From the IMG/VR virus record IMGVR_UViG_3300028361_000023, positions 1-64,000 of that record: 64,000 nt of DNA; one strand, given 5' to 3'. The notes under the pieces were generated by a model. That model saw only the letters and a program-made list of their open reading frames with translations. It had not been told where the DNA came from and did no database searches. Of the stretch, positions 1 to 64,000 are shown piece after piece; within the stretch, counting starts at the first letter, position 1, and every line of letters starts with the position of its first letter. The position numbers and the translations under genes are program-made. Origin of the DNA: a virus.

Positions 1-1
1 A

Positions 2-175
2 AAAGAAATGGTTCTTAGTCTTTCTGTAGGTACAGAAGAAACAAAACAAGAATATGTAAAAGAACTTAACGAGGATTTAAAGTTAATAAGTACTGCACCT
101 ACAGAAGAATTAAAAAACTACTACATTCAACAATATAATCTTAAAGTAGAAGGATTACAAAAATTAAATAAATAA
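2..175 (+). CDS. 3' end of an upstream gene (partial), probably virion cargo protein
   Basis: Open frame 2 from the window edge (KEMVLSLSVG...GLQKLNK*); its TAA at 173-175 overlaps the ATG of the next gene (TAATG). Confidence 0.75.
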   Translation, partial: KEMVLSLSVGTEETKQEYVKELNEDLKLISTAPTEELKNYYIQQYNLKVEGLQKLNK

Positions 176-3100
176 TGCCAATATTAGAAGACATAGCAAA
201 ACAAGCTGCCGAAAGTCCTCAAAATGTTGAGAACAATAAAAACACTACTGATAATTCTGTTTATACACCTAATTACGGTTTAGTTTCTCAAATTGACTTA
301 AAAGGTAAATTTCCAGAATTAATTGGAAAATCAATTACAGACGAAAGTAGTAATCCTAATGAAGTTCTATTCGACCCTACTGGTGGTTATGCTACTGAAA
401 ATTTAAAAGCAAGACAACAAAATATTCTTGAATTGTTAGGTAATACTGCTGTTCAAATTAGTGCAGAAGTTGTTAGTGGTATACCTAGTGCTATTGGTGC
501 TTTATTAGAACTTCCTTCTCTTTTACAAGGTGAGTCTGATTTTGATAATTGGTTTTTAGAAGCTGGAGAAGATATAAAAGAATGGTCAAGAGAAAGTAAT
601 CCTATATATAGAAAAAACAGAACAGCAACTTTTAATATGACTGATACAGCTTGGTGGGCAGAAGGTAGTGTTAGTGCTATAGGTAGTACTTTAAGTCTTA
701 TGATTCCTGGTGGTCTTGGTGCTAAAGGTCTTAGTATTTTAGGGGCTAAAGCTTTTACTTCTACTTTAGGTAAAGTAGCTAGATTTTCAAATGCAGCTGA
801 AAAATACGGTAAAATAACTGATGAGGTTGCACGTGCTGTTTATATGGGTAGTATTATGCGTAATACTGAAAACTTTATGGAAGGTTATCAAGTTAAGAAA
901 ACTTTTCAACTTGAAAAAGCAAATGATTTTTTTAATATTGATGCTAAAGATAAAGACGGTAATAGCAGTTACGTAACTGATAATGAGATAGAAGAAATAA
1001 AACAAAAAAACAACTTAGATAAAGACGCAACTAGACAACAAGTATTAGAATTTTTAGGTAATAAATCTGCTGCTCATAGTTATAAAGTTAATAGTGTTAA
1101 TTTCTTATTTGATATAGTTCAAAGTTACGGTATATTAAAAGGTGTTAAAAATGTAGGTAGATTATCTACTAAAGCTGCTAGTGTTGAAGCTCAACAACTT
1201 ACAGGTAAAGCATTTACCAAAGCAGGTAGATGGGGATATAGAGGTAAAACTTTAGGATACAACATACTTACACAAGGACTTGGAGAAGGAGTAGAAGAAC
1301 TTATCAACCATATTGGAACAGAAGAAGGTCTTCATTATGGTAATAAACTTTTAAAAGGAGGAGAAGATAAAGGATTTATAGGAACATATACAGATCCTAA
1401 TAATGGTTTTAGTGGTAGAGTTTCTGAATATTTACAAGATCCTCATGCTTGGGAAGCTGCTTTTTGGGGTGTAATAGGTGGCAGTATTATGCCTGGTTTA
1501 ATGAGTGAATCTGGTAAACTATATAATAAAGCTAGAGGTAATCCTAATGTAGATGTTAGACTTACAGAAATAACTGCAAGAGAAACTGAAATGATGAAAA
1601 ATAACGGAATGCTTGCTAAGTTAAATCAAGGTATTAATCCTTATACTGGAGAAACTCTAAAAGATAGTGAGGAGGAAATAGAAGATCAAAAAAACGAAAT
1701 AGCTGAACAATTAAATTATCAACTCGCAATTCAACTTGCTAATAACGCTAGAAGAGCTGAAAACACTAAAGGACTTACTAGTTTTTTAAATAGCGAACAT
1801 GTTCAAAAAACAATGGAAAAAAACGGTGTAACTGCTGAACAATTTTCTAATGTTAAAAAAGAAACAGAAAATATGTTAGGTAGTATTGATAATATATCTA
1901 ATTATTTTAAATCTAGTAACGAACATATTAGTAGTATATTAACTACTAAAGCTATAAATTCTCAAACTCAATCTAAATTTTATAACAATATAGCTGAAAA
2001 ATCTAGACAAAGATTTGAAAATAAAAAAAATAAAGATGATTATTACAATAATTTAACAGAAGAAGAAAAATTCGAATATGATTATATTTCTGAATATCAA
2101 AGCAATAATAATACTATAATAGATTTACAAAATCATTTAAAAAAAGAAGAAGAACGTAAAGGCAGTAAAAGTATAGCAAATAAAACATTTAATAATAATG
2201 TTAAAAAAAGTATAGAAGAATTACAAGCTAAAAATAAAGAACTAGAAGAAACATATAAAGAAAGTCTTGATCCTAATCTTGTAAAAAATGTTTCAAAATC
2301 TAAAGCAATTAGAGATTTACATAGAGCTAAAGTGTATGAAGAACTTACCAAAGCTGAAAAAGTTAGAACAAAGTCTATATATGATAATGTATCTCAAATT
2401 ACAAAAGAAGTACAAAACGAAATAAAAGAAATCGTATTAGAAACACAAGATGAAGCTAATGAAAATGCTCAAATAGCTTTAAATGATATTGATGAAAATA
2501 CTGAAAATTATTCTGATAAAATTAAAGAAATAAAGAAAAAGTTTAAAGAAACTAATCCTAAAGATACTTCTATTGATTTTGCTGGTAAAATTAAAGAACT
2601 TGACCAAATAAATAAAAAAGCAAAACTTGTAGCGATAGAAAAAGAAGACGTAGAAACAGAACAAAAAAATTCTTTAGAAAGCGTTAAAGAATCTATAACA
2701 GAAGAGACAGGTATAGAGTTACCTAAAGATTTATTTATGGATAATTTCCAAGATACAAATAAAACTATAGAAACTACTGAAAAAATCATTAAAATACTTC
2801 AAACAAAAGAACAAACTCCAGAAATAGTAGAAAAGTTAAAAATAGTTTCAAATGCGTTAGAGGTTTATAAGACTAAACAGTTAAATAAAATAAATTATAA
2901 TGTAGAAAACAATGATAGTGCTGAAAGTTCTAATCAAGTTAATATATATCTATCTTCTGTAGCTGAAGCAAATAATAAAAGAAAAGACGGTAATATAGTT
3001 ATAAGTGATCTTAATACGGCTGTAACTTTAGGACAACTAACTAATAATTTAATTAACGGAGAAAAGCTTATCATAAGTTACGCTACTAAAGAATCTGATT

Positions 3101-5685
3101 TTCCTAATAGAAAGTCTTATGAAGAACATAAAAAAGATATAGGAGATAAAAACAATGCTCCTATTGTTTTACGAAGTAGAAGTGGACAACTTATAGGACA
3201 TATAAATTCTCTTAGATATTTAATACAAGAAGGTAATTTAACTAATAAAATATTACAATTAAATCCTATTGAAATAGTAGAATTAGCTACATTACTTGAC
3301 ACTTATTTAAAAGAAAGCACTGATATAAATAAAAGTAATCTTATTAATTCTAAATCATTTGCAAAAGCTACTGGCATAACTAAAGAACAAAGTGAAGTAG
3401 CAGAAGAAAGAACAAATAAAGCAATTAATCATATTACTAATCTTGTTTTATTTACTAAAAGCAAAACAAACGAAAATACTTTTGAAGCTAAAGAAATTAT
3501 TGACAGTTTAAAAATTTGGCAAAATAAAATAAAAAGAGATTACAGAAATAATAAAAAAATTAGAAACAACATTAAAGAAGGTAATCAAACGATAGAAATA
3601 GGACATATAAGCTCTGGGTCTATTGTTAGTCTTAAAGATAACAATGGAAAAAATATTTATAAACCTTTAAAAGAAACTATTGTTCAAGATAATATTAAAA
3701 TTACTTTTACTAGACCTAACGACAAGACTACTTTAGTTACATTAGACAAAGACGTTAAACTTATAACAAAAGAAGAAGAATACAAAGAAGACTTTTATAC
3801 TTTATTAGAAAGTAAAGGTAATTACATTCCTGTGCCTATTTTTAGAACATATCTTAATCAATCTAAAAACAAAGAAATGTATGAATATGTTAAAACTAAT
3901 TTATACAACATAATTAGTATTCTTGATAAAGGAGAACCTATGAACTCTCAAACATATTTAGATGCTATTGCAAAACTAAGAAACGTAGTTTATGTAGAAC
4001 AAAGAGAAAACGGTAAAGGTTTTAATAAAGGTAAAAAAAATCAAGAAACTGGAATAACTTCTAAAGCTAGATTTGAATTTCAAACAGAAAAAAACGGTAA
4101 AATATATTTTAATATAGATAAAAACGGTAAGTTAAGAGTTAAAGTAGAAGGTAAAAATTCCTCTATGGAAGCTGCTGATATTGACGAAGCTATAGGTCAA
4201 ATGAAAAGACATGCTGATTTTAGATTGCTAGAAAAAAATGATCCTTTTGTAGATGTTAGAACAGGTAAAGCTTATAAATCTTATAAAGATTTTCTTGTAG
4301 ATACAGATGTTTTTCAATCTAATATAGGTAAAGTTATATTTAAAAATGGAGAAAATACTGCCGAAATATCTAATTTTACTGCTTCTAATAAAAATAATGG
4401 ATATGGATTACCTTTAATATTAAATCTAAATGCTGATACTTTAGAAAGTGAAACAAGTGAAACAAGTGAAACAAATACTAACAAAGCTGATACAACGGAA
4501 AGTATCTCTTCTATAGGCAGAATTAACAGTGTCAAGGAATTAACAGACTTGTTAAAAGAAAAATATTCTGTAGTTGCTAATTTAATAAATAATAACTATG
4601 TTTCTATTAATCCCGAAATAATAGACAGTAGTACGTTACCTGAAAGTATACAAACTGCTTTTGGTATTCATAAAGATGGTGTAATTTCTTTTACTGATAA
4701 TATAAATAATAAAAGACTTGAAAATGGTTTTTTAGATTTTAACGATATTACTGCAACAGTTGTTCATGAAGTTATTCATAGTGTTATAGCTAATCTTACA
4801 CCTAACGGAAAAACAGAATTATACCAAAATTTAAACACATTTTATACAGAGTTAAACCAGCATATAAGTAATAATAAAGTTGTAGTTCCTGCTAGAGTAC
4901 AAAACTTATTATCTTTTATAGATAAAGAAATAAAAAAGGACTCAAATAACATAGAAGAATTAGTTACTTACGCTTTTACTAAAGATTATCTTGCTAAATT
5001 TTTAAATGATTTAACTATTGATAGAACTTCTAAAACTAAATCAAATACTTTTTTTGGTAAATTAAAAGAAATAATATTAGGATTATTAGAAAATACAGGA
5101 TTTACACAATTAGATAAGTTAAACAAAGTAATAGATGATACACTTTTCGGAAAAACAAAATTAGAAGAAGTTAAAGAAACTAATAGTAAAGAAAAAATTG
5201 ATACCGAACAAAAAAAACAAAACAAACAAAAAGTTGATGAAAATAACACAACTAAAACAATAAAAAAAGAAACAATTGATGATGATATAGAAGATATTGA
5301 TATTGATGTTGTTTTTAATGATAATTTTCAAGATCAAGATTTTCCTTCTAATCAAAGACCACAAAGATACGTTCAAACTATTAAACAACAAATTAGAAAC
5401 GAATTAATAAGCAAAAATCTCATTGATAAGTACCACGTTTTTAGTATATTTGACGATAACGGAAATTCTAATTTAGATAAGATAAATAAAATTGTAAATA
5501 CATATAGAACTGCTGCTTTTAAAGCGGGTAAAACTTTACCTGTTGATATATATGAATTTGACGATAATTATATTAATGATTGGGGTACTAAAGGTAAGAT
5601 TAATTTTAACCCAGAATTAGCAAATGTAAGATTTGATTCTTTTGTAGAAAATAAAGGTAGAGAACTTAAAAAATATTGTAAATAA
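175..5685 (+). CDS. Giant virion cargo/ejection protein with C-terminal zincin-like metallopeptidase domain
   Basis: 1836 aa; Gly/Ala-rich hydrophobic segments near the N-terminus, coiled-coil middle, VVHEVIH (HExxH) at 4765-4779 followed by EELVTYAF; directly upstream of the vRNAP as in crAss-like phages. Confidence 0.8.
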   Translation: MPILEDIAKQAAESPQNVENNKNTTDNSVYTPNYGLVSQIDLKGKFPELIGKSITDESSNPNEVLFDPTGGYATENLKARQQNILELLGNTAVQISAEVVSGIPSAIGALLELPSLLQGESDFDNWFLEAGEDIKEWSRESNPIYRKNRTATFNMTDTAWWAEGSVSAIGSTLSLMIPGGLGAKGLSILGAKAFTSTLGKVARFSNAAEKYGKITDEVARAVYMGSIMRNTENFMEGYQVKKTFQLEKANDFFNIDAKDKDGNSSYVTDNEIEEIKQKNNLDKDATRQQVLEFLGNKSAAHSYKVNSVNFLFDIVQSYGILKGVKNVGRLSTKAASVEAQQLTGKAFTKAGRWGYRGKTLGYNILTQGLGEGVEELINHIGTEEGLHYGNKLLKGGEDKGFIGTYTDPNNGFSGRVSEYLQDPHAWEAAFWGVIGGSIMPGLMSESGKLYNKARGNPNVDVRLTEITARETEMMKNNGMLAKLNQGINPYTGETLKDSEEEIEDQKNEIAEQLNYQLAIQLANNARRAENTKGLTSFLNSEHVQKTMEKNGVTAEQFSNVKKETENMLGSIDNISNYFKSSNEHISSILTTKAINSQTQSKFYNNIAEKSRQRFENKKNKDDYYNNLTEEEKFEYDYISEYQSNNNTIIDLQNHLKKEEERKGSKSIANKTFNNNVKKSIEELQAKNKELEETYKESLDPNLVKNVSKSKAIRDLHRAKVYEELTKAEKVRTKSIYDNVSQITKEVQNEIKEIVLETQDEANENAQIALNDIDENTENYSDKIKEIKKKFKETNPKDTSIDFAGKIKELDQINKKAKLVAIEKEDVETEQKNSLESVKESITEETGIELPKDLFMDNFQDTNKTIETTEKIIKILQTKEQTPEIVEKLKIVSNALEVYKTKQLNKINYNVENNDSAESSNQVNIYLSSVAEANNKRKDGNIVISDLNTAVTLGQLTNNLINGEKLIISYATKESDFPNRKSYEEHKKDIGDKNNAPIVLRSRSGQLIGHINSLRYLIQEGNLTNKILQLNPIEIVELATLLDTYLKESTDINKSNLINSKSFAKATGITKEQSEVAEERTNKAINHITNLVLFTKSKTNENTFEAKEIIDSLKIWQNKIKRDYRNNKKIRNNIKEGNQTIEIGHISSGSIVSLKDNNGKNIYKPLKETIVQDNIKITFTRPNDKTTLVTLDKDVKLITKEEEYKEDFYTLLESKGNYIPVPIFRTYLNQSKNKEMYEYVKTNLYNIISILDKGEPMNSQTYLDAIAKLRNVVYVEQRENGKGFNKGKKNQETGITSKARFEFQTEKNGKIYFNIDKNGKLRVKVEGKNSSMEAADIDEAIGQMKRHADFRLLEKNDPFVDVRTGKAYKSYKDFLVDTDVFQSNIGKVIFKNGENTAEISNFTASNKNNGYGLPLILNLNADTLESETSETSETNTNKADTTESISSIGRINSVKELTDLLKEKYSVVANLINNNYVSINPEIIDSSTLPESIQTAFGIHKDGVISFTDNINNKRLENGFLDFNDITATVVHEVIHSVIANLTPNGKTELYQNLNTFYTELNQHISNNKVVVPARVQNLLSFIDKEIKKDSNNIEELVTYAFTKDYLAKFLNDLTIDRTSKTKSNTFFGKLKEIILGLLENTGFTQLDKLNKVIDDTLFGKTKLEEVKETNSKEKIDTEQKKQNKQKVDENNTTKTIKKETIDDDIEDIDIDVVFNDNFQDQDFPSNQRPQRYVQTIKQQIRNELISKNLIDKYHVFSIFDDNGNSNLDKINKIVNTYRTAAFKAGKTLPVDIYEFDDNYINDWGTKGKINFNPELANVRFDSFVENKGRELKKYCK
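4446..4474 (+). repeat. 9-bp tandem repeat (AAGTGAAAC x3, SET-SET-SET) in a linker
   Basis: Read directly from the sequence. Confidence 0.9.
4503..4520 (-). repeat. Dispersed 18-bp motif copy 1 (CTGCCTATAGAAGAGATA)
   Basis: Matches CTGCCTRTA-R6-AYA; inside ORF 175-5685. Confidence 0.9.
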
Positions 5686-8600
5686 TGAGTAAATGTCCAA
5701 ATAAAAATCATCCTGCATTTATTGATGCAGCTAATGTATTAGGTGAAAATGTAACTTATTCTTTGTATGAAGCTTCTAATGACACATTAGTAGATGAACA
5801 TCCTTTGTATGAAGAGTTTGTAAATGCTTATGGGATAGAAAATGGTATTAAGAAAATTGCTGATAGAGTACTTAATCAAGGCAAAGTAAATTATACTTTA
5901 AAATCTATAAATTTATTATCTTCTGATAAAGCTATACAAGTATTTGAAAAAGGGGAAAAAAATAATTGGAGTTTAGATAAAATTCTTACAGAACTTCAAA
6001 TACCTAAAGAGCAAAAGCAAATTATTCTTGATAAATATAAAAATAATAATATATTAAATCAATTAATTTTTCAAGATGGAACTTTAAATTCAAATAAGTT
6101 ATTAGAAAAATTTGTAGATGATTCTTTTGCAGGTAAATTAATAGATTTGTTAAATAAAAAAGGATTATTTAAAAATATTTCTGAAATTAAATTAAAAGAA
6201 AATAATAGTAGTGCATTAGGTTATTATACACCAGAAGGTTATTTAGAAGTTGATGCCCCTGTATCTCATCAACAAAGAACAGTTTTACACGAAGCTTTAC
6301 ATTCTGTAACAAATATTAAAATTGAAGAATACTTTAAATTATTTCCTAATAAAAATATAGGAAACAATATTTATACAGAAGTACCTAGTTATGGAAATAT
6401 CAACTTAACTAAACAAGATATAAATAATTTAGATTCTTTAGTATCTATATTTCAAAAAGTTTTAGATTCTAATTTAAAATTTAATGAAGATCCAAATATA
6501 GCTATAAGTAATAACAATTACGGTTTAGACAACTTACATGAATTTTTATCAGAAGCGTTAAGTAATCCGTATTTTGTAGAACAATTAAAAACACTACCTT
6601 CTATTAATAATAAAAGGTCTAATTTATTTAAAGATTTTATAGAAAATATTTTATCTTTTTTAAATATAAATAAAAATATATCTATTTATGATGATATTGT
6701 GAATAATTTTGAAGATTTATTTTTAACTAAAAAAACAACCAAAAATAATTCTAAAACTAACCTAAGAGAAGATATTATTACATCTTTATTAGCTGAGAAT
6801 GCTGTAGTTACAGATGTTACTAACATTCAATATTCTGAAAATAAAACTTCTTATATTAATTCTAAATTAGAAAATACTGGCAGTAACCTAAGAGAAAAAG
6901 ATGTAGAAACACCAAAACAAAAATCTTTAACACCAGAGCAAAATAAATCTATAGAAAATTTAAAATCTATAGAACCTGCTTATGCTGATTATAGTAATGA
7001 ACAGATACAATCTTTTATAGAAAGTAAGATACCTGATAGTCAAGCTAAGCAAGTTTTGTTTCATGGAGGTACTTTAATAAAAGACGAAAAATTTAAAGAT
7101 AATTATACAGGGTCAAAAGGAATATACTTTACAGGAAGTAAAAAAAGAGCAGAAAGTTATATTAAAGCAAAAGGTAGTACGGAATATAGTAACAATAGTA
7201 AAATATATGCTACTTTACTAGATATTAAATCTCCTTTAAATAAAAAAGTATGGAGTAAATGGAAATTTAATGCAGACACTATTAACGACAAAGAATTTAA
7301 ACAAATACAAGATAATAATGCAGATAGTATTATAGATAAAGATTTTTTTAGTAAAATAGGTTTAACTAATTACAATACGCAATATATAGTATTTGAACCT
7401 TCTCAAATAACAATATTAAACTCTCCAGAAACAATACAAGAGTTTAAGGAGTTTATTAATGCTAAAAGTGAAAAAAATCAAAATAAAAAAATATTACTTG
7501 ATAATTTTGATGAAAATAATAAAACTAATCAAGACAAAGTAAATTACACTTTAAAATCTATAAATTTATTATCTTCTGATAAAGCTATAGAAATATTTGA
7601 AAAAGGAGAAAAAAACAATTGGAGTTTAGATAAAATTCTTACAGAACTTCAAATACCTAAAGAGCAAAAGCAAATTATATTAGATAAATATAAAGATAAA
7701 ATAGCAGGTAAAAAATTATCTATAGTAGCAGAAAGAAGAAAATTAGCAACTGATAAAGATTTAGAAAATTCCCAACTTATTAAAGATATAAGAGTAGATA
7801 AATCTCAACCTAAAGAATTAAAACCTAATGGATATGATAATAATTTAGCAGCAATTATGCTCTATGGTATGAAAATGTCTGAATTAGAAGATAAAGGATT
7901 ACCTGAAGAAATGCAAGAAGCTAATGTGTTAGCTTATAGAATATTAAATAATTTCATGTTTAATATTAATGAAATAACGGAATTTATGGACGTTATGACA
8001 CCTCAATATGCAAATGTTTTAACTACTAATGAAAATCCAGTTAAAGAATTTTTTGAAAATGATGTGTTTGAAGAAAGTGATAAAATTAATCTTAACCTAA
8101 GAGAAGATATTATTACATCTTTATTAGCTGATAATAGTTTTGTGGTTGAAGTTAATGTTGCTAAAGAAAATGATAAATTAGGAAAACAACCTCATCCTAT
8201 GGAGGGTGAACGATCTTTTACAGTAAATGGAGATATATACACTTTAAATAGTGATGTAGAACCAGATGGCGAAGGAGGTATAAGTAATTTTACTACTGCT
8301 TATAAAAATGATAAAGAAATAACAATTGAAGAATATTTAAAAGGTAAAAAATTAGCAAGTGATAAAGGAATTAACACATCTTATTACTCTAATCTAACAG
8401 TTCCAGGTGGTACTAATTATACAGAAAACGAAATATCTACACCTGATATTATACCTAATATTAAAGGTCATGCACAGTTTAGTACTAATAATGGTATAGG
8501 ATGGTTTAGAAGTGATGATAAATCTAGTATAATTACAAAAGAAATAGAAACTACTGAAAAATATGACCCTGAATATGATGAACAAGGTTTTTACTCTAAA

Positions 8601-11600
8601 ACCCAAAAAGAAGAAATCACTAGCTTTTTTGTTGAATATAAAGAAGCTAAAGAAAAAGGTGTTTATATTAAAAGTGAGAACGGTTATAAATTAGGAGATT
8701 TTTTATATAAAGAATTTGACTTAGCTTTTGAAGGTATAAAATATGTAAAATATTTATACAAAGGAGAGTTAAAAGATACTAAAATCCGTAGAATACTAGA
8801 AGTACAATCTGATTTATTTCAGAAAGGCAGAGATAAAAAAGATTTAATAAGTAACATAGAAGATGAAACTTTTAGAAAATTAGCTGATAATCAATTTTTA
8901 CAATTATTAAACAAAAAAGGTAATTGGGTTAATTTCTTTATACAATCTATAGTACAAGATAGTGTTAAAAAGGGTTATAAAAAAGTATTATTTCCTACAG
9001 GAGAAACTGCTGCTAAAGTAGAAGGTCATGAAACTATTGCTGAAGAATTACTTAAGCTAGAAAATGAAATTATAAATAAAAAGCAAAGGTTAAAAGAAAT
9101 AGGAAATAAAACCACAGAATACATAATAGCAGACCCTTTTGAAGGAGAGGAAGTTTATAATAACAAAGAAGAAGCTGAAAAAGTAGCTAAACGTAAGGGT
9201 TTAAAAGTTCATATAGGTAGTGTAATTGATAATAACTTAGAAGAGGAATTAGAAATACTAGAAAAAAATAAAAACAATCTTAAAACTCAAGGTATAGAAA
9301 AACTTAAACCTGTTGAAGCTTTTTATACTAATAGAGTTACTAACATTCTTAATAAATTATATGATGTAACTCAAATTACTGATGAACATAGTAATACTTG
9401 GAATGAAGTAGATATTACTAAAAAAGAAAATCAAAGTAATGATATTTTTCTTGATAATTTTGATGATTCTCCTATTAAACCTGAAATCAAATTACATAAT
9501 ATGGAAGGTTATCTTGCTAATAATATATCTTTTAATTCTGATAGTATTAATTTAAACGCAATTGAAAGTTTAGAGGTTAAAAACGTAACAGCTTTTATTG
9601 TAGCTCAAGTTAATACTTATTTAGAAAAAAATAAACTAAAAATTTCAGATGAAAAACTCAAAGAACAAGTAATAAAAATTATAAAGAGCAAACTTAATGT
9701 AGATAATTTTACAGCCGAACAAAGAAACTTCGTAGAAAACAAATGGATAGCTGGACTTGAAAGAGATAATTCTTATTTATGGGGACAAATTAAAAATATA
9801 AGTAATAGTAAATACGGTAAAGTTCTTACCGAATTTAACGAAGAATTTGCTTTAGACGTTAATACTAAAGATTTTGATGATAGTAAAAGATTTAAAGAAA
9901 GTACTTTAAAAGGAGAACAAGATTTAAAAAACAAAATAAATCAAATAATTAAAACACCAAAAGAACAAAGTTACTCTGGTTTTGATGTTTATTTTGATTT
10001 TCGTCAAATTGCTGGAAAATTACATAGACATTTACAAAATACTAATAATAAAAATTTTATAAATAACTTTAGTGATCTTATTTTAATAGATAAAAGTTAT
10101 GAAAAAATATTAAATAAAGTTAATGAAGATGAAAATTTTAAAATAAAGTTAGCTAATTTTACAAATGTAGAATATATACAACCTAATCTTGATATAATTA
10201 CTGTAAATTCAAAAGGAATTACAAGTTACAAAACAGAAGATGAAACAAAAGGACAACAACCTGGAATTAAACTTGCTAATAGTTGGATAAATGAATATAA
10301 AAAAATAGTAACTATCCGTGATTTACAAAAAGAAAATTTTTTAGACGAAATAACTGACATAGAAAAAGAATTTAAACAACATTTAATAGCAGAAGATTAT
10401 AATAATGCTGCTAAAACTTTAGTAGAACTTTTTGCAAATATTAATATAAATATAACTAAAAATGATTTATCTAAATTTATAAAAATAAATCCTGAATTAA
10501 TAATATCTGAATATTTATCACAACAATTTGATACTTATAAAGCATTTAAAGACTACGCTATTTCTTATGAAGGTGGCGATACAAAAACTACTTATCCAAA
10601 TATAAATAAATTATTTAGTCCTTTAAATAATTTTGCTGTTGATATGAGTATTGTAAGTTCTGAAGAAAAAGAATTAAGATACGCAGATGTTAATCAAAAT
10701 ATGTCTAGTGCTGTTGTTTCTAACTACCATTTAAGAAGATTTTTTAATACACTTAAAGGAGATAATGGTAAAGCTTTTCTTGTTGAATCGTTACTTGAAA
10801 AAGGTATACAACATTCTAATTGGTTAATTAGTGGTAAAATAATTATACCTCAATCAGACAAAACAGAAATCATATTTGATAGTAATGGTATACCTGTAAT
10901 TTTTGATATAAATAAAGAAGTTGTAAATATTATGATAGACCAACCACTTGCAGGTTCTGTTAATAAATTTACTAGACAAGGTAAAACGTATGAAGATTTC
11001 GTAGAAAAAGATTCTATGATATTGCAATTTGTAAAATACGTAACGAATAAAGAAAAACTAACTACTAAAACTACTGGTATGAGTATTATAAATATGAATA
11101 CTCCGTCAGAAGGTAAAGGTTTTGATTTAACTGTTCCTATAACAACTGTTATACCAAATATGGTAAACGAATTAGAACGAATTGAAAAAATAAACCAACC
11201 TAAAGTAGTTAAAAAAATAGACCAAAGAGGTCTGCCTATAGAAAGAATATTTTCTATAGATGAACAAAAAGAAGCTGCCTTAAAGTACTTATTTATAGAG
11301 ACTGAAACAATAGATAATAAAGTTGTAGAAAAAAGAAATAGTCCTATACTACAAGCTTTTATGAATATAGCTTTACAAGAAATAGAAAGAATACAAGAAG
11401 CTAATGAAGATTTTGGAGATATACTTGATGGAAAAACTACAGATAGAACTCTTGATATTCCTAAAATGCAAATGTTTTATGATTATAAAACAAAAACCAC
11501 AGTTAAAAAAGACGGAACTAAAATAACTACTTTAATAAAAGGTAATAAATTTAAATTTAATACTTTATCTTATCTAAATGATTTTTTAATTAAAGAAGAC

Positions 11601-14600
11601 GTAGATATAAATAAACTAACTAAACAAGACATTATAATAAATGGTGTTTACACTAAGTTAGGTAAAATGTTAAGATACGAAATAATTAAAAATATAGCTA
11701 ACAAAAGTTTAAACGCTAGTAAACAATATACAAAACTATATCCTGAATTAAAAAGTTTAAACAAGAATATTGATATTTTTAAAAACGATGCTGCTGAATT
11801 TGTTTTAAATTACGAAATTACTCAAAATGAATTAAGTAATTTTGTTACAGGTAAATTAGGAGAATTTAAGTCTGGTGTAGATTTTATTAAAAGAAACAAA
11901 AAAACAACTACATTAGGTAAACCTCAAAACGTAGAAAACGAAAACGAACATTATGTTAGTTTGAATTTAAAAGACATAATAGTTGTTAGTCCTAATTTTA
12001 ATATTCCTATAGAAATTACAGATGCACAATCGGTAATAACACTTGGATTATTTGAAGAAAAATCTAAAAGAAGAGGTGCTCTTACTCCTAAAAGAAAAGA
12101 AGCTATAGAAAATATAAAAAATGGAATTAAAACAACTGAACAACTAAACCAATTAAAAAACTTTCATACTTCTTATAGATTTGATAAAAAAATAAATGGT
12201 AAAGGTTTAAATAGAAGAGTATCTAAACAAGTTAAAAATAGTGAATTAGTTGTTCATTCTTCTATGTTTCCTGGAACTCAATTTGGAGAGTTTATGAAAT
12301 ATATAGAAGAATTAGAAGAAAAAATAGGTAAAAAAATTCAAATAAATGTAAGTTCTGGTCAAAAGCATGGTACTTTTAAAGAAGTAGATATAGTAGACAA
12401 AGATGGAAATTTAGACCTTAATGATATTACTAAAGAATTATTAGAAACTAGTTTAGATAACAAATATTATAGTGATGAAACAGAACAACTTAGTTACGAA
12501 GCTGAAGAAAAAAACCACGATAATAATATAGGTTCTCAATTACATAAAGTATTATTAACTAATCTTAGTAATGATGCTGTATATGAAATAGGAAATAAAA
12601 AACTTACTGGTCCAGAAGTTCAAAAATTAATAGGAGAATTACGTTCTATTGATGTTGAAAACGCAGCAAAAGAAGTTGTTAAAGATTTAGAAGACGAAAA
12701 TGGAAATGTAACAGAATTAAGTTTAGCTAGTTTTTTAAGAAATCACGGACTTAAACAAGATTGGGCTAATAATATATTAGATATGTTACAAGAAGACAAA
12801 GAAAGAGGACAAACATTGTTACCTTTTTATTTTAGTAGTGTTAATACTAAGATACAACAAGCTCTTACTTCTTTGTTTACTAATAACGTACTTAAAGAAA
12901 AATTTAATGGAAGTCACAAGTTTCAATTTGCTAATTTTTTAACAGATAAAAAACCTATAACAGAAAGTGAAATTAAAGAAGAAGATTCTTTTAATAGTAT
13001 AACATGGATAAATGGAAAAGTAGAAGAACTAACTTCTACTATTTTAGATGGTGAAAGTAGATTACATGCAAAAGTACTTCTACCTTTTACTATGAAAGAA
13101 TTTATGACTAGTGATGTTAAAAATCTTGACAAAAAAGCTTTACAAATGTTAGGTTATAGAATACCAACAGAAGGTAAATACTCTGTTTATAGTTTTGAAG
13201 TGGTAGGATTTTTACCTGAAGCTTTAGGTAGTGCTGTAGTTTTACCTAACGATTGGATTGCTTTATCTGGCTCTGATTTTGATATAGATAGTTTATATAT
13301 TGTTTCTTATTATCTTGATAATGAAGGTAAAGTTATAGAATATTTAGATGACACTAATAGTACTGTAGAAGAAAGATTTTATAAAGTAAATAAACCTAAA
13401 CAATTTGAAAAATCTAAAAAGTTAGTTGAGTTATTAGAAAATAAAAACAAAACAACAGAAGAATTACTTACACAAATAAGAGAAGAATTAGAAGTTAATT
13501 TTAATTTTAAAGACTTAAATAATAAAGAAATCATAAAGCTATTAAAAATAGAGAGCACTAAAAGAGTAACTACTATTGCGGAAGCAAAACAAGAATTACA
13601 AAAAGCAGAAGATAATAACAATAATTTAGAAGCTGTTTCTATATCTAAAACTATTAAAAACCAAACAGAAACTCTTAATTATCTTAATGATTTAAAAAAC
13701 TTTTTCTTTGAAAATAGTAAAGATATATCTCAAGAGACTAATAATCTTTTTGAAAAAGAAATAAAAATCTCTAATGCTCAAAAATTTGAAGAATTTAAAA
13801 AACTTCCTATATCTAAGCAAAATACTAAATTTGCTAGAAAAAATCTAGTATTAGAAAGTTATCAAGAAATTATTTTAAACCCTAATTCACATGCAGAAAT
13901 CAAAGAAAGATCTAGTTTTGATTCTATAAAACAAAGTACTACTCGACTTGAAAATCTTTTAAAAAGTAAAAATAAAGAAGAACTTCATCCTTATGATTTT
14001 TTTGATCAATTAAAAACTACTAGTTTAGTTCTTGCAGGTAAAAAACTTAAAGGGATGGCTGTTCAATTAAAATCTACTACTGATATAGCAAATGCAGTAG
14101 GAGGCATAACGTTAAGTAAACCTTTACAAATAAAACTTAGTAAAAATCGAATAAAAGAAGTAGGCATTAAAAACATTAAAAAAGTATTCGGCAATTCTTT
14201 TAACGAAACTACAAGAATACTTACTTTAAGTACTATAGGTAAAACAACAACTGGAAGTAATGTAAATATTGATAATATTTTTATAACAGGATTAACTTCT
14301 CAAACTACAGCATACACTCTTGATATTGTTAAAGAAGGAGGCATTCCTGGAGTTACTACAGATACTCTTACTACTTTTGTTTTACCTGCTATGTTAGGTT
14401 TAGAAAATTATGATTTTTCTATAATGTTACTTAATCAACCAATAATTAAGTATTATTTAACACTAGAAGATAATGAAAAAGGTCATTTTAATACAGGAAA
14501 CTACGCTAGTAATAGTCTTTATAGAGATTATAATAATCTTATTAATAGGGCTAAAAACCCAGAAAGTAAATTTGATAAATATATTAAAAAAGAAGACAGA

Positions 14601-17600
14601 ATTAAATTATTAGAATTAAATACTGTTCCTGATATAGAAGAACTAGAGAAAAACATAACTATTCAAAAACAAGGAGCTAAAAAAACTTTATCTAATGCTA
14701 AATATATAGAATACTTAGAAAACCAAATAGCTTTATTTAATTATTTTTTATCTGTTCAAGATATTAGTAAAGACATAGCAAATTTAAACGAAGTATTAAG
14801 TTATGATAAAATAGGAGGTGGTCCAACTTTAAATACTACTGTAAATCAAACTTATAAAGTTGTAGATATTGAAGGTAAATTTAGTATTAATGGTATTGAT
14901 TTAGTAGAAGCTATATTTGGTGAAAATTCTGTTTATCCTATGTTAAAAACATTTAAAGAACAAGTAAATGATACTAGTTATAATTTGTTTAAAGATTTCT
15001 TTATAACAGAAGGTGACACTGTAGTTTCAGAAATTGTTTCTACTGTAAATGGTAAAGATAATCAAGAAGCATTAAAAAAATACATAGTAAATGTTTTTCT
15101 TATAGGCAGACCTTCTAGTCCTACTTATTTTGGCGAACTAGAAAACGATATGATAAGTAAAAGAAGAATACTTAATCCAAAAAACAAAGAAAATATCTCT
15201 GCTTTTGATTATCAATACGTAAATATAACTGATTTAAGTCAAAAGAATTTTGAAGTATTTCAAAGTCTTACAACTTCTAATAAATTAGATTTAATTAAAA
15301 ATCAAATAAGTAAATTAATTTCAGAAACACAATTATTTGATGGTATTAATTTTAATCCTGAAATTAGACTAAAGTATGATAAGTTAAATTTAGATTTAGA
15401 TAGTGATGTTGATATACTTATAGAAGAATATAAGAAAGCATTAAATTCTAGTAATCCTTTTGTTAAAAATTTAGCTTACGAATTAATAGGTTATGAATAC
15501 CTTACAACTGGTTTAGAGTTCGGTAAAGGATTAGCTAAAATAATACCTGCTGAAGTTTTTAGACAAAAACAAAGTGTAGTTGGTAATTTAGACATAAATG
15601 GAACCCTTAGAGACATACATAACAAGCTTAAAAATAAAACATACCCTGATCTTTTTGACGTATTAGATGGTTTTTTAAGAAGCAATTATAGTAATGATAC
15701 TCTTGTTCCTACTTTAAGCCGTGAAATTAAAGATAATATAAAAAAAGGAGTAGAAAAAGATACTATTTTTAATCTTGATGATTTACCTATAAAAATACAA
15801 AAAAATACAATATTTAAATATGTAAATAAAGACCAAGAAACTACTGAACTATATAAAAAATTTACAAATGAAAATGATGTATTTTTTAGAGAAGTAAATA
15901 AATTAGAAAAATTTGAAAAAGGGGATGAAAGTTATTATAAACCTAATAATACAGTTAATACTGCTGATACTTTTATGGATAACTTTCAAGAATCTTTATT
16001 ACATAACAACAATGAAGCAGTAAGAGAAGCTTTAGTTAAGCAATTTGAAGCTGCTAATTATTCTAAAATAACAGGAGAGTTAGAACATTTTACTAAAGAA
16101 TTTTTTCATAGGTCTATAAAACAAGATTTTACTAAACTAACTGAAAGAGAATTATACTTATCTATTTATGGTAATATAAAGAAAAAACCTTTATTACAAG
16201 ATATAGTAATGGTTGAAAATATTCAAATTAATAAATTACCACTAAGTGATCTTGCAAAACTAGCTAAAAGATTTGAGGATAAGTTAGATTTAAGTGATAT
16301 TGATTTAGTTTCTTTACCTGTTTATAAAAAAATAGAAGAACTAGATACCGAAGGTTTATATAGAGGATTACTTCAAATATATTTATACAATCAAGAAAAA
16401 TCTATATTTCTTAAAGACAAACTTGATAAATTAAATATAGATGAAAATACTCTTAATAATCCAAGTAGTAAAAAAGAAGCTACAAAAATATTAGACGAAT
16501 TAAAAAGATTTGTAGAAAGTTATAAAGATTTTGAAAATCTTAAATTTTATAAACAAGAAGAAGATACAAATAAACTAAATATACTTCAACAAAAAATAAA
16601 TACAGTTATAGGTAAAATTCAAGATCAAAAAAATCAAATAGAAAATCTTGATGCTAATAGAGATATTAAATTTACCCAACTGCTTGTAGAACTTTACAAG
16701 AAAAACTCAACACAAGACATAGGTAAAAACGATGAAGAAGTCAAAAATTTTGTAATAAATTCATTAAAGCAACTACACGATATAAGTTTTTTTGCTGAAA
16801 AAGGAGATACTATATTCGATTCTGGTCAAGCTTTTATTAGTATATTAGGAAAAGAAATAAGAACTAATATGGCAGAAGGAAATATAACACAACTTGACTT
16901 ATTAAAAGAATGGAATACGATATATAAAAAAATAGGAAAAATAGAAAATATACTTGAAACAAAAGAAGTTACAGACGTAAAAGGAACTAGAACTATTAAT
17001 ACTGGTAAATGGGACATAACTAAAACAGATGCTATAGGAAAAGAAGTTACAGCTTTTTTTGTTAAACTACAAAAATTAGCTATAGAAGTGTCTCCTGATG
17101 GAAGTATTGCACAGGGTTATTTACCTTCTATACCTAATTTAAAAGGAGACAGTTTAGATACTTTTATAAAAAATAGTTTATCTTATTATGATGATATTTC
17201 TTTAAATAATAAAAATAATGTAAAAGACAGTTTAGGTACTAAATTTAGTAATATAACATTACCTTTTGATACTCTAATTGTTAAAAAGAAAAGTATAACT
17301 TATAGGAAACAAGAAAAAGACGAAAGTATAGGAGAATATAATTCTAGTGTAATACATGATGTATTTATAACTACTGGTAAAACTTTTAACAGTGTTAAAG
17401 ACATTAGAACATATAATAAACTTGTTGCTGATAGAAATAAAAAACTTAAAAGCGATCTTCATGGTGAAAATATAGACTATAATATGGCAGAAATTATTCC
17501 TATATTTATAGAAAAAATTACACAAACTAAAAGTAAAGCAGATAATGTAGACTTAGCTAGACTTCTTGTAAATGAAGTTAAAAGCAGAAAAAATATCAAA

Positions 17601-19247
17601 AAATCTAGACATGAAAGTTACTTAAACTTAGCTGCTAAAAGGTTTTCTACAAAAGCAGAAGATACTGTAGATGGTAAAAATGCTAAAATAGTTGAACAAC
17701 TCGATTGGATGCTTGATAATACTTTTTATGACGATAAAAATAGAAGTGGAAACGATGCTACTAAATATGGAAGAGTTTTAAGAAACTACACATCTTTATT
17801 AGGTATGGGTTTTAATGTTTTTAGTGGTCTTAATAACATTATTTATGGGCGTATGCAAACTGCTTTTAAAGCATTAGGTAAAGACGATTATTCTCATAAA
17901 CATTGGAGAAAAGCAGGCAAATTATATTATAGAGATGGTGCTTTAGGTAGTTATATAGCAGATGCAGGAAGAAAAGATCAAAAAGTTACAAGTAAACAAA
18001 GCGGTATATTTAATTTATTTAATATATTAAATAATCAAACTGAAGTTCCTGAACATGGTAAAATAGATCTTACAGCAGAAGAAGATAAGAATAGTATGAA
18101 AGCAATAGTTAAAAATAATTTTTCTGTACAAATATTAAACAATATAGGAGAACATGCTTTACAAAATAAACTATTAATTGCAATGTTATTAAGTCATAAA
18201 ATTGTAGATAATAGAGCAGTTAGTTTTAAACAGTTTATTAATAACAAACTTACTAAAGTTGAAGGTACTATAGAAGAAAAAAAGAAAATTATAGAGAACA
18301 ACAAATCCGTAGAAAAAAAGGCGTTAGAAGAATTTGAAAAACTAGATAGTGTTTATAGTTTGTTTGAGTTTAATAAAGAAGAAGGTTATATTAATTGGGA
18401 TAAAAGTAAACTTACTAAAAAAGCTTTTGGAGAATTAAGAGAAAAAATACTAAGAAAAAATCACGATCTTCATGGTATTTATAATCAAGAAGATTTATCT
18501 GTTATTCATGCTTATGAAATAGGTAGACTCGTTATGATGTTTCGTAAATGGATGAGACCTGGTTGGAATAAGCGTTTTGGTAGTCATTTTTTAAAAGAAG
18601 GTGGTTATAGAGAATTAGCACAAACTGAAGATAAGGGAACTTATACTAGTTTATATGAATTTGGTACGTCTGCCTATAGAGAAAATAATTTCTCTCAAAA
18701 CCGTGAAGAGTTTAATACTTTAGCAGCAGTAAGTGCTCTAGTAAGAGATCATATTCTTTTTGTTAAAAATGCAGGTTTTCATTATAATAGTCTTTCTTAT
18801 AACGATAGAGCTAGAGTTAAAGAATCTACAATAGAACTTGTTACGTGGTTTACAAGTATAGGATTATTTGCAGCACTTAAAGGGTGGGGAGAAGACGACG
18901 AAGAATTAAAAGAAGCTTATTTATATAATATGGGTGTTTATCAATTAGATAGATTATCTGTTGAACTCGGTACTTATACTCCTATATATGGTTGGTTTAA
19001 TGAAGGTCTTAAACTTTCTGCTTCTCCTTCTGCTAATTCAAATACAGTTTTAAAATTAATAAAACTTATACAAGCTGGTGCAAATTTAAGTGATTTTGAG
19101 ATTGATCCTACTGATGTATATAGAGGAGGTAAGTATAAAGAAGAACTTAAAGTTAAAATAAAAGCTATGCAATTAGTTCCTTTTGCTACTCAATATATGA
19201 GAATAAAATACCTTAAAGAAAATAACAAAGCTTTTGCGTTAATGTAA
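5685..19247 (+). CDS. Virion-packaged DNA-dependent RNA polymerase polyprotein (crAss-like double-psi beta-barrel RNAP) with N-terminal zincin and ART-like domains and a C-terminal helical cargo domain
   Basis: 4520 aa; GYRIPTEG and GSDFDIDSLY (DxDxD at 13275-13289); HEALH at 6288-6302 plus HEFLSEALSN; LFHGG..GIYFT..YIVFEPSQI ART-like pattern at ~7050-7410. Confidence 0.9.
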   Translation: MSKCPNKNHPAFIDAANVLGENVTYSLYEASNDTLVDEHPLYEEFVNAYGIENGIKKIADRVLNQGKVNYTLKSINLLSSDKAIQVFEKGEKNNWSLDKILTELQIPKEQKQIILDKYKNNNILNQLIFQDGTLNSNKLLEKFVDDSFAGKLIDLLNKKGLFKNISEIKLKENNSSALGYYTPEGYLEVDAPVSHQQRTVLHEALHSVTNIKIEEYFKLFPNKNIGNNIYTEVPSYGNINLTKQDINNLDSLVSIFQKVLDSNLKFNEDPNIAISNNNYGLDNLHEFLSEALSNPYFVEQLKTLPSINNKRSNLFKDFIENILSFLNINKNISIYDDIVNNFEDLFLTKKTTKNNSKTNLREDIITSLLAENAVVTDVTNIQYSENKTSYINSKLENTGSNLREKDVETPKQKSLTPEQNKSIENLKSIEPAYADYSNEQIQSFIESKIPDSQAKQVLFHGGTLIKDEKFKDNYTGSKGIYFTGSKKRAESYIKAKGSTEYSNNSKIYATLLDIKSPLNKKVWSKWKFNADTINDKEFKQIQDNNADSIIDKDFFSKIGLTNYNTQYIVFEPSQITILNSPETIQEFKEFINAKSEKNQNKKILLDNFDENNKTNQDKVNYTLKSINLLSSDKAIEIFEKGEKNNWSLDKILTELQIPKEQKQIILDKYKDKIAGKKLSIVAERRKLATDKDLENSQLIKDIRVDKSQPKELKPNGYDNNLAAIMLYGMKMSELEDKGLPEEMQEANVLAYRILNNFMFNINEITEFMDVMTPQYANVLTTNENPVKEFFENDVFEESDKINLNLREDIITSLLADNSFVVEVNVAKENDKLGKQPHPMEGERSFTVNGDIYTLNSDVEPDGEGGISNFTTAYKNDKEITIEEYLKGKKLASDKGINTSYYSNLTVPGGTNYTENEISTPDIIPNIKGHAQFSTNNGIGWFRSDDKSSIITKEIETTEKYDPEYDEQGFYSKTQKEEITSFFVEYKEAKEKGVYIKSENGYKLGDFLYKEFDLAFEGIKYVKYLYKGELKDTKIRRILEVQSDLFQKGRDKKDLISNIEDETFRKLADNQFLQLLNKKGNWVNFFIQSIVQDSVKKGYKKVLFPTGETAAKVEGHETIAEELLKLENEIINKKQRLKEIGNKTTEYIIADPFEGEEVYNNKEEAEKVAKRKGLKVHIGSVIDNNLEEELEILEKNKNNLKTQGIEKLKPVEAFYTNRVTNILNKLYDVTQITDEHSNTWNEVDITKKENQSNDIFLDNFDDSPIKPEIKLHNMEGYLANNISFNSDSINLNAIESLEVKNVTAFIVAQVNTYLEKNKLKISDEKLKEQVIKIIKSKLNVDNFTAEQRNFVENKWIAGLERDNSYLWGQIKNISNSKYGKVLTEFNEEFALDVNTKDFDDSKRFKESTLKGEQDLKNKINQIIKTPKEQSYSGFDVYFDFRQIAGKLHRHLQNTNNKNFINNFSDLILIDKSYEKILNKVNEDENFKIKLANFTNVEYIQPNLDIITVNSKGITSYKTEDETKGQQPGIKLANSWINEYKKIVTIRDLQKENFLDEITDIEKEFKQHLIAEDYNNAAKTLVELFANININITKNDLSKFIKINPELIISEYLSQQFDTYKAFKDYAISYEGGDTKTTYPNINKLFSPLNNFAVDMSIVSSEEKELRYADVNQNMSSAVVSNYHLRRFFNTLKGDNGKAFLVESLLEKGIQHSNWLISGKIIIPQSDKTEIIFDSNGIPVIFDINKEVVNIMIDQPLAGSVNKFTRQGKTYEDFVEKDSMILQFVKYVTNKEKLTTKTTGMSIINMNTPSEGKGFDLTVPITTVIPNMVNELERIEKINQPKVVKKIDQRGLPIERIFSIDEQKEAALKYLFIETETIDNKVVEKRNSPILQAFMNIALQEIERIQEANEDFGDILDGKTTDRTLDIPKMQMFYDYKTKTTVKKDGTKITTLIKGNKFKFNTLSYLNDFLIKEDVDINKLTKQDIIINGVYTKLGKMLRYEIIKNIANKSLNASKQYTKLYPELKSLNKNIDIFKNDAAEFVLNYEITQNELSNFVTGKLGEFKSGVDFIKRNKKTTTLGKPQNVENENEHYVSLNLKDIIVVSPNFNIPIEITDAQSVITLGLFEEKSKRRGALTPKRKEAIENIKNGIKTTEQLNQLKNFHTSYRFDKKINGKGLNRRVSKQVKNSELVVHSSMFPGTQFGEFMKYIEELEEKIGKKIQINVSSGQKHGTFKEVDIVDKDGNLDLNDITKELLETSLDNKYYSDETEQLSYEAEEKNHDNNIGSQLHKVLLTNLSNDAVYEIGNKKLTGPEVQKLIGELRSIDVENAAKEVVKDLEDENGNVTELSLASFLRNHGLKQDWANNILDMLQEDKERGQTLLPFYFSSVNTKIQQALTSLFTNNVLKEKFNGSHKFQFANFLTDKKPITESEIKEEDSFNSITWINGKVEELTSTILDGESRLHAKVLLPFTMKEFMTSDVKNLDKKALQMLGYRIPTEGKYSVYSFEVVGFLPEALGSAVVLPNDWIALSGSDFDIDSLYIVSYYLDNEGKVIEYLDDTNSTVEERFYKVNKPKQFEKSKKLVELLENKNKTTEELLTQIREELEVNFNFKDLNNKEIIKLLKIESTKRVTTIAEAKQELQKAEDNNNNLEAVSISKTIKNQTETLNYLNDLKNFFFENSKDISQETNNLFEKEIKISNAQKFEEFKKLPISKQNTKFARKNLVLESYQEIILNPNSHAEIKERSSFDSIKQSTTRLENLLKSKNKEELHPYDFFDQLKTTSLVLAGKKLKGMAVQLKSTTDIANAVGGITLSKPLQIKLSKNRIKEVGIKNIKKVFGNSFNETTRILTLSTIGKTTTGSNVNIDNIFITGLTSQTTAYTLDIVKEGGIPGVTTDTLTTFVLPAMLGLENYDFSIMLLNQPIIKYYLTLEDNEKGHFNTGNYASNSLYRDYNNLINRAKNPESKFDKYIKKEDRIKLLELNTVPDIEELEKNITIQKQGAKKTLSNAKYIEYLENQIALFNYFLSVQDISKDIANLNEVLSYDKIGGGPTLNTTVNQTYKVVDIEGKFSINGIDLVEAIFGENSVYPMLKTFKEQVNDTSYNLFKDFFITEGDTVVSEIVSTVNGKDNQEALKKYIVNVFLIGRPSSPTYFGELENDMISKRRILNPKNKENISAFDYQYVNITDLSQKNFEVFQSLTTSNKLDLIKNQISKLISETQLFDGINFNPEIRLKYDKLNLDLDSDVDILIEEYKKALNSSNPFVKNLAYELIGYEYLTTGLEFGKGLAKIIPAEVFRQKQSVVGNLDINGTLRDIHNKLKNKTYPDLFDVLDGFLRSNYSNDTLVPTLSREIKDNIKKGVEKDTIFNLDDLPIKIQKNTIFKYVNKDQETTELYKKFTNENDVFFREVNKLEKFEKGDESYYKPNNTVNTADTFMDNFQESLLHNNNEAVREALVKQFEAANYSKITGELEHFTKEFFHRSIKQDFTKLTERELYLSIYGNIKKKPLLQDIVMVENIQINKLPLSDLAKLAKRFEDKLDLSDIDLVSLPVYKKIEELDTEGLYRGLLQIYLYNQEKSIFLKDKLDKLNIDENTLNNPSSKKEATKILDELKRFVESYKDFENLKFYKQEEDTNKLNILQQKINTVIGKIQDQKNQIENLDANRDIKFTQLLVELYKKNSTQDIGKNDEEVKNFVINSLKQLHDISFFAEKGDTIFDSGQAFISILGKEIRTNMAEGNITQLDLLKEWNTIYKKIGKIENILETKEVTDVKGTRTINTGKWDITKTDAIGKEVTAFFVKLQKLAIEVSPDGSIAQGYLPSIPNLKGDSLDTFIKNSLSYYDDISLNNKNNVKDSLGTKFSNITLPFDTLIVKKKSITYRKQEKDESIGEYNSSVIHDVFITTGKTFNSVKDIRTYNKLVADRNKKLKSDLHGENIDYNMAEIIPIFIEKITQTKSKADNVDLARLLVNEVKSRKNIKKSRHESYLNLAAKRFSTKAEDTVDGKNAKIVEQLDWMLDNTFYDDKNRSGNDATKYGRVLRNYTSLLGMGFNVFSGLNNIIYGRMQTAFKALGKDDYSHKHWRKAGKLYYRDGALGSYIADAGRKDQKVTSKQSGIFNLFNILNNQTEVPEHGKIDLTAEEDKNSMKAIVKNNFSVQILNNIGEHALQNKLLIAMLLSHKIVDNRAVSFKQFINNKLTKVEGTIEEKKKIIENNKSVEKKALEEFEKLDSVYSLFEFNKEEGYINWDKSKLTKKAFGELREKILRKNHDLHGIYNQEDLSVIHAYEIGRLVMMFRKWMRPGWNKRFGSHFLKEGGYRELAQTEDKGTYTSLYEFGTSAYRENNFSQNREEFNTLAAVSALVRDHILFVKNAGFHYNSLSYNDRARVKESTIELVTWFTSIGLFAALKGWGEDDEELKEAYLYNMGVYQLDRLSVELGTYTPIYGWFNEGLKLSASPSANSNTVLKLIKLIQAGANLSDFEIDPTDVYRGGKYKEELKVKIKAMQLVPFATQYMRIKYLKENNKAFALM
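5873..6041 (+). repeat. Direct repeat A, copy 1 (169 bp)
   Basis: About 9 mismatches against 7526-7694; encodes VNYTLKSINLLSSDKA...KQIILDKYK. Confidence 0.95.
6758..6796 (+). repeat. Direct repeat B, copy 1 (39 bp)
   Basis: Identical to 8093-8131; encodes NLREDIITSLLA. Confidence 0.95.
7526..7694 (+). repeat. Direct repeat A, copy 2
   Basis: About 95% identical to 5873-6041, same frame. Confidence 0.95.
8093..8131 (+). repeat. Direct repeat B, copy 2
   Basis: Identical to 6758-6796, same frame. Confidence 0.95.
11232..11249 (+). repeat. Dispersed 18-bp motif copy 2 (CTGCCTATAGAAAGAATA)
   Basis: Shares 22 bp identity with the intergenic copy at 47671-47692. Confidence 0.9.
15092..15109 (-). 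repeat. Dispersed 18-bp motif copy 3 (CTGCCTATAAGAAAAACA)
   Basis: Consensus match. Confidence 0.9.
18670..18687 (+). repeat. Dispersed 18-bp motif copy 4 (CTGCCTATAGAGAAAATA)
   Basis: Consensus match; different reading frame from copy 2. Confidence 0.9.
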
Positions 19248-19275
19248 TTCTTAATGTAATTTGTTAATTATTGTT

Positions 19276-19316
19276 AGTAAAGTAACCCTATACTTATAGT
19301 ATAGGGATTACTTACT
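19276..19316. terminator. Hairpin between convergent modules (probable bidirectional terminator)
   Basis: GTAA-CCCTATACT-tat-AGTATAGGG-a-TTAC inverted repeat between the vRNAP stop and the convergent - strand operon. Confidence 0.7.
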
Positions 19317-19394
19317 TGAACCAACGTTTACTGGTATCTTTGTATGTACGATAGTACAGGATGAAAAATTCTACGCCACGTATGACACCTTAAT

Positions 19395-19613
19395 TTACGT
19401 TAAATTATACTTTTTAGCAAAATAATTAACGACTTCTGGAATATGTTTTTTGTAATAAGGTTGATTATCTTTACACCACTTTTTTAATTCTGTTTTATTT
19501 GTTATCTTAGCTAACCAAGATTCTCCTATTTGTATAGAGTGTAACATAGGTTCTAATTCATCAATAAAATTTTGAACAGTCCAACCTTCCCAAATGTGTT
19601 TATTTAAATTCAT
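19395..19613 (-). CDS. Hypothetical protein
   Basis: 72 aa; tightly packed at the end of the - strand operon. Confidence 0.7.
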   Translation of the reverse strand: MNLNKHIWEGWTVQNFIDELEPMLHSIQIGESWLAKITNKTELKKWCKDNQPYYKKHIPEVVNYFAKKYNLT

Positions 19614-19614
19614 A

Positions 19615-20154
19615 TTATATATTAAAATTTTTAAACATTTTACTTTCTACTGGTTTACCTTCTTGATTTTGATATTTAGAAGTACTTTTACTACCGTAAG
19701 GATTATTAATATTACCAACAACTTCATGATAATATATTTGAGCTATTGGTACATTAGGATATATCTTTAAAGGTCTTTGAACTATTATTTCTAATGTCCA
19801 ATGTCCTTTAAAACCTACATCACCTTTACCTGCTGTAATATGTATCATCATACCTAAACGACCAATAGAAGACTTACCATCAATGATAGGTAGATGTTCT
19901 AAAGTTTCAGTATATTCAACAGTAGAACCTAAATATAACCAACCAGGATGTAATGTATAACCTTCTTCAGGAATTTCAAAATGTTTAATCTTATTATGAT
20001 CTTTCATATCAAGACTAAGTTTTTTATAAGTAGCTAGATGTTTACTTAAATGTAAATCATAACTATTAGGTCCAAGATTTGCAATGTTAAAAGGTTCTAT
20101 AATTATAGAACCTTTTTCTTTTTTTCTTATTATTTCACTATCACTTAATATCAT
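19615..20154 (-). CDS. dcd: dCTP deaminase (trimeric dUTPase superfamily)
   Basis: MILSD.EI, PNSYDLHL, DGKSSIGRLG, GDVGFKGHWTLEI, IAQI, KYQNQ motifs. Confidence 0.9.
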   Translation of the reverse strand: MILSDSEIIRKKEKGSIIIEPFNIANLGPNSYDLHLSKHLATYKKLSLDMKDHNKIKHFEIPEEGYTLHPGWLYLGSTVEYTETLEHLPIIDGKSSIGRLGMMIHITAGKGDVGFKGHWTLEIIVQRPLKIYPNVPIAQIYYHEVVGNINNPYGSKSTSKYQNQEGKPVESKMFKNFNI

Positions 20155-20155
20155 A

Positions 20156-20857
20156 TTAATTTAACGTATTTATAAATTCGTAAAGTTTTTTATTCCATTT
20201 TGCATCATCTAAACTATTATGTTCATTGCTTTGTGTAGGGTATTTACTATTAGTTTTTAAGTATTTTAATTTACTTTCTAAAGTTAAATTAGAGTGTTGG
20301 TCATCATCATAAATTTTTGCTGCTTCATTAAGTGTTACTTTTAAATCGTTGCTAAACATAGGAAAACCCTTAGGCAAATTTAACATTCTACCAAATATCC
20401 AACAAAACACAACCCAATCATAATTACCATAATAACCATAAAATTCAATAGGATCGTCAGGAAGAAGAGTATCTAATTGTAAAGCTCCATTTACAGTATA
20501 ATCATTATAAACATAATGTGTAATTTCTTCTTTAATAGTTTTTTTAGGCTTACCTATTTTATTTATACAAGCTTTAAAGTTATCTAAAGTAAAATTAAAA
20601 GTAGCTTTTTGTGGTACATATTCTCTAAAAATAGAATAAAGAACATTATTTCTAATCCAGTAGTTATCTTTTTCTTTGTCTTTAGAATCATTCCTGTACC
20701 AAGCTTCGTAAATATCAAATTCATTACTTATAGCATAGTAAGTATTTCCATTAGTATTAGTTATTCCTATACTGATAAGGTCTATAGTAGGATCGCTATG
20801 TGTTTTACTTATTGTTTTAGTTCCTTCTAAGAACTCTGTGTCAAAAAAATATTTCAT
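20156..20857 (-). CDS. DEDDh 3'-5' exonuclease (Rv2179c-like family)
   Basis: YFFDTEF, LISIGI, YDWV, HNSLDDAKW motifs. Confidence 0.8.
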   Translation of the reverse strand: MKYFFDTEFLEGTKTISKTHSDPTIDLISIGITNTNGNTYYAISNEFDIYEAWYRNDSKDKEKDNYWIRNNVLYSIFREYVPQKATFNFTLDNFKACINKIGKPKKTIKEEITHYVYNDYTVNGALQLDTLLPDDPIEFYGYYGNYDWVVFCWIFGRMLNLPKGFPMFSNDLKVTLNEAAKIYDDDQHSNLTLESKLKYLKTNSKYPTQSNEHNSLDDAKWNKKLYEFINTLN

Positions 20858-20859
20858 TA

Positions 20860-21105
20860 TTACTTTTCTTCTATTTGATATGTTATATTTATTTTTAATT
20901 TTACTTTTTTCATATATTCTTTTACATCATTACTAACATTCATTAATAAAGATTTTCCTAATATATAAGCATCAGCAAGTTCTTTAGATTGTTTTAAATT
21001 TAAACCAGTACAGATTCTTACAAGTTTAACTGCTTGTAGTTTTTCACCAGTATCTCTATAATGGTTATATAATTGTATAAATTGTTTTTGTGTCATATTT
21101 TTCAT
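20860..21105 (-). CDS. Protein with ribosomal bL12 (L7/L12) C-terminal-like domain
   Basis: KLQAVKLVRICTGLNLKQSKELAD resembles the bL12 CTD signature K(I/L)xVIKxVRxxTGLGLKEAKxLV(D/E). Confidence 0.65.
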   Translation of the reverse strand: MKNMTQKQFIQLYNHYRDTGEKLQAVKLVRICTGLNLKQSKELADAYILGKSLLMNVSNDVKEYMKKVKLKINITYQIEEK

Positions 21106-21383
21106 TCTAAACTTGTACCATCAATAGGACTAGTACTTTGTCCTTCCATATAATCATCTTTTCTATATGGGTAATTGTTTTCATAATGAAAGTCGCAATA
21201 ATTACCTGTAAAAATACCATGAAAATCACTATAAGGTTCCCCTTCTTTTTCACAATCTTTATGTCTACAAGTAGGTACACTCCTATAATTATAATCTGTA
21301 TTGAATGTAAAGTCTTTTACTTCTTCTTCAAATTGACTTCTCATTACTTCATTACATTCGTCATCTTCTACTATATATATCAT
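21102..21383 (-). CDS. Hypothetical protein, possible Cys/His metal site
   Basis: CRHKDC...YCDFHY; overlapping start/stop with neighbours. Confidence 0.6.
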   Translation of the reverse strand: MIYIVEDDECNEVMRSQFEEEVKDFTFNTDYNYRSVPTCRHKDCEKEGEPYSDFHGIFTGNYCDFHYENNYPYRKDDYMEGQSTSPIDGTSLE

Positions 21384-21535
21384 ATTACTTCTTGTATTTT
21401 AATTGACATAAAGAAAGGAGAACCTTTTAGTTTAACTCTTATTTTTTCTCCTTTTTCATACTTTTCTACTACTTCTGCATTTCTAATATCTCCTTTAACA
21501 TTTATTCTTATTGTTTCTCTTTTTGTATATATCAT
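21380..21535 (-). CDS. Small hypothetical protein not in the ORF track (51 aa, MIYTKRETIRINVKGD...IKIQEVI)
   Basis: Fills the gap exactly with ATGA overlaps at both ends. Confidence 0.7.
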   Translation of the reverse strand: MIYTKRETIRINVKGDIRNAEVVEKYEKGEKIRVKLKGSPFFMSIKIQEVI

Positions 21536-22326
21536 ATTATTTTTTCTTTTCTTAATATTATTTTTTCTTTTCTTAATATTATTTTAACTGCTTCTATTAA
21601 TTCTTCAATAGTACCATTATTATGTATAGTATAATCAAATTGAGCATCATCAAGAGCAGTTTCAGAGTGGTGTTCATATAAATTATCACCTCCTTCTAAT
21701 GTAACTCTAGGTCTATTAATTCTAACACTAATACCACCTTTACTTTTAACAGCTTCAAGTTCATTTGGAAATCTCATATCTGTAATAATCCAATTAGATT
21801 CTACATAATTAATACCAGAGATAATTCCTCTATTTTCAGATATATACTTACTCATCAAAGCATTTACCCAAATATTAGGATGAATTATATCTCTACCACA
21901 ATCAGTACCTAAAAGTTGAAGAAGTTTTCTTGGTGTGAGTTTAATAATATAAGTATCAACTTCTGCTTCATCTAAAGGACTAAATACAGTACTATTTACA
22001 GTTTGTATAAATAACTTTCTATCTGAAATAGGAAGCATAATATTATCAAATTTATAATACCACCACTCTTCACCTAATTCTTTCTCTTTAAACTCTCTAT
22101 CTTCTAATTCTTCTCTAGTACAATTAAGTAATAAACAAACTATATCTTTAAGTTTATCGGCAAATCTTTTAATTTTCCAATATGATTTTTTAATATTAGG
22201 AGTTTTTTGAAATTTTTCAAAACTTTCCTTATAGTTATGATTATATTGACTATCTACATATTGAATAATAGCAGCAAGAGTATCCTTACCACTATTAATT
22301 TTTCCGCTAATCGCTAAAATACTCAT
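21532..22326 (-). CDS. Deoxynucleoside monophosphate kinase
   Basis: N-terminal P-loop SGKINSGKDT, FADKLKD, PRKLLQLLGTD.GR, ITDMRFPNE, HHSETALD. Confidence 0.9.
   Translation of the reverse strand: MSILAISGKINSGKDTLAAIIQYVDSQYNHNYKESFEKFQKTPNIKKSYWKIKRFADKLKDIVCLLLNCTREELEDREFKEKELGEEWWYYKFDNIMLPISDRKLFIQTVNSTVFSPLDEAEVDTYIIKLTPRKLLQLLGTDCGRDIIHPNIWVNALMSKYISENRGIISGINYVESNWIITDMRFPNELEAVKSKGGISVRINRPRVTLEGGDNLYEHHSETALDDAQFDYTIHNNGTIEELIEAVKIILRKEKIILRKEKII
21534..21585 (-). repeat. 21-bp tandem duplication giving C-terminal KIILRKE-KIILRKE-KII
   Basis: ATATTATTTTTTCTTTTCTTA x2.5 on the + strand. Confidence 0.85.
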
Positions 22327-22331
22327 ACTTT

Positions 22332-23036
22332 TTAATCTATTATAAGTTCATCGTTAATCCAACCTCTAGCTTTACTAATAATTGGACATTGTTCTATAAG
22401 TATAGCTTTCATTTCCTTAGCTATAAGTTGTATTTCTTTTTGAGCATGACCATCATCACGAATATCAATAAGATGTATCCAACTTCTAATAGTACCAGTC
22501 ATGTATATAGTTGTAGATGTTGCCATAGGAAGAACCATTCTAGCACACTCTTTAGCAACTCCGGCATTTATAAGTTTGTTATATAAATCTTTAGTTTGCT
22601 CTATGTGTCCTTCTATAAGATCAGTTGCTGCTATACTTCCAGGAGCGTAACCTCCTAAATAACTTTCTGTTTTTATTGTAGGATTAAACACATTAGTACT
22701 ACTTTGTCTATTAGTAACAGCTCGTTTTCTAATTTCAATAGGTTCTATATCAGTAACTCTAGCGTATCTTTGACTAAATTCTTGAAAAGTAAAACTTCTA
22801 TGTCTAAGTAATTGTATTCCAATAGCTTTACTTGTAGCTATTTCCATAGTAATACTAGCATGCTCAAAAACAGACCAATGATTATTTTTTATACAATGAT
22901 TTAATAAAGGTATAGGATCGTCTAGTTTATCTTTTCTTGAAGAAGAAACTCTAGCTATTGAAACACTTATTTCTTCTAATGATTTACCTGCTAACTCTCC
23001 TTGTCCTTGTGTTGTTGCAATTAATTTTACATTCAT
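22332..23036 (-). CDS. thyX: Flavin-dependent thymidylate synthase
   Basis: HWSVFEH, QLLRHRSFTFQEFSQRY (RHRx7S), ECARMVLP, HAQKEI. Confidence 0.95.
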   Translation of the reverse strand: MNVKLIATTQGQGELAGKSLEEISVSIARVSSSRKDKLDDPIPLLNHCIKNNHWSVFEHASITMEIATSKAIGIQLLRHRSFTFQEFSQRYARVTDIEPIEIRKRAVTNRQSSTNVFNPTIKTESYLGGYAPGSIAATDLIEGHIEQTKDLYNKLINAGVAKECARMVLPMATSTTIYMTGTIRSWIHLIDIRDDGHAQKEIQLIAKEMKAILIEQCPIISKARGWINDELIID

Positions 23037-23058
23037 TTTTTAATTTTACATTCATTTT

Positions 23059-23421
23059 TTAATATTTCATTTGTTTTAATTTATATTTTTTTATTAATTT
23101 ATTACCTTCTACTCTACTTATAAAAATATACCCAAAATAAGAAGGTTCATTATGTAAAGTACTTACACATAACTCAAATTTTTCATTAAAATTTGGATGT
23201 TGTACGTCTTTATCTATAAAAGTATTATGACTTGTAGGAGATAAAAATTTATCTAATATTTCATATATCGTAAATTCTTTGTCTATTTTTCTAGACCAAG
23301 AAACATTACAATCTAGTTTATGTACAACTACACTATCCGCAACTGCTATAGCATCTTCGTAAAATTCTATTAATTTAGCTGTTGTATCGAATTGTTTTAA
23401 TTCGTAAAATCCATTATTCAT
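23059..23421 (-). CDS. Hypothetical protein
   Basis: 120-aa ORF in operon. Confidence 0.65.
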   Translation of the reverse strand: MNNGFYELKQFDTTAKLIEFYEDAIAVADSVVVHKLDCNVSWSRKIDKEFTIYEILDKFLSPTSHNTFIDKDVQHPNFNEKFELCVSTLHNEPSYFGYIFISRVEGNKLIKKYKLKQMKY

Positions 23422-24077
23422 ATTTGTTCTGTTCTATTATTTAATACTTTTCTTATGTTTTCTTGGTATAATAAAGAAGGATTATGATTTAAAGTTTCGC
23501 CCCATATTAATTTTTCTTTTAAATCTCTAGTAATACTATTACAATGTATAATTCTTTTAACTAATAAATCATAATCAAAAGTCATTTCACCTATTCTATA
23601 TTCTAAAGTTTTACAATGTCCATGTACTCTTACCCAACAACGTCTACGAGAAACGTCTCTTCTATTATATTTACCTTTATAATCCCAAGTATCTAATTCT
23701 TTTAAAATTTCTTCTTTATATTTTGTAATTACTTCATCAGTTATTAAGTCATAATTATCTGTAAAATCTACATGATAATGTACACCACTTAAAGGATTTA
23801 GTTCACTATTTAGTTTAAGTTGTATGGATATATCATAAAGACAAATTAAACCTTTTAAACCACTAGGAATTTGAAATCTTTGTTCGTAACTGTCAATTTT
23901 ACATTCAATTAAATTAGGTATATTTTTAAAGCTATCTAAATTAAAATCAGATGCTTGACTACATTCAACTTCAAAACCTGTTTTATAAGGTAAATAATAA
24001 TTTGCTAATTCTTGCAAACTACTATTTACCTTTAAAACTTTAGGTGTTGTTAATAGTATACTATCAATACTCTCCAC
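23418..24077 (-). CDS. Putative amidoligase (COOH-NH2 ligase-type) enzyme
   Basis: GFEVEC, E.R, SGVHYHVD and KTLEYR follow the GxExE..GxHxH..TxExR pattern. Confidence 0.65.
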   Translation of the reverse strand: MESIDSILLTTPKVLKVNSSLQELANYYLPYKTGFEVECSQASDFNLDSFKNIPNLIECKIDSYEQRFQIPSGLKGLICLYDISIQLKLNSELNPLSGVHYHVDFTDNYDLITDEVITKYKEEILKELDTWDYKGKYNRRDVSRRRCWVRVHGHCKTLEYRIGEMTFDYDLLVKRIIHCNSITRDLKEKLIWGETLNHNPSLLYQENIRKVLNNRTEQI

Positions 24078-24525
24078 TTGATCTTTTAGAACTTGGAGCA
24101 GATTTAGCTTTAGGTATTCTAGCTAATACAGCTCTAGCTTCAGCTATTTCCTCATCTGTGGGTGTACCTTTACTTGCTTTAGGTTTTGGTTTGCTAGAAG
24201 TAGGAGTTTTAGTATTACTTTTCTTAGCTGCTTTTGTTTCAGCTTTTTTTGCTGTTTTGTCTTTTTCCATAGAACTAATAATTCTACTTTTTTTAGTAGG
24301 TGTATTAGCTTTATTAAAAGATTCAACAGATTTTAAAATGTTATCTCTTTCTTCTTTATCAGCAATACTTCTAGAATATTTCCTACCATCAATAGACATT
24401 ACAATAGTTCTACCAAATTGTTTAGCAGCTATTTGTTCTTTAGTTGATGTCTTCTGTGATTTTGATACTACTTTTGGTGTTGTTTTTTTCGTAGATTTCT
24501 TTTTGTTTGTTGTTGTCTTTACCAT
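24064..24525 (-). CDS. Highly basic Lys/Thr/Ser-rich protein (possible DNA-binding)
   Basis: Low-complexity K/T/S/A/P composition; follows the rIIA-like gene. Confidence 0.6.
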   Translation of the reverse strand: MVKTTTNKKKSTKKTTPKVVSKSQKTSTKEQIAAKQFGRTIVMSIDGRKYSRSIADKEERDNILKSVESFNKANTPTKKSRIISSMEKDKTAKKAETKAAKKSNTKTPTSSKPKPKASKGTPTDEEIAEARAVLARIPKAKSAPSSKRSSGEY

Positions 24526-26779
24526 AATAATTTTCGTTAAATTTTAATACTTTTTTGTTACTGATTATTTCTCTTATATACTTATCTGGACTACCTAATT
24601 TTATATAATTTAATATGTCCAATTTCTCGTGTAATTCTATTAATTTATTTATTTTATCTTCATATTGTAATTGATTAATTGTTAAATTTTTTTTCTTTTG
24701 TAAAGATATGTTATCTATAGTATCTTTAAAATATAGATAATAATCTCCTTCGTGATCTCTAAAACTTTGTTTATTTACTGTTAAGTACTTACCTGTATTA
24801 AATTGTGTATTTATTTTATAGTTTTGAGTTATAAAATTATAAAATTTACTGTAATAAGTACTATAGTTAAATACATAACTTCCCCATAATTTTTGTCTAA
24901 TTAAATAAGAAACTCTTAATCTATTAAAATGATTTTTAAATATACTTATTTTAAACACATCTGAAATATGTTTAAATCCTTCTTTTTTTCTTATCTTTTT
25001 AACAGTTGTTGGATTAACAAATATAAGTTTTATTTTTGGTTTTACTTGTATTTTTTGTTTTACTAATTGACCTTTAAATCTACCTTTTACATTTTTATAT
25101 GTAGTAGTTTTTTTAACATAATAATCAGGAAGATTCTCAAATAAATAATTATAATTAATACAATCTAAAGGATTACTTCTTCTATCAGCATAAAATACAA
25201 ATTTATATTGATCTGCTAAATACCCATAAGAAATAGTGTGTCTTTCACCATCTAAATTATAATATGTTATTAGTTCTTTTCTAGCTTGTGTTAATTCTTT
25301 TTGTTCTTGTCTGATTTGTTCTTTCCATTTTTCTGGAGCTATTCCATCATAAAGAGGGATTTTTTTTATAACATAACTTTCTATAAATTTTATTAAGTTA
25401 TATACTACATGAGCAGTATTTTCTTTATAGGCAGTCTTAAAAATATTTGTAGAACTTGTAGGTTCATGATTATATATAACTCTATTTAGTTTATTAGCGA
25501 TAAACTTGAAATATTTTTGTCGTATTTTTCTTTTACTAATGATAAAACCATTATCAATATATTTACTATCATAACCATTAATACTGTCTTGTAAATAAAA
25601 CAAATTTTCATTTTGATGAATTATAGTATTTTTTTCAAAAAAATTTTCTGTTAATTTACCAAAACTTAATTTTTGAATTTTAAACATAGATAAAAAATTA
25701 GAAATATCTTCTTTTTTTAAATCTAAATCTGGATAATGAGAAAAAGAAACTTTAGTTTTAATATTAGACATATTTATTTCGATGCCTTTTATTTTTAATT
25801 TAGGTTTTTTATCTAAACCTCCTACAACTCTAAGATAACTAAAAAAATCATCCATTTTAAGTTGTTCTTCGTATTTATTAATTAATAAACATTTTACTTT
25901 TTCGATTTTTTCAAGTACTAAAGCAATAACAGGTTCAGTATAATTAATTTCTTCTCTACTTAAAGTTACTTCTAATTCACTAATATCAAATTTAATAGCT
26001 ACAGGTATATCAACTCTAGGTATACCTAAAGTATTCCAATTAATAGGATAAGCAACTTGACCTAAAGCAATATGCATTTCGTCACCAAAAGGACGATCTT
26101 GGTTTCTTAATTTATAAAACTCATTTTCATATATTTTAAAATGATTATCATAACCATATATATTATGTTTTACATAAACATTATTAAAATAAGCTAATTG
26201 CTTAACACAAGCTTGGTAAAATTTCCACACATCGTCATAGTTTTTTATAATTACTTTAACTATAGTTCCGCTATTTTTATCAGTAACGCTGTTTTCTAAT
26301 AATGTTGCTATAGGTAAATTAGTTTCTGTATCCCAACCTACAATATAAGAATTTAATATTCCATTATTAATAGTCGTAATTTCATATGAATCTTGATAAG
26401 CTAAAGGCGTTTTTGAACCTAATCCCCAACCGCCTATATTTTCATCACTGTCTCTTTTATCAGAATTAAACCATTTCATATAAGTGTTCTTAAACTTATT
26501 GGCCGACATACCTAAGCCTTCGTCTTTAACTTCTATATAATAATCGTCTCCTTCTTTATCTACTATAACTAAAACAGGCTTCTCAGAACCAGCTTCAGTA
26601 TTTGCATCTACTCCATTAGAAGCTAATTCTCGAACCATAGAAGAAATAGAATCAGAATATAGATTACGAGATACAGCTCCAAGAGCTATACCTAAATCTT
26701 GTTTCCTAATACTAGAAGCTATTTCTCCTCCAAATTCTCCTACTTTTTTTGTCTCTAAATTGTTTTGTTTTAATTTCAT
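24440..26779 (-). CDS. rIIA-like protein with N-terminal GHKL (Hsp90/MORC-type) ATPase
   Basis: VRELASNGVDA, VKDEGLGMS, IGGWGLGSKTP, SGTIV; later LSREEINYT. Confidence 0.85.
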   Translation of the reverse strand: MKLKQNNLETKKVGEFGGEIASSIRKQDLGIALGAVSRNLYSDSISSMVRELASNGVDANTEAGSEKPVLVIVDKEGDDYYIEVKDEGLGMSANKFKNTYMKWFNSDKRDSDENIGGWGLGSKTPLAYQDSYEITTINNGILNSYIVGWDTETNLPIATLLENSVTDKNSGTIVKVIIKNYDDVWKFYQACVKQLAYFNNVYVKHNIYGYDNHFKIYENEFYKLRNQDRPFGDEMHIALGQVAYPINWNTLGIPRVDIPVAIKFDISELEVTLSREEINYTEPVIALVLEKIEKVKCLLINKYEEQLKMDDFFSYLRVVGGLDKKPKLKIKGIEINMSNIKTKVSFSHYPDLDLKKEDISNFLSMFKIQKLSFGKLTENFFEKNTIIHQNENLFYLQDSINGYDSKYIDNGFIISKRKIRQKYFKFIANKLNRVIYNHEPTSSTNIFKTAYKENTAHVVYNLIKFIESYVIKKIPLYDGIAPEKWKEQIRQEQKELTQARKELITYYNLDGERHTISYGYLADQYKFVFYADRRSNPLDCINYNYLFENLPDYYVKKTTTYKNVKGRFKGQLVKQKIQVKPKIKLIFVNPTTVKKIRKKEGFKHISDVFKISIFKNHFNRLRVSYLIRQKLWGSYVFNYSTYYSKFYNFITQNYKINTQFNTGKYLTVNKQSFRDHEGDYYLYFKDTIDNISLQKKKNLTINQLQYEDKINKLIELHEKLDILNYIKLGSPDKYIREIISNKKVLKFNENYYGKDNNKQKEIYEKNNTKSSIKITEDIN
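25417..25434 (-). repeat. Dispersed 18-bp motif copy 5 (CTGCCTATAAAGAAAATA)
   Basis: Consensus match inside the rIIA-like gene. Confidence 0.9.
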
Positions 26780-26791
26780 AATTGTTTTGTT

Positions 26792-27646
26792 TTAAAATAT
26801 GTACCTAATAATACACCATTTAATATGTTTATTATGTATTTGTTTAAATTGTTGAATATAATTAAATTTAAGATAACTTTTATATCTTAAATTTCTTCCT
26901 CCATATTGTGATTGTTTATATTCTTGTAACGAAGGTTGCCATAATATTTTTTCTGATTTATTATTAGAATCAACATTAGCTATATGTTTTTTATCGTTAT
27001 GAGTCAGAAAAATAACTTCACATTTTACTTTATCTTTGTTTTTTACTAAATTATTAACCAGTATAAAAAGTTCTTCATAATCTTTTAACCATGTTTTATA
27101 AACAATAACAGGACTAAAATTTATATGAACATCATAACCAGCTTTAATAAAAATATCAATAGCTTTTATTCTTTCTATAATTAAAGAAGTATTAGGTTCT
27201 ACTAATTTTCTAAGAACTTCTGGCATTAAACTAAACCTAATTCTAATCTTATTATTAGGATTATAGTTAAGAAATTCTTTTGGAACATATTTAGTAGCAA
27301 AAGTGGCTTTTGCTTTTGGATGATTTTTAAAAAAATTAAATATACTTTTCCAATCATAATATTTATTATGTAGTGCAAAATCTTCATTACAACTTATATC
27401 ATAAGTTACAAAATCAGAATCAGTTTGGTTAGGTTTTTCTACTTCACAAAAAGCTACGTGAGTATTAATTGTACTTAATATTTGTGTAATATTAGTAGCA
27501 ACAGTTAATCCTTCAGGCTTATGTCTTTTCATATAACAATAATGACAATTATATAAACAACCAAAACCAAAAGAAGGACTAATATAATCACTACTCCTAC
27601 CACTAAATCTAATTTTCATAGATTTTCTATTTACTTTTTCTATCAT
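26792..27646 (-). CDS. Spore photoproduct lyase-like radical SAM enzyme
   Basis: GCLYNCHYCY (CxxxCxxC), YDISCNEDF, FATKYV, RIRFSLMP, INFSPVI, QYGGRNLRY. Confidence 0.85.
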   Translation of the reverse strand: MIEKVNRKSMKIRFSGRSSDYISPSFGFGCLYNCHYCYMKRHKPEGLTVATNITQILSTINTHVAFCEVEKPNQTDSDFVTYDISCNEDFALHNKYYDWKSIFNFFKNHPKAKATFATKYVPKEFLNYNPNNKIRIRFSLMPEVLRKLVEPNTSLIIERIKAIDIFIKAGYDVHINFSPVIVYKTWLKDYEELFILVNNLVKNKDKVKCEVIFLTHNDKKHIANVDSNNKSEKILWQPSLQEYKQSQYGGRNLRYKSYLKFNYIQQFKQIHNKHIKWCIIRYIF

Positions 27647-27649
27647 TTT

Positions 27650-28063
27650 TTAAATTAACTTATAAACAGCTACAATATTACTAAAATTAAAATTAACTAA
27701 CTCTTTATTATATACATAATAATGACGATTATTGTCAGAAATCTCTAAATAATTTCCAGAAACATTAAAATGAGTTTTAACATAAAAAACATGTAAATTA
27801 TTATTTTGTTTTTTAATAATCATATAACGACCTCTTTCTTTAACGATATGTACTCCTGCAACTTCTGTAATAAACTCTCTTACATCTTCATCTGGACCTG
27901 TATATAACAAAAAAAGCATAGGAAAATCTCTTCCCATGCTTTTAACTTTATCAGCAACTTGTTCTATAGTTGGATTAATTATATTTACATCTACATTATA
28001 AATATTCTTAAAGAAAAACGCTACACACTTACTTGATTGTAAACCTTGTTTGTCCGATTTCAT
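27650..28063 (-). CDS. Hypothetical protein
   Basis: ORF in operon. Confidence 0.55.
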   Translation of the reverse strand: MKSDKQGLQSSKCVAFFFKNIYNVDVNIINPTIEQVADKVKSMGRDFPMLFLLYTGPDEDVREFITEVAGVHIVKERGRYMIIKKQNNNLHVFYVKTHFNVSGNYLEISDNNRHYYVYNKELVNFNFSNIVAVYKLI

Positions 28064-28631
28064 TGTAAGTAGGTAATGTAACTTCTACAAATTCTTGACC
28101 ATTTGGAACTATTTCAAAATTACAATCTTGTTCCTTAATCATATTAACAACATCTGGACCAATAGTAAAAGTTCCACCTTTTAAAGTATCTTTAGCACCA
28201 CGTGCAGCAATTGCTTTAGTTTGAAGTTCTTTTTCTACAATTTTAAGTCTAGTTTTAATAGCTAATTCAGCAGCTTTCAATTCTAAATATTCTGGATGGT
28301 TACATTCAGACCAATTAAAATATTTTCTATTAGCACTACTAACTTTACTTAACCCATCTGGAAGTATACCGTGTTCGTCTTGGTATTCTTCTAAAGCAGA
28401 ATCTACTTTCTTTTTAAAAGCTTTACCTTTTTCAAGTTTAATTCCTGTTTGACCAACTCCAAAAGCCTTTTCAACTAATTTTTCAGCTTTTTTAACTCCC
28501 ATAGCAAAAATTACAAACTCTTCAGGTTCTAATTCTTCAGCTTTACTATGAAAATTATCTATTAGTTCTGTCATTGGTGTTGCCTGTAATTGCGGCAACA
28601 ACTTCTTATAATCTGATATCTCGTTCTCCAT
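28029..28631 (-). CDS. Hypothetical protein
   Basis: 200-aa ORF in operon. Confidence 0.7.
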   Translation of the reverse strand: MENEISDYKKLLPQLQATPMTELIDNFHSKAEELEPEEFVIFAMGVKKAEKLVEKAFGVGQTGIKLEKGKAFKKKVDSALEEYQDEHGILPDGLSKVSSANRKYFNWSECNHPEYLELKAAELAIKTRLKIVEKELQTKAIAARGAKDTLKGGTFTIGPDVVNMIKEQDCNFEIVPNGQEFVEVTLPTYNEIGQTRFTIK

Positions 28632-29052
28632 TTACTTCTTGTATTTTTTCCATTGTTAAACTCACATCTATTGTTCTAATTTGCATACAGTGGTATTCAT
28701 CATTAGATATAAAACCGTTAAAACTAAAACTAGAAGTTTGTGCATGTTTAGATAACATAACTCTTTTACCAACAAGATCTTGTTCTTCTTTATCACCTAC
28801 AGCAATCACTAATAAACCTTTAGCATAAGCGATACTTGCTTCTTTACTACGATTATCGTCTTTAACATCCATATTAGTAGAAAGTAGTAAACCTGATTTA
28901 GTTATTCTTGGTACTCTTGAAGGTATAATCATAGTATAACCTTTTCTTGGCTTGTAATAATCTTTATACTTTTTCACTAATTCAACATCTGTAAGAGTAC
29001 TCTCTTCGTATTGTTTTCTTTGAACTTGTAATTCTGTTTTTTTTTGTTCCAT
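28606..29052 (-). CDS. GroES/Cpn10-like co-chaperonin
   Basis: Mobile-loop-like ITKSGLLL, then VIAVGD and VGKRVML. Confidence 0.6.
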   Translation of the reverse strand: MEQKKTELQVQRKQYEESTLTDVELVKKYKDYYKPRKGYTMIIPSRVPRITKSGLLLSTNMDVKDDNRSKEASIAYAKGLLVIAVGDKEEQDLVGKRVMLSKHAQTSSFSFNGFISNDEYHCMQIRTIDVSLTMEKIQEVNGERDIRL

Positions 29053-29071
29053 TTTATTATTTATTTATTTA

Positions 29072-29410
29072 TTATTTTGGTTTACCACTTGAGTAATATA
29101 ATTCAGTAGCTTTATTTGGTTCTCCTATTACAGGATTATAAGCAGGAGGTTTTTGAACATCAATAAATCTTGGTAAAGTACCAGTAGTACCAGTACCGAC
29201 TTTTTCATGATAATATTTAGCAGATATACTTTTTAATACACCACTACTAAACAACTCCATTAAAAGATAAACTCCAGAATCAAAATCATCCGGTTTTACA
29301 CCATTAGGAAAATATCCATGATTTATATAAAGTTTATTATTTCTAACATTTCTAACTAAACTACCTTTAGCTGCTGCTTTTTTATTAGCTTCTATTTGTT
29401 TAATTCCCAT
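29072..29410 (-). CDS. Hypothetical protein
   Basis: 112-aa ORF in operon. Confidence 0.65.
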   Translation of the reverse strand: MGIKQIEANKKAAAKGSLVRNVRNNKLYINHGYFPNGVKPDDFDSGVYLLMELFSSGVLKSISAKYYHEKVGTGTTGTLPRFIDVQKPPAYNPVIGEPNKATELYYSSGKPK

Positions 29411-30666
29411 TATTCATAATCTCTAATCACTATTCCAACTGCTTGAAAAGGTAACTTATTAATAGTTCTTTCTCTAAACTCTACAGTAAGTTGTTTTCCT
29501 ATATATGTAGTTTTATTTTTAAGATATTCAGCTTTTTGAATATGTGTACCTTCGGGTACTACTTCAAATGTGTTTTCTGTAATATCATTCATACATTTAA
29601 ACATACCTAATTCTTGATTAACTTTCATAGGTATTACATCTATAATTAAAAACTCTTTACTTTCTTTACGTTTGAGTTTAGTCATAGTTCTTGGACGTTT
29701 TCCATATTGATATAAAGCATCAGGATTCCTAAATATACCTCCTTCATAACCTTCATTAATACACACATCAGTAAACTTTTCAGCTTCTTCAACAGTATTA
29801 ATTAAACTAGTTGTAATAAATACAATTGCGTTTAAGTTTGAATGTTCGTCTCTAATATCTTCTAATATAGCTATACGAGCACTTTGAACTAAATCTACAG
29901 CTAAATCAAAAAGATAATGTTGTAACTTAGGTACATTTATATGTGTATTTTTGTTTAATATAGTAGATTTACACATACCAGCAATAGTTGCTACTTTAGT
30001 ATTTGGTAAATATAATTCACCGTCAAATATAACATCTTTATTAATATTTCCAGCTAAATATATATCTCTATAAGCTTGTTGGATATGTGGTATATTGTAA
30101 GTTTGTCCATTTTTAGACTTAATAACGACATCATCATTATACCAATAAACAGTTGATCTGACACCATTTATTTTAGGTTGACCAAGACAAGGAAAAGTAG
30201 CTATTAATTTACCTGTTTTAACATTATAGAAAGGTTGAGCTTTCATAGGTTTAGGTAAACCATCACTATCTGTTCTTACTTTTATATTAGCTTCAAGTTC
30301 ACTTAAACTATCCATAGGAAGAAGATCTTTAAGACTATTTGGTGGTAACACATAACCCTCTCTATCTAATTTATGTTCCCAAAAAGATTGAGCTTCAGCT
30401 ATAGCTTGTTTTATTATAGTTGTTTCATTTATTTTACCTATATTTTTACCTTCTCGTATAATATAAGTATTAGGTGAGTTTGTAAGAGAAGCTCCATATA
30501 AACCACTTTGTTTGGTTATAACTCCTTGACCAAATTCATTTTCACTAACCGAAATATTCCATTCAATTATCTTATTATTACTATTCTTACTATAAAGAGT
30601 AGGGAAAGATTTAATTTTATTCATTTGTTTCTTTGATTGTGTAATATATAAAATACATACCTTCAA
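29410..30666 (-). CDS. ATP-dependent DNA ligase (true start probably MNKIKSF, ~30624)
   Basis: QPKINGVR (motif I), FDGELY (III), EGYEGGIFR (IV), KLK (V). Confidence 0.9.
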   Translation of the reverse strand: MKVCILYITQSKKQMNKIKSFPTLYSKNSNNKIIEWNISVSENEFGQGVITKQSGLYGASLTNSPNTYIIREGKNIGKINETTIIKQAIAEAQSFWEHKLDREGYVLPPNSLKDLLPMDSLSELEANIKVRTDSDGLPKPMKAQPFYNVKTGKLIATFPCLGQPKINGVRSTVYWYNDDVVIKSKNGQTYNIPHIQQAYRDIYLAGNINKDVIFDGELYLPNTKVATIAGMCKSTILNKNTHINVPKLQHYLFDLAVDLVQSARIAILEDIRDEHSNLNAIVFITTSLINTVEEAEKFTDVCINEGYEGGIFRNPDALYQYGKRPRTMTKLKRKESKEFLIIDVIPMKVNQELGMFKCMNDITENTFEVVPEGTHIQKAEYLKNKTTYIGKQLTVEFRERTINKLPFQAVGIVIRDYE

Positions 30667-31021
30667 GATTTTTTAAATTATCAGTACATTTTTCTATGTA
30701 TTTCTTGTGTAAAATAGGAGCAGTAATATCACTTTCTGTAATTTTACCTCCATTAGTTGTAGTAACGTCGTCTGTTATATGATGTTGCCAACCTAGTTTT
30801 CCTTCAAAAACTTGTTCAGTTAGTTTGTCGTAGTTTTCTTTACCACATTCGTTTCCATATAATATCTTTAATATATTATATTTATAAATAGTTTTTTCTT
30901 TGGCAATTATATCTATTGCTGTTGCTTCTTTACTTAATATAAGAGTTTTAAATTCTTCTTTTGTCAGTACAGAAACTCTTACATTTCTTTTAGTTGTTTT
31001 AGTGACTGTTTGTCGATTCAT
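30617..31021 (-). CDS. Hypothetical protein
   Basis: 134-aa ORF between primase and ligase. Confidence 0.65.
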   Translation of the reverse strand: MNRQTVTKTTKRNVRVSVLTKEEFKTLILSKEATAIDIIAKEKTIYKYNILKILYGNECGKENYDKLTEQVFEGKLGWQHHITDDVTTTNGGKITESDITAPILHKKYIEKCTDNLKNLEGMYFIYYTIKETNE

Positions 31022-32001
31022 AAAAAGTTATTTTTAAATTTGTTTACAAGTTTAAGACTTTCTTCCGTGCCAAATTCAGTTTGAAAATCTGCTGGGTCTT
31101 TAGTTTTAGGCATTAAAATACAATTATACCCATATTTTTGATAATGTAATATAGAAAATTTTTTACCTTGATGATCGTTATCGAACAAAGTATACACATT
31201 ACTAGCTTTATTTACTTTAGTTAATATAAATTCATGTTCAGCTTCAGTTACCATTTTATTTTCATTTCCAGTTGCGGCTACATTTAAACCAAAACTATCT
31301 ATTACTAATAAGTCTTTATAACTACCTACTAATAATAAATGATTATCTTTTCTAATTTGATCAAAACCTTTAGAATGACAAACATTATTAATATATCTAT
31401 GTACTTTATCTTTATAAGGAAAATAAGCTTGAAAAATGATTTTCTTAGATTCGTTATGTCTGCCTATAAGAAAAATATATGCTGGCTTTGCAACGTCATA
31501 TCTATACACAGCAACATCATCTATAAAAAAATTATAAAGCCTATATACTCTACGTTTTTCTAATTGTTTTAAAGTAACATTAAGTGTTTGCCAAAACGCA
31601 ACATCTAATGAATTAAACTTACAAAGTGTATAGTCAAATTGTGTAGCTCCTTTTACTACGTTATCTTTATCTGTTTGTATTAAATCTTCTTTATCGAGAA
31701 GTTTAAAGTCTATTGCTATTATATTTAATACTCTTTTAAAACCACCTGTAGCTTTAATATTAATCCTATTTAACTTAGCAACTAAATCAAAACAATCTCC
31801 ATCAAAAGTACCAAAATCCTTAAATCTAGGTCTATTATCGTGTTTATTATAATATATAACTCCAGAAGGCACATTATCACGCCTAAAAGGTGTGCTAATT
31901 TTGATATCAAAATCATTTATTTTAAGATAATGTTTTAATATACTTTTTTCTGTTACTTTAGTTAATATCCAGTCTTTTGTAAATGTGTTATATATTAGCA
32001 T
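31018..32001 (-). CDS. DnaG-like DNA primase (crAss-type, TOPRIM)
   Basis: STPFRRDNVPS, FKDFG..GDCFD, SYKD, LFDNDHQG, KDPADF. Confidence 0.85.
   Translation of the reverse strand: MLIYNTFTKDWILTKVTEKSILKHYLKINDFDIKISTPFRRDNVPSGVIYYNKHDNRPRFKDFGTFDGDCFDLVAKLNRINIKATGGFKRVLNIIAIDFKLLDKEDLIQTDKDNVVKGATQFDYTLCKFNSLDVAFWQTLNVTLKQLEKRRVYRLYNFFIDDVAVYRYDVAKPAYIFLIGRHNESKKIIFQAYFPYKDKVHRYINNVCHSKGFDQIRKDNHLLLVGSYKDLLVIDSFGLNVAATGNENKMVTEAEHEFILTKVNKASNVYTLFDNDHQGKKFSILHYQKYGYNCILMPKTKDPADFQTEFGTEESLKLVNKFKNNFL
31460..31477 (+). repeat. Dispersed 18-bp motif copy 6 (CTGCCTATAAGAAAAATA)
   Basis: Consensus match inside the primase gene. Confidence 0.9.
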
Positions 32002-32015
32002 ATTAATTTAAACAT

Positions 32016-32049
32016 AAAAAGGTGTACATAATAAATACATACACCTTTT
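32016..32049 (-). terminator. Intrinsic terminator
   Basis: AAAAGGTGTA...TACACCTTTT stem with T-run on the - strand. Confidence 0.7.
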
Positions 32050-32069
32050 AATTGTTGTATTATAACCTA

Positions 32070-32690
32070 TTAAAATATAGGTAAATCTTCAAGACCTGTT
32101 CCAGCAACACCATCATTTCCAGATGCAGCTCCTACTACTTCAGGAGTTAAAGGATGTAAATTTGGATCAACTACAAGAGTAGTAGCTTTACCCGATACAA
32201 CAGGTTCTATAAAGTTTTTAACAGCAAGTCCAGGAAGACTTTGATATTTACCATTAAAACAACTAATCAACCATACAGGTTGAGTTTTGTAACCTTCTAC
32301 TTTTTCAAGACCTTCGGCAAAAGCAGCAAAAAGAACATTATAAGCAGTATCATCTTCAGGTACATCAAATTCTGGCATAACACTAAAAGCATTATAAATG
32401 TGTTTTACTTTTTTAGCCATACGAAGAAGTGCAGCTAAGTTTTTTTCAACACTACTGTCAAAATTCATATAACGCTTACTAGGGAAAAACCTATCTGTAA
32501 GAACTCTAGTTTCTTGGTCTTTTTCAGTTGGAATACTTACAAATTTAAGTTCCAAACAAGGTGTAGTATTACCTGCTTTTGTTTTATATTCTTTATGGTG
32601 TATAACTTCTACAAGGTTCACCATACTAATTCCGGGTATTAAATCTAAATCTGCTTTACCTGCAATGTTATTTCCTATTTTAAATGACAT
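32070..32690 (-). CDS. Putative single-stranded DNA-binding protein
   Basis: Flexible Gly-rich tail ending EDLPIF (SSB-like tip); next to primase. Confidence 0.55.
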   Translation of the reverse strand: MSFKIGNNIAGKADLDLIPGISMVNLVEVIHHKEYKTKAGNTTPCLELKFVSIPTEKDQETRVLTDRFFPSKRYMNFDSSVEKNLAALLRMAKKVKHIYNAFSVMPEFDVPEDDTAYNVLFAAFAEGLEKVEGYKTQPVWLISCFNGKYQSLPGLAVKNFIEPVVSGKATTLVVDPNLHPLTPEVVGAASGNDGVAGTGLEDLPIF

Positions 32691-32737
32691 AATTTTTGTT
32701 TATTTTTATTATTATTGTTAATTGAATTTTTTTAGAT

Positions 32738-32765
32738 AAAAAAAGGGCAATTTTCATTACCCTTT
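32738..32765 (-). terminator. Intrinsic terminator
   Basis: Minus strand AAAGGGTAAT-gaaa-ATTGCCCTTTTTTT. Confidence 0.75.
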
Positions 32766-32785
32766 AGTTTAAACTTTAGTCTTAA

Positions 32786-33367
32786 TTACATAGAGATTTC
32801 ATCTGAATCATCTTCATAAGATGTTTCAGAAACTTGATTTGCATCATTACTATTAATAGTAGTCTCAACATCACTAGTTTCTTTTGTTTTAGCTTTTCTT
32901 GCAGTTTTAGCTTCTACTTTATCAAATTGAATAGCAAATACTTTAACTGTTTCTCCGTTTAAAAGACTTACAGTAGGTGCTTGTTCTATTTCTTCTTCTG
33001 TTTCAAGACCTAAAACAGAAAAGTAACGGTTTTCTTCGTTGTTACCTTCAAGAAAATCCCAAACATTAGCAGAACTAAAAGAAGTATCACTACCTATAGA
33101 ACCGCCATTCCAAGCAAGTTTTGATCCTTGCTTTTTAATAGCAGGTGTGGCTTCTTTATCTCCACCTTGTCCTTTCATTATGTAGTGGTTTCCATCACCT
33201 AGTTTTGCTACAAATACATAATCTCCTGCTGTAAGGCCCATTGATTGAGTAGCACTACTACTTAGTGTACATTGACTAGATGTTGTTTTAGCGATAAGTA
33301 CGTTTCCTATCTCTTTTTTTTGTGGTCTTTGATTACTTAATCCTTCTACGATTTCTAAATTGCTCAT
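32786..33367 (-). CDS. Conserved replication-module protein with acidic tail
   Basis: 193 aa; own promoter-like and terminator signals. Confidence 0.7.
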   Translation of the reverse strand: MSNLEIVEGLSNQRPQKKEIGNVLIAKTTSSQCTLSSSATQSMGLTAGDYVFVAKLGDGNHYIMKGQGGDKEATPAIKKQGSKLAWNGGSIGSDTSFSSANVWDFLEGNNEENRYFSVLGLETEEEIEQAPTVSLLNGETVKVFAIQFDKVEAKTARKAKTKETSDVETTINSNDANQVSETSYEDDSDEISM

Positions 33368-33409
33368 AATTTTGTGTTTTTAAATGTGTTTATTGTTATT
33401 ATTGTTCTA

Positions 33410-33417
33410 CAAATATA
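33410..33417 (-). promoter_or_regulatory. Bacteroidota sigma-70 -7 element (TATATTTG)
   Basis: Matches TAnnTTTG about 45 nt upstream of ORF 32786-33367. Confidence 0.55.
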
Positions 33418-33460
33418 CTTAAAGTTTCCATTTCTACTAGTGTTTGTTGATTAATTTTTT

Positions 33461-34261
33461 CTAATTTTCATTTTTTTTTGCTTTGTTAATGTTTGATTGA
33501 TTCTCATTTATTGTAGGTTCTTTGTCGAGTATGGTTATTTTACTAACAATGCTTTCATCGTTAACAGCATACTCAATTTCTTTTGCATCCATCATTTCAG
33601 TAGTTTCATAAGGCATAGCAAGCATAAAATCATCGCCAATATATCTAAAACCTTTTGATAGAGCTCTAACTAAACATTGATTAGCAGGATCTATATCCCA
33701 AGCACCTCCAGGTTTTATAAGTTTAGCTCTTATAGCAGTACTAAGCTTATAAGTACTAATAAAAGTTCTATTAGGTTTGTCTTTAATTTGTCTAGTTAAA
33801 AGTACTTTAGTAACTCTTTCAGAACTAACTACTATTATCTTAATAGCTTTTGCTACTATCTTTGCTTTACTAGCTTCATTACTTAATTGAGCTTTAGTAA
33901 CTACTTGCCAAACTCCTTCTTTTTCGTTTAATTTAACTTCTTCTTCGTCATAAAGATTACCTTCCCCATCTGTATAAGTTCTTTCTATTTCAAAATCTTT
34001 TAAAACTTCAAAACTTACATCATTATTAATAGCTAAAGCATTCATTAAATGTATACTTGGAGTAGCTTTACCTCCTACATCATAAATATTATTTATAGCA
34101 GCCATAGGAGGTATACCTAATTCTCTACCAGAAATGATAGCTATCATAACCGCACTTTCAGAAGGTAAAGGACTTAATCCAGATTTAATAACTTCTTGTG
34201 CTAGTATTCTAAGGTCTTCAAAACTACCTTTTTCTAAATTTTGTATTACTTTATTATCCAT
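33461..34261 (-). CDS. RecT/Bet-like single-strand annealing protein
   Basis: AIISGRELGIPPMAAINNIYDVGGK, A.RAKL..GGAW..P..ML..RA-type pattern. Confidence 0.7.
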   Translation of the reverse strand: MDNKVIQNLEKGSFEDLRILAQEVIKSGLSPLPSESAVMIAIISGRELGIPPMAAINNIYDVGGKATPSIHLMNALAINNDVSFEVLKDFEIERTYTDGEGNLYDEEEVKLNEKEGVWQVVTKAQLSNEASKAKIVAKAIKIIVVSSERVTKVLLTRQIKDKPNRTFISTYKLSTAIRAKLIKPGGAWDIDPANQCLVRALSKGFRYIGDDFMLAMPYETTEMMDAKEIEYAVNDESIVSKITILDKEPTINENQSNINKAKKNEN

Positions 34262-34262
34262 T

Positions 34263-34529
34263 TTATTTATTAAATAATTCTATTATTTCGTTTGATTTGT
34301 CTGTGAATTTTATTTTATTATTTTTATCTCTTTCAGCATATCCTTTATCTATAAAATCTTCTACCATATATTTACTTAATATTTGATTTCCGTTTCCTAT
34401 ATCATAACCATTGATTTTTTTATACTTATCATATAAAAAAGAATCTACTTTATTTGCGTAAATAACTAAAAAATGATTTAAAGTTATTTTATTATCTATA
34501 CAATATTGTAATACTTCATTAAATTGCAT
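34263..34529 (-). CDS. Hypothetical protein (possible winged helix)
   Basis: 88 aa, coupled to the helicase. Confidence 0.6.
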   Translation of the reverse strand: MQFNEVLQYCIDNKITLNHFLVIYANKVDSFLYDKYKKINGYDIGNGNQILSKYMVEDFIDKGYAERDKNNKIKFTDKSNEIIELFNK

Positions 34530-35932
34530 TAATTTATATATTTATCTATTTCATTTATATTTTTTATCCAAATAATTTTACTAGAATTAGTGCGACTTTG
34601 TCGTTTTCTTAAAGAGAAAGCTTCTTTTGTATCTATACCATAAAGATTAACAATAATAGATTTTTTATCTTTAAAACTACGTTTAGTTCTACCGCTTCTT
34701 TGTTTGTGTTGAATATATTTAGATGTACCACTTGTAATAATAGCGATCTCTAAATCTTCAACATTAAATCCAGCATCTAAAGCTTTAGCTGTTATTAAGA
34801 CATTTGATTTACCTTCTTTAATCTGTTTAATTGACCAATCTTTTAATCTTTTAATACCAAAAGTAACTAATTTACCTTTATCGTTAGTGATTTTTCTACT
34901 TTTAATACTACTATGATACAGTATAGAAAAAGTATTCTCTTTACAGGCAGACTTATTAAATTCATTTTCTATTTGATTATGTATAGAGTCTGCAAATTTA
35001 GTATCTTCACTAAATATCATAATTTTTTTACTTTTAAATTTTTCGACTAAATCTAATGTAACTACACTTTTATCTATTAAATGATTAAGAAGTTTCTTAC
35101 GTTGTTGTGTTGTAGTGATTAACGTTTTAGCACTATCCATAATAATTTTAGGATTATACTTATTATCTATATCAATACCAACACGAGAACTTCTATAATC
35201 TATTCTTTGCCAACCATTTTTAATAGCTAAAGACAAAGCATATTGGTAATTAGATATTTTTTTATCTCCACTTAAACAATTTAAAGCTAATTTAAAATCA
35301 CCATCAAATAAAGTTAGTTTTTCTTTTATTATCTCTGAAAAATGGTCATAACGTGTTTTTTCAAATTCAGTTAAATTAACAGGCATATTAAGTTCTACAT
35401 AATCAGAAATCCAACCATTTATTATAGCTTCTTCTTCGGTTATAACACTAACTATAGGGCAATAATTTTTTACTACAGAACCGTAAACACCATTTTCATC
35501 TTCTGGAGTAGCAGTTAAACCTAATATATGAGTGTATGTTATAATTTCTTTAGTAATAAATTTTAATCTTTCTGTAGAATAAAAAGTATGTATTTCGTCT
35601 ATAATTAACAGATCATAAACGTCTCTTTTATTATGATATAAGTAATATTGTGCAGTTTCTACAACTATATAATTAGTATTAAGACAATGATTCACAATTG
35701 CTTCTTTCCAATCTTCTACTTTATCACTTATAGCTACGAATATACCAATTTTAGCATCAGGATTTTTTTCTTTATATTTATTAATAAGGAGACAAGTCTC
35801 ATAAGTTTTACCAAAACCAGTTACGTGTTTAAAAATACCACAACCGTTTATTTTTGAACCATATAATTTACTTTTACGCCATTTTTCTATTTCTGCATGT
35901 TGTTTTTTTAATTTTAATTCATCTATCTTCAT
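34529..35932 (-). CDS. Superfamily 2 DExH helicase
   Basis: TGFGKT (I), IIDEIH (II), GLTAT (III), LDAGFN (V), QRSGRTKR (VI). Confidence 0.9.
   Translation of the reverse strand: MKIDELKLKKQHAEIEKWRKSKLYGSKINGCGIFKHVTGFGKTYETCLLINKYKEKNPDAKIGIFVAISDKVEDWKEAIVNHCLNTNYIVVETAQYYLYHNKRDVYDLLIIDEIHTFYSTERLKFITKEIITYTHILGLTATPEDENGVYGSVVKNYCPIVSVITEEEAIINGWISDYVELNMPVNLTEFEKTRYDHFSEIIKEKLTLFDGDFKLALNCLSGDKKISNYQYALSLAIKNGWQRIDYRSSRVGIDIDNKYNPKIIMDSAKTLITTTQQRKKLLNHLIDKSVVTLDLVEKFKSKKIMIFSEDTKFADSIHNQIENEFNKSACKENTFSILYHSSIKSRKITNDKGKLVTFGIKRLKDWSIKQIKEGKSNVLITAKALDAGFNVEDLEIAIITSGTSKYIQHKQRSGRTKRSFKDKKSIIVNLYGIDTKEAFSLRKRQSRTNSSKIIWIKNINEIDKYIN
34933..34950 (-). repeat. Dispersed 18-bp motif copy 7 (CTGCCTGTAAAGAGAATA)
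   Basis: Identical 18-mer to copy 11 at 50154-50171. Confidence 0.9.
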
Positions 35933-36189
35933 TTTTTAATATTAAAAAGTCTTAATCTATCTAATTCAATTTCAATTTGTTGCTCTAAATCAAAATCTCT
36001 TATTTTATAGTCTTGTTTTTTATAAGTAATAAATAATGTAATTAAATTATCTTGTACTTCTATTAATTTTTTTTTGTTTTTTCTTTGTTTTCTTTCTAAT
36101 TCTAATTTTAAATTATGTAATTCTTTTAATTGTTTTTCTATATTTTCCATATTTTCCATATTATTTAACCCAAGTTTCTTTAATTTCAT
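35929..36189 (-). CDS. Small coiled-coil protein
   Basis: Heptad-like L/E/K composition. Confidence 0.55.
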   Translation of the reverse strand: MKLKKLGLNNMENMENIEKQLKELHNLKLELERKQRKNKKKLIEVQDNLITLFITYKKQDYKIRDFDLEQQIEIELDRLRLFNIKK

Positions 36190-38542
36190 AATCTACTTCC
36201 ATTTCAATATAAGATAAATATTTGTTAGCAGTATCTACCATTATTTTTCCTATAATTTCAGGAACAGTTAATTGTTCTTCTTTGTAAGGAAATTTAACAT
36301 CATAATCAATAAGAGATTTATGAACTCTAACTACAAGTTCATCATGTACTTGTATTAAAATACCACATTTTTCTCTACCTATGTGTTTTTGTATAAATTT
36401 ATATAAAACAACCATAGCTTCTTTAATCATATCTGCTTGTGTACCACTAATTGTAATATTTCTAACAGTATTTTTCCAATCTTGTAATTCTTTCCATTCT
36501 GGTTCAATACCGTATCTTTCTTGTCTAAATAAAGGAGGTATTATTATACTATTATGACTTCTTGTATTAAATACAGCTTTACCTGTTCCTTTTTGTAAAT
36601 ATTCCCCACCATAAGTAGTAACACCAAATACTTCTCTAAGTACGTTTTCAACCATAATAAAAGTCATAGGAATAATAGCTTTAATACTATGAATTATAAC
36701 TTCTCCTTCTTCTATACTAACATTAAGAGTTCTAGCTATTTTTTTAGCATAAGCTCCGTAAACTACACCAAATGTAATAGCTTTAAATTCTCCTCTTTTA
36801 TCTTTATTAAGTGTTTTATTAATAATAAATGTTTCAGACAATTCGTATAACTTTATAGCACTTGGTTCTGCAAACATCATAGTACTAACTATATGTTTTT
36901 TCTCTATAAAATCTTTACTTGTAATCCATAATCCTTCAATAACTCCAGCTCTATAAAGATAAATATTTCTCCAACAAAGTTGAGCAACAGGACTATGAGT
37001 ATCACCACCTTCGTGCATATTTTTAAGAGAAGCATCTTGAGCTTTATCGGACATAATAACTACTTCAGCTCCAGAAAGATCAGCAGTAATTATATAATGT
37101 TCTTTATAATAAAAACATTCTCTATATTCATTAGGTCTAGGTACGTTTTGACTGTTAAATTTATCAGGTTGTGACCTACCGCCTCCGGATTGTAGTCTAC
37201 CATTAAGAGCGTTATTTTGTCTATATATAGTATGTATTTTTCCAGTTTTAGGTTGAATTTTATCTAAATAATTTTGACCATAATTAGTAATACGAGTTGT
37301 ATATAAGCTATATTGTTCTAGTAAATTTATAAAATTAGTTGCAGGGTGATTTTTTCTAGCTTTAATCATTTCTTTTAAAGCAGGAACACCAACAGTAAAT
37401 CCAGCAGTTATTTTAACTACTCCATTATGAGTGTATTCTGAAATTTTCTTATCAGTATCAGGATAACCTATATCATTAGTATTAACAAACTTTATGTCTT
37501 TTTTTAATATACCAAAATTAAGTACTTTCTTATCTTGAAATACAGGTATATGAAAATTACCTTCTTTATTAGGTAATATAAATTGCCAAATTGCAAATAA
37601 ATACTTTAATTGAGTATCACTAGAATAGTTAACATATTTTTCTTTTTCAGAAGAATGTTCTTTAAATTTTATAGAATCACCAAACAAATCAATTGAGGTA
37701 ATTTCTATTTTATCATTACGTTCTCTATTATACTTACCTCCACTAATATATTGTTTTCTATTTCCACTATATTGTTCTGTTAGTTTAATTCTTTCAGCAT
37801 CTAATTGTAATTCTAATTCGTATTTTTTCTTTTTATTAAAAACAATATTTTGCTCCCATTTAGGTACATTTAAGTGGAAACCGTCTAATTCCATATCTCC
37901 TAATATATATACTAAAGGCATAGAAACAGCTTTAACCCAATCATATTTTTTATGTAATTTAAGATACTCTATTTGCTTATCGTGTATAGTTTTTAAATCA
38001 CAAATATCGTCTTTTAAATATTGATAATCTTCAGCAACTGGAACATAAGTTTCACGAGTAAAACCTATAAAATGAGTTCTAATATCTTTACTTGTACGAA
38101 CTCTATCAGGTAAATATCGTTTTGTTTGAGCGGCTAAATTAAAAAATATACCTCCAGGATTTTTTTTACTTACTTGAAGTCCTTGATATAGTCTTCTATC
38201 GGCTATTTCTGTATCCCATACATTAGTACATAAAAAACCATAAGTAGTATAAAGAAATTTTATATCAAATTTAAAATTACTGCCTATAAAGAACATATCT
38301 TTTAATGAAGTCATAAGTTTTATAACTCCTTCATCTAATATCATATCAGCAGCTATAATAATAGTAGTGCCTTCAGAATAAAGACCAAATAAAAGCAAAT
38401 CTTGATACTCATTTAAACCTTCAGTTTCACCATCACCACAAGCATATTTCCAATGTTTAGTGATTTCCATTGCAAATTCAGGCGTAATACTTTCAAACCC
38501 AAAAGTTTCGCCTTTTGTTATTATATAATCTTTTTCTATCAT
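36161..38542 (-). CDS. polA: Family A DNA polymerase with 3'-5' exonuclease
   Basis: ExoI DGET, ExoII NFKFD; motif A ADLSGAE, motif B R.EFKAITFGVVYG, motif C QVHDEL. Confidence 0.92.
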   Translation of the reverse strand: MIEKDYIITKGETFGFESITPEFAMEITKHWKYACGDGETEGLNEYQDLLLFGLYSEGTTIIIAADMILDEGVIKLMTSLKDMFFIGSNFKFDIKFLYTTYGFLCTNVWDTEIADRRLYQGLQVSKKNPGGIFFNLAAQTKRYLPDRVRTSKDIRTHFIGFTRETYVPVAEDYQYLKDDICDLKTIHDKQIEYLKLHKKYDWVKAVSMPLVYILGDMELDGFHLNVPKWEQNIVFNKKKKYELELQLDAERIKLTEQYSGNRKQYISGGKYNRERNDKIEITSIDLFGDSIKFKEHSSEKEKYVNYSSDTQLKYLFAIWQFILPNKEGNFHIPVFQDKKVLNFGILKKDIKFVNTNDIGYPDTDKKISEYTHNGVVKITAGFTVGVPALKEMIKARKNHPATNFINLLEQYSLYTTRITNYGQNYLDKIQPKTGKIHTIYRQNNALNGRLQSGGGRSQPDKFNSQNVPRPNEYRECFYYKEHYIITADLSGAEVVIMSDKAQDASLKNMHEGGDTHSPVAQLCWRNIYLYRAGVIEGLWITSKDFIEKKHIVSTMMFAEPSAIKLYELSETFIINKTLNKDKRGEFKAITFGVVYGAYAKKIARTLNVSIEEGEVIIHSIKAIIPMTFIMVENVLREVFGVTTYGGEYLQKGTGKAVFNTRSHNSIIIPPLFRQERYGIEPEWKELQDWKNTVRNITISGTQADMIKEAMVVLYKFIQKHIGREKCGILIQVHDELVVRVHKSLIDYDVKFPYKEEQLTVPEIIGKIMVDTANKYLSYIEMEVDYEIKETWVK
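38280..38297 (+). repeat. Dispersed 18-bp motif copy 8 (CTGCCTATAAAGAACATA; one pyrimidine in the purine tract)
   Basis: 17/18 match inside polA. Confidence 0.8.
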
Positions 38543-38558
38543 TTCATTTTATCTGTTT

Positions 38559-38593
38559 AAAAAAAGTACAAGTAGTATTAATACTTGTACTTT
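38559..38593 (-). terminator. Intrinsic terminator
   Basis: AAAGTACAAGTA...TACTTGTACTTT stem with T-run on the - strand. Confidence 0.7.
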
Positions 38594-38696
38594 AAATTAT
38601 TGTTATATAACATTAATATTCATTTTTTCAAGGGTTTGTTGAAAAGTAACCGTGTCAAAAAACGTAATCAAAAAATATGGCATAACTTTTAACAAA

Positions 38697-39287
38697 CTAC
38701 TTAATTAAAGTCCAATCAAATTTATTCATAAATTTAGTTTCTAATTTAGTCCACTTTTTAGGATTTTTCCATCTTCCTCTAGCATAAGCATATCTAACTT
38801 TAGTGTAATCATTATCATATTTAATTAACAAATCAGACATATAAGCAACACTACATTCTAATAAAGTCAATCTAGTTATAGTATCTATATTTAATTTATC
38901 TAAATAATAATCTCTAGTAGGTTTGTATATTTGTAAATCACCTAAACTATCTTCATTAGGATCAAGACAAACTCTAATATAATCTAAACTATCTGGATAT
39001 CTCCAACCACTTTCATTATCTCCAACAAGATGAATAAATAATACATCTACATCGTACTTATCAGAAAACATATCTACGTAATAAAATATACTATTTTCGT
39101 TTAAGTCTAAAGCAGGTTCTTCTATTGCAGTTATAGGTTCAATATTTTCATAATTTTTCAAATCAACAACAGTTAATAAGTAATAAAAACTAAAAAAAAT
39201 TAATACAGTTAATAACAATAAATAAAAATAAGGTTTAAGTTGATTCCACATAATGATTATCTTTAAGTGACCATTTAAGATTTGCAT
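38697..39287 (-). CDS. Membrane-anchored lysozyme-like/SLT transglycosylase (likely start MWNQLK, ~39251)
   Basis: N-terminal TM helix; NESG (catalytic Glu), GDLQI, AYARG echo the SLT ES/GLMQ/AYNAG motifs. Confidence 0.65.
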   Translation of the reverse strand: MQILNGHLKIIIMWNQLKPYFYLLLLTVLIFFSFYYLLTVVDLKNYENIEPITAIEEPALDLNENSIFYYVDMFSDKYDVDVLFIHLVGDNESGWRYPDSLDYIRVCLDPNEDSLGDLQIYKPTRDYYLDKLNIDTITRLTLLECSVAYMSDLLIKYDNDYTKVRYAYARGRWKNPKKWTKLETKFMNKFDWTLIK

Positions 39288-39555
39288 CTTTTATAACTTC
39301 TTCTATTATATCAACAATCTCAGATCGCTTTTTTAAAGGATATATTAAATGAATAGTAGTAATTGTTTTTGTTTTGTTGATTTTTAATAAACATTCATAA
39401 ATATATTGCTTATTAACAAAATCAGAATCCTCGTTATCGTCGTTCTCTTCTTTATTTGTTATTATTGTATCATTATATTTCTTATAAAAAATAATGACAA
39501 AAGATAAAAGTATACAAGTTATACTTATTAGTAATAATATTTCTATTTTATTCAT
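39235..39555 (-). CDS. Membrane-anchored hypothetical protein
   Basis: N-terminal hydrophobic helix. Confidence 0.6.
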   Translation of the reverse strand: MNKIEILLLISITCILLSFVIIFYKKYNDTIITNKEENDDNEDSDFVNKQYIYECLLKINKTKTITTIHLIYPLKKRSEIVDIIEEVIKDANLKWSLKDNHYVEST

Positions 39556-39568
39556 AATAATTTTTTAG

Positions 39569-39913
39569 TTAATTGTTTAAATCTTTAATTTTTAATAATC
39601 TTTTTCTAAGATTATGGCTTTTAGGAGATATTCTTCCTTCTTTAGGTATTTTTATACTAAGACCTATAGACCAACCTTTTTTAGTTTGTACTATTTCCAT
39701 AGAATTTAAAGTATAAACGTGTTCTTTATATACTTTAACAGTTCCATCAGTAAAATGTTTACTCTTTTTTTTAATAATAGGCAACATAAAACTATTTTTT
39801 GGTATAGAACCACTAAAATGTTTTACAGATATACCTTTTTTAATTGTTTCACCATTATCCCCGATTACAGGAGGAACATGTACAAATTTTCTACCACGTG
39901 TGTTTTTTTTCAT
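39569..39913 (-). CDS. Basic hypothetical protein
   Basis: 114-aa ORF in operon. Confidence 0.6.
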   Translation of the reverse strand: MKKNTRGRKFVHVPPVIGDNGETIKKGISVKHFSGSIPKNSFMLPIIKKKSKHFTDGTVKVYKEHVYTLNSMEIVQTKKGWSIGLSIKIPKEGRISPKSHNLRKRLLKIKDLNN

Positions 39914-39931
39914 TTTTTTTTTATTTTTATT

Positions 39932-41266
39932 TTAAATTAATATATAAGCAGTTTCAGATGCTCTACTTAAAGCAACATATAATAATCTTTTCATTTCAAG
40001 ATTATTAGGATTTCTAACTAAATTTTTGTAATTTACAATTACAGAAGTATATGTACTTCCTTGTGATTTGTGTGTAGTACAAGAATAACCAAAAGTAAAG
40101 TTTTTCTTTTCTATAACAGTACCTCTATTAGTTTTTAAATCAAAAGCTAAAACAAACTTTAATCTAAATCTATAATACTTACTCCAACCTTTTCCACCAC
40201 CAGTACGTTTGGCGATTTCTTGTTGAGCATAACACATCTCAGTAATAACATCTTTACTAGGACTACCAACACAAAATAACTCTGTTATGTCGTTTCCATT
40301 TCTAATTTTTAATGTTTTACCTGTTAGTTTAATTCTTTCAACTATTTTAGTACTAGGAGTAATGCTAAGTATAACATAATCTTTACTATTAACAAGTAAA
40401 GGTTCATTTTTACCTTCTCTTAACGTTTGAGTAGCTGTAATTATTTGTTTTTCGTGTAGCCTTAAACTGCCAAATACTTTTTCAACTATTTTATTATTCC
40501 AAGCAGTTACAGCATTGTTAGACCAATTAAGACATTTACAATCTATATTATGTGAGATTAAAAATACTACTTTTTCTAAAATTTTTGCTCCTTCATTATA
40601 AATAATATAACCTTTATTGTTGTATAATACTTCAGTAGGTTCTTTAATTAGTTCTAAATAATTATTAGTATCGTTAATAACGTCTTTTCTTAAAACAGAT
40701 AATAGTTGAATAAGAGGATTATCTTTTTCTTGTCTAACTATTTCAGTAAGAGTTATAACATCTACATCTGTATTACTAAATACATAAGATATTTCCTCAT
40801 TAACAGGATTAACTTGAACTTCATCACCTATAAATAAAACTTTAATGTAATTTCTATAACATATAGCTTTAAGCGTTTCATATAATTCTTCATTAATCTG
40901 AGAAGCTTCATCTATAATTACAAAACTATAGTCTTCTATTATTTGTTTATTAACAACATGAAATATCGGATTTAAAGGGTCAAATTCAGATATATCTAAA
41001 TTAATACCAATACCTAAAAGTTGATGTAATGTATAAGCATCAAGAGGACAGTTTTTACCTATAACTTCTTTAGCTTTATGAGTAGGAGCCGCAACACAAC
41101 AATTATTAGGGTTAAGTTTTAATACTTTTATTAAATGTTGAGCTAACCAAGTTTTACCAGTACCAGCAGGACCGTTCAAAGTAGTGAAATAACTATTACT
41201 ATTATACCAATTGTTTAACCTAATTAAAGCTTCGTTTTGGTCGTTAGTTAATATTACTTCATTCAT
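39932..41266 (-). CDS. Dda/RecD-like SF1B helicase
   Basis: GPAGTGKT, AAPTHKA, IIDEASQ, IGDEVQ, LTEIVRQ, TTHKSQGSTY, LYVALSRA. Confidence 0.92.
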   Translation of the reverse strand: MNEVILTNDQNEALIRLNNWYNSNSYFTTLNGPAGTGKTWLAQHLIKVLKLNPNNCCVAAPTHKAKEVIGKNCPLDAYTLHQLLGIGINLDISEFDPLNPIFHVVNKQIIEDYSFVIIDEASQINEELYETLKAICYRNYIKVLFIGDEVQVNPVNEEISYVFSNTDVDVITLTEIVRQEKDNPLIQLLSVLRKDVINDTNNYLELIKEPTEVLYNNKGYIIYNEGAKILEKVVFLISHNIDCKCLNWSNNAVTAWNNKIVEKVFGSLRLHEKQIITATQTLREGKNEPLLVNSKDYVILSITPSTKIVERIKLTGKTLKIRNGNDITELFCVGSPSKDVITEMCYAQQEIAKRTGGGKGWSKYYRFRLKFVLAFDLKTNRGTVIEKKNFTFGYSCTTHKSQGSTYTSVIVNYKNLVRNPNNLEMKRLLYVALSRASETAYILI

Positions 41267-41471
41267 TTGTTCTTTTATAATTTGCTAATCTTTTACGAAA
41301 ACCTATCAAAGTAGTTTCACTCATATTTGTAGGTAATTTTGGATAATATTGATCGTGTATTTTATTTGTTTTATGTATTTCAATTTCTTTATTACTCATA
41401 AGTTCAACTTTTTTAACGTTAGTTGTTGTTTTATTTTGATTAATTCCTTCTGTTATTTCTAATTTTTTCAT
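41259..41471 (-). CDS. Hypothetical protein
   Basis: Small ORF overlapping the helicase start. Confidence 0.55.
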   Translation of the reverse strand: MKKLEITEGINQNKTTTNVKKVELMSNKEIEIHKTNKIHDQYYPKLPTNMSETTLIGFRKRLANYKRTNE

Positions 41472-41488
41472 ATTATTATTGTTATTAA

Positions 41489-41782
41489 TTAAGCTACAGA
41501 TAAAGTAAAACCAGGAATAGTTTCTTCTTTAAAAGGTATAGGTGTAAATGTAGGTATACTAATTACTTGAACGTTAAGTTTAGCTAAAGCTTCAATAATT
41601 AATTCAGGATTTTCTATTCCTACAATTATTACACTTTTTTTGTTAGTTACTACATTTTTTATAGCTTCTATTTGTTTAGTTCTTTTATTGATACTTTTAC
41701 AGTTACCAATAGACCATCTCATTGTTGGTTGTTTTTTTAATCTATTCATTTTTAGTTGTTTGTTAAATTTATAATACCTCAA
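41489..41782 (-). CDS. Hypothetical protein (probable start MNRLKK, ~41749)
   Basis: ORF track. Confidence 0.55.
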   Translation of the reverse strand: MRYYKFNKQLKMNRLKKQPTMRWSIGNCKSINKRTKQIEAIKNVVTNKKSVIIVGIENPELIIEALAKLNVQVISIPTFTPIPFKEETIPGFTLSVA

Positions 41783-42098
41783 TAAAGAGGTCGCACAATA
41801 TGAAGTTGAGTAGTAATTAATAACTCTACGTTGTTAGTTATTATTTATACATCTTCATTAGGACTAATACTTTCATATTAGAACGCAAAATAGTAATTAT
41901 TACGAATTACCTTACTATAATGCTGCCAGATTAATCAATAGTTCTCCAACTATATCATAAAATTTATAATTACCTATACGGTATTAATAATGTAACTTGC
42001 CTTATTACAAACTATTTAAGATTTTTTCCTCTCTAGTAGTTTTCCTCTCTTATCAACTTGGTAAAGGTTAATATTGAGTCAATCAAAGAACATAATTC

Positions 42099-42578
42099 TT
42101 ATTCTTCTTGTTCGTCTTTAGTCGCTGCTTCTGTAATACTACTATCAGAAGGTGTATCTACAGCAGTTTTCCAATTAATAAGATCATATTCAATATTATT
42201 TTGATCTAAAATAGATTTTAAATAATTTATATCATCTACTCTTTCAGCGTATTCAGACGTTAAAACATCATAATCCATACATTTATTAAGGATTTCTGTT
42301 TTACGATTTTTAATTTCTATTATATGATTTTCATTACGTAACTTTAAAAGACGTATTTTATCTTCTAAATCGTGTCTAATATTGATATTGTGTTTAAAAT
42401 CAGCTTTAAGTCTATTATGATTCATAAGTAATAAAGCTACAAAAGCTCTACTACCTCCTTTAATTCTGTTCAAAGCCGCACTAGTAATTTCGACATTACC
42501 TACTAACACTGAAGGAACGTTAATTACTTTACCTTTGTAAATAAATTTTATTTTTTGTTTTTGTTTTTTATTTTTCAT
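42099..42578 (-). CDS. Hypothetical coiled-coil protein
   Basis: 159 aa, A-rich leader. Confidence 0.65.
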   Translation of the reverse strand: MKNKKQKQKIKFIYKGKVINVPSVLVGNVEITSAALNRIKGGSRAFVALLLMNHNRLKADFKHNINIRHDLEDKIRLLKLRNENHIIEIKNRKTEILNKCMDYDVLTSEYAERVDDINYLKSILDQNNIEYDLINWKTAVDTPSDSSITEAATKDEQEE

Positions 42579-42739
42579 TTGTTTTTGTTTGTTAATAAAG
42601 AAGCTCTCCTACTTCTACTTGATGATAAGTAGTTCGGAGAGCATCAATAACTTAATATTAGTACTTCTACTTTTACTACAAGTGTCCTTATTCTGTAATC
42701 TTCTAGTAATATTAAGATTAGTATTTTAATTAATTTGTA

Positions 42740-42964
42740 TTAATTATTTTGTTCATTTCTACCGTCTACAAAACCTCTATTATAACCGTCAGAATAACTA
42801 TCATCATCTTCTTGCATATTAGGTAATGGTGCATAAGGAGCATAAGGAGCTATACAATTTTCTATTTGATAACAATAACCTTCTTCCCAACCATCTTCAT
42901 ATCCTCTTTCAAAATCTGTTGTCATACTTACCATAGTAAGCATTAATATTATTAATAATTTCAT
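42740..42964 (-). CDS. Small acidic protein with signal peptide and GY/GW repeats
   Basis: MKLLIILMLTMVS; GYEDGWEEGY, SDGYNRGFVDG, APYAPYAP. Confidence 0.65.
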   Translation of the reverse strand: MKLLIILMLTMVSMTTDFERGYEDGWEEGYCYQIENCIAPYAPYAPLPNMQEDDDSYSDGYNRGFVDGRNEQNN

Positions 42965-42987
42965 TTTATTTATTTTATTTTATTTAT

Positions 42988-43098
42988 TTATCTTAATTCA
43001 GGTGGATAATTATCACTATCATCAAACATCCAATATATTATTACACCAATTACTATTAGTGTTAATGTTATTTTTATTATTTTTATTATTAACACCAT
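42988..43098 (-). CDS. 36-aa membrane peptide not in the ORF track (MVLIIKIIKITLTLIVIGVIIYWMFDDSDNYPPELR)
   Basis: Open frame overlapping the upstream stop; one TM helix plus acidic tail. Confidence 0.5.
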   Translation of the reverse strand: MVLIIKIIKITLTLIVIGVIIYWMFDDSDNYPPELR

Positions 43099-43226
43099 CT
43101 TTTATTACAGTCAAAACATTGAAAACAATTAAAAGATTTAATTAAATCCATAAACTGATTGCAACAAGGTGATTTTGGTTTGTTTTTAAGTTTGTTTATC
43201 ATTTTGTTTATTATTTTCTTTATCAT
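43089..43226 (-). CDS. 45-aa Cys-rich (zinc-ribbon-like) protein not in the ORF track
   Basis: MIKKIINKMINKLKNKPKSPCCNQFMDLIKSFNCFQCFDCNKRWC; A-rich leader. Confidence 0.6.
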   Translation of the reverse strand: MIKKIINKMINKLKNKPKSPCCNQFMDLIKSFNCFQCFDCNKRWC

Positions 43227-43366
43227 AATTTTTTTAAATTAAAATACAACAGGTTTCGATGATTTTTGTGCTACCTCTACATTGGTAGTTCCTGTTGTAT
43301 TATATTATAAATTGTCTTTAATCCATTCTATAATAGAACAGATGTTTGTTTATAAATTTGATTGTT

Positions 43367-43573
43367 TCATAAAAGTAAATATATAATTGTTAAATAAAGT
43401 AATATTATACTAATAGTTACATATAATATTCTATTAGGTACAATATCTTCTGTTTTTTTATCTATATAATTAACTATATATATAGCAGGTACAAAAATAA
43501 CTGCTAAACTTACTATAAGAAATATAATAATAAGTATTATAAGTCCTATACATTCTTTTGGTGTTGATATCAT
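43367..43573 (-). CDS. Small two-TM membrane protein
   Basis: Two hydrophobic stretches. Confidence 0.6.
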   Translation of the reverse strand: MISTPKECIGLIILIIIFLIVSLAVIFVPAIYIVNYIDKKTEDIVPNRILYVTISIILLYLTIIYLLL

Positions 43574-43596
43574 AATTTTATTTTTAATGTTAAATG

Positions 43597-43914
43597 TTAA
43601 TTTTTTATTACTATTGATTCAATTATTGGTATTACAGTAGAATAATCTCTAACCCCATTATAATAAGAATCATCATTTGCATCTATTAATTGAACAAGAC
43701 GTATATTATAATATAACTCATCATAAACATCACAAGTATCTTGTTGTAATGTTTCATTTCCCTCTTTTGTAATGGTTTGACCTAAAACTTCTGCTAATAC
43801 TCCTAAACAACAATGAGAATTATCTTTTTTAAGTCGTCCATTTGTTTGAGTATAATTACCACTTTTTAAAGCTTCTAACCATTTATCTTTTATTTCTTGT
43901 GTTATTTTATTCAT
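43597..43914 (-). CDS. Conserved phage hypothetical (KWLEALKSGNY.Q..G.L...CCLGVL family)
   Basis: Recognisable recurrent phage motif W..AL.SG.Y.Q...L....CCLGV. Confidence 0.75.
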   Translation of the reverse strand: MNKITQEIKDKWLEALKSGNYTQTNGRLKKDNSHCCLGVLAEVLGQTITKEGNETLQQDTCDVYDELYYNIRLVQLIDANDDSYYNGVRDYSTVIPIIESIVIKN

Positions 43915-44200
43915 TAAGCTTATAATTTTTTAATTTAATTCTATGTGCTTTACATTTATCAGGTCTTTTAGTAACACCTGTTATGTATTCTTCTATTCCA
44001 TTATAAGAATATTCTAAATCTAAAGCTTTACCTTTACCATCAGTTATTTCCTCTATAATAAGTTCTTCTTTGTATAACACAGTTATTACATTAAGAAAAT
44101 AAGTTATATCACCTAAAATAACAACAGCTTCTACTCCAGATTTTAAGTGATTTATAACTTCATTAGCTGTTGCTGTAATTTTACTTTTATTTCTTTTCAT
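43907..44200 (-). CDS. Hypothetical protein
   Basis: ORF track. Confidence 0.6.
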   Translation of the reverse strand: MKRNKSKITATANEVINHLKSGVEAVVILGDITYFLNVITVLYKEELIIEEITDGKGKALDLEYSYNGIEEYITGVTKRPDKCKAHRIKLKNYKLNE

Positions 44201-44339
44201 AATTACCTATTCCATTTATTTATTGTTTAAGTTTTGTAAGTGCTAATATATACTAATTCCATACATATTAATAATTATTGTTGAAAAAAGTTTATTTATT
44301 ATTTCCAGATGTTCTGAGTTAAGAATGTTGTTATTATTA

Positions 44340-44900
44340 AAGTGATTGTTTTGGTTAGCTGGGTGAGTTGATAAATTATTATTGGGTTGAAGTTATATAT
44401 TAGTAGTGGAATGATGTTTTGGGTTATAATTGAGAGGTTGTTTTATATGTGGTAGTATAAGTCTACGCTAATAACTGCTATCACTATTAAATCTATCACC
44501 ACCAAAATCATTATTAAAATTAATTAACACTTATCCACAACTAATTAACATCACTATCAATTACCATTTATTTATTGTAACTTCGATCTATAGATGCGAA
44601 AGCAACTAAATAATCATTATTAATAATTGTATTAAAGGAATATAATATATTTTTTTTAAGAGGAAAAAAAGAAAACAAAAATTAAAAATTTTCTTATTTC
44701 TTTTTTTAAATTTTTTTATTAATTATTATTATTATCTCCAAAATCAATATTTTATTTATCTGATTAATTAATAACTAAATAACTATGTTTGAATCTATTA
44801 TTGGAAATTTACAAATAATATCTCTAAAATCATTTTATTTATTATTATTATCTTCAAAATTATTATAACTCATTCCCTTTCCTCTCCCCTCTCCCCCCAA
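44340..44900. other. Candidate replication origin region
   Basis: Non-coding; abrupt G-rich to C-rich switch at ~44465; perfect DnaA-box TTATCCACA at 44531-44539; long A/T tracts; polypyrimidine tract 44873-44898. Confidence 0.45.
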
Positions 44901-44906
44901 ATAAAA

Positions 44907-45284
44907 TTAATCTTCTTTTTCTAAATTATCATTGATAGAAATACCAAGTTGATTTCCAATTTCAAGAGATTCAACAATTTCTGATGATTTTACGAAATTT
45001 TCAAATAAAATTAATGTTCTATTAGTTCCAACACTATTAACAGTAATTAATTCTTTTATTTGAAAATTTGTTTTTTTTATTTTTATAATATCAAGTTCAA
45101 TATTTATTCTAGCTTCAACTTCAGTATTGAATAATGTAATATTAAAGGGAATTAATACATTATTACCTTTAAAAGAAGGTGTAGATATTATAATACCATT
45201 AAATTTATCAATAGTATGAGTGTTTTTTAAGTTAGTGAAACCTCTAATGGTTACAAAACTATAAGTTGTAAATTTATTTATCAT
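44907..45284 (-). CDS. Hypothetical early protein
   Basis: 125 aa, downstream of the 21-bp promoter-like repeat. Confidence 0.6.
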   Translation of the reverse strand: MINKFTTYSFVTIRGFTNLKNTHTIDKFNGIIISTPSFKGNNVLIPFNITLFNTEVEARINIELDIIKIKKTNFQIKELITVNSVGTNRTLILFENFVKSSEIVESLEIGNQLGISINDNLEKED

Positions 45285-45324
45285 TTTTTATGTTTATGTT
45301 TATTATTATGTTTATTATTATTTT

Positions 45325-45362
45325 GATGTTTTGGGTTTAAACCGATGTTTTGGGGTTAAACC
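45325..45362 (+). repeat. Tandem 19-bp repeat GATGTTTTGGG(T/G)TTAAACC x2 (partial third copy at 44413-44425)
   Basis: Read directly; one mismatch between units. Confidence 0.85.
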
Positions 45363-45408
45363 GAATAACCACAACAATCAGACTCGAATTTAACGAGTAC
45401 CTGTGTCG

Positions 45409-45429
45409 CAAAAACAAGTAGATGTAGTA
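45409..45429 (-). promoter_or_regulatory. 21-bp direct repeat, candidate early/vRNAP promoter (TACTACATCTACTTGTTTTTG)
   Basis: Identical to 46205-46225; intergenic, upstream of a - strand gene and just downstream of a terminator. Confidence 0.65.
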
Positions 45430-45496
45430 TTATCGGTAATATAGGGAAGAAAAGAAGATAAATTTAAAAACAATTTTAGAAAAGTATATTAGAAAC

Positions 45497-45531
45497 AAAA
45501 AATGCAAGCATATCCGAAGATACACTTGCAT
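45497..45531 (-). terminator. Intrinsic terminator with cUUCGg tetraloop
   Basis: Minus strand ATGCAAGTGTATC-TTCG-GATATGCTTGCAT-TTTTT. Confidence 0.85.
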
Positions 45532-45541
45532 ATTAATTGGA

Positions 45542-46153
45542 TTACATACCCATAGCTGCTTCCATTTCAGCTTCAATAGACATTGCAGGAGTTGCAGAGT
45601 GACTAGAAGCTACCATAGTTTTAACAGCATTTTGATTAGCTGCAAGAGTAGTTAAACTCCAAGCTGGTAAACCTATTTCGTAATAAGTTTTTTCACCACT
45701 ATTAAGGTTCTTACGAAATGAAGCAGTTTTATAGATAAATATATCACCTATTTGAGCTTTATCTCCGGCTTTTACAGTAATAATTTTACCGTCACGTGTA
45801 AGTTCAGTATCACGAGAAGCACCTTCAGTAACAAGAGTACTATTAGTGTCTAAAACTAGCTTATGACCGGCTTTATAATCTACGAAATCAGCTGTAAGAG
45901 TACAACCTTTAAGAGCAGCAGTAATTATACCACTAGCATCAGTAGTTTTAGTACCAAGTTGAGAAGCAAACTCTCTTTTAAGAGCATTTGCTTCAGAAGC
46001 TCTTAAATTAATTGATTTATCGTTACTAAGTCTAACGATAGAAAATTCTCCATTACTGGCATCCTTGATGTCAGTAATTGTAAACGTTTGTTTGTTCATA
46101 ATGTTTAAATGTTTAAAAGTTGAGTTGTTGAGAAAAATAATATACTTTAACAT
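45542..46153 (-). CDS. Hypothetical early protein (probable start MNKQTF, ~46099)
   Basis: Single gene between a promoter-like repeat and a strong terminator. Confidence 0.75.
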   Translation of the reverse strand: MLKYIIFLNNSTFKHLNIMNKQTFTITDIKDASNGEFSIVRLSNDKSINLRASEANALKREFASQLGTKTTDASGIITAALKGCTLTADFVDYKAGHKLVLDTNSTLVTEGASRDTELTRDGKIITVKAGDKAQIGDIFIYKTASFRKNLNSGEKTYYEIGLPAWSLTTLAANQNAVKTMVASSHSATPAMSIEAEMEAAMGM

Positions 46154-46204
46154 TTCAGCTAAAAAGTTCGTTAATTATAAAATCAATTATATTAAGGAGT
46201 ATAT

Positions 46205-46225
46205 CAAAAACAAGTAGATGTAGTA
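46205..46225 (-). promoter_or_regulatory. 21-bp direct repeat copy 2, candidate early/vRNAP promoter
   Basis: Identical to 45409-45429. Confidence 0.65.
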
Positions 46226-46252
46226 ATCTCTGATTATGTTGTAATAGTGTAG

Positions 46253-46573
46253 TTAACCTACACTATTATCAAGATTATTAAAAGCTTTAGCTATGATATT
46301 ATTCATAGCTTGTTTCCTTTTCTTTTGCTCATCTATCTCTTCACGTACTGTACGTATAGTAACTACATCTACAGTAGTAGTATCATACTCCTTAGTACTA
46401 AGATAAATAAGTTTCAATGCTACAATAGTAAGCACAACACTAACAATTGTCATTGTCATAATAATACTAGCACTAGTATTAGTAACAAGTATAAGAAATA
46501 CAATAGCATACCAAGAGAGACATACTAATGTTGTTGTAATGATACGTAGTGTATCCATAAATTTATTTGTCAT
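46253..46573 (-). CDS. Two-TM membrane protein
   Basis: Two N-terminal hydrophobic helices and a charged tail. Confidence 0.65.
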   Translation of the reverse strand: MTNKFMDTLRIITTTLVCLSWYAIVFLILVTNTSASIIMTMTIVSVVLTIVALKLIYLSTKEYDTTTVDVVTIRTVREEIDEQKKRKQAMNNIIAKAFNNLDNSVG

Positions 46574-46782
46574 AATTTTCTAATTAAGTTTTAAGTTAAA
46601 TGTTTATTGAAATGTACGGGGGTATGTTCATTTCAAAATTAAGTAGCGGGGGTATCATCTAGGTGGGTTACACGTTAGACAAAAACATCTTCTTTAAAAA
46701 TAATAAAATAATAAAAAATTTACAAATCACGAATCATAAAACATAATCATCCCAATCTTTTTAATTATCTTCATAAGCATCC

Positions 46783-46814
46783 AAAAAATCCCCACCAAAT
46801 TAATGATGAGGATT
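46783..46814 (-). terminator. Intrinsic terminator
   Basis: Minus strand ATCCTCATCA-ttaatt-TGGTGGGGAT-TTTTT. Confidence 0.7.
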
Positions 46815-47184
46815 AACGGTAGCGAAACCATCAGCGTCCGTAACAGACAACTATTTTACAACCCAATTACCAATCTTTATCTTATAATCAATAATAGGAA
46901 TATCTTTAAACTCTAACAAACAATATAAAGTAATCATAGCTTTAAATACAAGTAATAAAACATCATTACTAATACGCTAGTAGTTACTATATAAAAATAT
47001 AAAAACAAAACTTTATTAGTTTTTTCAGCTCTTTCTATATAAGCTTTATATAAATAATAACTTCTAGCAAATAAGCTTACTATTAATATAATATCGTACA
47101 TAATTTAGTTATTATAAAAACTACAAATACTATAACTAATAACACTAAAACAAATATATCTTCAGTTGAATATTTATTGTTCAT

Positions 47185-47436
47185 TTATCTATAACTAATT
47201 AATATTCTATACCACTTAACAAACCAATTATGTCTAACAGCAGGTAAACCTTTTGCCATATTACGTAAAGTATTATTATCAATTAATGCAGCAGTAAGTT
47301 TTCCTTTCACATAATATTTAATTTCAATTAAAGGATTAGAAATAAGACCTTCATATTCATCAATAGACACTATTCTTACTAGGAGAATCTCACTGTTAGT
47401 ATTTATTTTAATATTTATAAATTTATTCTTTTTCAT
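47185..47436 (-). CDS. Hypothetical protein
   Basis: ORF track. Confidence 0.55.
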   Translation of the reverse strand: MKKNKFINIKINTNSEILLVRIVSIDEYEGLISNPLIEIKYYVKGKLTAALIDNNTLRNMAKGLPAVRHNWFVKWYRILISYR

Positions 47437-47453
47437 ATTATGTTAATTTTTAT

Positions 47454-47639
47454 TTAAACAGTTTGTATTGTATTAATTACATCCTCTTCTTTGATACAAT
47501 GATTTTCACCTCTTATAGTATCTACTCCGTAATGACCTTTCATTGTTTTATAAATAATACCAACTTTAATAGTGCCTTTAATACCATTAATATTATCTAT
47601 TGCAATAAAAGATATTCTAGTTCCTATTTTGTGTTTCAT
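47454..47639 (-). CDS. Small beta-rich hypothetical protein (SH3/KOW-like pattern)
   Basis: K.KIG.R(I/V), G.I, YGVD, C.KEEDV; starts 7 bp from the paired 18-bp motif. Confidence 0.6.
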   Translation of the reverse strand: MKHKIGTRISFIAIDNINGIKGTIKVGIIYKTMKGHYGVDTIRGENHCIKEEDVINTIQTV

Positions 47640-47645
47640 AAAAAA

Positions 47646-47692
47646 TGTTCTTCTTATAGGCAGATTTAATAGGTCTGCCTATAGAAAGAATA
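47646..47692. repeat. Inverted pair of the 18-bp motif (copy 9 on -, 47646-47663; copy 10 on +, 47675-47692)
   Basis: TGTTCTTCTTATAGGCAG-11 bp-CTGCCTATAGAAAGAATA, intergenic. Confidence 0.9.
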
Positions 47693-47741
47693 CTTTTAAA
47701 GCATCACAAACAATAGTAATGCTTTATTGACATAAACAAAC

Positions 47742-48416
47742 TTATCCTTTATAGAATAACAATTTAACAAAGTTCATTTGAGAATCTAAACCCGTATTAA
47801 CCGCATGACTAAACAATCTTTGAGTGTTTTGATTTTTATCTCTACTTTCATTAAAAGCATTAGCAGCATTTAATACTTTAGCAAAACTAGTTTTAATAAA
47901 TTCAACTTTTTCATCTCCACTTGGATTAAATGTAAGTCCGACTAATTTACCACCAAAAGTTTCATGAAGATTAGTTTCGTCTTTACTTTCTTGTATTGTT
48001 TCTTTTTCAGTAGTTGTAGAAGTAGTTGTAGAAGTAAGCATTGGAATACAAGCTTCGACTATACTTTTAAATATAAAATCTTTAGCTTTTTCTTTATTTT
48101 CGAGTTTATCATAAGGAATTAAACTAGGATGAGTTTTCTTTATCAAGTCTTTTTCTGTACCATAAACAAAACCATCTTCTATTTTAAATTTCATCCAATT
48201 TTCGTGCATTTCAGCAGCAGTAACATTAGGGTTATCTATTCGGTATTTAACACTATTAACAGCACTATCTTTAATATTTTGAGAAACATTATCCCAATCT
48301 ACTTGGCTATTGTCTCCTAAACTTTCACAATAGCCTTTATTGGCTTGGTGAGCGATTTTTGCTATGTCTATTATATTCATAATACAAATGTAATCTTTTT
48401 TACTAAAATGCAACAT
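47742..48416 (-). CDS. RyR-domain protein fused to an Acb2/Tad1-like helical hairpin domain (probable start MNIIDIA, ~48380)
   Basis: HENWMKFK..DGFVYG..KD..KKTHPSLIPYDKL...EKAKD (RyR repeat); STTTSTTT linker; VGLTFNPSG..V..IK...RLFSHAVN..LDSQMNFVK. Confidence 0.75.
   Translation of the reverse strand: MLHFSKKDYICIMNIIDIAKIAHQANKGYCESLGDNSQVDWDNVSQNIKDSAVNSVKYRIDNPNVTAAEMHENWMKFKIEDGFVYGTEKDLIKKTHPSLIPYDKLENKEKAKDFIFKSIVEACIPMLTSTTTSTTTEKETIQESKDETNLHETFGGKLVGLTFNPSGDEKVEFIKTSFAKVLNAANAFNESRDKNQNTQRLFSHAVNTGLDSQMNFVKLLFYKG
48385..48392 (-). promoter_or_regulatory. Bacteroidota -7 element (TACATTTG), leftward promoter of a divergent pair
   Basis: TAnnTTTG immediately upstream of the ATG at 48380. 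Confidence 0.5.
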
Positions 48417-48474
48417 TATTATATACTATTTTTAAAAAATTTTAAAGAAATTTTGTAGTTATTAATATATGTAT

Positions 48475-48482
48475 TATTTTTG
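48475..48482 (+). promoter_or_regulatory. Bacteroidota -7 element (TATTTTTG) for the packaging/structural operon
   Basis: TAnnTTTG 20 nt upstream of ORF 48503, at the strand switch. Confidence 0.55.
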
Positions 48483-48502
48483 TAGGTATAAAAGTAAATG
48501 TA

Positions 48503-48811
48503 ATGAGTTTTCCAAAAATAGATATAACATTAGAACGTACTTTAAAAGAGGTTCAAACTAAATTTAAAGATAAATTTGGTACTGATATATCATTACGTCA
48601 AGTTTATTTAATTATAGCTATACAAGAAGAGCTTACAACTAATGCAGTATTTACTGGCAAAGGAATTAGATTACCAAATATAGGTAAGTTCGGAATTACA
48701 GCTAAAAAAAGTAAATATATGACAACAGAAGATATTCAAAAACAAGAACATTTACAAACTAACGGTTGTTTAATTCAAACTTGTTTAGCTGACGATACTA
48801 TTGGTTATTAA
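48503..48811 (+). CDS. HU/IHF-like DNA-binding protein
   Basis: Helical N-terminus then GKGIRLPNIGKFGI (HU G..V.L.GFG.F pattern). Confidence 0.65.
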   Translation: MSFPKIDITLERTLKEVQTKFKDKFGTDISLRQVYLIIAIQEELTTNAVFTGKGIRLPNIGKFGITAKKSKYMTTEDIQKQEHLQTNGCLIQTCLADDTIGY

Positions 48812-48813
48812 TA

Positions 48814-49482
48814 ATGTTTAGATTATTTGAATTTAATGATAATAGAGTTTCTTTAGCTACAGATAGTCTTAAAGTAATTCCTGAATTTAATTACATTCTT
48901 ACTCTTAAATATAACACTAGAGAAGGAGACGCTACAGGTATAAAAAGACACCAAGCTACTAAGATTTTCACTTATATTTATTATATGTATGATATTAGAA
49001 GTCCTTATTCTAGTATAGCAGAAGATAAAGAACGTCATAAAAAAGCAGCTAAAGATTCAGGACTTGGTATAAATTTTAAACCTAATAATAAAGAAAAACA
49101 AGCAATAGTTAAATTTAAAGAATTATCTGAATATACTTATCCTGAAATTAAGTTACTTAAAAGTTTAAAAGATAGTATGGAAATTAGTGATAAGTTTATT
49201 AGCTTAACTAATAAAAAAATGTTAAATCTTTTAGAAAAAGTTGAGACTGTTGATCTAAATGAATTACAAGATGAAGATCAAGCAGAATCAATATTAAATG
49301 TATTAAGTGTAGTTACTAGTAGTATAAAAGAAGAAATTAATTTTGTTATGCCTTTTATTGATAAAGTAAAAAAAGGTATACAAAGCATTAACGAAATAGA
49401 AAAAGAGTTAATGAAACAATTTAAAGAAGATACAGTAGCTAAAGGTGGACATCAAATAGGCAATAGAGCAGACCCTAGATAA
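48814..49482 (+). CDS. Conserved crAss-like packaging-module protein (possible TerS)
   Basis: FTYIYYMYDIRSPY motif, coiled coil, position upstream of TerL. Confidence 0.6.
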   Translation: MFRLFEFNDNRVSLATDSLKVIPEFNYILTLKYNTREGDATGIKRHQATKIFTYIYYMYDIRSPYSSIAEDKERHKKAAKDSGLGINFKPNNKEKQAIVKFKELSEYTYPEIKLLKSLKDSMEISDKFISLTNKKMLNLLEKVETVDLNELQDEDQAESILNVLSVVTSSIKEEINFVMPFIDKVKKGIQSINEIEKELMKQFKEDTVAKGGHQIGNRADPR

Positions 49483-49835
49483 TGATATTAAAAACAAATG
49501 TATTTATAAATACAATATACGCTATAGGTAAAGATGAATTTAATATTCGTAAACTTACTGATAAAGATAAAGACGAAAATGAAAAATATACTCCTTTTAA
49601 TTTAAACTTATTATTTGTAGTTCATTATTACCAAAGTAATGACGGTAAAACTGTTGTTGTTTTAAGTACAGAACAACATTTAAAACTAGACGAAGATTTT
49701 GATGCTTTTGAAAAATTAATGTTTTTGGTTAGTCCAGTAAGACAACTAGAATTGATAAGTCCTCATGGAACTGTTTCGCAAAGAACTCTTAATGTACATA
49801 ATAATATAGTTAGTGAAATAGTTTCTTTAGAGTAG
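49482..49835 (+). CDS. Hypothetical protein
   Basis: TAATG coupling with the upstream gene. Confidence 0.6.
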   Translation: MILKTNVFINTIYAIGKDEFNIRKLTDKDKDENEKYTPFNLNLLFVVHYYQSNDGKTVVVLSTEQHLKLDEDFDAFEKLMFLVSPVRQLELISPHGTVSQRTLNVHNNIVSEIVSLE

Positions 49836-49854
49836 TAATTAAGAATTATAACTA

Positions 49855-50745
49855 ATGATAGATATAGGATTAAATAGAGTTAAAGGTTATTTTGACGGAC
49901 CTTCTCATAAATATAGTGATGATAATCAAACAAAATATACTAGTTGTACTACTTTTATACATCAGTTTGAAAAACCATTTGATAAACATTATTGGGCTGA
50001 ATATAAAGCTAAAGAAAGAGGAATAAGTAAACAAGCAATATTAGATGAATGGGCAGGAATTAACAAAGCTTCTTTAGATAGAGGTAATAAAATTCACGAT
50101 GCATTTGAAGATGGTATTAATAAAGTTTATGTAGACGCAGCTAAGAAAGAAGATATTCTCTTTACAGGCAGCCATTCTGATGCTCGTTATCAAAAACCCA
50201 CAGGAATTACTACTATTATAGAACTTAGAAGTTCTCCTGCTTATGTTGCTTATCCTTTAATTAGGCAATATATGGAGAAACTTATATTTGCTGGTTATGT
50301 TATATATGCTGAATATAGATTATTTAGACCTGAAATTCAAATTGCAGGTATGGTTGATATTTTAGCAATTAAAGGTAATGATGTTATAATAGTAGATTGG
50401 AAAACTAATAAAAAACCAATGTTAATGACTTCTGGTTATTATCGAAAAAAGATACAAAATGGTGTTAAAGTAGAAACTACTACTTTTGTTAGAACGTTAG
50501 ATTTTATGAAACCGCCTATAAATGACATATATCATTGTTTAGGAATGACTTATACATTACAACTAAGTTTATACGCTTATATGATAGCTATGTATGGTTT
50601 TAATATTAAAGGTTTAGTTTTATTTCACATTAAACCTGAAAGAGATAAAACTACTAATTCTAATATAGATGTCGTAACTGCTTATTCGCTTGAATTTAAA
50701 AGAGAAGCAATTGTTAAAATGTTACAACATGATAAAAGGATATGA
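49855..50745 (+). CDS. PD-(D/E)XK (RecB/Cas4-like) nuclease
   Basis: RGNKIH, AEYRL, IAGMVD, IVDWKTNK, YTLQLSLY. Confidence 0.88.
   Translation: MIDIGLNRVKGYFDGPSHKYSDDNQTKYTSCTTFIHQFEKPFDKHYWAEYKAKERGISKQAILDEWAGINKASLDRGNKIHDAFEDGINKVYVDAAKKEDILFTGSHSDARYQKPTGITTIIELRSSPAYVAYPLIRQYMEKLIFAGYVIYAEYRLFRPEIQIAGMVDILAIKGNDVIIVDWKTNKKPMLMTSGYYRKKIQNGVKVETTTFVRTLDFMKPPINDIYHCLGMTYTLQLSLYAYMIAMYGFNIKGLVLFHIKPERDKTTNSNIDVVTAYSLEFKREAIVKMLQHDKRI
50154..50171 (-). repeat. Dispersed 18-bp motif copy 11 (CTGCCTGTAAAGAGAATA)
   Basis: Identical to copy 7. Confidence 0.9.
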
Positions 50746-51140
50746 AAAAAATATTATTAATAACAAGTAGCGAACGTATAGCTAAAGAGTTTTTAGATAA
50801 TAAAAAATTTATTACAACTTTAGGAGATATAAATAATATAGTTAAATTAAGATTTCATTTATTTGATTGTGATGCTTGTGTTATTAGTGTATTACCTAAA
50901 GATTATAATGCAGAAGATTTTATATTACTTTTAAATGCTATTAATTTAGTTAAAAATGGTTATATTTTTTTTGTAACTAGAAACAATGACTACTCTAAAC
51001 AAATATTAAGTAAAGAAACTTATAAACAATTTAAACAAATTAGCACTATAGCTAATGATAAAAATAATTTTTTATATCTTAATCATTTAGATTTTTTAAT
51101 AAAAGAACTTGAAGGAAATCCAATTACATACGAACGATAA
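50742..51140 (+). CDS. Hypothetical protein
   Basis: Overlaps both neighbours. Confidence 0.6.
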   Translation: MKKILLITSSERIAKEFLDNKKFITTLGDINNIVKLRFHLFDCDACVISVLPKDYNAEDFILLLNAINLVKNGYIFFVTRNNDYSKQILSKETYKQFKQISTIANDKNNFLYLNHLDFLIKELEGNPITYER

Positions 51141-53238
51141 GTTAACTACTGCTTATGAATACGAAGATGTTGCTTTTTGTAATACTTCTTTGTTTACAGA
51201 AACTTCTAGATACTTTACTAAACATGGAGTATATACTCACGCACCTAACGGAACTTTAGATCATAAAGATTTTTGGGATAGAGAAGAAAATAGAATACTT
51301 AACGGTATAACTGTTCCTGGAAAACTATTACCTGATGGTAGCATACAAAAAGTACACATTACTGGAGAACATTATAGTTATCTTAATTATACTAGAATAA
51401 AACTTACTAAAGACAAAGAAGCAAGTACAGAACAATTAATAGCTGCTAAAAAACAAGAAAGTAAAGCTAGAAAAAAGATAGAAACTTTTCCTGCTTTTTG
51501 GGATGGTGATTATCATTACTTTAAAGCTAGAGCTTTGGCTAGAGAACTTGGACTTCACATGGTTGTTTCTAAAGGTAGACGTAAAGGTTACTCTTATAAA
51601 AACGGTTCTGTTGTTAGTCGTACTGCTACTTTTGTTCCTAAAAGTGTTACTATACTTGGTGCTTATGATAAGAAATATCTTACACAAAAAGGGGCTATAA
51701 CAACAATGGCTAAAACTGGTCTTGATTGGTTTCAATTACATACTGACTTTAATAGAGGTTGGTTAAAAGAAACTATGGAAGATTTGCAACTTGGTTATAG
51801 GAGACAAGGTAGTCAAATGAATCACGGTTATCAAAGTGGTGTTTTATCTTTATCTTTTATGGATAATCCTGATGCTGCTATTGGTAAAGATGCAGAAGAA
51901 ATAATATTTGAAGAAGCGGGTAATTTTCCTAATCTTTTAGATGCTCTTGATGTTACAATGAGTACTATGGAAGATGGAGACTTTACTACAGGTATGATAA
52001 CCGTTTTTGGTACGGGTGGTGTTAAAGAAGGTAATTATGCCGCATTTGAAAGTATCTTTTACGAACCTGAATCTTATGGATTTATGCCTTTTCATAATAT
52101 TTTTGACGACGAAGCTACAGGTTCTGTTTGTGGATTTTTTCACGGACAACAACAAAATTTTGCACCTTATTTAGATAAAGACGGTAATAGTGATATTAAA
52201 GGAGCTTTAGAATCTATTGAAAAAGATAGAATACTAAAGAAAACTAAAACAACAAATCCGCAAGTATACAACAGGTATGTTGCTCAAAGATGTATTAAAC
52301 CTAGTGAAGCTTTTGGTGGAACTAATGTTAGTATATTTGATAGTCAAGAATTACGAGATCATATTAGTATTGTAGAACATAATCCTTTTTATAAAAATTT
52401 ACGTAGAGACGGTAAATTAGAAGAAACCGCTATAGGTATAAAATATTTAGATAATAGTGTTTTACCTTATAAAGATAAACATAACTATTTAGATGGTAAA
52501 AAAAGTTTAGATAACGATTTAACTGGATGTTATTCAGAATGGTTTAGACCATATCGTGATGCTAATGGAAATATACCTAGTGGATTATATAGAGTATGGA
52601 ATGATCCTTATGCTTTTGAAATTGAACAAGGAGAAATAACAATAGCTGATTCTTTGGGTTCTACTTATGTATACGAACGACCTAATAATTTTACACCTAC
52701 TAAAGGAGATTGTATAGTTGCTTGTTATGTTGGTAGACCTAGTAATCCAGATGACTATAATCAACAATTACTTAATATTACTAAATATTGGAACGCTATA
52801 TGTCAATTTGAAAGAGATAGAGGTGATGTTAGGAATTACTTTAAAAGAGCTGGTGCTTGGAATTTACTTGCAGATTCTCCTGATTTTGATTGGAAAAGAG
52901 AGTTACAAGGTAAAAGAACAGTAGATAAAGGTATTGTATTATCACACGGTTCGGATAGGAAAGGTAATGCTGCTATAATACTTAAGCAATGGTTATATAC
53001 TAAAAGAGGATTTGACGAAGAAACCAAAAAAATAGTGTATAACTTGCATAATATTTATGATTTAGGATTGCTTCGAGAGTTGTCTAAGTGGCATTTAAAG
53101 GGTAATTTTGACCGAGTTTCGAGCTTTCTAATAGGTATGCTTGATAAAAATGAGATTTCTCATACTGCTATTAAAAATGAAGAAACTAAAGCTAAAAATG
53201 GATTTTTTACAAGGCTTCAAAAAGGTCAATTTTATTAA
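51109..53238 (+). CDS. terL: Terminase large subunit
   Basis: KGRRKGYS (Walker A), IIFEEAG (Walker B), FGTGG, nuclease DPY and NFDRVS. Confidence 0.9.
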   Translation: MKEIQLHTNDKLTTAYEYEDVAFCNTSLFTETSRYFTKHGVYTHAPNGTLDHKDFWDREENRILNGITVPGKLLPDGSIQKVHITGEHYSYLNYTRIKLTKDKEASTEQLIAAKKQESKARKKIETFPAFWDGDYHYFKARALARELGLHMVVSKGRRKGYSYKNGSVVSRTATFVPKSVTILGAYDKKYLTQKGAITTMAKTGLDWFQLHTDFNRGWLKETMEDLQLGYRRQGSQMNHGYQSGVLSLSFMDNPDAAIGKDAEEIIFEEAGNFPNLLDALDVTMSTMEDGDFTTGMITVFGTGGVKEGNYAAFESIFYEPESYGFMPFHNIFDDEATGSVCGFFHGQQQNFAPYLDKDGNSDIKGALESIEKDRILKKTKTTNPQVYNRYVAQRCIKPSEAFGGTNVSIFDSQELRDHISIVEHNPFYKNLRRDGKLEETAIGIKYLDNSVLPYKDKHNYLDGKKSLDNDLTGCYSEWFRPYRDANGNIPSGLYRVWNDPYAFEIEQGEITIADSLGSTYVYERPNNFTPTKGDCIVACYVGRPSNPDDYNQQLLNITKYWNAICQFERDRGDVRNYFKRAGAWNLLADSPDFDWKRELQGKRTVDKGIVLSHGSDRKGNAAIILKQWLYTKRGFDEETKKIVYNLHNIYDLGLLRELSKWHLKGNFDRVSSFLIGMLDKNEISHTAIKNEETKAKNGFFTRLQKGQFY

Positions 53239-53241
53239 ATA

Positions 53242-55566
53242 ATGACTAACTTAACACAAGAAGATAATTACAATACTAATAATGAAGGTAATGCTACTGG
53301 TTTACCTTCTCGTTTAGTTACTACTGCTCAAAAATACGCTAATGATATGCGTTGGGCTAAGAACTTTATTGATTATATAATTAACGAAGCTGGTTTTACT
53401 GATCCTATTTATACTGAAATGTTTACTCTTTATCGAGCAAGAGAAGGTAAATTAAACGCTAATGATTATGAACATATTCTTAATCCTTTTAAATTTAACG
53501 AAGATCAAGCTAATAAATTTAGACAACCTGCTAAATTAAAAAATTATCCTTTAATTGCTCCTGTTGCTGATTTGCAACTTGCTGAATTTAGTAAACGTCC
53601 TAAAATAGCAAGAGTTCTTGCTTTGGATAGTACATTTGAAAATGAATTTCAAAAAGGTATTGGAGCTATTATTAATAAAAGTCTTAAACAAAAATTTGTT
53701 AATGAGTTAAACGAACAAGGTGTTGAAACTGAACAACCTAGCGTTCCTGAAGAACAAATAAGTAAAGATAAAGAAGAAGCAATTGAAAGTTTAGTAGAAG
53801 AACTGACTCAACAAGGTCAAGATGCTATTGATTATCTTAAATATGATTTAGATTTAGAAGACATACATCAAACTGGTTATAACGATTGGCTTACAGTAGG
53901 GACTGTTATAAGTTATAAAGAAGTAAGTGATTTTGGTATTAATTATGAAATAATACCACCTTATAAATTAAGTTTTCTTAAAAGAGATAATGTGACTTTT
54001 ATAGAAGATTTATCTGAAATATTAAGAAGAGAAAGATTTACATTTAATGAACTTGTTGATAGATTTGAATTTACAGAAGAGGAATTAAAATCTTTAGAAG
54101 GTAAACATGATTTTGGTTTAACTTTTGACGGTACTATTTTTGTTAATAATGATGCAGATGAAAATTGGGATTCAAATAATTTAGGTAATCTTAATAGTTA
54201 TGGTTATGATTGTTGTCATGTCCAGTTTACAGCAGGTAAAAAAGTTGGAATAGTTTCTTATATAACTCCTATAGGATCTATTGAAACTAAAGATGTTGAT
54301 GATACTTATGTTTTGAATAAAGAAGCTGGAGATATAAATATTGAATGGCGATATGTAAATGAAATTTGGGAAGGTTGGAGAATAGAAGATAGTATTTATA
54401 AAAAAGTAAGACTTTTAAAAGTACAAAGAGAAGAAATTAACGCACATGCTGGTAGAAAATTATCTTACAATGGTCGTTGGATTAGAACTAAAACAGGAGG
54501 AATAAATAGTTTAGTTAAGACTGGACTTAATTATCAATATACTTATAATTACATAAACTTTAAATTTGAAAAGATTATGAATAAGAATAAAGATAAGATA
54601 GCTATGATACCTTTAAGTATTATTCCTACCGGTGATGGTTGGGATGAAGATACATTTATGTATACAGCTGATGCTTTAGGTTTTGGTTTTTATGATGATA
54701 CTGCTCCTGGTGCTGCTGCTGCTTTACAAGGTATGAAAGTATTAGATATGGGATTAGCTGATTATGCTTCTGCTACTTATAATCTTTTACAGCAAGTAAA
54801 ACAAGAATATTGGGATGCTATAGGTATGAATCGTCAAAGATTCGGTAATACTAATTCAAGTGACGGTAAAGCTGTTACAGAACAAGCTATATTTAGAAGT
54901 AGTTTAATAACAGAAGAATATTCAAGACAATATGATTCTTTCTATCAAAGTGACTTAAATGGTCTTTTAGATTATAGTAAAGTTGCTTGGATTAAAGGTA
55001 AAAAAGCAAAATTTAGCAACTCTAATAAACGAATTGTTACTCTTGATATTATGGGTGAAGATTGGTTACATAGAGATTGGAAAATTTTTATAGGTAACAG
55101 TGAAGAAGAAGCAAGAAAATTAAACGAAATTAGACCTCTTGCAATGCATCTTATACAAAATAGTAGTGAAAAAAGTTTAGCTATAGATGTTATAGATACT
55201 GATAATGTAACTGACATTAAACGTATATTTAAACAATACGATAAATTACAATCTGAACTTGCAGAAAGACAACAAGCAAGTCAAGAAGAAGCTAATAAAG
55301 TAGCTATGGCTGATATAGAAAAGAAAGCTGAAATTGCTCAATATAAAATAGATGTAGAAAGTAATACTAAAATTAAAGTAGCTGAAATTACGCAAAATGG
55401 TCAAGAAGACGGTAATGAAGACAATGAAAAACAAGCATTAGATAGAGATAAACTAAATCATACTATAACAAAAGATAATAAAGATTTAGCACAAAGACAA
55501 AAAGAACATAACGATAAAATTAATTTAGACAATAAAAAACTAAATGTACAGAAAAAAAGTGTATAA
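53242..55566 (+). CDS. Portal protein
   Basis: 774 aa directly after TerL; NEIWEG, IGMNRQRFG, crAss-type synteny. Confidence 0.85.
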   Translation: MTNLTQEDNYNTNNEGNATGLPSRLVTTAQKYANDMRWAKNFIDYIINEAGFTDPIYTEMFTLYRAREGKLNANDYEHILNPFKFNEDQANKFRQPAKLKNYPLIAPVADLQLAEFSKRPKIARVLALDSTFENEFQKGIGAIINKSLKQKFVNELNEQGVETEQPSVPEEQISKDKEEAIESLVEELTQQGQDAIDYLKYDLDLEDIHQTGYNDWLTVGTVISYKEVSDFGINYEIIPPYKLSFLKRDNVTFIEDLSEILRRERFTFNELVDRFEFTEEELKSLEGKHDFGLTFDGTIFVNNDADENWDSNNLGNLNSYGYDCCHVQFTAGKKVGIVSYITPIGSIETKDVDDTYVLNKEAGDINIEWRYVNEIWEGWRIEDSIYKKVRLLKVQREEINAHAGRKLSYNGRWIRTKTGGINSLVKTGLNYQYTYNYINFKFEKIMNKNKDKIAMIPLSIIPTGDGWDEDTFMYTADALGFGFYDDTAPGAAAALQGMKVLDMGLADYASATYNLLQQVKQEYWDAIGMNRQRFGNTNSSDGKAVTEQAIFRSSLITEEYSRQYDSFYQSDLNGLLDYSKVAWIKGKKAKFSNSNKRIVTLDIMGEDWLHRDWKIFIGNSEEEARKLNEIRPLAMHLIQNSSEKSLAIDVIDTDNVTDIKRIFKQYDKLQSELAERQQASQEEANKVAMADIEKKAEIAQYKIDVESNTKIKVAEITQNGQEDGNEDNEKQALDRDKLNHTITKDNKDLAQRQKEHNDKINLDNKKLNVQKKSV

Positions 55567-55644
55567 TGGTTTGATATCTGTTAGAGGTATTTATTTGGGT
55601 TAAAAAGTATTTTAAATAAACTATATAAAAATAAGTAAATATAT

Positions 55645-55652
55645 TAAATTTG
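55645..55652 (+). promoter_or_regulatory. Bacteroidota -7 element (TAAATTTG) before scaffold/MCP
   Basis: TAnnTTTG just upstream of the ATG at 55658. Confidence 0.5.
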
Positions 55653-55657
55653 TAATA

Positions 55658-57034
55658 ATGAAAGTAAACAAGAACAACAACGAATGTAATCTTAATATAA
55701 AAGAAATTTCGGGTTATTTAAACTTTTTTCCAGTTTTGGATGAAGGAAATATCGCTAATCTTGATGATATTGAAGAAGAAGAAAATGATGATGATGGTTT
55801 TTTAGGTATAGATAACGATCCTACTATTGATCCTCCTAGTGATCCTGTCATTGATGAAACTGATGAAGATAAAGCTGCAAGAGAACTACTTGAAAAGAAA
55901 ACTGAAGATGAAAAAATAACAGACAAAGATAATAAAGAAGTTACAACTAATTTATATGATAAAGAAGGTAATCAAGTTAATGCGGAAGGTAAGATATTAA
56001 AAACTAAAGAAGAATTAACAGAAGAAGAAACTAAAGCTGCTGATATTAAGAAAAAAGAACTAGAAGCTAAAAATGAAAAAGTTTTTTATGATAAAGAAGG
56101 TAATCAAGTTGATACTAAAGGTGAAATAGTTAAAACTAAAGAAGAACTAGAAACAGAAAATTTTGATTCTTTACCCGCTATTAAACAACTTCAAATTCTT
56201 GACGGTTATGATCTAAAAGATGAAAAAGGAGAAATTTTACAATTTGAAGATACTATAGAAGGTTTTCAAGCTTATAATGAAGCTGTTTCTACACATAGAG
56301 CAACTGAACTTTATAATGACAAAGTAAAACAAGAGGAAAATGATACTCCTGAAATTGTAAAAAAATTTAATGCTCATATTAAAGCTGGATTTGGTGTTTC
56401 TGATTTTTTTAATAGTCCTTTACACGATATACAAAATGTAAAACTAGAAAAAAGTAATGAAAACCAATTAAAAGAAATTATTAAGCGTAGTTTTGTTCAT
56501 AGAAAGTACGATGAAAATAGAGCAATAGAAATGGTTAAACGTTCTGAAGCTGCTGATGCTCTTTTTGAAGATGCTGAAATAGCTCTTAAAGAATTACAAA
56601 ATGCGGATAAAGAACAAACAACAATTAATCAACAAAAAATCAAAGAAGAAAAAGAAAAAGAAAACGCTGCAAGTGTAAATTATTTCAATGATGTTAAAGA
56701 AATTGTTACTAAAGGTAAAGTAAAAGATGTAGTTATCCCGAATGCGGATAAAAAAGCATTTTATGAATACTTATCTAAACCTGTTAAGTCTGTAAATGGC
56801 CAACTTCTTAGTCAACATGATATTGATATGCAAAAAGAACCTTTAGAAATCGACTTATTAAACGCGTTTCATAGGTTTAAAGGTTATGACCTTAATTCGG
56901 TAATTAAAGATAAAGCTAATTCACATAAAGCTAGAACTTTAACTGAACGTATAGTTAAACCAACTAGTACTAATAGTACAATAGTTGATAGTAAAAACAT
57001 TACTTCTGAAATTGATTGGGATAATGTTAAGTAA
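55658..57034 (+). CDS. Acidic scaffolding-like protein with internal repeat (YDKEGNQV..G.I.KTKEEL x2)
   Basis: D/E-rich N-terminus; located between portal and MCP. Confidence 0.7.
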   Translation: MKVNKNNNECNLNIKEISGYLNFFPVLDEGNIANLDDIEEEENDDDGFLGIDNDPTIDPPSDPVIDETDEDKAARELLEKKTEDEKITDKDNKEVTTNLYDKEGNQVNAEGKILKTKEELTEEETKAADIKKKELEAKNEKVFYDKEGNQVDTKGEIVKTKEELETENFDSLPAIKQLQILDGYDLKDEKGEILQFEDTIEGFQAYNEAVSTHRATELYNDKVKQEENDTPEIVKKFNAHIKAGFGVSDFFNSPLHDIQNVKLEKSNENQLKEIIKRSFVHRKYDENRAIEMVKRSEAADALFEDAEIALKELQNADKEQTTINQQKIKEEKEKENAASVNYFNDVKEIVTKGKVKDVVIPNADKKAFYEYLSKPVKSVNGQLLSQHDIDMQKEPLEIDLLNAFHRFKGYDLNSVIKDKANSHKARTLTERIVKPTSTNSTIVDSKNITSEIDWDNVK

Positions 57035-57071
57035 ATTAGTTTAAAATTTTTAAAAAAAAGAAAAAAGAAAA

Positions 57072-58553
57072 ATGAACAATGCAAGATTGGTCTTTGGTCA
57101 AAACTTTGATTCCAAAGGACACACAAACGAAAATAGTTTAGCTGCTGCTAGACTAACTGAACCAGATAAGATTAACAAAACGTTAACTTATCTTCAAGGA
57201 AAAGATAGTGATAGATTTCCGTTAACTTTCTTAACAGAAGGACAAACAAAAGGTAACAAAGGTATTGGTATTAATGATATTCAATATACTTGGGATTTTA
57301 TTGAGCAAATGGATAAAGCTGACGGAGTTGTTAGTAGTAATTATACAATGACAAGTACACCGGGTAAGTCTGGTTCTGAAGTTGAAGTTACAATGAAAAC
57401 TAGATGGCTTAAACATCAACATACTGTTGTAGCTGAAAATGGAACTCGTGCTAGAATTGTTGCTATGCCTATTAAAGTAAGTAATGGTTGGTTATATAGA
57501 TTTACTCTTAAATCTATGAATTCTGAAGATTATATTGCTCCTTATTTATTACAAACTGGAGCTAAATGGGCAATGGAAGGTCCAGGTACTGTTTCTGAAA
57601 GTTTATCTCATGGTAATGAAAGTAATATTGTTACTCCTGGTAAACTTACTAATCAGATAAGTGTATTAAGAAAATCTTATCATATTGCTGGTAATGTTGG
57701 TAATAAAGTAGTTGAATGTTATTTACCTAAAAAAGGAGGAGGTAATAGTAAACTATGGATGCCTTTTGAAGAGTATCAACACGAAATGGTATGGAAACAA
57801 CATTGTGAAGAACATTCTTGGTATTCTGAATATAACAGAGATAGTAAAGGAAGAATAACAGATATAGACGAAGAAACAGGTCTTCCTATTCCTGAAGGTG
57901 CTGGACTTATAGCTCAAATACCAAATCAAGATACTTATAGTTATCTTACTGCTGAAAAACTAGATAAAACAGTTTTATCTGTTATGTATGGTAGAAACGA
58001 CGGTATTGGTGCTAGAGATATAGTTCTTTATACTGGTATTGGGGGGGAAAGAGAGTTTGATAGAGCACTTAAAGATAAAAGTGCAGGAGTTTCTCAAATA
58101 ATCGGTGATAAATTTGTAACTGGTTCTGGTTCTACTCTTATGTATGGCGGTTACTTTAACGCATATAAAACCCGTGAAGGTAATAGAATAATTGTTAAAC
58201 GTCTTGGTATTCTTGACCACGGTAGTAGAGCAAAAGTTGCACCTAAACATCCCGAAACAGGTTTGCCTATAACTTCTTACAATATGTATTACGTAGATCA
58301 AACTGTATATGATGGAGTACCTAATATTAGAATGGTACACCAAAAAGGTAGAAGTCTTATAAGAGGTGTAGAACAAGGTATGGCTCTTAAAGGCGGAACT
58401 TCTTTTGCCGATTATGGAGGTAATGCGACCAATTTAAATCTTTCTACTGGTCAAGATAAAACTAGTATTCACTTCCTTAAAACAAGTGGAATACAACTTA
58501 ATAGAAATTCTCATTGTTTTTCTTTAGAAATGGATATATCTATCGCAGTTTAA
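57072..58553 (+). CDS. Major capsid protein
   Basis: 493 aa, crAss-type synteny, G.GLIAQI and LYTGIGG.REF motifs, followed by a strong terminator. Confidence 0.85.
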   Translation: MNNARLVFGQNFDSKGHTNENSLAAARLTEPDKINKTLTYLQGKDSDRFPLTFLTEGQTKGNKGIGINDIQYTWDFIEQMDKADGVVSSNYTMTSTPGKSGSEVEVTMKTRWLKHQHTVVAENGTRARIVAMPIKVSNGWLYRFTLKSMNSEDYIAPYLLQTGAKWAMEGPGTVSESLSHGNESNIVTPGKLTNQISVLRKSYHIAGNVGNKVVECYLPKKGGGNSKLWMPFEEYQHEMVWKQHCEEHSWYSEYNRDSKGRITDIDEETGLPIPEGAGLIAQIPNQDTYSYLTAEKLDKTVLSVMYGRNDGIGARDIVLYTGIGGEREFDRALKDKSAGVSQIIGDKFVTGSGSTLMYGGYFNAYKTREGNRIIVKRLGILDHGSRAKVAPKHPETGLPITSYNMYYVDQTVYDGVPNIRMVHQKGRSLIRGVEQGMALKGGTSFADYGGNATNLNLSTGQDKTSIHFLKTSGIQLNRNSHCFSLEMDISIAV

Positions 58554-58583
58554 TATAGTATTAACTATTATAATGTAAAAAGT

Positions 58584-58617
58584 AAAAAGTAGGAGAATTA
58601 ATATCTCCTACTTTTTT
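58584..58617 (+). terminator. Intrinsic terminator after MCP
   Basis: GTAGGAGA-attaata-TCTCCTAC-TTTTTT. Confidence 0.85.
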
Positions 58618-58649
58618 AAACTATAAACAAAAATAAATAAATAAATAAA

Positions 58650-59663
58650 ATGTCACAATATAAAATAAGTAAAAAAATATCTATAAAAAGAAAACCTGTT
58701 CCTACTCTTCCCGGACTTACAGAAGATATGAGAACAAGAAAACTAGGTTCTGGTGTTACTAAACCTCCTTTAACTGAATTAGAAAAAATAAAGTATATGC
58801 CAACTTTAGTAGGCGTTGCTCACGATGCCGTTAATTTTGAAGAAGCTTGTCGTAATTATTTTGCAAATATTTCCGTTCCTGTTCCTTCTAATGAAGAAGG
58901 TGACGGTAAGGGTTTAGTTCTTGAAATAGGTTTTGAATATAAAGACGAAACAAGTTTCAAATCAAAAGACATTAGTATTAATTCAAAAAACATTAAAGAC
59001 GGTACTTTTCCGTTATCTGTACAAGATTACGTTCTTTGGAAACATTGCTTAGTGTATGGTCGTGTTGCTAAAGATTACAAAGATGCAGGTAAAAGTCCTA
59101 AAATTATGTTTTATATGCAAGACGATGAAGTAATCAAAAAAGCTAAATTAATTAAAAGTAAAAACACTACTACTGCAATGGCTAAAGCTGCTGGAATATT
59201 AGGAGACACTATTAAGAAAAAATATATAGTTTCTGTAGCTACTCAAATGCTTAATTCTAATGAATTTGATACAATTAAACCATTAGATCAATTAGATGAT
59301 GATGATTTAGATTTGCTTATATTAGCTGAACTTGCTCCTAAACATCCTCTTATGTTTATAGAAATAACACAAGATAAAGAACTTGAATTTAAGTTTTTGC
59401 TTACTATGGCTATAAATAAAGGTATAGTAAAAAGACTTTCTAATGGGAGTACTTTAGTTTATGAATCTAAAACAGGTCAAACGATTTTAGGTAGTGATTT
59501 GCAAGAAGCTATTATTACATTAAGAAAAGATGAAAAAGGTGTTTTATTTACTGAAATTAAATCTGAATTAGTTCTTAAATATGGTGTTAAAGAAGTTTCA
59601 AATATAAAATTACACACTGCTACTGTTGCAACTAACGAAGCTACGGTAACCACTAAACTTTAA
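58650..59663 (+). CDS. Conserved crAss-like structural-module protein
   Basis: First gene after MCP; PLSVQDYVLWKHCL motif. Confidence 0.7.
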   Translation: MSQYKISKKISIKRKPVPTLPGLTEDMRTRKLGSGVTKPPLTELEKIKYMPTLVGVAHDAVNFEEACRNYFANISVPVPSNEEGDGKGLVLEIGFEYKDETSFKSKDISINSKNIKDGTFPLSVQDYVLWKHCLVYGRVAKDYKDAGKSPKIMFYMQDDEVIKKAKLIKSKNTTTAMAKAAGILGDTIKKKYIVSVATQMLNSNEFDTIKPLDQLDDDDLDLLILAELAPKHPLMFIEITQDKELEFKFLLTMAINKGIVKRLSNGSTLVYESKTGQTILGSDLQEAIITLRKDEKGVLFTEIKSELVLKYGVKEVSNIKLHTATVATNEATVTTKL

Positions 59664-59667
59664 ATAA

Positions 59668-60738
59668 ATGACAATACAAGAAGTACATGTAAAAATAGAT
59701 TTACATCTTCAAGAATTAAATTCAAATGTATATGGAAATGTCCTTCCCGAAGAGAAGGACATTTTTCTTAACGAACAAATTTTAGAATTTTTTAGAGATA
59801 ACGAAGATGAAGATAGTAATAAACTAAGAGAAAATTTTCAAGCTACTCAAAAACGTTACGACAATGTAAAAGAACTTATAGTTGAAAACACTTTACCTTT
59901 ATATGTTAGAGATAGTGTTTCTATGTATTGTACTCTTCCAGAAGATTATTTACGTTTAGTGAGTGATGCTACTATTTTAAAATGTAGTACTTATAAAGAT
60001 GTTAACTTAACAGAAAAAAAGGAATATGTTTATGGTTTTGAATTAAAAGAATTTGTAAATAACGCTGGAAATTATTTTACTGGTTTATTTATATATATAT
60101 TAGCACAAGGTACTGATTTTGCCTTAAATACTTTTCCTCATTATACTGGTGGATTTAAGTCTTTTAAAGAGGCTTTTATACTATATGATTTAATTTACGA
60201 AGAGTTAAATAAAGTTAACAGAAATAAAGATAACACTAAAACAAAATATAAAGTTTATAAAGAATGGTATAACGGTAAATATTATGGAACTAAATTACTT
60301 TTTGTTAGTGAAACTCCTATGGCTATTTATTACAGCATTATTGCTGAAGCAAATGTACAAATGGAATTACTAGAAACTATAACAGCTAATCAACCTGATG
60401 TAACGACTAATTTAGAAGTTGAAAATAGACTAACTGCAACAGAAGACGTAAGAAATGTTTTAAATTCTAATTTTAGAACTACTGTTCATACAAGTCCTAT
60501 TAGTGAACTACAACAAGATAGATTAATCGTACATCACGAAAAAAAGTTTATACCAAAAGAACTAAAAATTAAGTACATTAAAAGACCAAATTTTGTTAGC
60601 TTATATTTGAATAGAAATACGGACTTAAACAGTAATGTATTAGGAATGATAGCTAAAAGAACTGCTGAAAGAATTGCAGTTGTTAAAGGTAATACTACAA
60701 GTAACGCTATTGTTCAACACAATAATACTATAGAATAA
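59668..60738 (+). CDS. Head-tail ring/adaptor-like structural protein
   Basis: MT..E.H..(F/I)D, LPEEKDIFLN, LPEDYL, YIKRP pattern. Confidence 0.7.
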   Translation: MTIQEVHVKIDLHLQELNSNVYGNVLPEEKDIFLNEQILEFFRDNEDEDSNKLRENFQATQKRYDNVKELIVENTLPLYVRDSVSMYCTLPEDYLRLVSDATILKCSTYKDVNLTEKKEYVYGFELKEFVNNAGNYFTGLFIYILAQGTDFALNTFPHYTGGFKSFKEAFILYDLIYEELNKVNRNKDNTKTKYKVYKEWYNGKYYGTKLLFVSETPMAIYYSIIAEANVQMELLETITANQPDVTTNLEVENRLTATEDVRNVLNSNFRTTVHTSPISELQQDRLIVHHEKKFIPKELKIKYIKRPNFVSLYLNRNTDLNSNVLGMIAKRTAERIAVVKGNTTSNAIVQHNNTIE

Positions 60739-60760
60739 AAATTTAAAATAAATAAAAAAA

Positions 60761-61789
60761 ATGATTGGAATGCAATTAATCGGACAAGACAAAGCTTATT
60801 TAGCTAAACGTGGCGGTGGGGTTATCGCTAATGTTAATGAAATTAATCAATTAGATGCTGGTGCAGTTGCTATAATTGATGGTCAAAAATTAATAAATAC
60901 TGTTGCAGCTTTAGCAGATTCTAAATCTGTACAAATAGCTGTAGGTTCTAGTACGCAAGAATTAGGTGCTGTTTTATCTAAAAGAATAGAACGTCAAAGT
61001 AGCGATTTTAAAGAAAATTATTCTTTTAAAGCTTATGCTGCTCCTCGATCTGAAGTTTTATATATAGGAGATAACGGAGACAATCTTACTGATATTGTTT
61101 TACCTATTAGTTTACTTGTAGGAGAAGAAGTTTCAGCAACTATAAGAGATACTAGTAACAATACTATACCTGAAGGTGTAATTAAAACCGCTAATTATAG
61201 TATTAAAAATGGTGACACTAAAGGAACAGTTATAAACGGTTTAGTTGCCGCTATAAACAAATTAAACATGGGAGTAGCTACGGCTATTACACCTACAACA
61301 GCTAATGCTGGTATTAAATTTGTCGGAGCTAAAGTAGGAGTTAGGTATAAAATTAATTTAGGTGGTCTTTTAGTAGGTACATCTATGTTTAGTAAATTTA
61401 ACGAAGCTGGATCTGTTATTACAACAGCAAATGCTCCTGTTGCTCCTTTTATAGGAACCGGAACTTATGAATTAATTAAAGAACAAGCTAATTATCTTTC
61501 TACAGTGTTTGGAGATACTAGTAGGAATATGTTAAGAGAAGAGTTGTTTAATTCTAAAGACGCAATTAATGACGCTGTATTTGGTACTAATTATGATACT
61601 TTTACTTTTAATTATTCTTTATCTGGTTATTATACAACAACTACTCGTTCAAGTGTTCCGCAATTTTTTCAATTAGTAATACCAACTGGTGTTGCTGTTG
61701 TTTCTGTTTTGCAAGGTTTATTTTTAGGAGTTGTTGCTGAATCTCAAGCTAGTGAAACTGGTGAAGCAGAAGAAGCTGAAAACGCTTAA
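60761..61789 (+). CDS. Structural protein (auxiliary capsid-like)
   Basis: Ala/Gly/Thr-rich beta composition; followed by a terminator. Confidence 0.65.
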   Translation: MIGMQLIGQDKAYLAKRGGGVIANVNEINQLDAGAVAIIDGQKLINTVAALADSKSVQIAVGSSTQELGAVLSKRIERQSSDFKENYSFKAYAAPRSEVLYIGDNGDNLTDIVLPISLLVGEEVSATIRDTSNNTIPEGVIKTANYSIKNGDTKGTVINGLVAAINKLNMGVATAITPTTANAGIKFVGAKVGVRYKINLGGLLVGTSMFSKFNEAGSVITTANAPVAPFIGTGTYELIKEQANYLSTVFGDTSRNMLREELFNSKDAINDAVFGTNYDTFTFNYSLSGYYTTTTRSSVPQFFQLVIPTGVAVVSVLQGLFLGVVAESQASETGEAEEAENA

Positions 61790-61809
61790 TTTAATATAGT
61801 TAAATTTTA

Positions 61810-61847
61810 AAATCAAAGGAACTACTAAGTAATAGTTCCTTTGATTT
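61810..61847 (+). terminator. Hairpin terminator
   Basis: AAATCAAAGGAACTA...TAGTTCCTTTGATTT. Confidence 0.75.
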
Positions 61848-61854
61848 ATATATT

Positions 61855-62391
61855 ATGAATTTATTAGAAGTAGTTTATATAGAAAATAATAGTTATACTT
61901 TAACTAATTTAAGTAGTACAAATAGTATTAACGTTGTTATAAACAAACTAGATACAACTACTTATTCTAATTTTAGTTTAAAAGAAACTATAATCCTTAG
62001 TAGTAGTCAAAAACTAACTTACACGTTTGAAGAAGATGGTTTATATCAAATTATATATTCTGGTACTTCAGTTAATTATATTATTACTACTTTTGCTGAT
62101 TCAAACTTTAAACAATGTTTAAATTTAATAACTACGAAAGTAATTTGTGAAGACAACATAAGATGTGATGATATTACTAATTTTAATAGTTTAAGTTTTA
62201 CTTCTGAATTTTTATATAATTTATTAGGAGATAATATAATTAAAAATACAGTAACAACAACAACAGCACCTAATGTATTTTATACAGCAATAGAACCTGT
62301 ATTTTATGATATTTCTATTGCTGAAAAATTAATAAAAAAATTAAACCATTATTGTGCTGTTTTAAAAAATGATAATTGTAATTCATGTTAA
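61855..62391 (+). CDS. Structural-module protein with Cys-rich C-terminus
   Basis: Ends HYC...CNSC. Confidence 0.65.
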   Translation: MNLLEVVYIENNSYTLTNLSSTNSINVVINKLDTTTYSNFSLKETIILSSSQKLTYTFEEDGLYQIIYSGTSVNYIITTFADSNFKQCLNLITTKVICEDNIRCDDITNFNSLSFTSEFLYNLLGDNIIKNTVTTTTAPNVFYTAIEPVFYDISIAEKLIKKLNHYCAVLKNDNCNSC

Positions 62392-62723
62392 TATTTAAAG
62401 ATAATAAAGATTATTCTTCTCTATTTTTACTTAATAAAAGTGTTTTAGAACTTACAATTAATGATATATATAAAAGCGAAGAGATAAACGAAACTGCTTG
62501 TGTAAATTTAACTAATAAATTTATTTACTATTATGCAGCTTTTATAAAAGCTAAACTTATTAAAGATTACTTAAATGTACCTTTAGATAATGTTTACCAT
62601 ACACCAATTTATGATAGTAGTGATTGGAAAGAAAAATTTAACTATCATAGTTTTAAATCTTGTTTATTTTGCAAAAATATAGATTTTGATAAAATACTAA
62701 ACCAAATAGAATATGACATTTAA
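62385..62723 (+). CDS. Hypothetical structural-module protein
   Basis: C-terminal CLFCKNID. Confidence 0.6.
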   Translation: MLIFKDNKDYSSLFLLNKSVLELTINDIYKSEEINETACVNLTNKFIYYYAAFIKAKLIKDYLNVPLDNVYHTPIYDSSDWKEKFNYHSFKSCLFCKNIDFDKILNQIEYDI

Positions 62724-64000
62724 TCAACCAAAAACAATAGACGAACTAAAAAGCCAAATAACACAATTAATGTTTGGTTTAACTAGAAATAATAGTAAAA
62801 GAAATGAAAACATTCAAAAAAACACAGAAATAGCTCATCTATTATGTTCTTTAGCTGAATTAACACAAACAAGTGGTTATGCTACTTCTAATAATTTTTT
62901 AAAGATCAAAAATGATATAGATAATAAAAACTTAAAAATAGGAAAATGGTATTTATTATCTGATTATAGAACAGTACATTTAATACCTTTTACTAGTGTT
63001 TTAAATATTAATAATAATGAACAAATAGAAGTAAATAACGAACCTTTACTTCTTCAAGCTATTTCTACAGATTCTTTTGCAAAAGAAGCAATAAGTTTAC
63101 TTTATCCACAAGATACTATTCATTATACTATTAATAGCGATTGGTGGGGAAATTTAAAAAGCGATCAAAGTAAAGGTGCTATAACATACAGACACATTCC
63201 TACGCAACCTAGTAACTCTACTAGAGGATATAGTAATGTAAAATGTAATTATGATTTTGTAAATGTCTTTATGAGAAGATGGGCAAAAGATAATTCAAAC
63301 CTACATAATGTACCTGATGCTTACGTTTTATGGGATACTTCTGTAACTTGTGGAAGTAATGGTATAGCAAGAACTACTTTTGTAGCTAAAAGTCCAACTG
63401 ATTTTAAAGATGTAAAAACTTTTAACAACACTTCTAAAGAAGGAACAGTTTGGTCTACTGCTGATATAACTATAGGAGAAACAATTTGGTGGCAAAATGG
63501 TTTTAGAGCTAATCCTTTACCCAATATTGTTTTTAATCAGTATGCTAAAGATATTAGAATATTAGCTTGTCAAAATATAACTATTGACGCACCTGTAAAC
63601 CATTTATATACGGTTAATAGAGCTTTTAATACTATATTTAATAGAAATTCTTCTAATTTTGATATTAGAATAACGGGTACTGATGTAGCAATAAATCAGT
63701 GTTTTTTCACTTTTCCACCTTTAATATCTGGTTTTCTTAGTAATACAACACTTGAAACATCTCCTAATAGTTCTAAAAATCTATATACACCCGCATTAGA
63801 ATTTTCAAATTTAACCCTTTGTAATTTTAAAGTTAATTTAATTGCAGGTAATAATATAGAAGGTTTTGTAAAAGGTTGTAAAACTGTATATGGAGAAATT
63901 GCTGGACAACAGTATTTATATTTTATAAATATAGATCAATTAGAACCTAATACTCATAATTATAATGGGGCTGATGCTCCTATAAATTTAAATATACAGT
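62713..64000 (+). CDS. Putative fibre protein, truncated by the window end (not in the ORF track)
   Basis: ATG at 62713; frame apparently open to the edge: MTFNQPK...LKIGKWYLLSDYRT...EPLLLQAIS...YPQDTIHY...KGAITYR...YDFVNVFMRRW, then Asn-rich beta-like sequence. Confidence 0.7.
   Translation, partial: MTFNQPKTIDELKSQITQLMFGLTRNNSKRNENIQKNTEIAHLLCSLAELTQTSGYATSNNFLKIKNDIDNKNLKIGKWYLLSDYRTVHLIPFTSVLNINNNEQIEVNNEPLLLQAISTDSFAKEAISLLYPQDTIHYTINSDWWGNLKSDQSKGAITYRHIPTQPSNSTRGYSNVKCNYDFVNVFMRRWAKDNSNLHNVPDAYVLWDTSVTCGSNGIARTTFVAKSPTDFKDVKTFNNTSKEGTVWSTADITIGETIWWQNGFRANPLPNIVFNQYAKDIRILACQNITIDAPVNHLYTVNRAFNTIFNRNSSNFDIRITGTDVAINQCFFTFPPLISGFLSNTTLETSPNSSKNLYTPALEFSNLTLCNFKVNLIAGNNIEGFVKGCKTVYGEIAGQQYLYFINIDQLEPNTHNYNGADAPINLNIQ

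Follow-up and report, generated by a model that had tools for sequence, protein, structure and literature searches.

Fused polyproteins of crAss phages have been described as 'likely cleaved' into individual components, and a zincin-like domain has been noted in gp65 (Drobysheva et al., bioRxiv 10.1101/2020.03.07.982082). That work defines no cleavage site, and the peptide described here, which recurs at the seams of two giant proteins of an uncultured crAss-like phage, is new information in this respect. Another related class is the polyvalent proteins, for which autoproteolysis by zincin-like MPTases has been predicted; P1 DdrB is cited there as processed, and the N4 vRNAP, which likewise has a fused zincin domain, as packaged without cutting (Iyer et al., 2017, PMC5512222). 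In large phages (T4 gp21, phiKZ/SPN3US), head and ejection proteins are matured by a prohead protease (PMC7411985). No published description of the junction peptide was found in the literature. If the cleavage reading is true, the seam peptide would mark where this crAss-like cargo/vRNAP polyprotein is cut.

The DNA analyzed here (the window, 64,000 nt, positions 1 to 64,000 of the IMG/VR record IMGVR_UViG_3300028361_000023) belongs to a genome of 73.8 kb that is 87% complete. This genome has PHROG matches for TerL, portal and MCP, and the MCP is 36–39% identical to those of crAss-like phages. The first gene of the cargo/vRNAP module is p1, an ORF for a gp67-like virion protein of 1836 aa (nt 175–5685, + strand, as are all features given below), in which the sole Cys is the penultimate residue. 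The gp67 protein of phi14:2 matches p1 with an E value of 8e-7 (BLASTP), and p1 aligns (E 4e-104) with the first 1660 aa of P0003, a homolog in fused form. The ORF p2 (nt 5685–19247) encodes a polyvalent protein of 4520 aa, as judged from its homolog map, its gp66 and gp65 matches and an ART-PolyVal domain. Its parts follow in the order of a Cys-containing leader, an N-module, an HExxH region, an ADP-ribosyltransferase (ART) domain, a motif, a second N-module, a domain named 'TWNE', a motif, the RNA polymerase, a motif and a gp65-like C-terminal domain. Like the polyvalent proteins, which are giant multidomain injected proteins, p2 combines ART-PolyVal with HExxH and carries many unrelated domains of effector type. 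The gp67-like and gp65-like sequences lie adjacent in a genome with TerL, portal and MCP of crAss type, as in the Crassvirales virion RNAP module, and phi14:2 gp67/gp66/gp65 forms the same module (p1 being gp67-like and p2 holding the RNAP and gp65-like parts). In phi14:2 these are three separate genes, whereas here gp65-like sequence stands on both sides of the RNAP, together with the ART, N-module and TWNE domains. By analogy with phi14:2 and crAss001 proteomics, p1 and p2 are probably packed into the virion and injected.

The peptide [FL]-x-D-N-F-[QD]-[DE] occurs twice in p1 and three times in p2, and a check of the 73.8-kb genome gave no further copy of the full pattern. All five copies claimed in the preliminary description were found where it had placed them. 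HExxH motifs lie at nt 4765 and 6288 and a DFDID motif at nt 13275. Within the window, six-frame translation contains no DNF[QDEN][DE] beyond the five, and the remaining DNF tripeptides in long ORFs of the genome lack the motif flanks. By composition, 0.0036 copies of the full pattern are expected by chance, and the average over 2000 shuffles was 0.0035, with at most 1 in any of them. The pattern was picked post hoc, so a search-wide test was made over all 3-residue cores with flanking columns, long internal repeats being masked. The DNF family reached a log10P of -14.4 (n at least 5); the lowest value among 150 shuffles was -12.0 and their median -8.8, and none of them attained its score. A second family, N-x-L-S-[FY], equals that score, and in a crude motif search by likelihood ratio the DNF family did not stand out from shuffled sequence.

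Each copy lies at a seam between modules. Junction motif 1, FMDNFQD (nt 2734–2754, p1 aa 854–860), is part of a 13-residue insertion relative to P0003 in a poorly conserved polar linker. Junction motif 2, FNDNFQD (nt 5314–5334, p1 aa 1714–1720), stands about 40–60 aa past the end of the conserved HExxH region and is followed by a p1 tail piece of 116 aa (nt 5335–5682). Junction motif 3, LLDNFDE (nt 7494–7514, p2 aa 604–610), comes after the ART-PolyVal ADP-ribosyltransferase domain (nt 7053–7409, p2 aa 457–575; Pfam PF18760, E 3.4e-9, score 38 bits, cut-off 31.2) and 8 residues ahead of N-module copy 2 (V619). Junction motif 4, FLDNFDD (nt 9447–9467, p2 aa 1255–1261), begins 13 residues past the TWNE domain (nt 8100–9407, p2 aa 806–1241), which ends in TDEHSNTWNE, has many invariant residues and 898 homologs (E<=0.001), and gave no fold match in the PDB. 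Junction motif 5, FMDNFQE (nt 15972–15992, p2 aa 3430–3436), separates the RNAP from the C-terminal domain.

The leader and N-module occur twice in p2 and allow a direct comparison. N-module copy 1 (nt 5880–6044, p2 aa 66–120) follows the true N-terminal leader, which has Cys4 and no DNF motif, and the N-module is also N-terminal in many homologs. Copy 2 (nt 7533–7697, p2 aa 617–671) is nearly identical, at about 96%, and its leader has no Cys and carries LLDNFD of motif 3 as a 6-residue insertion relative to the N-terminal leader.

The last two motifs bracket the RNA polymerase piece (nt 9468–15971, p2 aa 1262–3429), and the early suggestion that they enclose a unit of the size of gp66 holds: 2168 residues lie between them (2175 from D to D), the DFDID motif (nt 13275–13289, p2 aa 2531) is inside and fits the DFDxD catalytic motif, and the phi14:2 gp66 record has 2180 aa, in line with the value of about 2180 aa in the preliminary description. 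The proposed alignment to gp66 joins gp66 aa 693–1370 with p2 aa 1885–2540 (E 6e-23, BLASTP), with flanks of similar length before (692 vs 623 aa) and after (810 vs 890 aa). The piece also matches annotated 'RNAP catalytic subunit' genes of crAss-like phages (E down to 1e-52, tblastn). Beyond motif 5, the C-terminal domain (nt 17103–19241, p2 aa 3807–4519) is homologous to the C-terminal part of phi14:2 gp65 (gp65 aa 937–1406 vs p2 aa 3995–4506, E 2e-19, BLASTP) and is conserved in about 45 homologs. On the other side of the RNAP, a weaker match (E 4e-7, BLASTP) aligns gp65 aa 286–445 with p2 aa 276–446.

Most of the sites had been described as lying in linker-like sequence between domains, which agrees with their surroundings. 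The 30 residues upstream of each of the five have a hydrophobic content in the lowest 3–9% (4th percentile at motif 1 and 9th at motif 2). In an AlphaFold2 model of p2 aa 551–1305, both contained sites, motifs 3 and 4, fall in segments with pLDDT <50 beside confident domains rather than being buried in folded ones; N-module copy 2 folds confidently (pLDDT 81–91), and motif 4 comes directly after the last confident strand. The proposed coincidence with homolog boundaries was borne out in part. In p2, all three sites fall on the borders of homolog-conserved blocks, and the same seams are gene boundaries in other lineages, but p1 site 1 lies within an alignment gap and p1 site 2 past the end of aligned homology. 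The statement that the codons differ is weakly true, with one TTC and one AAC amid preferred codons, and the accompanying view that the motif is kept at the protein level stands. Same-codon pairs among the five sites number 37 of 45 where codon usage predicts 35.2, and 8 of 14 in other loci where 7.9 are expected. Since these counts match codon usage, there is no sign of a DNA-level repeat, and the motif is under selection as protein, not as DNA.

The DNF motif is absent from the homologs, the closest of which are only 25–40% identical. Three relatives each have a recurring peptide of their own at equivalent seams. In P0005, KLA[TV]ITS is found at aa 455, 927, 1136 and 3985; the first copy precedes the N-module, the second follows the TWNE domain, the third precedes the RNAP, and the fourth stands at the junction of the RNAP with the C-terminal domain. 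In P0003, I-x-FQ[DN]I is found at aa 1816, 2337 and 4509, and BLAST aligned its third copy, I-x-FQDI, with DNF site 5. In P0149, [ML]FNEV[ND]Y is found at aa 799, 996 and 1494, where it overlaps the first strand of the N-module, and the copies resemble truncated N-module starts. At the position of motif 4, the sequences are DILLDNLTD in P0004, KLATITSS in P0005, ILFQDI in P0003 and ILFNEVNY in P0149, and the motif starts 12–13 residues past the TWNE domain in all four lineages with a recurring peptide (this phage, P0003, P0005 and P0149). In P0002, homology ends at motif 5, with about 445 residues between the flanking aligned blocks compared with about 150 in p2. The same short motif marks junctions of functional units, as in a viral polyprotein with a cleavage code, at the five sites here and as private motifs in P0003, P0005 and P0149. 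Distinct private motifs at the same seams fit what co-evolving protease sites would look like.

Taking these sequence comparisons together, we propose with moderate confidence that the DNF peptides are sites, specific to this lineage, at which a polyvalent cargo/vRNAP polyprotein of a crassvirus is processed. All of them lie in flexible linkers at module seams, and a phage-encoded endopeptidase, co-evolved with the motif, would read the DNF peptide as an extended strand. Cutting at or beside the motifs would divide p1 into pieces of about 855, 855 and 116 aa. From p2 it would release about 605 aa (HExxH and ADP-ribosyltransferase), 646 aa (N-module and TWNE domain), 2168 aa (RNA polymerase, matching stand-alone gp66 in size) and 1084 aa (the C-terminal domain that resembles gp65). 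The time of cutting is guessed to be after ejection into the host. We infer the cutting of the chain as well as its enzyme, scissile bond and timing.

The only visible enzyme candidates are the HExxH domains. One is the p1 HExxH region (nt 4246–5136, aa 1358–1654; HEVIH at nt 4765–4779) and the other is HEALH in p2 (nt 6288–6302, aa 202–206), and the two have in common only a TV[VL]HExxHSV helix. The p1 region, within aa 861–1715, would be the better candidate, because it is homologous to the regions that hold the single HExxH of P0005 and P0003, both relatives with private motifs. The preliminary description had called these regions zincin domains, a claim that found no backing: neither matched a Pfam peptidase family, and nothing relevant was found in PHROGs or among PDB sequences. 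The MPTase-PolyVal profile (PF18818) that characterizes polyvalent proteins was unmatched even at E<=10, and the study of that class gives no site motif to compare (PMC5512222). A single-sequence fold of the HExxH region reached a pLDDT of 39, too low for use, and atlas leads were restricted to LPD23/LPD1 clusters. The HExxH domains could not be confirmed as proteases and are candidates on the grounds of the HExxH helix and the literature on gp65 orthologs.

Two well-known processing systems can be compared. In potyviruses (NIa/TEV type), RNA viruses of eukaryotes, a virus-specific heptapeptide cleavage code is read by a demonstrated chymotrypsin-like protease. The DNF motif is similar in that seven residues recur at module junctions and vary between related viruses while the positions are kept, but the candidate enzyme here is a metallopeptidase-like HExxH domain. 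In the prohead-protease type, maturation includes the cutting of internal head or ejection proteins at sites with a short consensus. The DNF motif differs from such sites in being longer and private to its lineage, and no match to prohead protease S78 (PF04586) or to a ClpP-type protease (PF00574) was found in the 87%-complete genome; in a search for S77 (PF03420) the controls were silent too.

Where the modules are encoded as separate genes, the seams look different. Stand-alone proteins stop 15–70 aa past the TWNE domain, and at 61 of 86 junctions the facing protein ends carry paired cysteines. DNF does not occur at gene-level seams. The p1/p2 junction also has paired terminal cysteines, as in relatives. 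A precedent for these gene-level seams, not for the DNF motif, is the pre-ejectosome of cyanopodophage A4, in which a disulfide between gp27 Cys1715 and gp26 Cys5 joins a C-terminal end to the next N-terminal end (PMC12002296). The paired cysteines could keep the chain joined inside the virion and release it once reduced; if they bind and release separate products in this way, a protease site would serve fused seams in the same manner. If cysteines tie separate products, the virion may require a single chain, which would argue against cutting before ejection.

The main rival, somewhat unlikely in our view, is that the motif is not cut and acts as a short linear binding site for a component of the virion or of its assembly (portal, inner capsid surface, scaffold or chaperone), by which each module would be loaded into the capsid or the chain ordered for ejection. 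Docking would equally explain sites in flexible linkers, and lineage-specificity is expected of a motif that co-evolves with a binding partner. In crAss001, the cargo protein gp45 is kept in place by short segments on portal and tail barrel (PMC10172136), the N4 vRNAP is uncut when packaged (PMC5512222), and the overlap of the P0149 motif with the first N-module strand could represent a common contact element. Against this, both copies of the leader and N-module should need a docking tag, whereas only the internal copy has the insertion; the gene-level seams have paired cysteines only; and the offset, fixed in four lineages at 12–13 residues from the end of a domain, fits a boundary mark better than a handle.

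More doubtful than docking is the possibility that module shuffling left the peptides behind or uses them as substrates: they would be short linkers in common, or stubs of the N-module start, at recombination joints, where later selection merely preserved a flexible linker that does no harm. The lineages differ by heavy shuffling of their architectures, p2 has repeat-flanked cassettes with the duplicated N-module, sites 3 and 4 have 15 identical bases in common including the minority Leu codon CTT, and the P0149 copies have the look of truncated N-module starts. But the two p1 copies and the one after the RNAP flank no repeated cassettes, the sequence around the DNF motifs shows no similarity, codon identity is no higher than usage predicts here or in other loci, and 21 nt is short for homologous exchange. 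That four lineages keep differing private motifs at one and the same offset implies continuing protein-level selection. A functionless peptide arising from a K/N/E/D-rich sequence of 6356 residues is very unlikely: the tie with the N-x-L-S-[FY] family, the crude likelihood-ratio search and the homologs without DNF speak for it, but none of the 150 shuffles attains the score, all five sites are at module seams after polar linkers, and at these seams independent lineages carry motifs of their own.

The cleavage reading may not extend to the whole group. In about 80–90% of related lineages no recurrent junction peptide was found, and therefore processing, if real, is either not general or escapes detection by recurrent peptides. 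In favor of the cleavage reading, when 68 lineages that have a TWNE domain and an internal N-module were surveyed, flank similarity exceeded the 99% null in 7, compared with 0.7 expected (binomial P 6e-6), and the 95% null in 13 (P 3e-5). IMG/VR added the lineages L009 and L006, which have DID[FY]-type flanks in common.

No phages are more abundant in the human gut than the Crassvirales, which are also common in the sea. The sequence studied here comes from a 73.8-kb IMG/VR virus record, estimated to be 87% complete and with 25% G+C, whose contig encodes a crAss-type TerL, a portal and a major capsid protein, the last being 36-39% identical to those of known crAss-like phages. The first gene on the plus strand (175..5685) encodes p1, a protein of 1836 aa that is the counterpart of gp67 in Cellulophaga phage phi14:2. 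The second (5685..19247, plus strand) encodes p2, a protein of 4520 aa, which includes a region corresponding to the virion RNA polymerase (RNAP) gp66 (DFDID at aa 2531; BLASTP to gp66, E 6e-23). Sequence similar to gp65 of phi14:2 lies on either side of the p2 RNAP, at aa 276-446 (nt 6510-7022) and aa 3995-4506 (nt 17667-19202), a layout as if the RNAP and the TWNE unit (TWNE domain, p2 aa 806-1241) had been inserted into a gp65-like protein, or as if the module order had been permuted. An ART-PolyVal ADP-ribosyltransferase domain is also present in p2 (aa 457-575, nt 7053-7409; E 3.4e-9), which groups the protein with the 'polyvalent proteins' described by Iyer et al. (PMC5512222). Neither whole protein had a match in Pfam or PHROGs, and ART-PolyVal alone was matched when the pieces of p1 and p2 were searched.

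Five copies of the peptide [FL]-x-DNF-[QD]-[DE] had been placed in p1 and p2 by the preliminary description, which took them as candidate cleavage sites of polyproteins, and all five were recovered at their positions: FMDNFQD (site 1, nt 2734-2754, p1 aa 854), FNDNFQD (site 2, nt 5314-5334, p1 aa 1714), LLDNFDE (site 3, nt 7494-7514, p2 aa 604), FLDNFDD (site 4, nt 9447-9467, p2 aa 1255) and FMDNFQE (site 5, nt 15972-15992, p2 aa 3430). The 30 residues upstream of each site rank in the lowest 3-9% of the two proteins for hydrophobicity. The p2 sites form the edges of blocks that are conserved among 90 homologs. In p1, site 1 occupies a weakly conserved linker, in a stretch of 13 residues that the fused homolog P0003 lacks, and site 2 is found 40-60 residues downstream of where the conserved HExxH region stops. 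The ART-PolyVal domain, a likely injected effector, is part of the first p2 piece and adjoins the HExxH region of that protein. The similarity in size to gp66 that had been proposed for the segment between sites 4 and 5 also holds (2168 aa vs 2180 aa), with flanks of similar length around the aligned core.

The p2 contains two almost identical copies of an N-module of 55 residues (5880-6044 and 7533-7697), and the leader before it is duplicated too, in a more diverged form. This module is the start of many homologous proteins. The duplication provides an internal control: at the true N-terminus, leader and N-module have Cys4 and no DNF, and the internal copy has no cysteine and carries LLDNFD as a 6-residue insertion. 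The TWNE domain (nt 8100-9407), which ends in TDEHSNTWNE, is highly conserved, with 898 homologs at E<=0.001. It contains many invariant polar residues, including His, Glu, Asp and an RR..E.QSD stretch, and looks like an enzyme; it has no match in Pfam or PHROGs, and no fold match was found in the PDB (Foldseek, model of N-module and TWNE domain). For p2 aa 551-1305, an AlphaFold2 model built from a 32-sequence alignment (mean pLDDT 60) has a pLDDT below 50 at sites 3 and 4; site 3 precedes the confident N-module (pLDDT 81-91), and site 4 follows the last confident TWNE strand. Burial of the motifs inside folded domains, which would speak against cleavage, is thus not predicted at the two modelled sites.

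The peptide itself is not conserved: neither DNF, nor relaxed DNF-like patterns, nor a five-site profile recurred across the 90 homologs, and the nearest relatives are only 25-40% identical. A single homolog, P0004, has a DNF-like peptide at an equivalent seam (DILLDNLTD, after the TWNE domain). At these seams, other lineages have recurring private peptides. P0005 (5160 aa) has four copies of KLA[TV]ITS (search-wide log10P -19.5), one immediately preceding the N-module, one following the TWNE domain, one ahead of the RNAP piece and one separating the RNAP from the C-terminal domain. In P0003 (5603 aa), in which p1 and p2 are fused, there are three copies of I-x-FQ[DN]I: the first precedes the N-module, the second follows the TWNE domain, and BLAST aligns the third with DNF site 5. 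P0149 has [ML]FNEV[ND]Y at three seams. In all four lineages (p2, P0005, P0003 and P0149) the motif starts 12-13 residues downstream of the TWNE domain. An 'ILLQK'-type strand after the TWNE domain did not recur in the homologs carrying it.

The survey was extended by a full HMMER scan, in which 898 proteins carry the N-module/TWNE unit and 68 lineages have it internally. Similarity between the two flanks of the internal unit surpassed the 99% level of random window pairs in 7 of the 68 lineages (0.7 expected, P 6e-6), and the 95% level in 13 (P 3e-5); in most lineages surveyed, a recurring seam peptide was not detectable. Two further cases are the IMG/VR loci L009 and L006, whose flanks share a DID[FY]-type motif. 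No match to the N-module plus TWNE segment was found in GenBank phages, no close relatives or split forms were found among viral contigs searched with the p2 RNAP piece, and a search for shorter homologs found none.

Judged from sequence, the DNF peptides could well be lineage-specific cleavage sites evolving in step with a protease of the phage, a reading to which we give roughly even credence. It is favoured because the peptide is short and private to the lineage, sits in flexible linker, keeps a constant distance from domain ends and recurs at each seam, and because it is absent at the natural terminus and replaced by other peptides in other lineages. Processing has been proposed for fused crAss polyproteins (bioRxiv 10.1101/2020.03.07.982082) and for polyvalent proteins (PMC5512222), in both cases with no site named. 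No cleavage sites were found in the literature on crassvirus cargo processing and crAss002 virion proteomics, and we found no published account of a recurring seam peptide or of private variants at equivalent seams. The idea of protein processing is already published, and what is new is the seam peptide with its private variants at the same seams.

The same peptides might instead be docking or handling motifs, which is the main rival reading and about half as likely as cleavage. More improbable still is that they are remnants of recombination at cassette seams. Preferred codons predominate at the DNF sites, alongside a single TTC and a single AAC, and same-codon pairs among the copies (37 of 45, 35.2 expected) are at expectation and therefore give no pointer to a DNA-level repeat; the seam motifs of L009 and L006 are likewise at expectation (8 of 14 vs 7.9). 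These codon data weaken the recombination explanation, as does the finding that the DNF copies do not flank repeats.

A chance origin is very unlikely, as composition predicts 0.0036 copies of the pattern, the maximum in 2000 shuffles was one, and the pattern is absent elsewhere in the six frames of the window and in the long ORFs of the whole contig. Since the pattern was defined post hoc, every three-residue core with its flanking columns was also searched, with long internal repeats masked and at n>=4/5; the unmasked version was dominated by the long internal duplication and n=3 by overfitting. The DNF family scored a log10P of -14.4, compared with a best of -12.0 and a median of -8.8 in 150 shuffles, a significance that is beyond all shuffles and is not to be read as 1e-15. 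Cruder de novo scores (graph, star and likelihood-ratio) were noisy or did not separate DNF from shuffles.

With regard to the protease that cleavage would need, the HExxH regions of p1 and p2 have only an active-site-like helix in common. These regions matched no peptidase profile, including MPTase-PolyVal, and a PDB sequence search with both returned nothing relevant; Pfam MPTase-PolyVal, LPD23 and LPD1 had no match in the genome. Single-sequence AlphaFold of the HExxH region gave a pLDDT of 39, too low for fold reading, and the language-model look-alikes were only 'large polyvalent protein-associated domains'. The p1 region as query matched only itself, with no match above 200 aa in 80 IMG/VR loci, and no prohead protease (S78, ClpP-type) was matched in the 87%-complete genome. 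A self-cleaving motif based on Asn or Asp was rejected, as the private motifs of relatives have no chemistry in common with DNF.

The TWNE protein of many relatives stops 15-70 residues past the domain, and in phi14:2 the three parts of the module are separate genes; the motif-defined pieces therefore exist as independent polypeptides elsewhere, with which the gp66-like size of the segment between sites 4 and 5 agrees. At such gene-level seams the private peptide is absent and a cysteine pair is found instead. Of 231 family proteins, a cysteine occurs within residues 2-7 in 174 and among the final six residues in 64, when about one would be expected in each case from the internal cysteine frequency of 0.08%. 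Across 86 adjacent long-ORF pairs, facing cysteines were present on both sides in 61, on neither in 17 and on one only in 8 (Fisher P 1e-11). In the present phage, the end of p1 (KKYCK) and the start of p2 (MSKCPN) each bear one cysteine, and these two, which face each other across the gene junction (5677-5696), are the only ones among the 6356 residues. At its outer ends, which are the N-terminus of p1 and the C-terminus of p2, the chain has no cysteine, and the same is true in phi14:2 and crAss002. A disulfide between the consecutive ejection proteins gp27 and gp26 of cyanopodophage A4 (PMC12002296) is a precedent for a link between such facing cysteines.

Because the gene seams would be tied by cysteines, any cutting is expected to follow ejection. 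More speculatively, and with considerable doubt, crassvirus RNAP and effector enzymes might be injected as one programmed 'train' of modules with a release device at each seam, either a cysteine pair or a cleavable peptide. Modules encoded by separate genes would be tied end to end by the terminal cysteine pair, and fused modules would be joined by a private protease-cleavable peptide, DNF here and others elsewhere. Both links would hold until the host cytoplasm is reached, where reduction and a co-injected HExxH peptidase would release them, and the enzymes would thereby be freed in a set order, with the seam peptides forming a rapidly evolving protease-substrate code in each phage lineage.

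A concrete peptide for each seam, together with the private peptides of relatives, turns the cutting proposal into an experiment in which products, sizes and residues to mutate are predicted. If true, the cleavage reading would amount to a polyprotein cleavage code in a phage, specific to its lineage, and would supply module boundaries for separate expression of the RNAP, the ADP-ribosyltransferase and the widespread TWNE domain.

Two further peptides were recorded. An ORF of at least 1257 aa, open at its 3' end and without a PHROG match, is positioned at the contig end beyond the window (L084:8046-11816, genome 70045-73815); the LINDNFKS near its N-terminus has no [QD][DE] flank and was treated as chance. 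A second peptide, N-x-L-S-[FY], has five copies (starts at 4903, 6645, 11559, 17172 and 18786) and a search-wide score equal to that of DNF, and two of its copies are 46 and 119 residues downstream of the two HExxH motifs.

Follow-up and report, generated by a model that had tools for sequence, protein, structure and literature searches.

Polyvalent proteins are described as extensively mosaic, delivered together with DNA and including virion RNA polymerases among their domains, and the possibility that they vary by recombination, as polymorphic toxins do, has been raised (Iyer, Burroughs, Anand, de Souza, Aravind 2017, PMC5512222). Polymorphic toxins, including the MuF-type polymorphic toxins of phages, pair a conserved portion for delivery with an enzymatic portion that varies (Zhang et al. 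2012, PMC3482391). In crAss-like phages, cargo proteins, including those associated with the RNA polymerase (RNAP), are packaged and, as has been proposed, leave the virion partly unfolded (PMC10172136), and fusion of the RNAP to neighbouring proteins can yield a zincin-containing polyprotein (bioRxiv 10.1101/2020.03.07.982082).

The locus described here lies in the window, a 64,000-nt stretch comprising positions 1 to 64,000 of the IMG/VR virus record IMGVR_UViG_3300028361_000023. It is of a known kind in that it follows the logic of polyvalent proteins and polymorphic toxins; what is new is that the variability sits at one nested slot. This slot is the turn between two conserved segments, A and B, near the start of a giant protein, and it is probably the place where recombination swaps enzyme domains across related phages.

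The giant ORF (5685..19247, + strand, 4520 aa) codes for a putative virion (ejected) protein of a crAss-like phage, and the window also encodes a terminase, a portal and a major capsid protein, as identified with PHROGs. A polyvalent effector region takes up the N-terminal ~1260 aa and the RNA polymerase is central, with the crAss-type motif DFDID at residue 2531 (nt 13275-13289). Residues 2000-2700 matched a 'putative RNAP catalytic subunit' of crAss002 and other Crassvirales in tblastn (27% identity, E 2e-29); phmmer searches with the RNAP region gave no match to the solved gp66 sequence and found nothing in the PDB. The RNAP homology and the published virion proteomics of cultured relatives suggest that the giant protein enters the host with the DNA. 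The upstream gene (175..5685, + strand), which codes for a virion protein of 1836 aa with a C-terminal zincin (motif HEVIH), has an ATGA overlap with the giant ORF; in relatives, its counterpart ends with a zincin and an ADP-ribosyltransferase (ART) domain, or is fused to the A-B protein. The genes that follow the giant ORF are on the opposite strand. An N-terminal leader (residues 1-62; 5685..5870, + strand) precedes the first copy of A, as in relatives in which the A-B protein is a separate gene; BLASTP found it in L003, L004, L006, L053 and L054.

A repeat search of the window identified two pairs of repeats. Repeat A (5873-6046 versus 7526-7699, 174 nt, 94% identical, longest exact run 62 nt) has exactly two occurrences across the 73.8-kb record; the copies are spaced by 1653 nt (3 x 551) and differ at 10 positions (pS 0.165, pN 0.029). 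Repeat B (6745-6819 versus 8080-8154, 75 nt, 79% identical) contains a core, 6758-6796 versus 8093-8131, in which 39 of 39 nt are identical and which is its longest exact run; here the spacing is 1335 nt (3 x 445). Both pairs are in frame within the single giant ORF, confirming the layout of paired repeats with spacings in multiples of three that the earlier note had read from the window. Each A copy has the other as its nearest relative (94%, next best ~75-79%), and the two copies are therefore treated as paralogues.

At the protein level, the order is N-[A1-zincin-B1]-ART-DNF-[A2-X-B2]-D1-D2-...-RNAP. A1 (5871..6041, + strand), the 5' half of the first module copy, was delimited by the repeat and by an A-profile search (E 1.4e-30) and ends with KEQKQIILDKYK; the A half comprises one beta-strand and four helices. 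The 3' half of this copy, B1 (6756..6824, + strand), consists of the helix NLREDIITSLLAEN followed by a diverged strand, AVVTDV. The second copy is made up of A2 (7524..7694, + strand; repeat and A-profile) and B2 (8091..8159, + strand), the latter with NLREDIITSLLADN and the strand SFVVEVNV, and B2 runs uninterrupted into the conserved D1-D2 module (8160..9446, + strand), which follows A-B in most relatives and in which the first ~70 codons of D1 (8170-8380) form a second variable segment. A regex scan for [DN]NF[DQE][DE] gave six matches in the two giant proteins, five of them strict DNF. Among these are LLDNFDE (7494..7514, + strand), a candidate processing site located three residues ahead of the A2 copy start, and FLDNFDD at the end of D2 (9447..9467, + strand). 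The DNF motif, which is missing from the homologues in relatives, might split the two copies into two mature proteins, each led by an A-B module.

The domain nested between A1 and B1, cargo 1 (about 6042..6755, + strand, 239 aa), is zincin-like with the motif HEALH at residue 202. It had no Pfam match and showed weak homology to zincin regions located upstream of A in relatives (P0060, 29% identity, E 1e-16; L018, 37%). Between the module copies lies an ADP-ribosyltransferase-like domain (6825..7493, + strand) assigned to ART-PolyVal (Pfam PF18760; residues 457-575, E 6.8e-9, 37.1 bits versus a curated cut-off of 31.2); an ART domain is also found directly upstream of A in L044, L027, P0048 and P0068. 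Cargo 2, domain X (about 7695..8090, + strand, ~132 aa), is mobile and predicted to be helical. It occupies the same slot in P0004 (77% identity) and occurs without A and B in 17 other proteins (P0005-P0021, 50-77% identity), in 11 of which it is nested in an ART-PolyVal leader; domain X gave no Pfam match and nothing usable in the ESM Atlas. The two enclosed segments (~239 aa versus ~133 aa) had no detectable similarity to each other (BLASTP best E 3.1), in agreement with the earlier claim that the inserts are unrelated. With the split modules in tandem, one polypeptide would bring along three or more accessory domains in front of the polymerase. These cargo domains may act as injected effectors of host takeover or anti-defence.

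In relatives, A and B are usually contiguous and 3-4 aa apart (for example L001-L004, L006, L007 and L009), namely in ~27 of 36 IMG/VR loci and in 122 of the 144 database proteins with both halves detected; an A-B profile retrieved 484 clusters (50% identity) at E ≤ 1e-3. The uninterrupted module of ~75 aa comprises a beta-strand and five helices, usually precedes D1-D2 and has the turn ...QKQIILDK-xIT-xREEIITSLLA.... Where a domain is inserted, the module frame resumes behind it. Judged from these alignments, A and B are two halves of one conserved protein module and not free-standing arms. A without detectable B or D was found in L045, L046, P0037, P0044 and P0069, and no second protein with two A copies was among the 199 examined. 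AlphaFold modelled the A half of a relative with a pLDDT of 75-90, and the uninterrupted A-B with a pTM of 0.55, including 25 disordered end residues; in this model the first ten residues of the B helix (63-74) had a pLDDT of ~84 and the remainder ~60. Taken from pLDDT and pTM alone, B would pack on A. With the A-B model, Foldseek and VIA-align wide returned weak helical matches at most (best Z 4.5) and no fold match, and faint HTH-like rows among these weak matches were not trusted. For A2-X-B2-D1-D2 of the window, AlphaFold yielded a poor model (pLDDT 60) with which Foldseek retrieved nothing; D1-D2 matched viral clusters without name in the ESM Atlas (0.83-0.84).

The A|B junction of relatives is either empty or carries one of at least eight different inserts, filled turns being in the minority. 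The cargo comprises GNAT (L039, Pfam), ART-PolyVal (L052/L055, E 6e-8; L056, L040, P0024, P0033), an AAA_33/Zeta P-loop kinase (P0022, L046), ART plus kinase (L045), a second kind of zincin with the motif HEEIH (L042, L053), domain X (window, P0004) and unassigned domains (L047, P0041/53/65, P0068). The slot contents thus vary among relatives at the exact junction instead of being always the same, which bears out the variable slot claimed in the earlier note. In P0024, P0041 and L042 the order is N-A-cargo-B followed by another effector without D. The window is the sole case found with two split copies, one holding the zincin-like domain and one holding X. Directly before the 'RE' of B stands an L or I in all 25 insert-bearing alleles, against none of the 108 uninterrupted ones. 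The linker YK[DG]K[VI]SEQEFIK is common to L039 with its GNAT cargo and P0024 with its ART cargo. In a tree of the arms, 3 of 129 branches were supported and the insert-bearing alleles did not cluster; with so poorly supported a tree, single and multiple origins of the split allele are indistinguishable. As a side observation, the uncharacterised cargo includes a GNAT-like family of ~120 aa and the 247-aa domain of L047.

Exchange of cargo by recombination at the arms is directly visible in pairs of relatives. On either flank of the slot, L053 and L054 match at 96% and 94%; a cargo of 712 nt sits in L053 precisely at the A|B junction and is absent from L054, and the left crossover falls within the last ~40 nt of A. 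L053 thereby contains arm sequence and cargo of the L042 type inside a backbone of the L054 type, and the DNA common to L053 and L042 is a single 888-nt tract from A through the cargo into B (86.5% identity) and nothing else. Outside a swapped segment of ~0.7 kb, which starts ~35 nt after the B core, L052 and L055 are 99% identical. The window and L052 share 88% identity over 8094-8522, starting at the first base of B2, whereas the cargo upstream differs (X versus ART); because the baseline conservation of the arms is high, this breakpoint rests on the usually variable segment 8170-8380. The kinases of L045 and L046 are 88% identical within unrelated flanks. In three independent mosaics, the breakpoints are located at or beside B.

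High identity of the arms is by itself no evidence of exchange, since A, B and four further nucleotide islands in D1-D2 show 75-93% identity throughout the relatives; the arm identity between the window and L052 (82-90% nt) was for this reason dropped as a sign of recent exchange. The arms are mostly as conserved at the nucleotide level as expected from strong protein constraint in an AT-rich genome, the halves being alike in DNA because the protein is strongly constrained. This universal conservation would also fit a reading in which the arms are conserved for folding alone and are not recombination substrates, the cargo having entered a tolerant turn by rare illegitimate insertion and then been inherited vertically. 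The hydrophobic residue in front of B in all 25 filled alleles could then reflect a structural need, and domain X, which is also nested in the quite different slot of the ART leader, does not need A and B for its mobility. We consider this explanation improbable, as it does not account for the L042-type arms and cargo in the L054-type backbone of L053, for the restriction of the DNA shared by L053 and L042 to A-cargo-B, for different cargos with the same linker, or for three independent mosaics that break at or beside B. Of the cassette idea in the earlier note, the variable slot and the recombination at the arms in relatives thus stand, whereas the free-standing homology arms have to be replaced by the halves of one module; the proposed RecT-like helper was not found, as the genome contains no match to the PF03837 profile, the only one used for RecT. 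In the reading we prefer, the A-B module belongs to the N-terminal part of a giant protein that environmental crAss-like phages would package in their virions and inject into the host; whole domains nest in the turn between its halves before the module frame resumes, and cargo would be gained, lost and replaced via crossovers in or beside the conserved halves. In the window phage, two paralogous split modules stand in tandem ahead of the polymerase.

The double layout itself may derive from a duplication or from the fusion of two A-B-led genes, and the two copies could recombine mutually. According to a reading that builds on the second possibility and that we regard as rather unlikely, two adjoining cargo-protein genes were fused and A-B is an N-terminal tag for virion targeting or ejection, so that the repeats reflect the tag and not a swapping device; it is compatible with the preferred explanation of the slot. 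The position of A, 40-110 residues from the N-terminus in many proteins of 1800-2400 aa, the existence of N-A-cargo-B proteins with another effector and without D, the DNF motif three residues before the A2 copy, and the split and fused gene forms of relatives are all in favour of it. However, within the fetched flanks no relative carries a second A-B module, whether in the same or in a neighbouring gene, the 94% identity of A1 and A2 compared with ≤ ~79% to orthologues requires a recent duplication or gene conversion, and the role as a tag is putative. A simple tandem duplication followed by divergence, with both inserts as diverged copies of one domain, would explain why A and B are doubled in the same order, but is hardly conceivable: the inserts are unequal (239 versus 133 aa) and lack similarity, they have separate homologues elsewhere (zincin regions for cargo 1, the X family for cargo 2), and a synonymous divergence of 0.165 between the arms is far too low for inserts that have diverged past recognition. 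The notion that the inserts are diverged homologues was rejected on these grounds. An assembly chimera, in which two co-existing strains (A-zincin-B and A-X-B) were joined via their common repeats, is only slightly less improbable. In two lake-water metagenomes (X1, X2), Logan contigs cover every unique segment of the locus with 0 mismatches, which independently supports the layout; these contigs break solely inside the A and B repeats, where contigs of k=31 necessarily break. Among contigs that end in this way, no A1->X or B1->D junction, as a deletion between the copies would leave, turned up. The contig ends within the repeats and the strain variants found there (contigs differing at 6988-7004, a 7066->7403 variant) would be in line with a chimera. 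Against it, the B1->ART and ART->A2 junction segments are error-free contigs in both samples, their depths match those of the flanks after summing the variants (the low depth over ART is due to co-existing variants), A1 and A2 differ at 10 positions with a longest identical run of 62 nt, which is shorter than the read length, and the reading frame is open throughout.

Like polyvalent proteins, the locus has several conflict-related enzymes (ART-PolyVal, zincin, kinases, acetyltransferases) in one huge polypeptide of a mobile element: ART-PolyVal, an HExxH zincin-like domain and an RNAP share one 4520-aa phage ORF, and the marker PF18760 of the window recurs as ART-PolyVal in the cargo of L052, L045 and L056. 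It differs from them in that the variability is confined to one site in a small module, with the domain nested and not placed end-to-end, in that mosaic pairs map the crossovers, and in that the phages are uncultured environmental crAss-like ones. As in polymorphic toxins, recombination at a conserved junction exchanges the variable part (L053/L054, L053/L042, L052/L055). Their variable part is C-terminal, whereas here it is internal and flanked by the module halves, and the ORF continues for >3700 aa in place of a C-terminal toxin with immunity gene and orphan cassettes; no cassette array adjoining the giant gene was seen. Polymorphic toxins target a competitor, whereas the presumed target here is the phage's host after injection. 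The DFDID motif, the homology to RNAP subunits, the adjacent zincin-containing protein and the fusion into a giant ORF are shared with the virion RNAP polyproteins of crAss-like phages (phi14:2 gp65-gp67; PhicrAss001 gp47/49/50). The A-B-D region and the cargo slot, in contrast, have no detectable counterpart in cultured Crassvirales. In the module theory of Susskind and Botstein, short conserved stretches between variable modules are said to act as crossover points in diverged phages; here, protein domains are exchanged within one gene, and the role of the linkers falls to the coding halves of a module.

Megablast and tblastn searches of GenBank phages gave no match to the N-terminal 1272 aa or to the uninterrupted A-B, neither giant protein of the window matched a PHROGs family anywhere along its length, and Pfam had no model for A, B, D1-D2, X or the zincin-like cargo of the window. 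A PDB search with the A-B-D profile gave only a coiled-coil hit that was judged spurious. The A and B halves may serve as a search handle for uncharacterised injected effector domains in metagenomes; injected phage proteins are prime candidates for acting against host defences because they act before any phage gene is expressed. The slot illustrates how, in nature, recombination within one gene keeps domains nested, and it may suggest a design for fitting phage-delivered proteins with foreign domains.

As a tentative extension, A-B is possibly a portable 'effector socket' of environmental Crassvirales, perhaps also a packaging or ejection tag, with a hypervariable turn serviced by recombination at which populations reshuffle their injected enzymes. 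If so, the effectors in the socket (ART, GNAT, kinase, proteases, X) would be reshuffled on short time scales, tandem sockets would permit effector blocks to be added or dropped in frame via A1/A2 or B1/B2, and the system would be a within-gene analogue of polymorphic-toxin cassettes for host takeover or anti-defence. The locus extends the polyvalent-protein concept to abundant uncultured aquatic crAss-like phages and shows that the giant RNAP polyproteins of these phages evolve via intragenic module exchange.

Repeat search of the window identified two repeat pairs, all four copies of which lie in the single reading frame of a 4520-aa ORF (5685..19247). Repeat A (5873-6046 and 7526-7699, 174 nt) was 94% identical at a spacing of 1653 nt, with a longest exact run of 62 nt; repeat B (6745-6819 and 8080-8154) was a 75-nt pair of 79% identity with a core (6758-6796 and 8093-8131) in which all 39 nt, the longest exact run, were identical at a spacing of 1335 nt. 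Both spacings are divisible by three, confirming the repeats and frame-keeping distances described in the earlier note. The enclosed segments, stated there to differ, comprised 239 aa (with HEALH) and 133 aa and showed no detectable similarity to each other, so that they do not appear as diverged homologues. An ART-PolyVal domain (Pfam E 6.8e-9) is located between B1 and A2. Every unique junction segment was confirmed by contigs in two samples (k=31 contigs, ending inside the repeats).

A and B together make up one conserved protein module, of which each is a half. In IMG/VR relatives (~40% identity overall), A is followed by 3-4 residues, then B, and then the conserved D1-D2 part, reading ...QKQIILDK-xIT-xREEIITSLLAxNSFVVEVNTA.... 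In an alignment scan the halves were contiguous in ~27 of 36 viral loci, and an A-B profile run against 1.84 billion representative proteins yielded 484 clusters at E <= 1e-3. Among 199 fetched proteins, the A-B distance was <=4 residues in 122, 5-30 residues in 11, and >30 residues in 11. AlphaFold modeled the uninterrupted segment as one strand and five helices (pTM 0.55; pLDDT 75-90 in A, ~84 at the start of the B helix, and down to ~60 in the rest of that helix), and comparison with solved folds gave no convincing match. Neither Pfam nor PHROGs contains a model of the module, and searches of GenBank phage genomes did not find it.

The turn between A and B is a variable slot in which whole domains are nested. 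The cargos at this junction in relatives' loci (L numbers) and database proteins (P numbers) comprised a 126-aa GNAT domain (L039) and ~120-aa relatives of it (P0041, P0053, P0065), ART-PolyVal domains (L052/L055, L056, L040, P0024, P0033), an AAA_33/Zeta-type kinase (P0022, L046), ART plus kinase (L045), a HEEIH zincin of 238-241 aa (L042, L053), domain X, the second cargo of the window (window, P0004), an unassigned 247-aa domain (L047), a 43-aa insert (P0068), and short linkers of 10-24 aa in several cases. Thus, relatives do not always carry the same inserts. The residue directly before the 'RE' of B was L or I in all 25 filled alleles and in none of the 108 uninterrupted ones, and a 12-residue entry linker, YK[DG]K[VI]SEQEFIK, was common to L039 with its GNAT cargo and P0024 with its ART cargo. 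In P0024, P0041, and L042, B is followed by another effector without D. No full D1-D2 was detected anywhere in the records of L042, L047, and L045 with their filled slots (one record being 96% complete); in L045 the kinase cargo is followed immediately by all that is left of the module, the C-terminal part of D2. In P0072 the interruption falls within A: 185 residues, with ART-like sequence among them, separate profile positions 4-42 from 43-54; this is an insertion at another point of the module.

At the nucleotide level, A, B, and four D1-D2 islands (window positions 5885-6046, 8094-8170, 8380-8520, 8777-8850, 8889-9050, and 9282-9413 for the six) had 75-93% DNA identity in every relative, and outside them no blastn match was obtained in 20 kb, the proteins being only ~40% identical overall. 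Arm identity alone is therefore no more than background, and exchange can be judged only from mosaic boundaries. Such boundaries were found, and recombination at the arms between relatives was seen directly. To the left of the slot L053 and L054 share 96% identity across 5 kb, and to its right 94% across 3.5 kb, whereas between A and B L053 carries a 712-nt zincin cargo and the module of L054 is uninterrupted. In a base-by-base comparison, the left crossover mapped within the final ~40 nt of A, beyond which L053 resembles L042, not L054; L053 and L042 have one common 888-nt tract (86.5%), which begins with A, spans the cargo, and runs into B, with no further nucleotide similarity in 8-12 kb. 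L052 and L055 are 99% identical apart from a swapped ~0.7-kb D1 segment (L052:5811-6536 versus L055:3676-4266), whose left edge lies ~35 nt past the B core and whose right edge lies at the next conserved island. The window and L052 are 88% identical over 8094-8522, from the first base of B2 and spanning the normally variable part of D1, and their cargos differ (X versus ART). The kinase cargos of L045 and L046 are 88% identical, with A halves at 77% and unrelated flanks. The cassette exchange proposed in the earlier note was thus largely right; the proposed homology arms are, however, halves of a conserved module, and the documented exchanges are between relatives, not within the window's genome. 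For the RecT-like protein invoked there as the possible recombinase, a search of the phage genome with the RecT family (PF03837) gave no match. A second swappable segment was observed at the start of D1, between the B island and the D1 core (8170-8380); the window's version was common to L052 and L069 only (87-88% nt).

The cargos are also mobile in their own right. Domain X was also present, at identities of 50-77%, in 17 further proteins lacking A and B (P0005-P0021); 11 of these carried it nested in the N-terminal leader of an ART-PolyVal domain, another conserved frame offering a slot (...SNPELAN.VYEALGFK-[X]-...QLYSQYLDTIFP.SKVKDIVYHG). Relatives normally have a zincin ahead of ART and A, as in the zincin-ART-A-B-D order of L044, L004, and P0060, and cargo 1 of the window resembles that zincin; the window minus A1 and B1 would therefore have the canonical arrangement zincin-ART-A-(X)-B-D. 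With two A copies, the window was the sole case among the 36 viral loci and 199 fetched proteins. A1 is closest to A2 and vice versa (pS 0.165, pN 0.029), and the two are clearly paralogues, though not brand new. The tandem layout could stem from an intragenic duplication, or two A-B-led genes may have fused and then undergone gene conversion. A second 'NLRE' start (SNLREKD, 6879-6893, residues 399-403) lies 27 residues past B1 and may be what remains of an additional B copy, or a chance match. In both lake-water metagenomes bearing the phage, a coexisting contig at ~40% of local depth matched up to 7066 and resumed at 7403; the 336 nt that it skips are the 112 codons of the ART-PolyVal core, which suggests a strain whose ART core has been deleted or replaced. 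At 6988-7004, SNP variants were present.

The window derives from a crAss-like phage. PHROG matches were phrog_6681 for the terminase, phrog_6547 for the portal, and phrog_11589 for the major capsid protein, and the sequence was present in runs from lake-water metagenomes. The 4520-aa ORF has DFDID at residue 2531, in its central part, which is similar to the protein annotated as 'putative RNAP catalytic subunit' in crAss002 and other Crassvirales (27% identity, E 2e-29). The virion cargo of cultured crAss-like phages includes the RNAP and neighboring proteins, which are proposed to be ejected partly unfolded (PMC10172136), and in some phages these RNAP-region proteins, zincin included, are fused into a polyprotein (bioRxiv 10.1101/2020.03.07.982082). 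The upstream gene (175..5685, 1836 aa) encodes a C-terminal zincin with HEVIH, and this region (4200-5685) was weakly similar to the HEEIH zincin cargo of L042/L053 (21-22%, E 1e-8 to 1e-10); this kind of domain is therefore found in the A|B slot as well as outside it. A peptide, [FLM]-x-DNF-[QD]-[DE], was observed five times across the two giant proteins (2734-2754, 5314-5334, 7494-7514, 9447-9467, and 15972-15992), and a less strict form, NNFED, lies at the zincin cargo's end (6702-6716). Homologues in relatives contained no such peptide, except that L009 had a single NNFED. A similar-looking sequence, FFENDVFEE, is the conserved motif at the C-terminus of domain X.

The A|B slot follows the same theme as polyvalent proteins (PMC5512222) and polymorphic toxins (PMC3482391) and is a new variation on it. 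In practice, it can serve as a search handle for putative injected effector domains of uncultured crAss-like phages.
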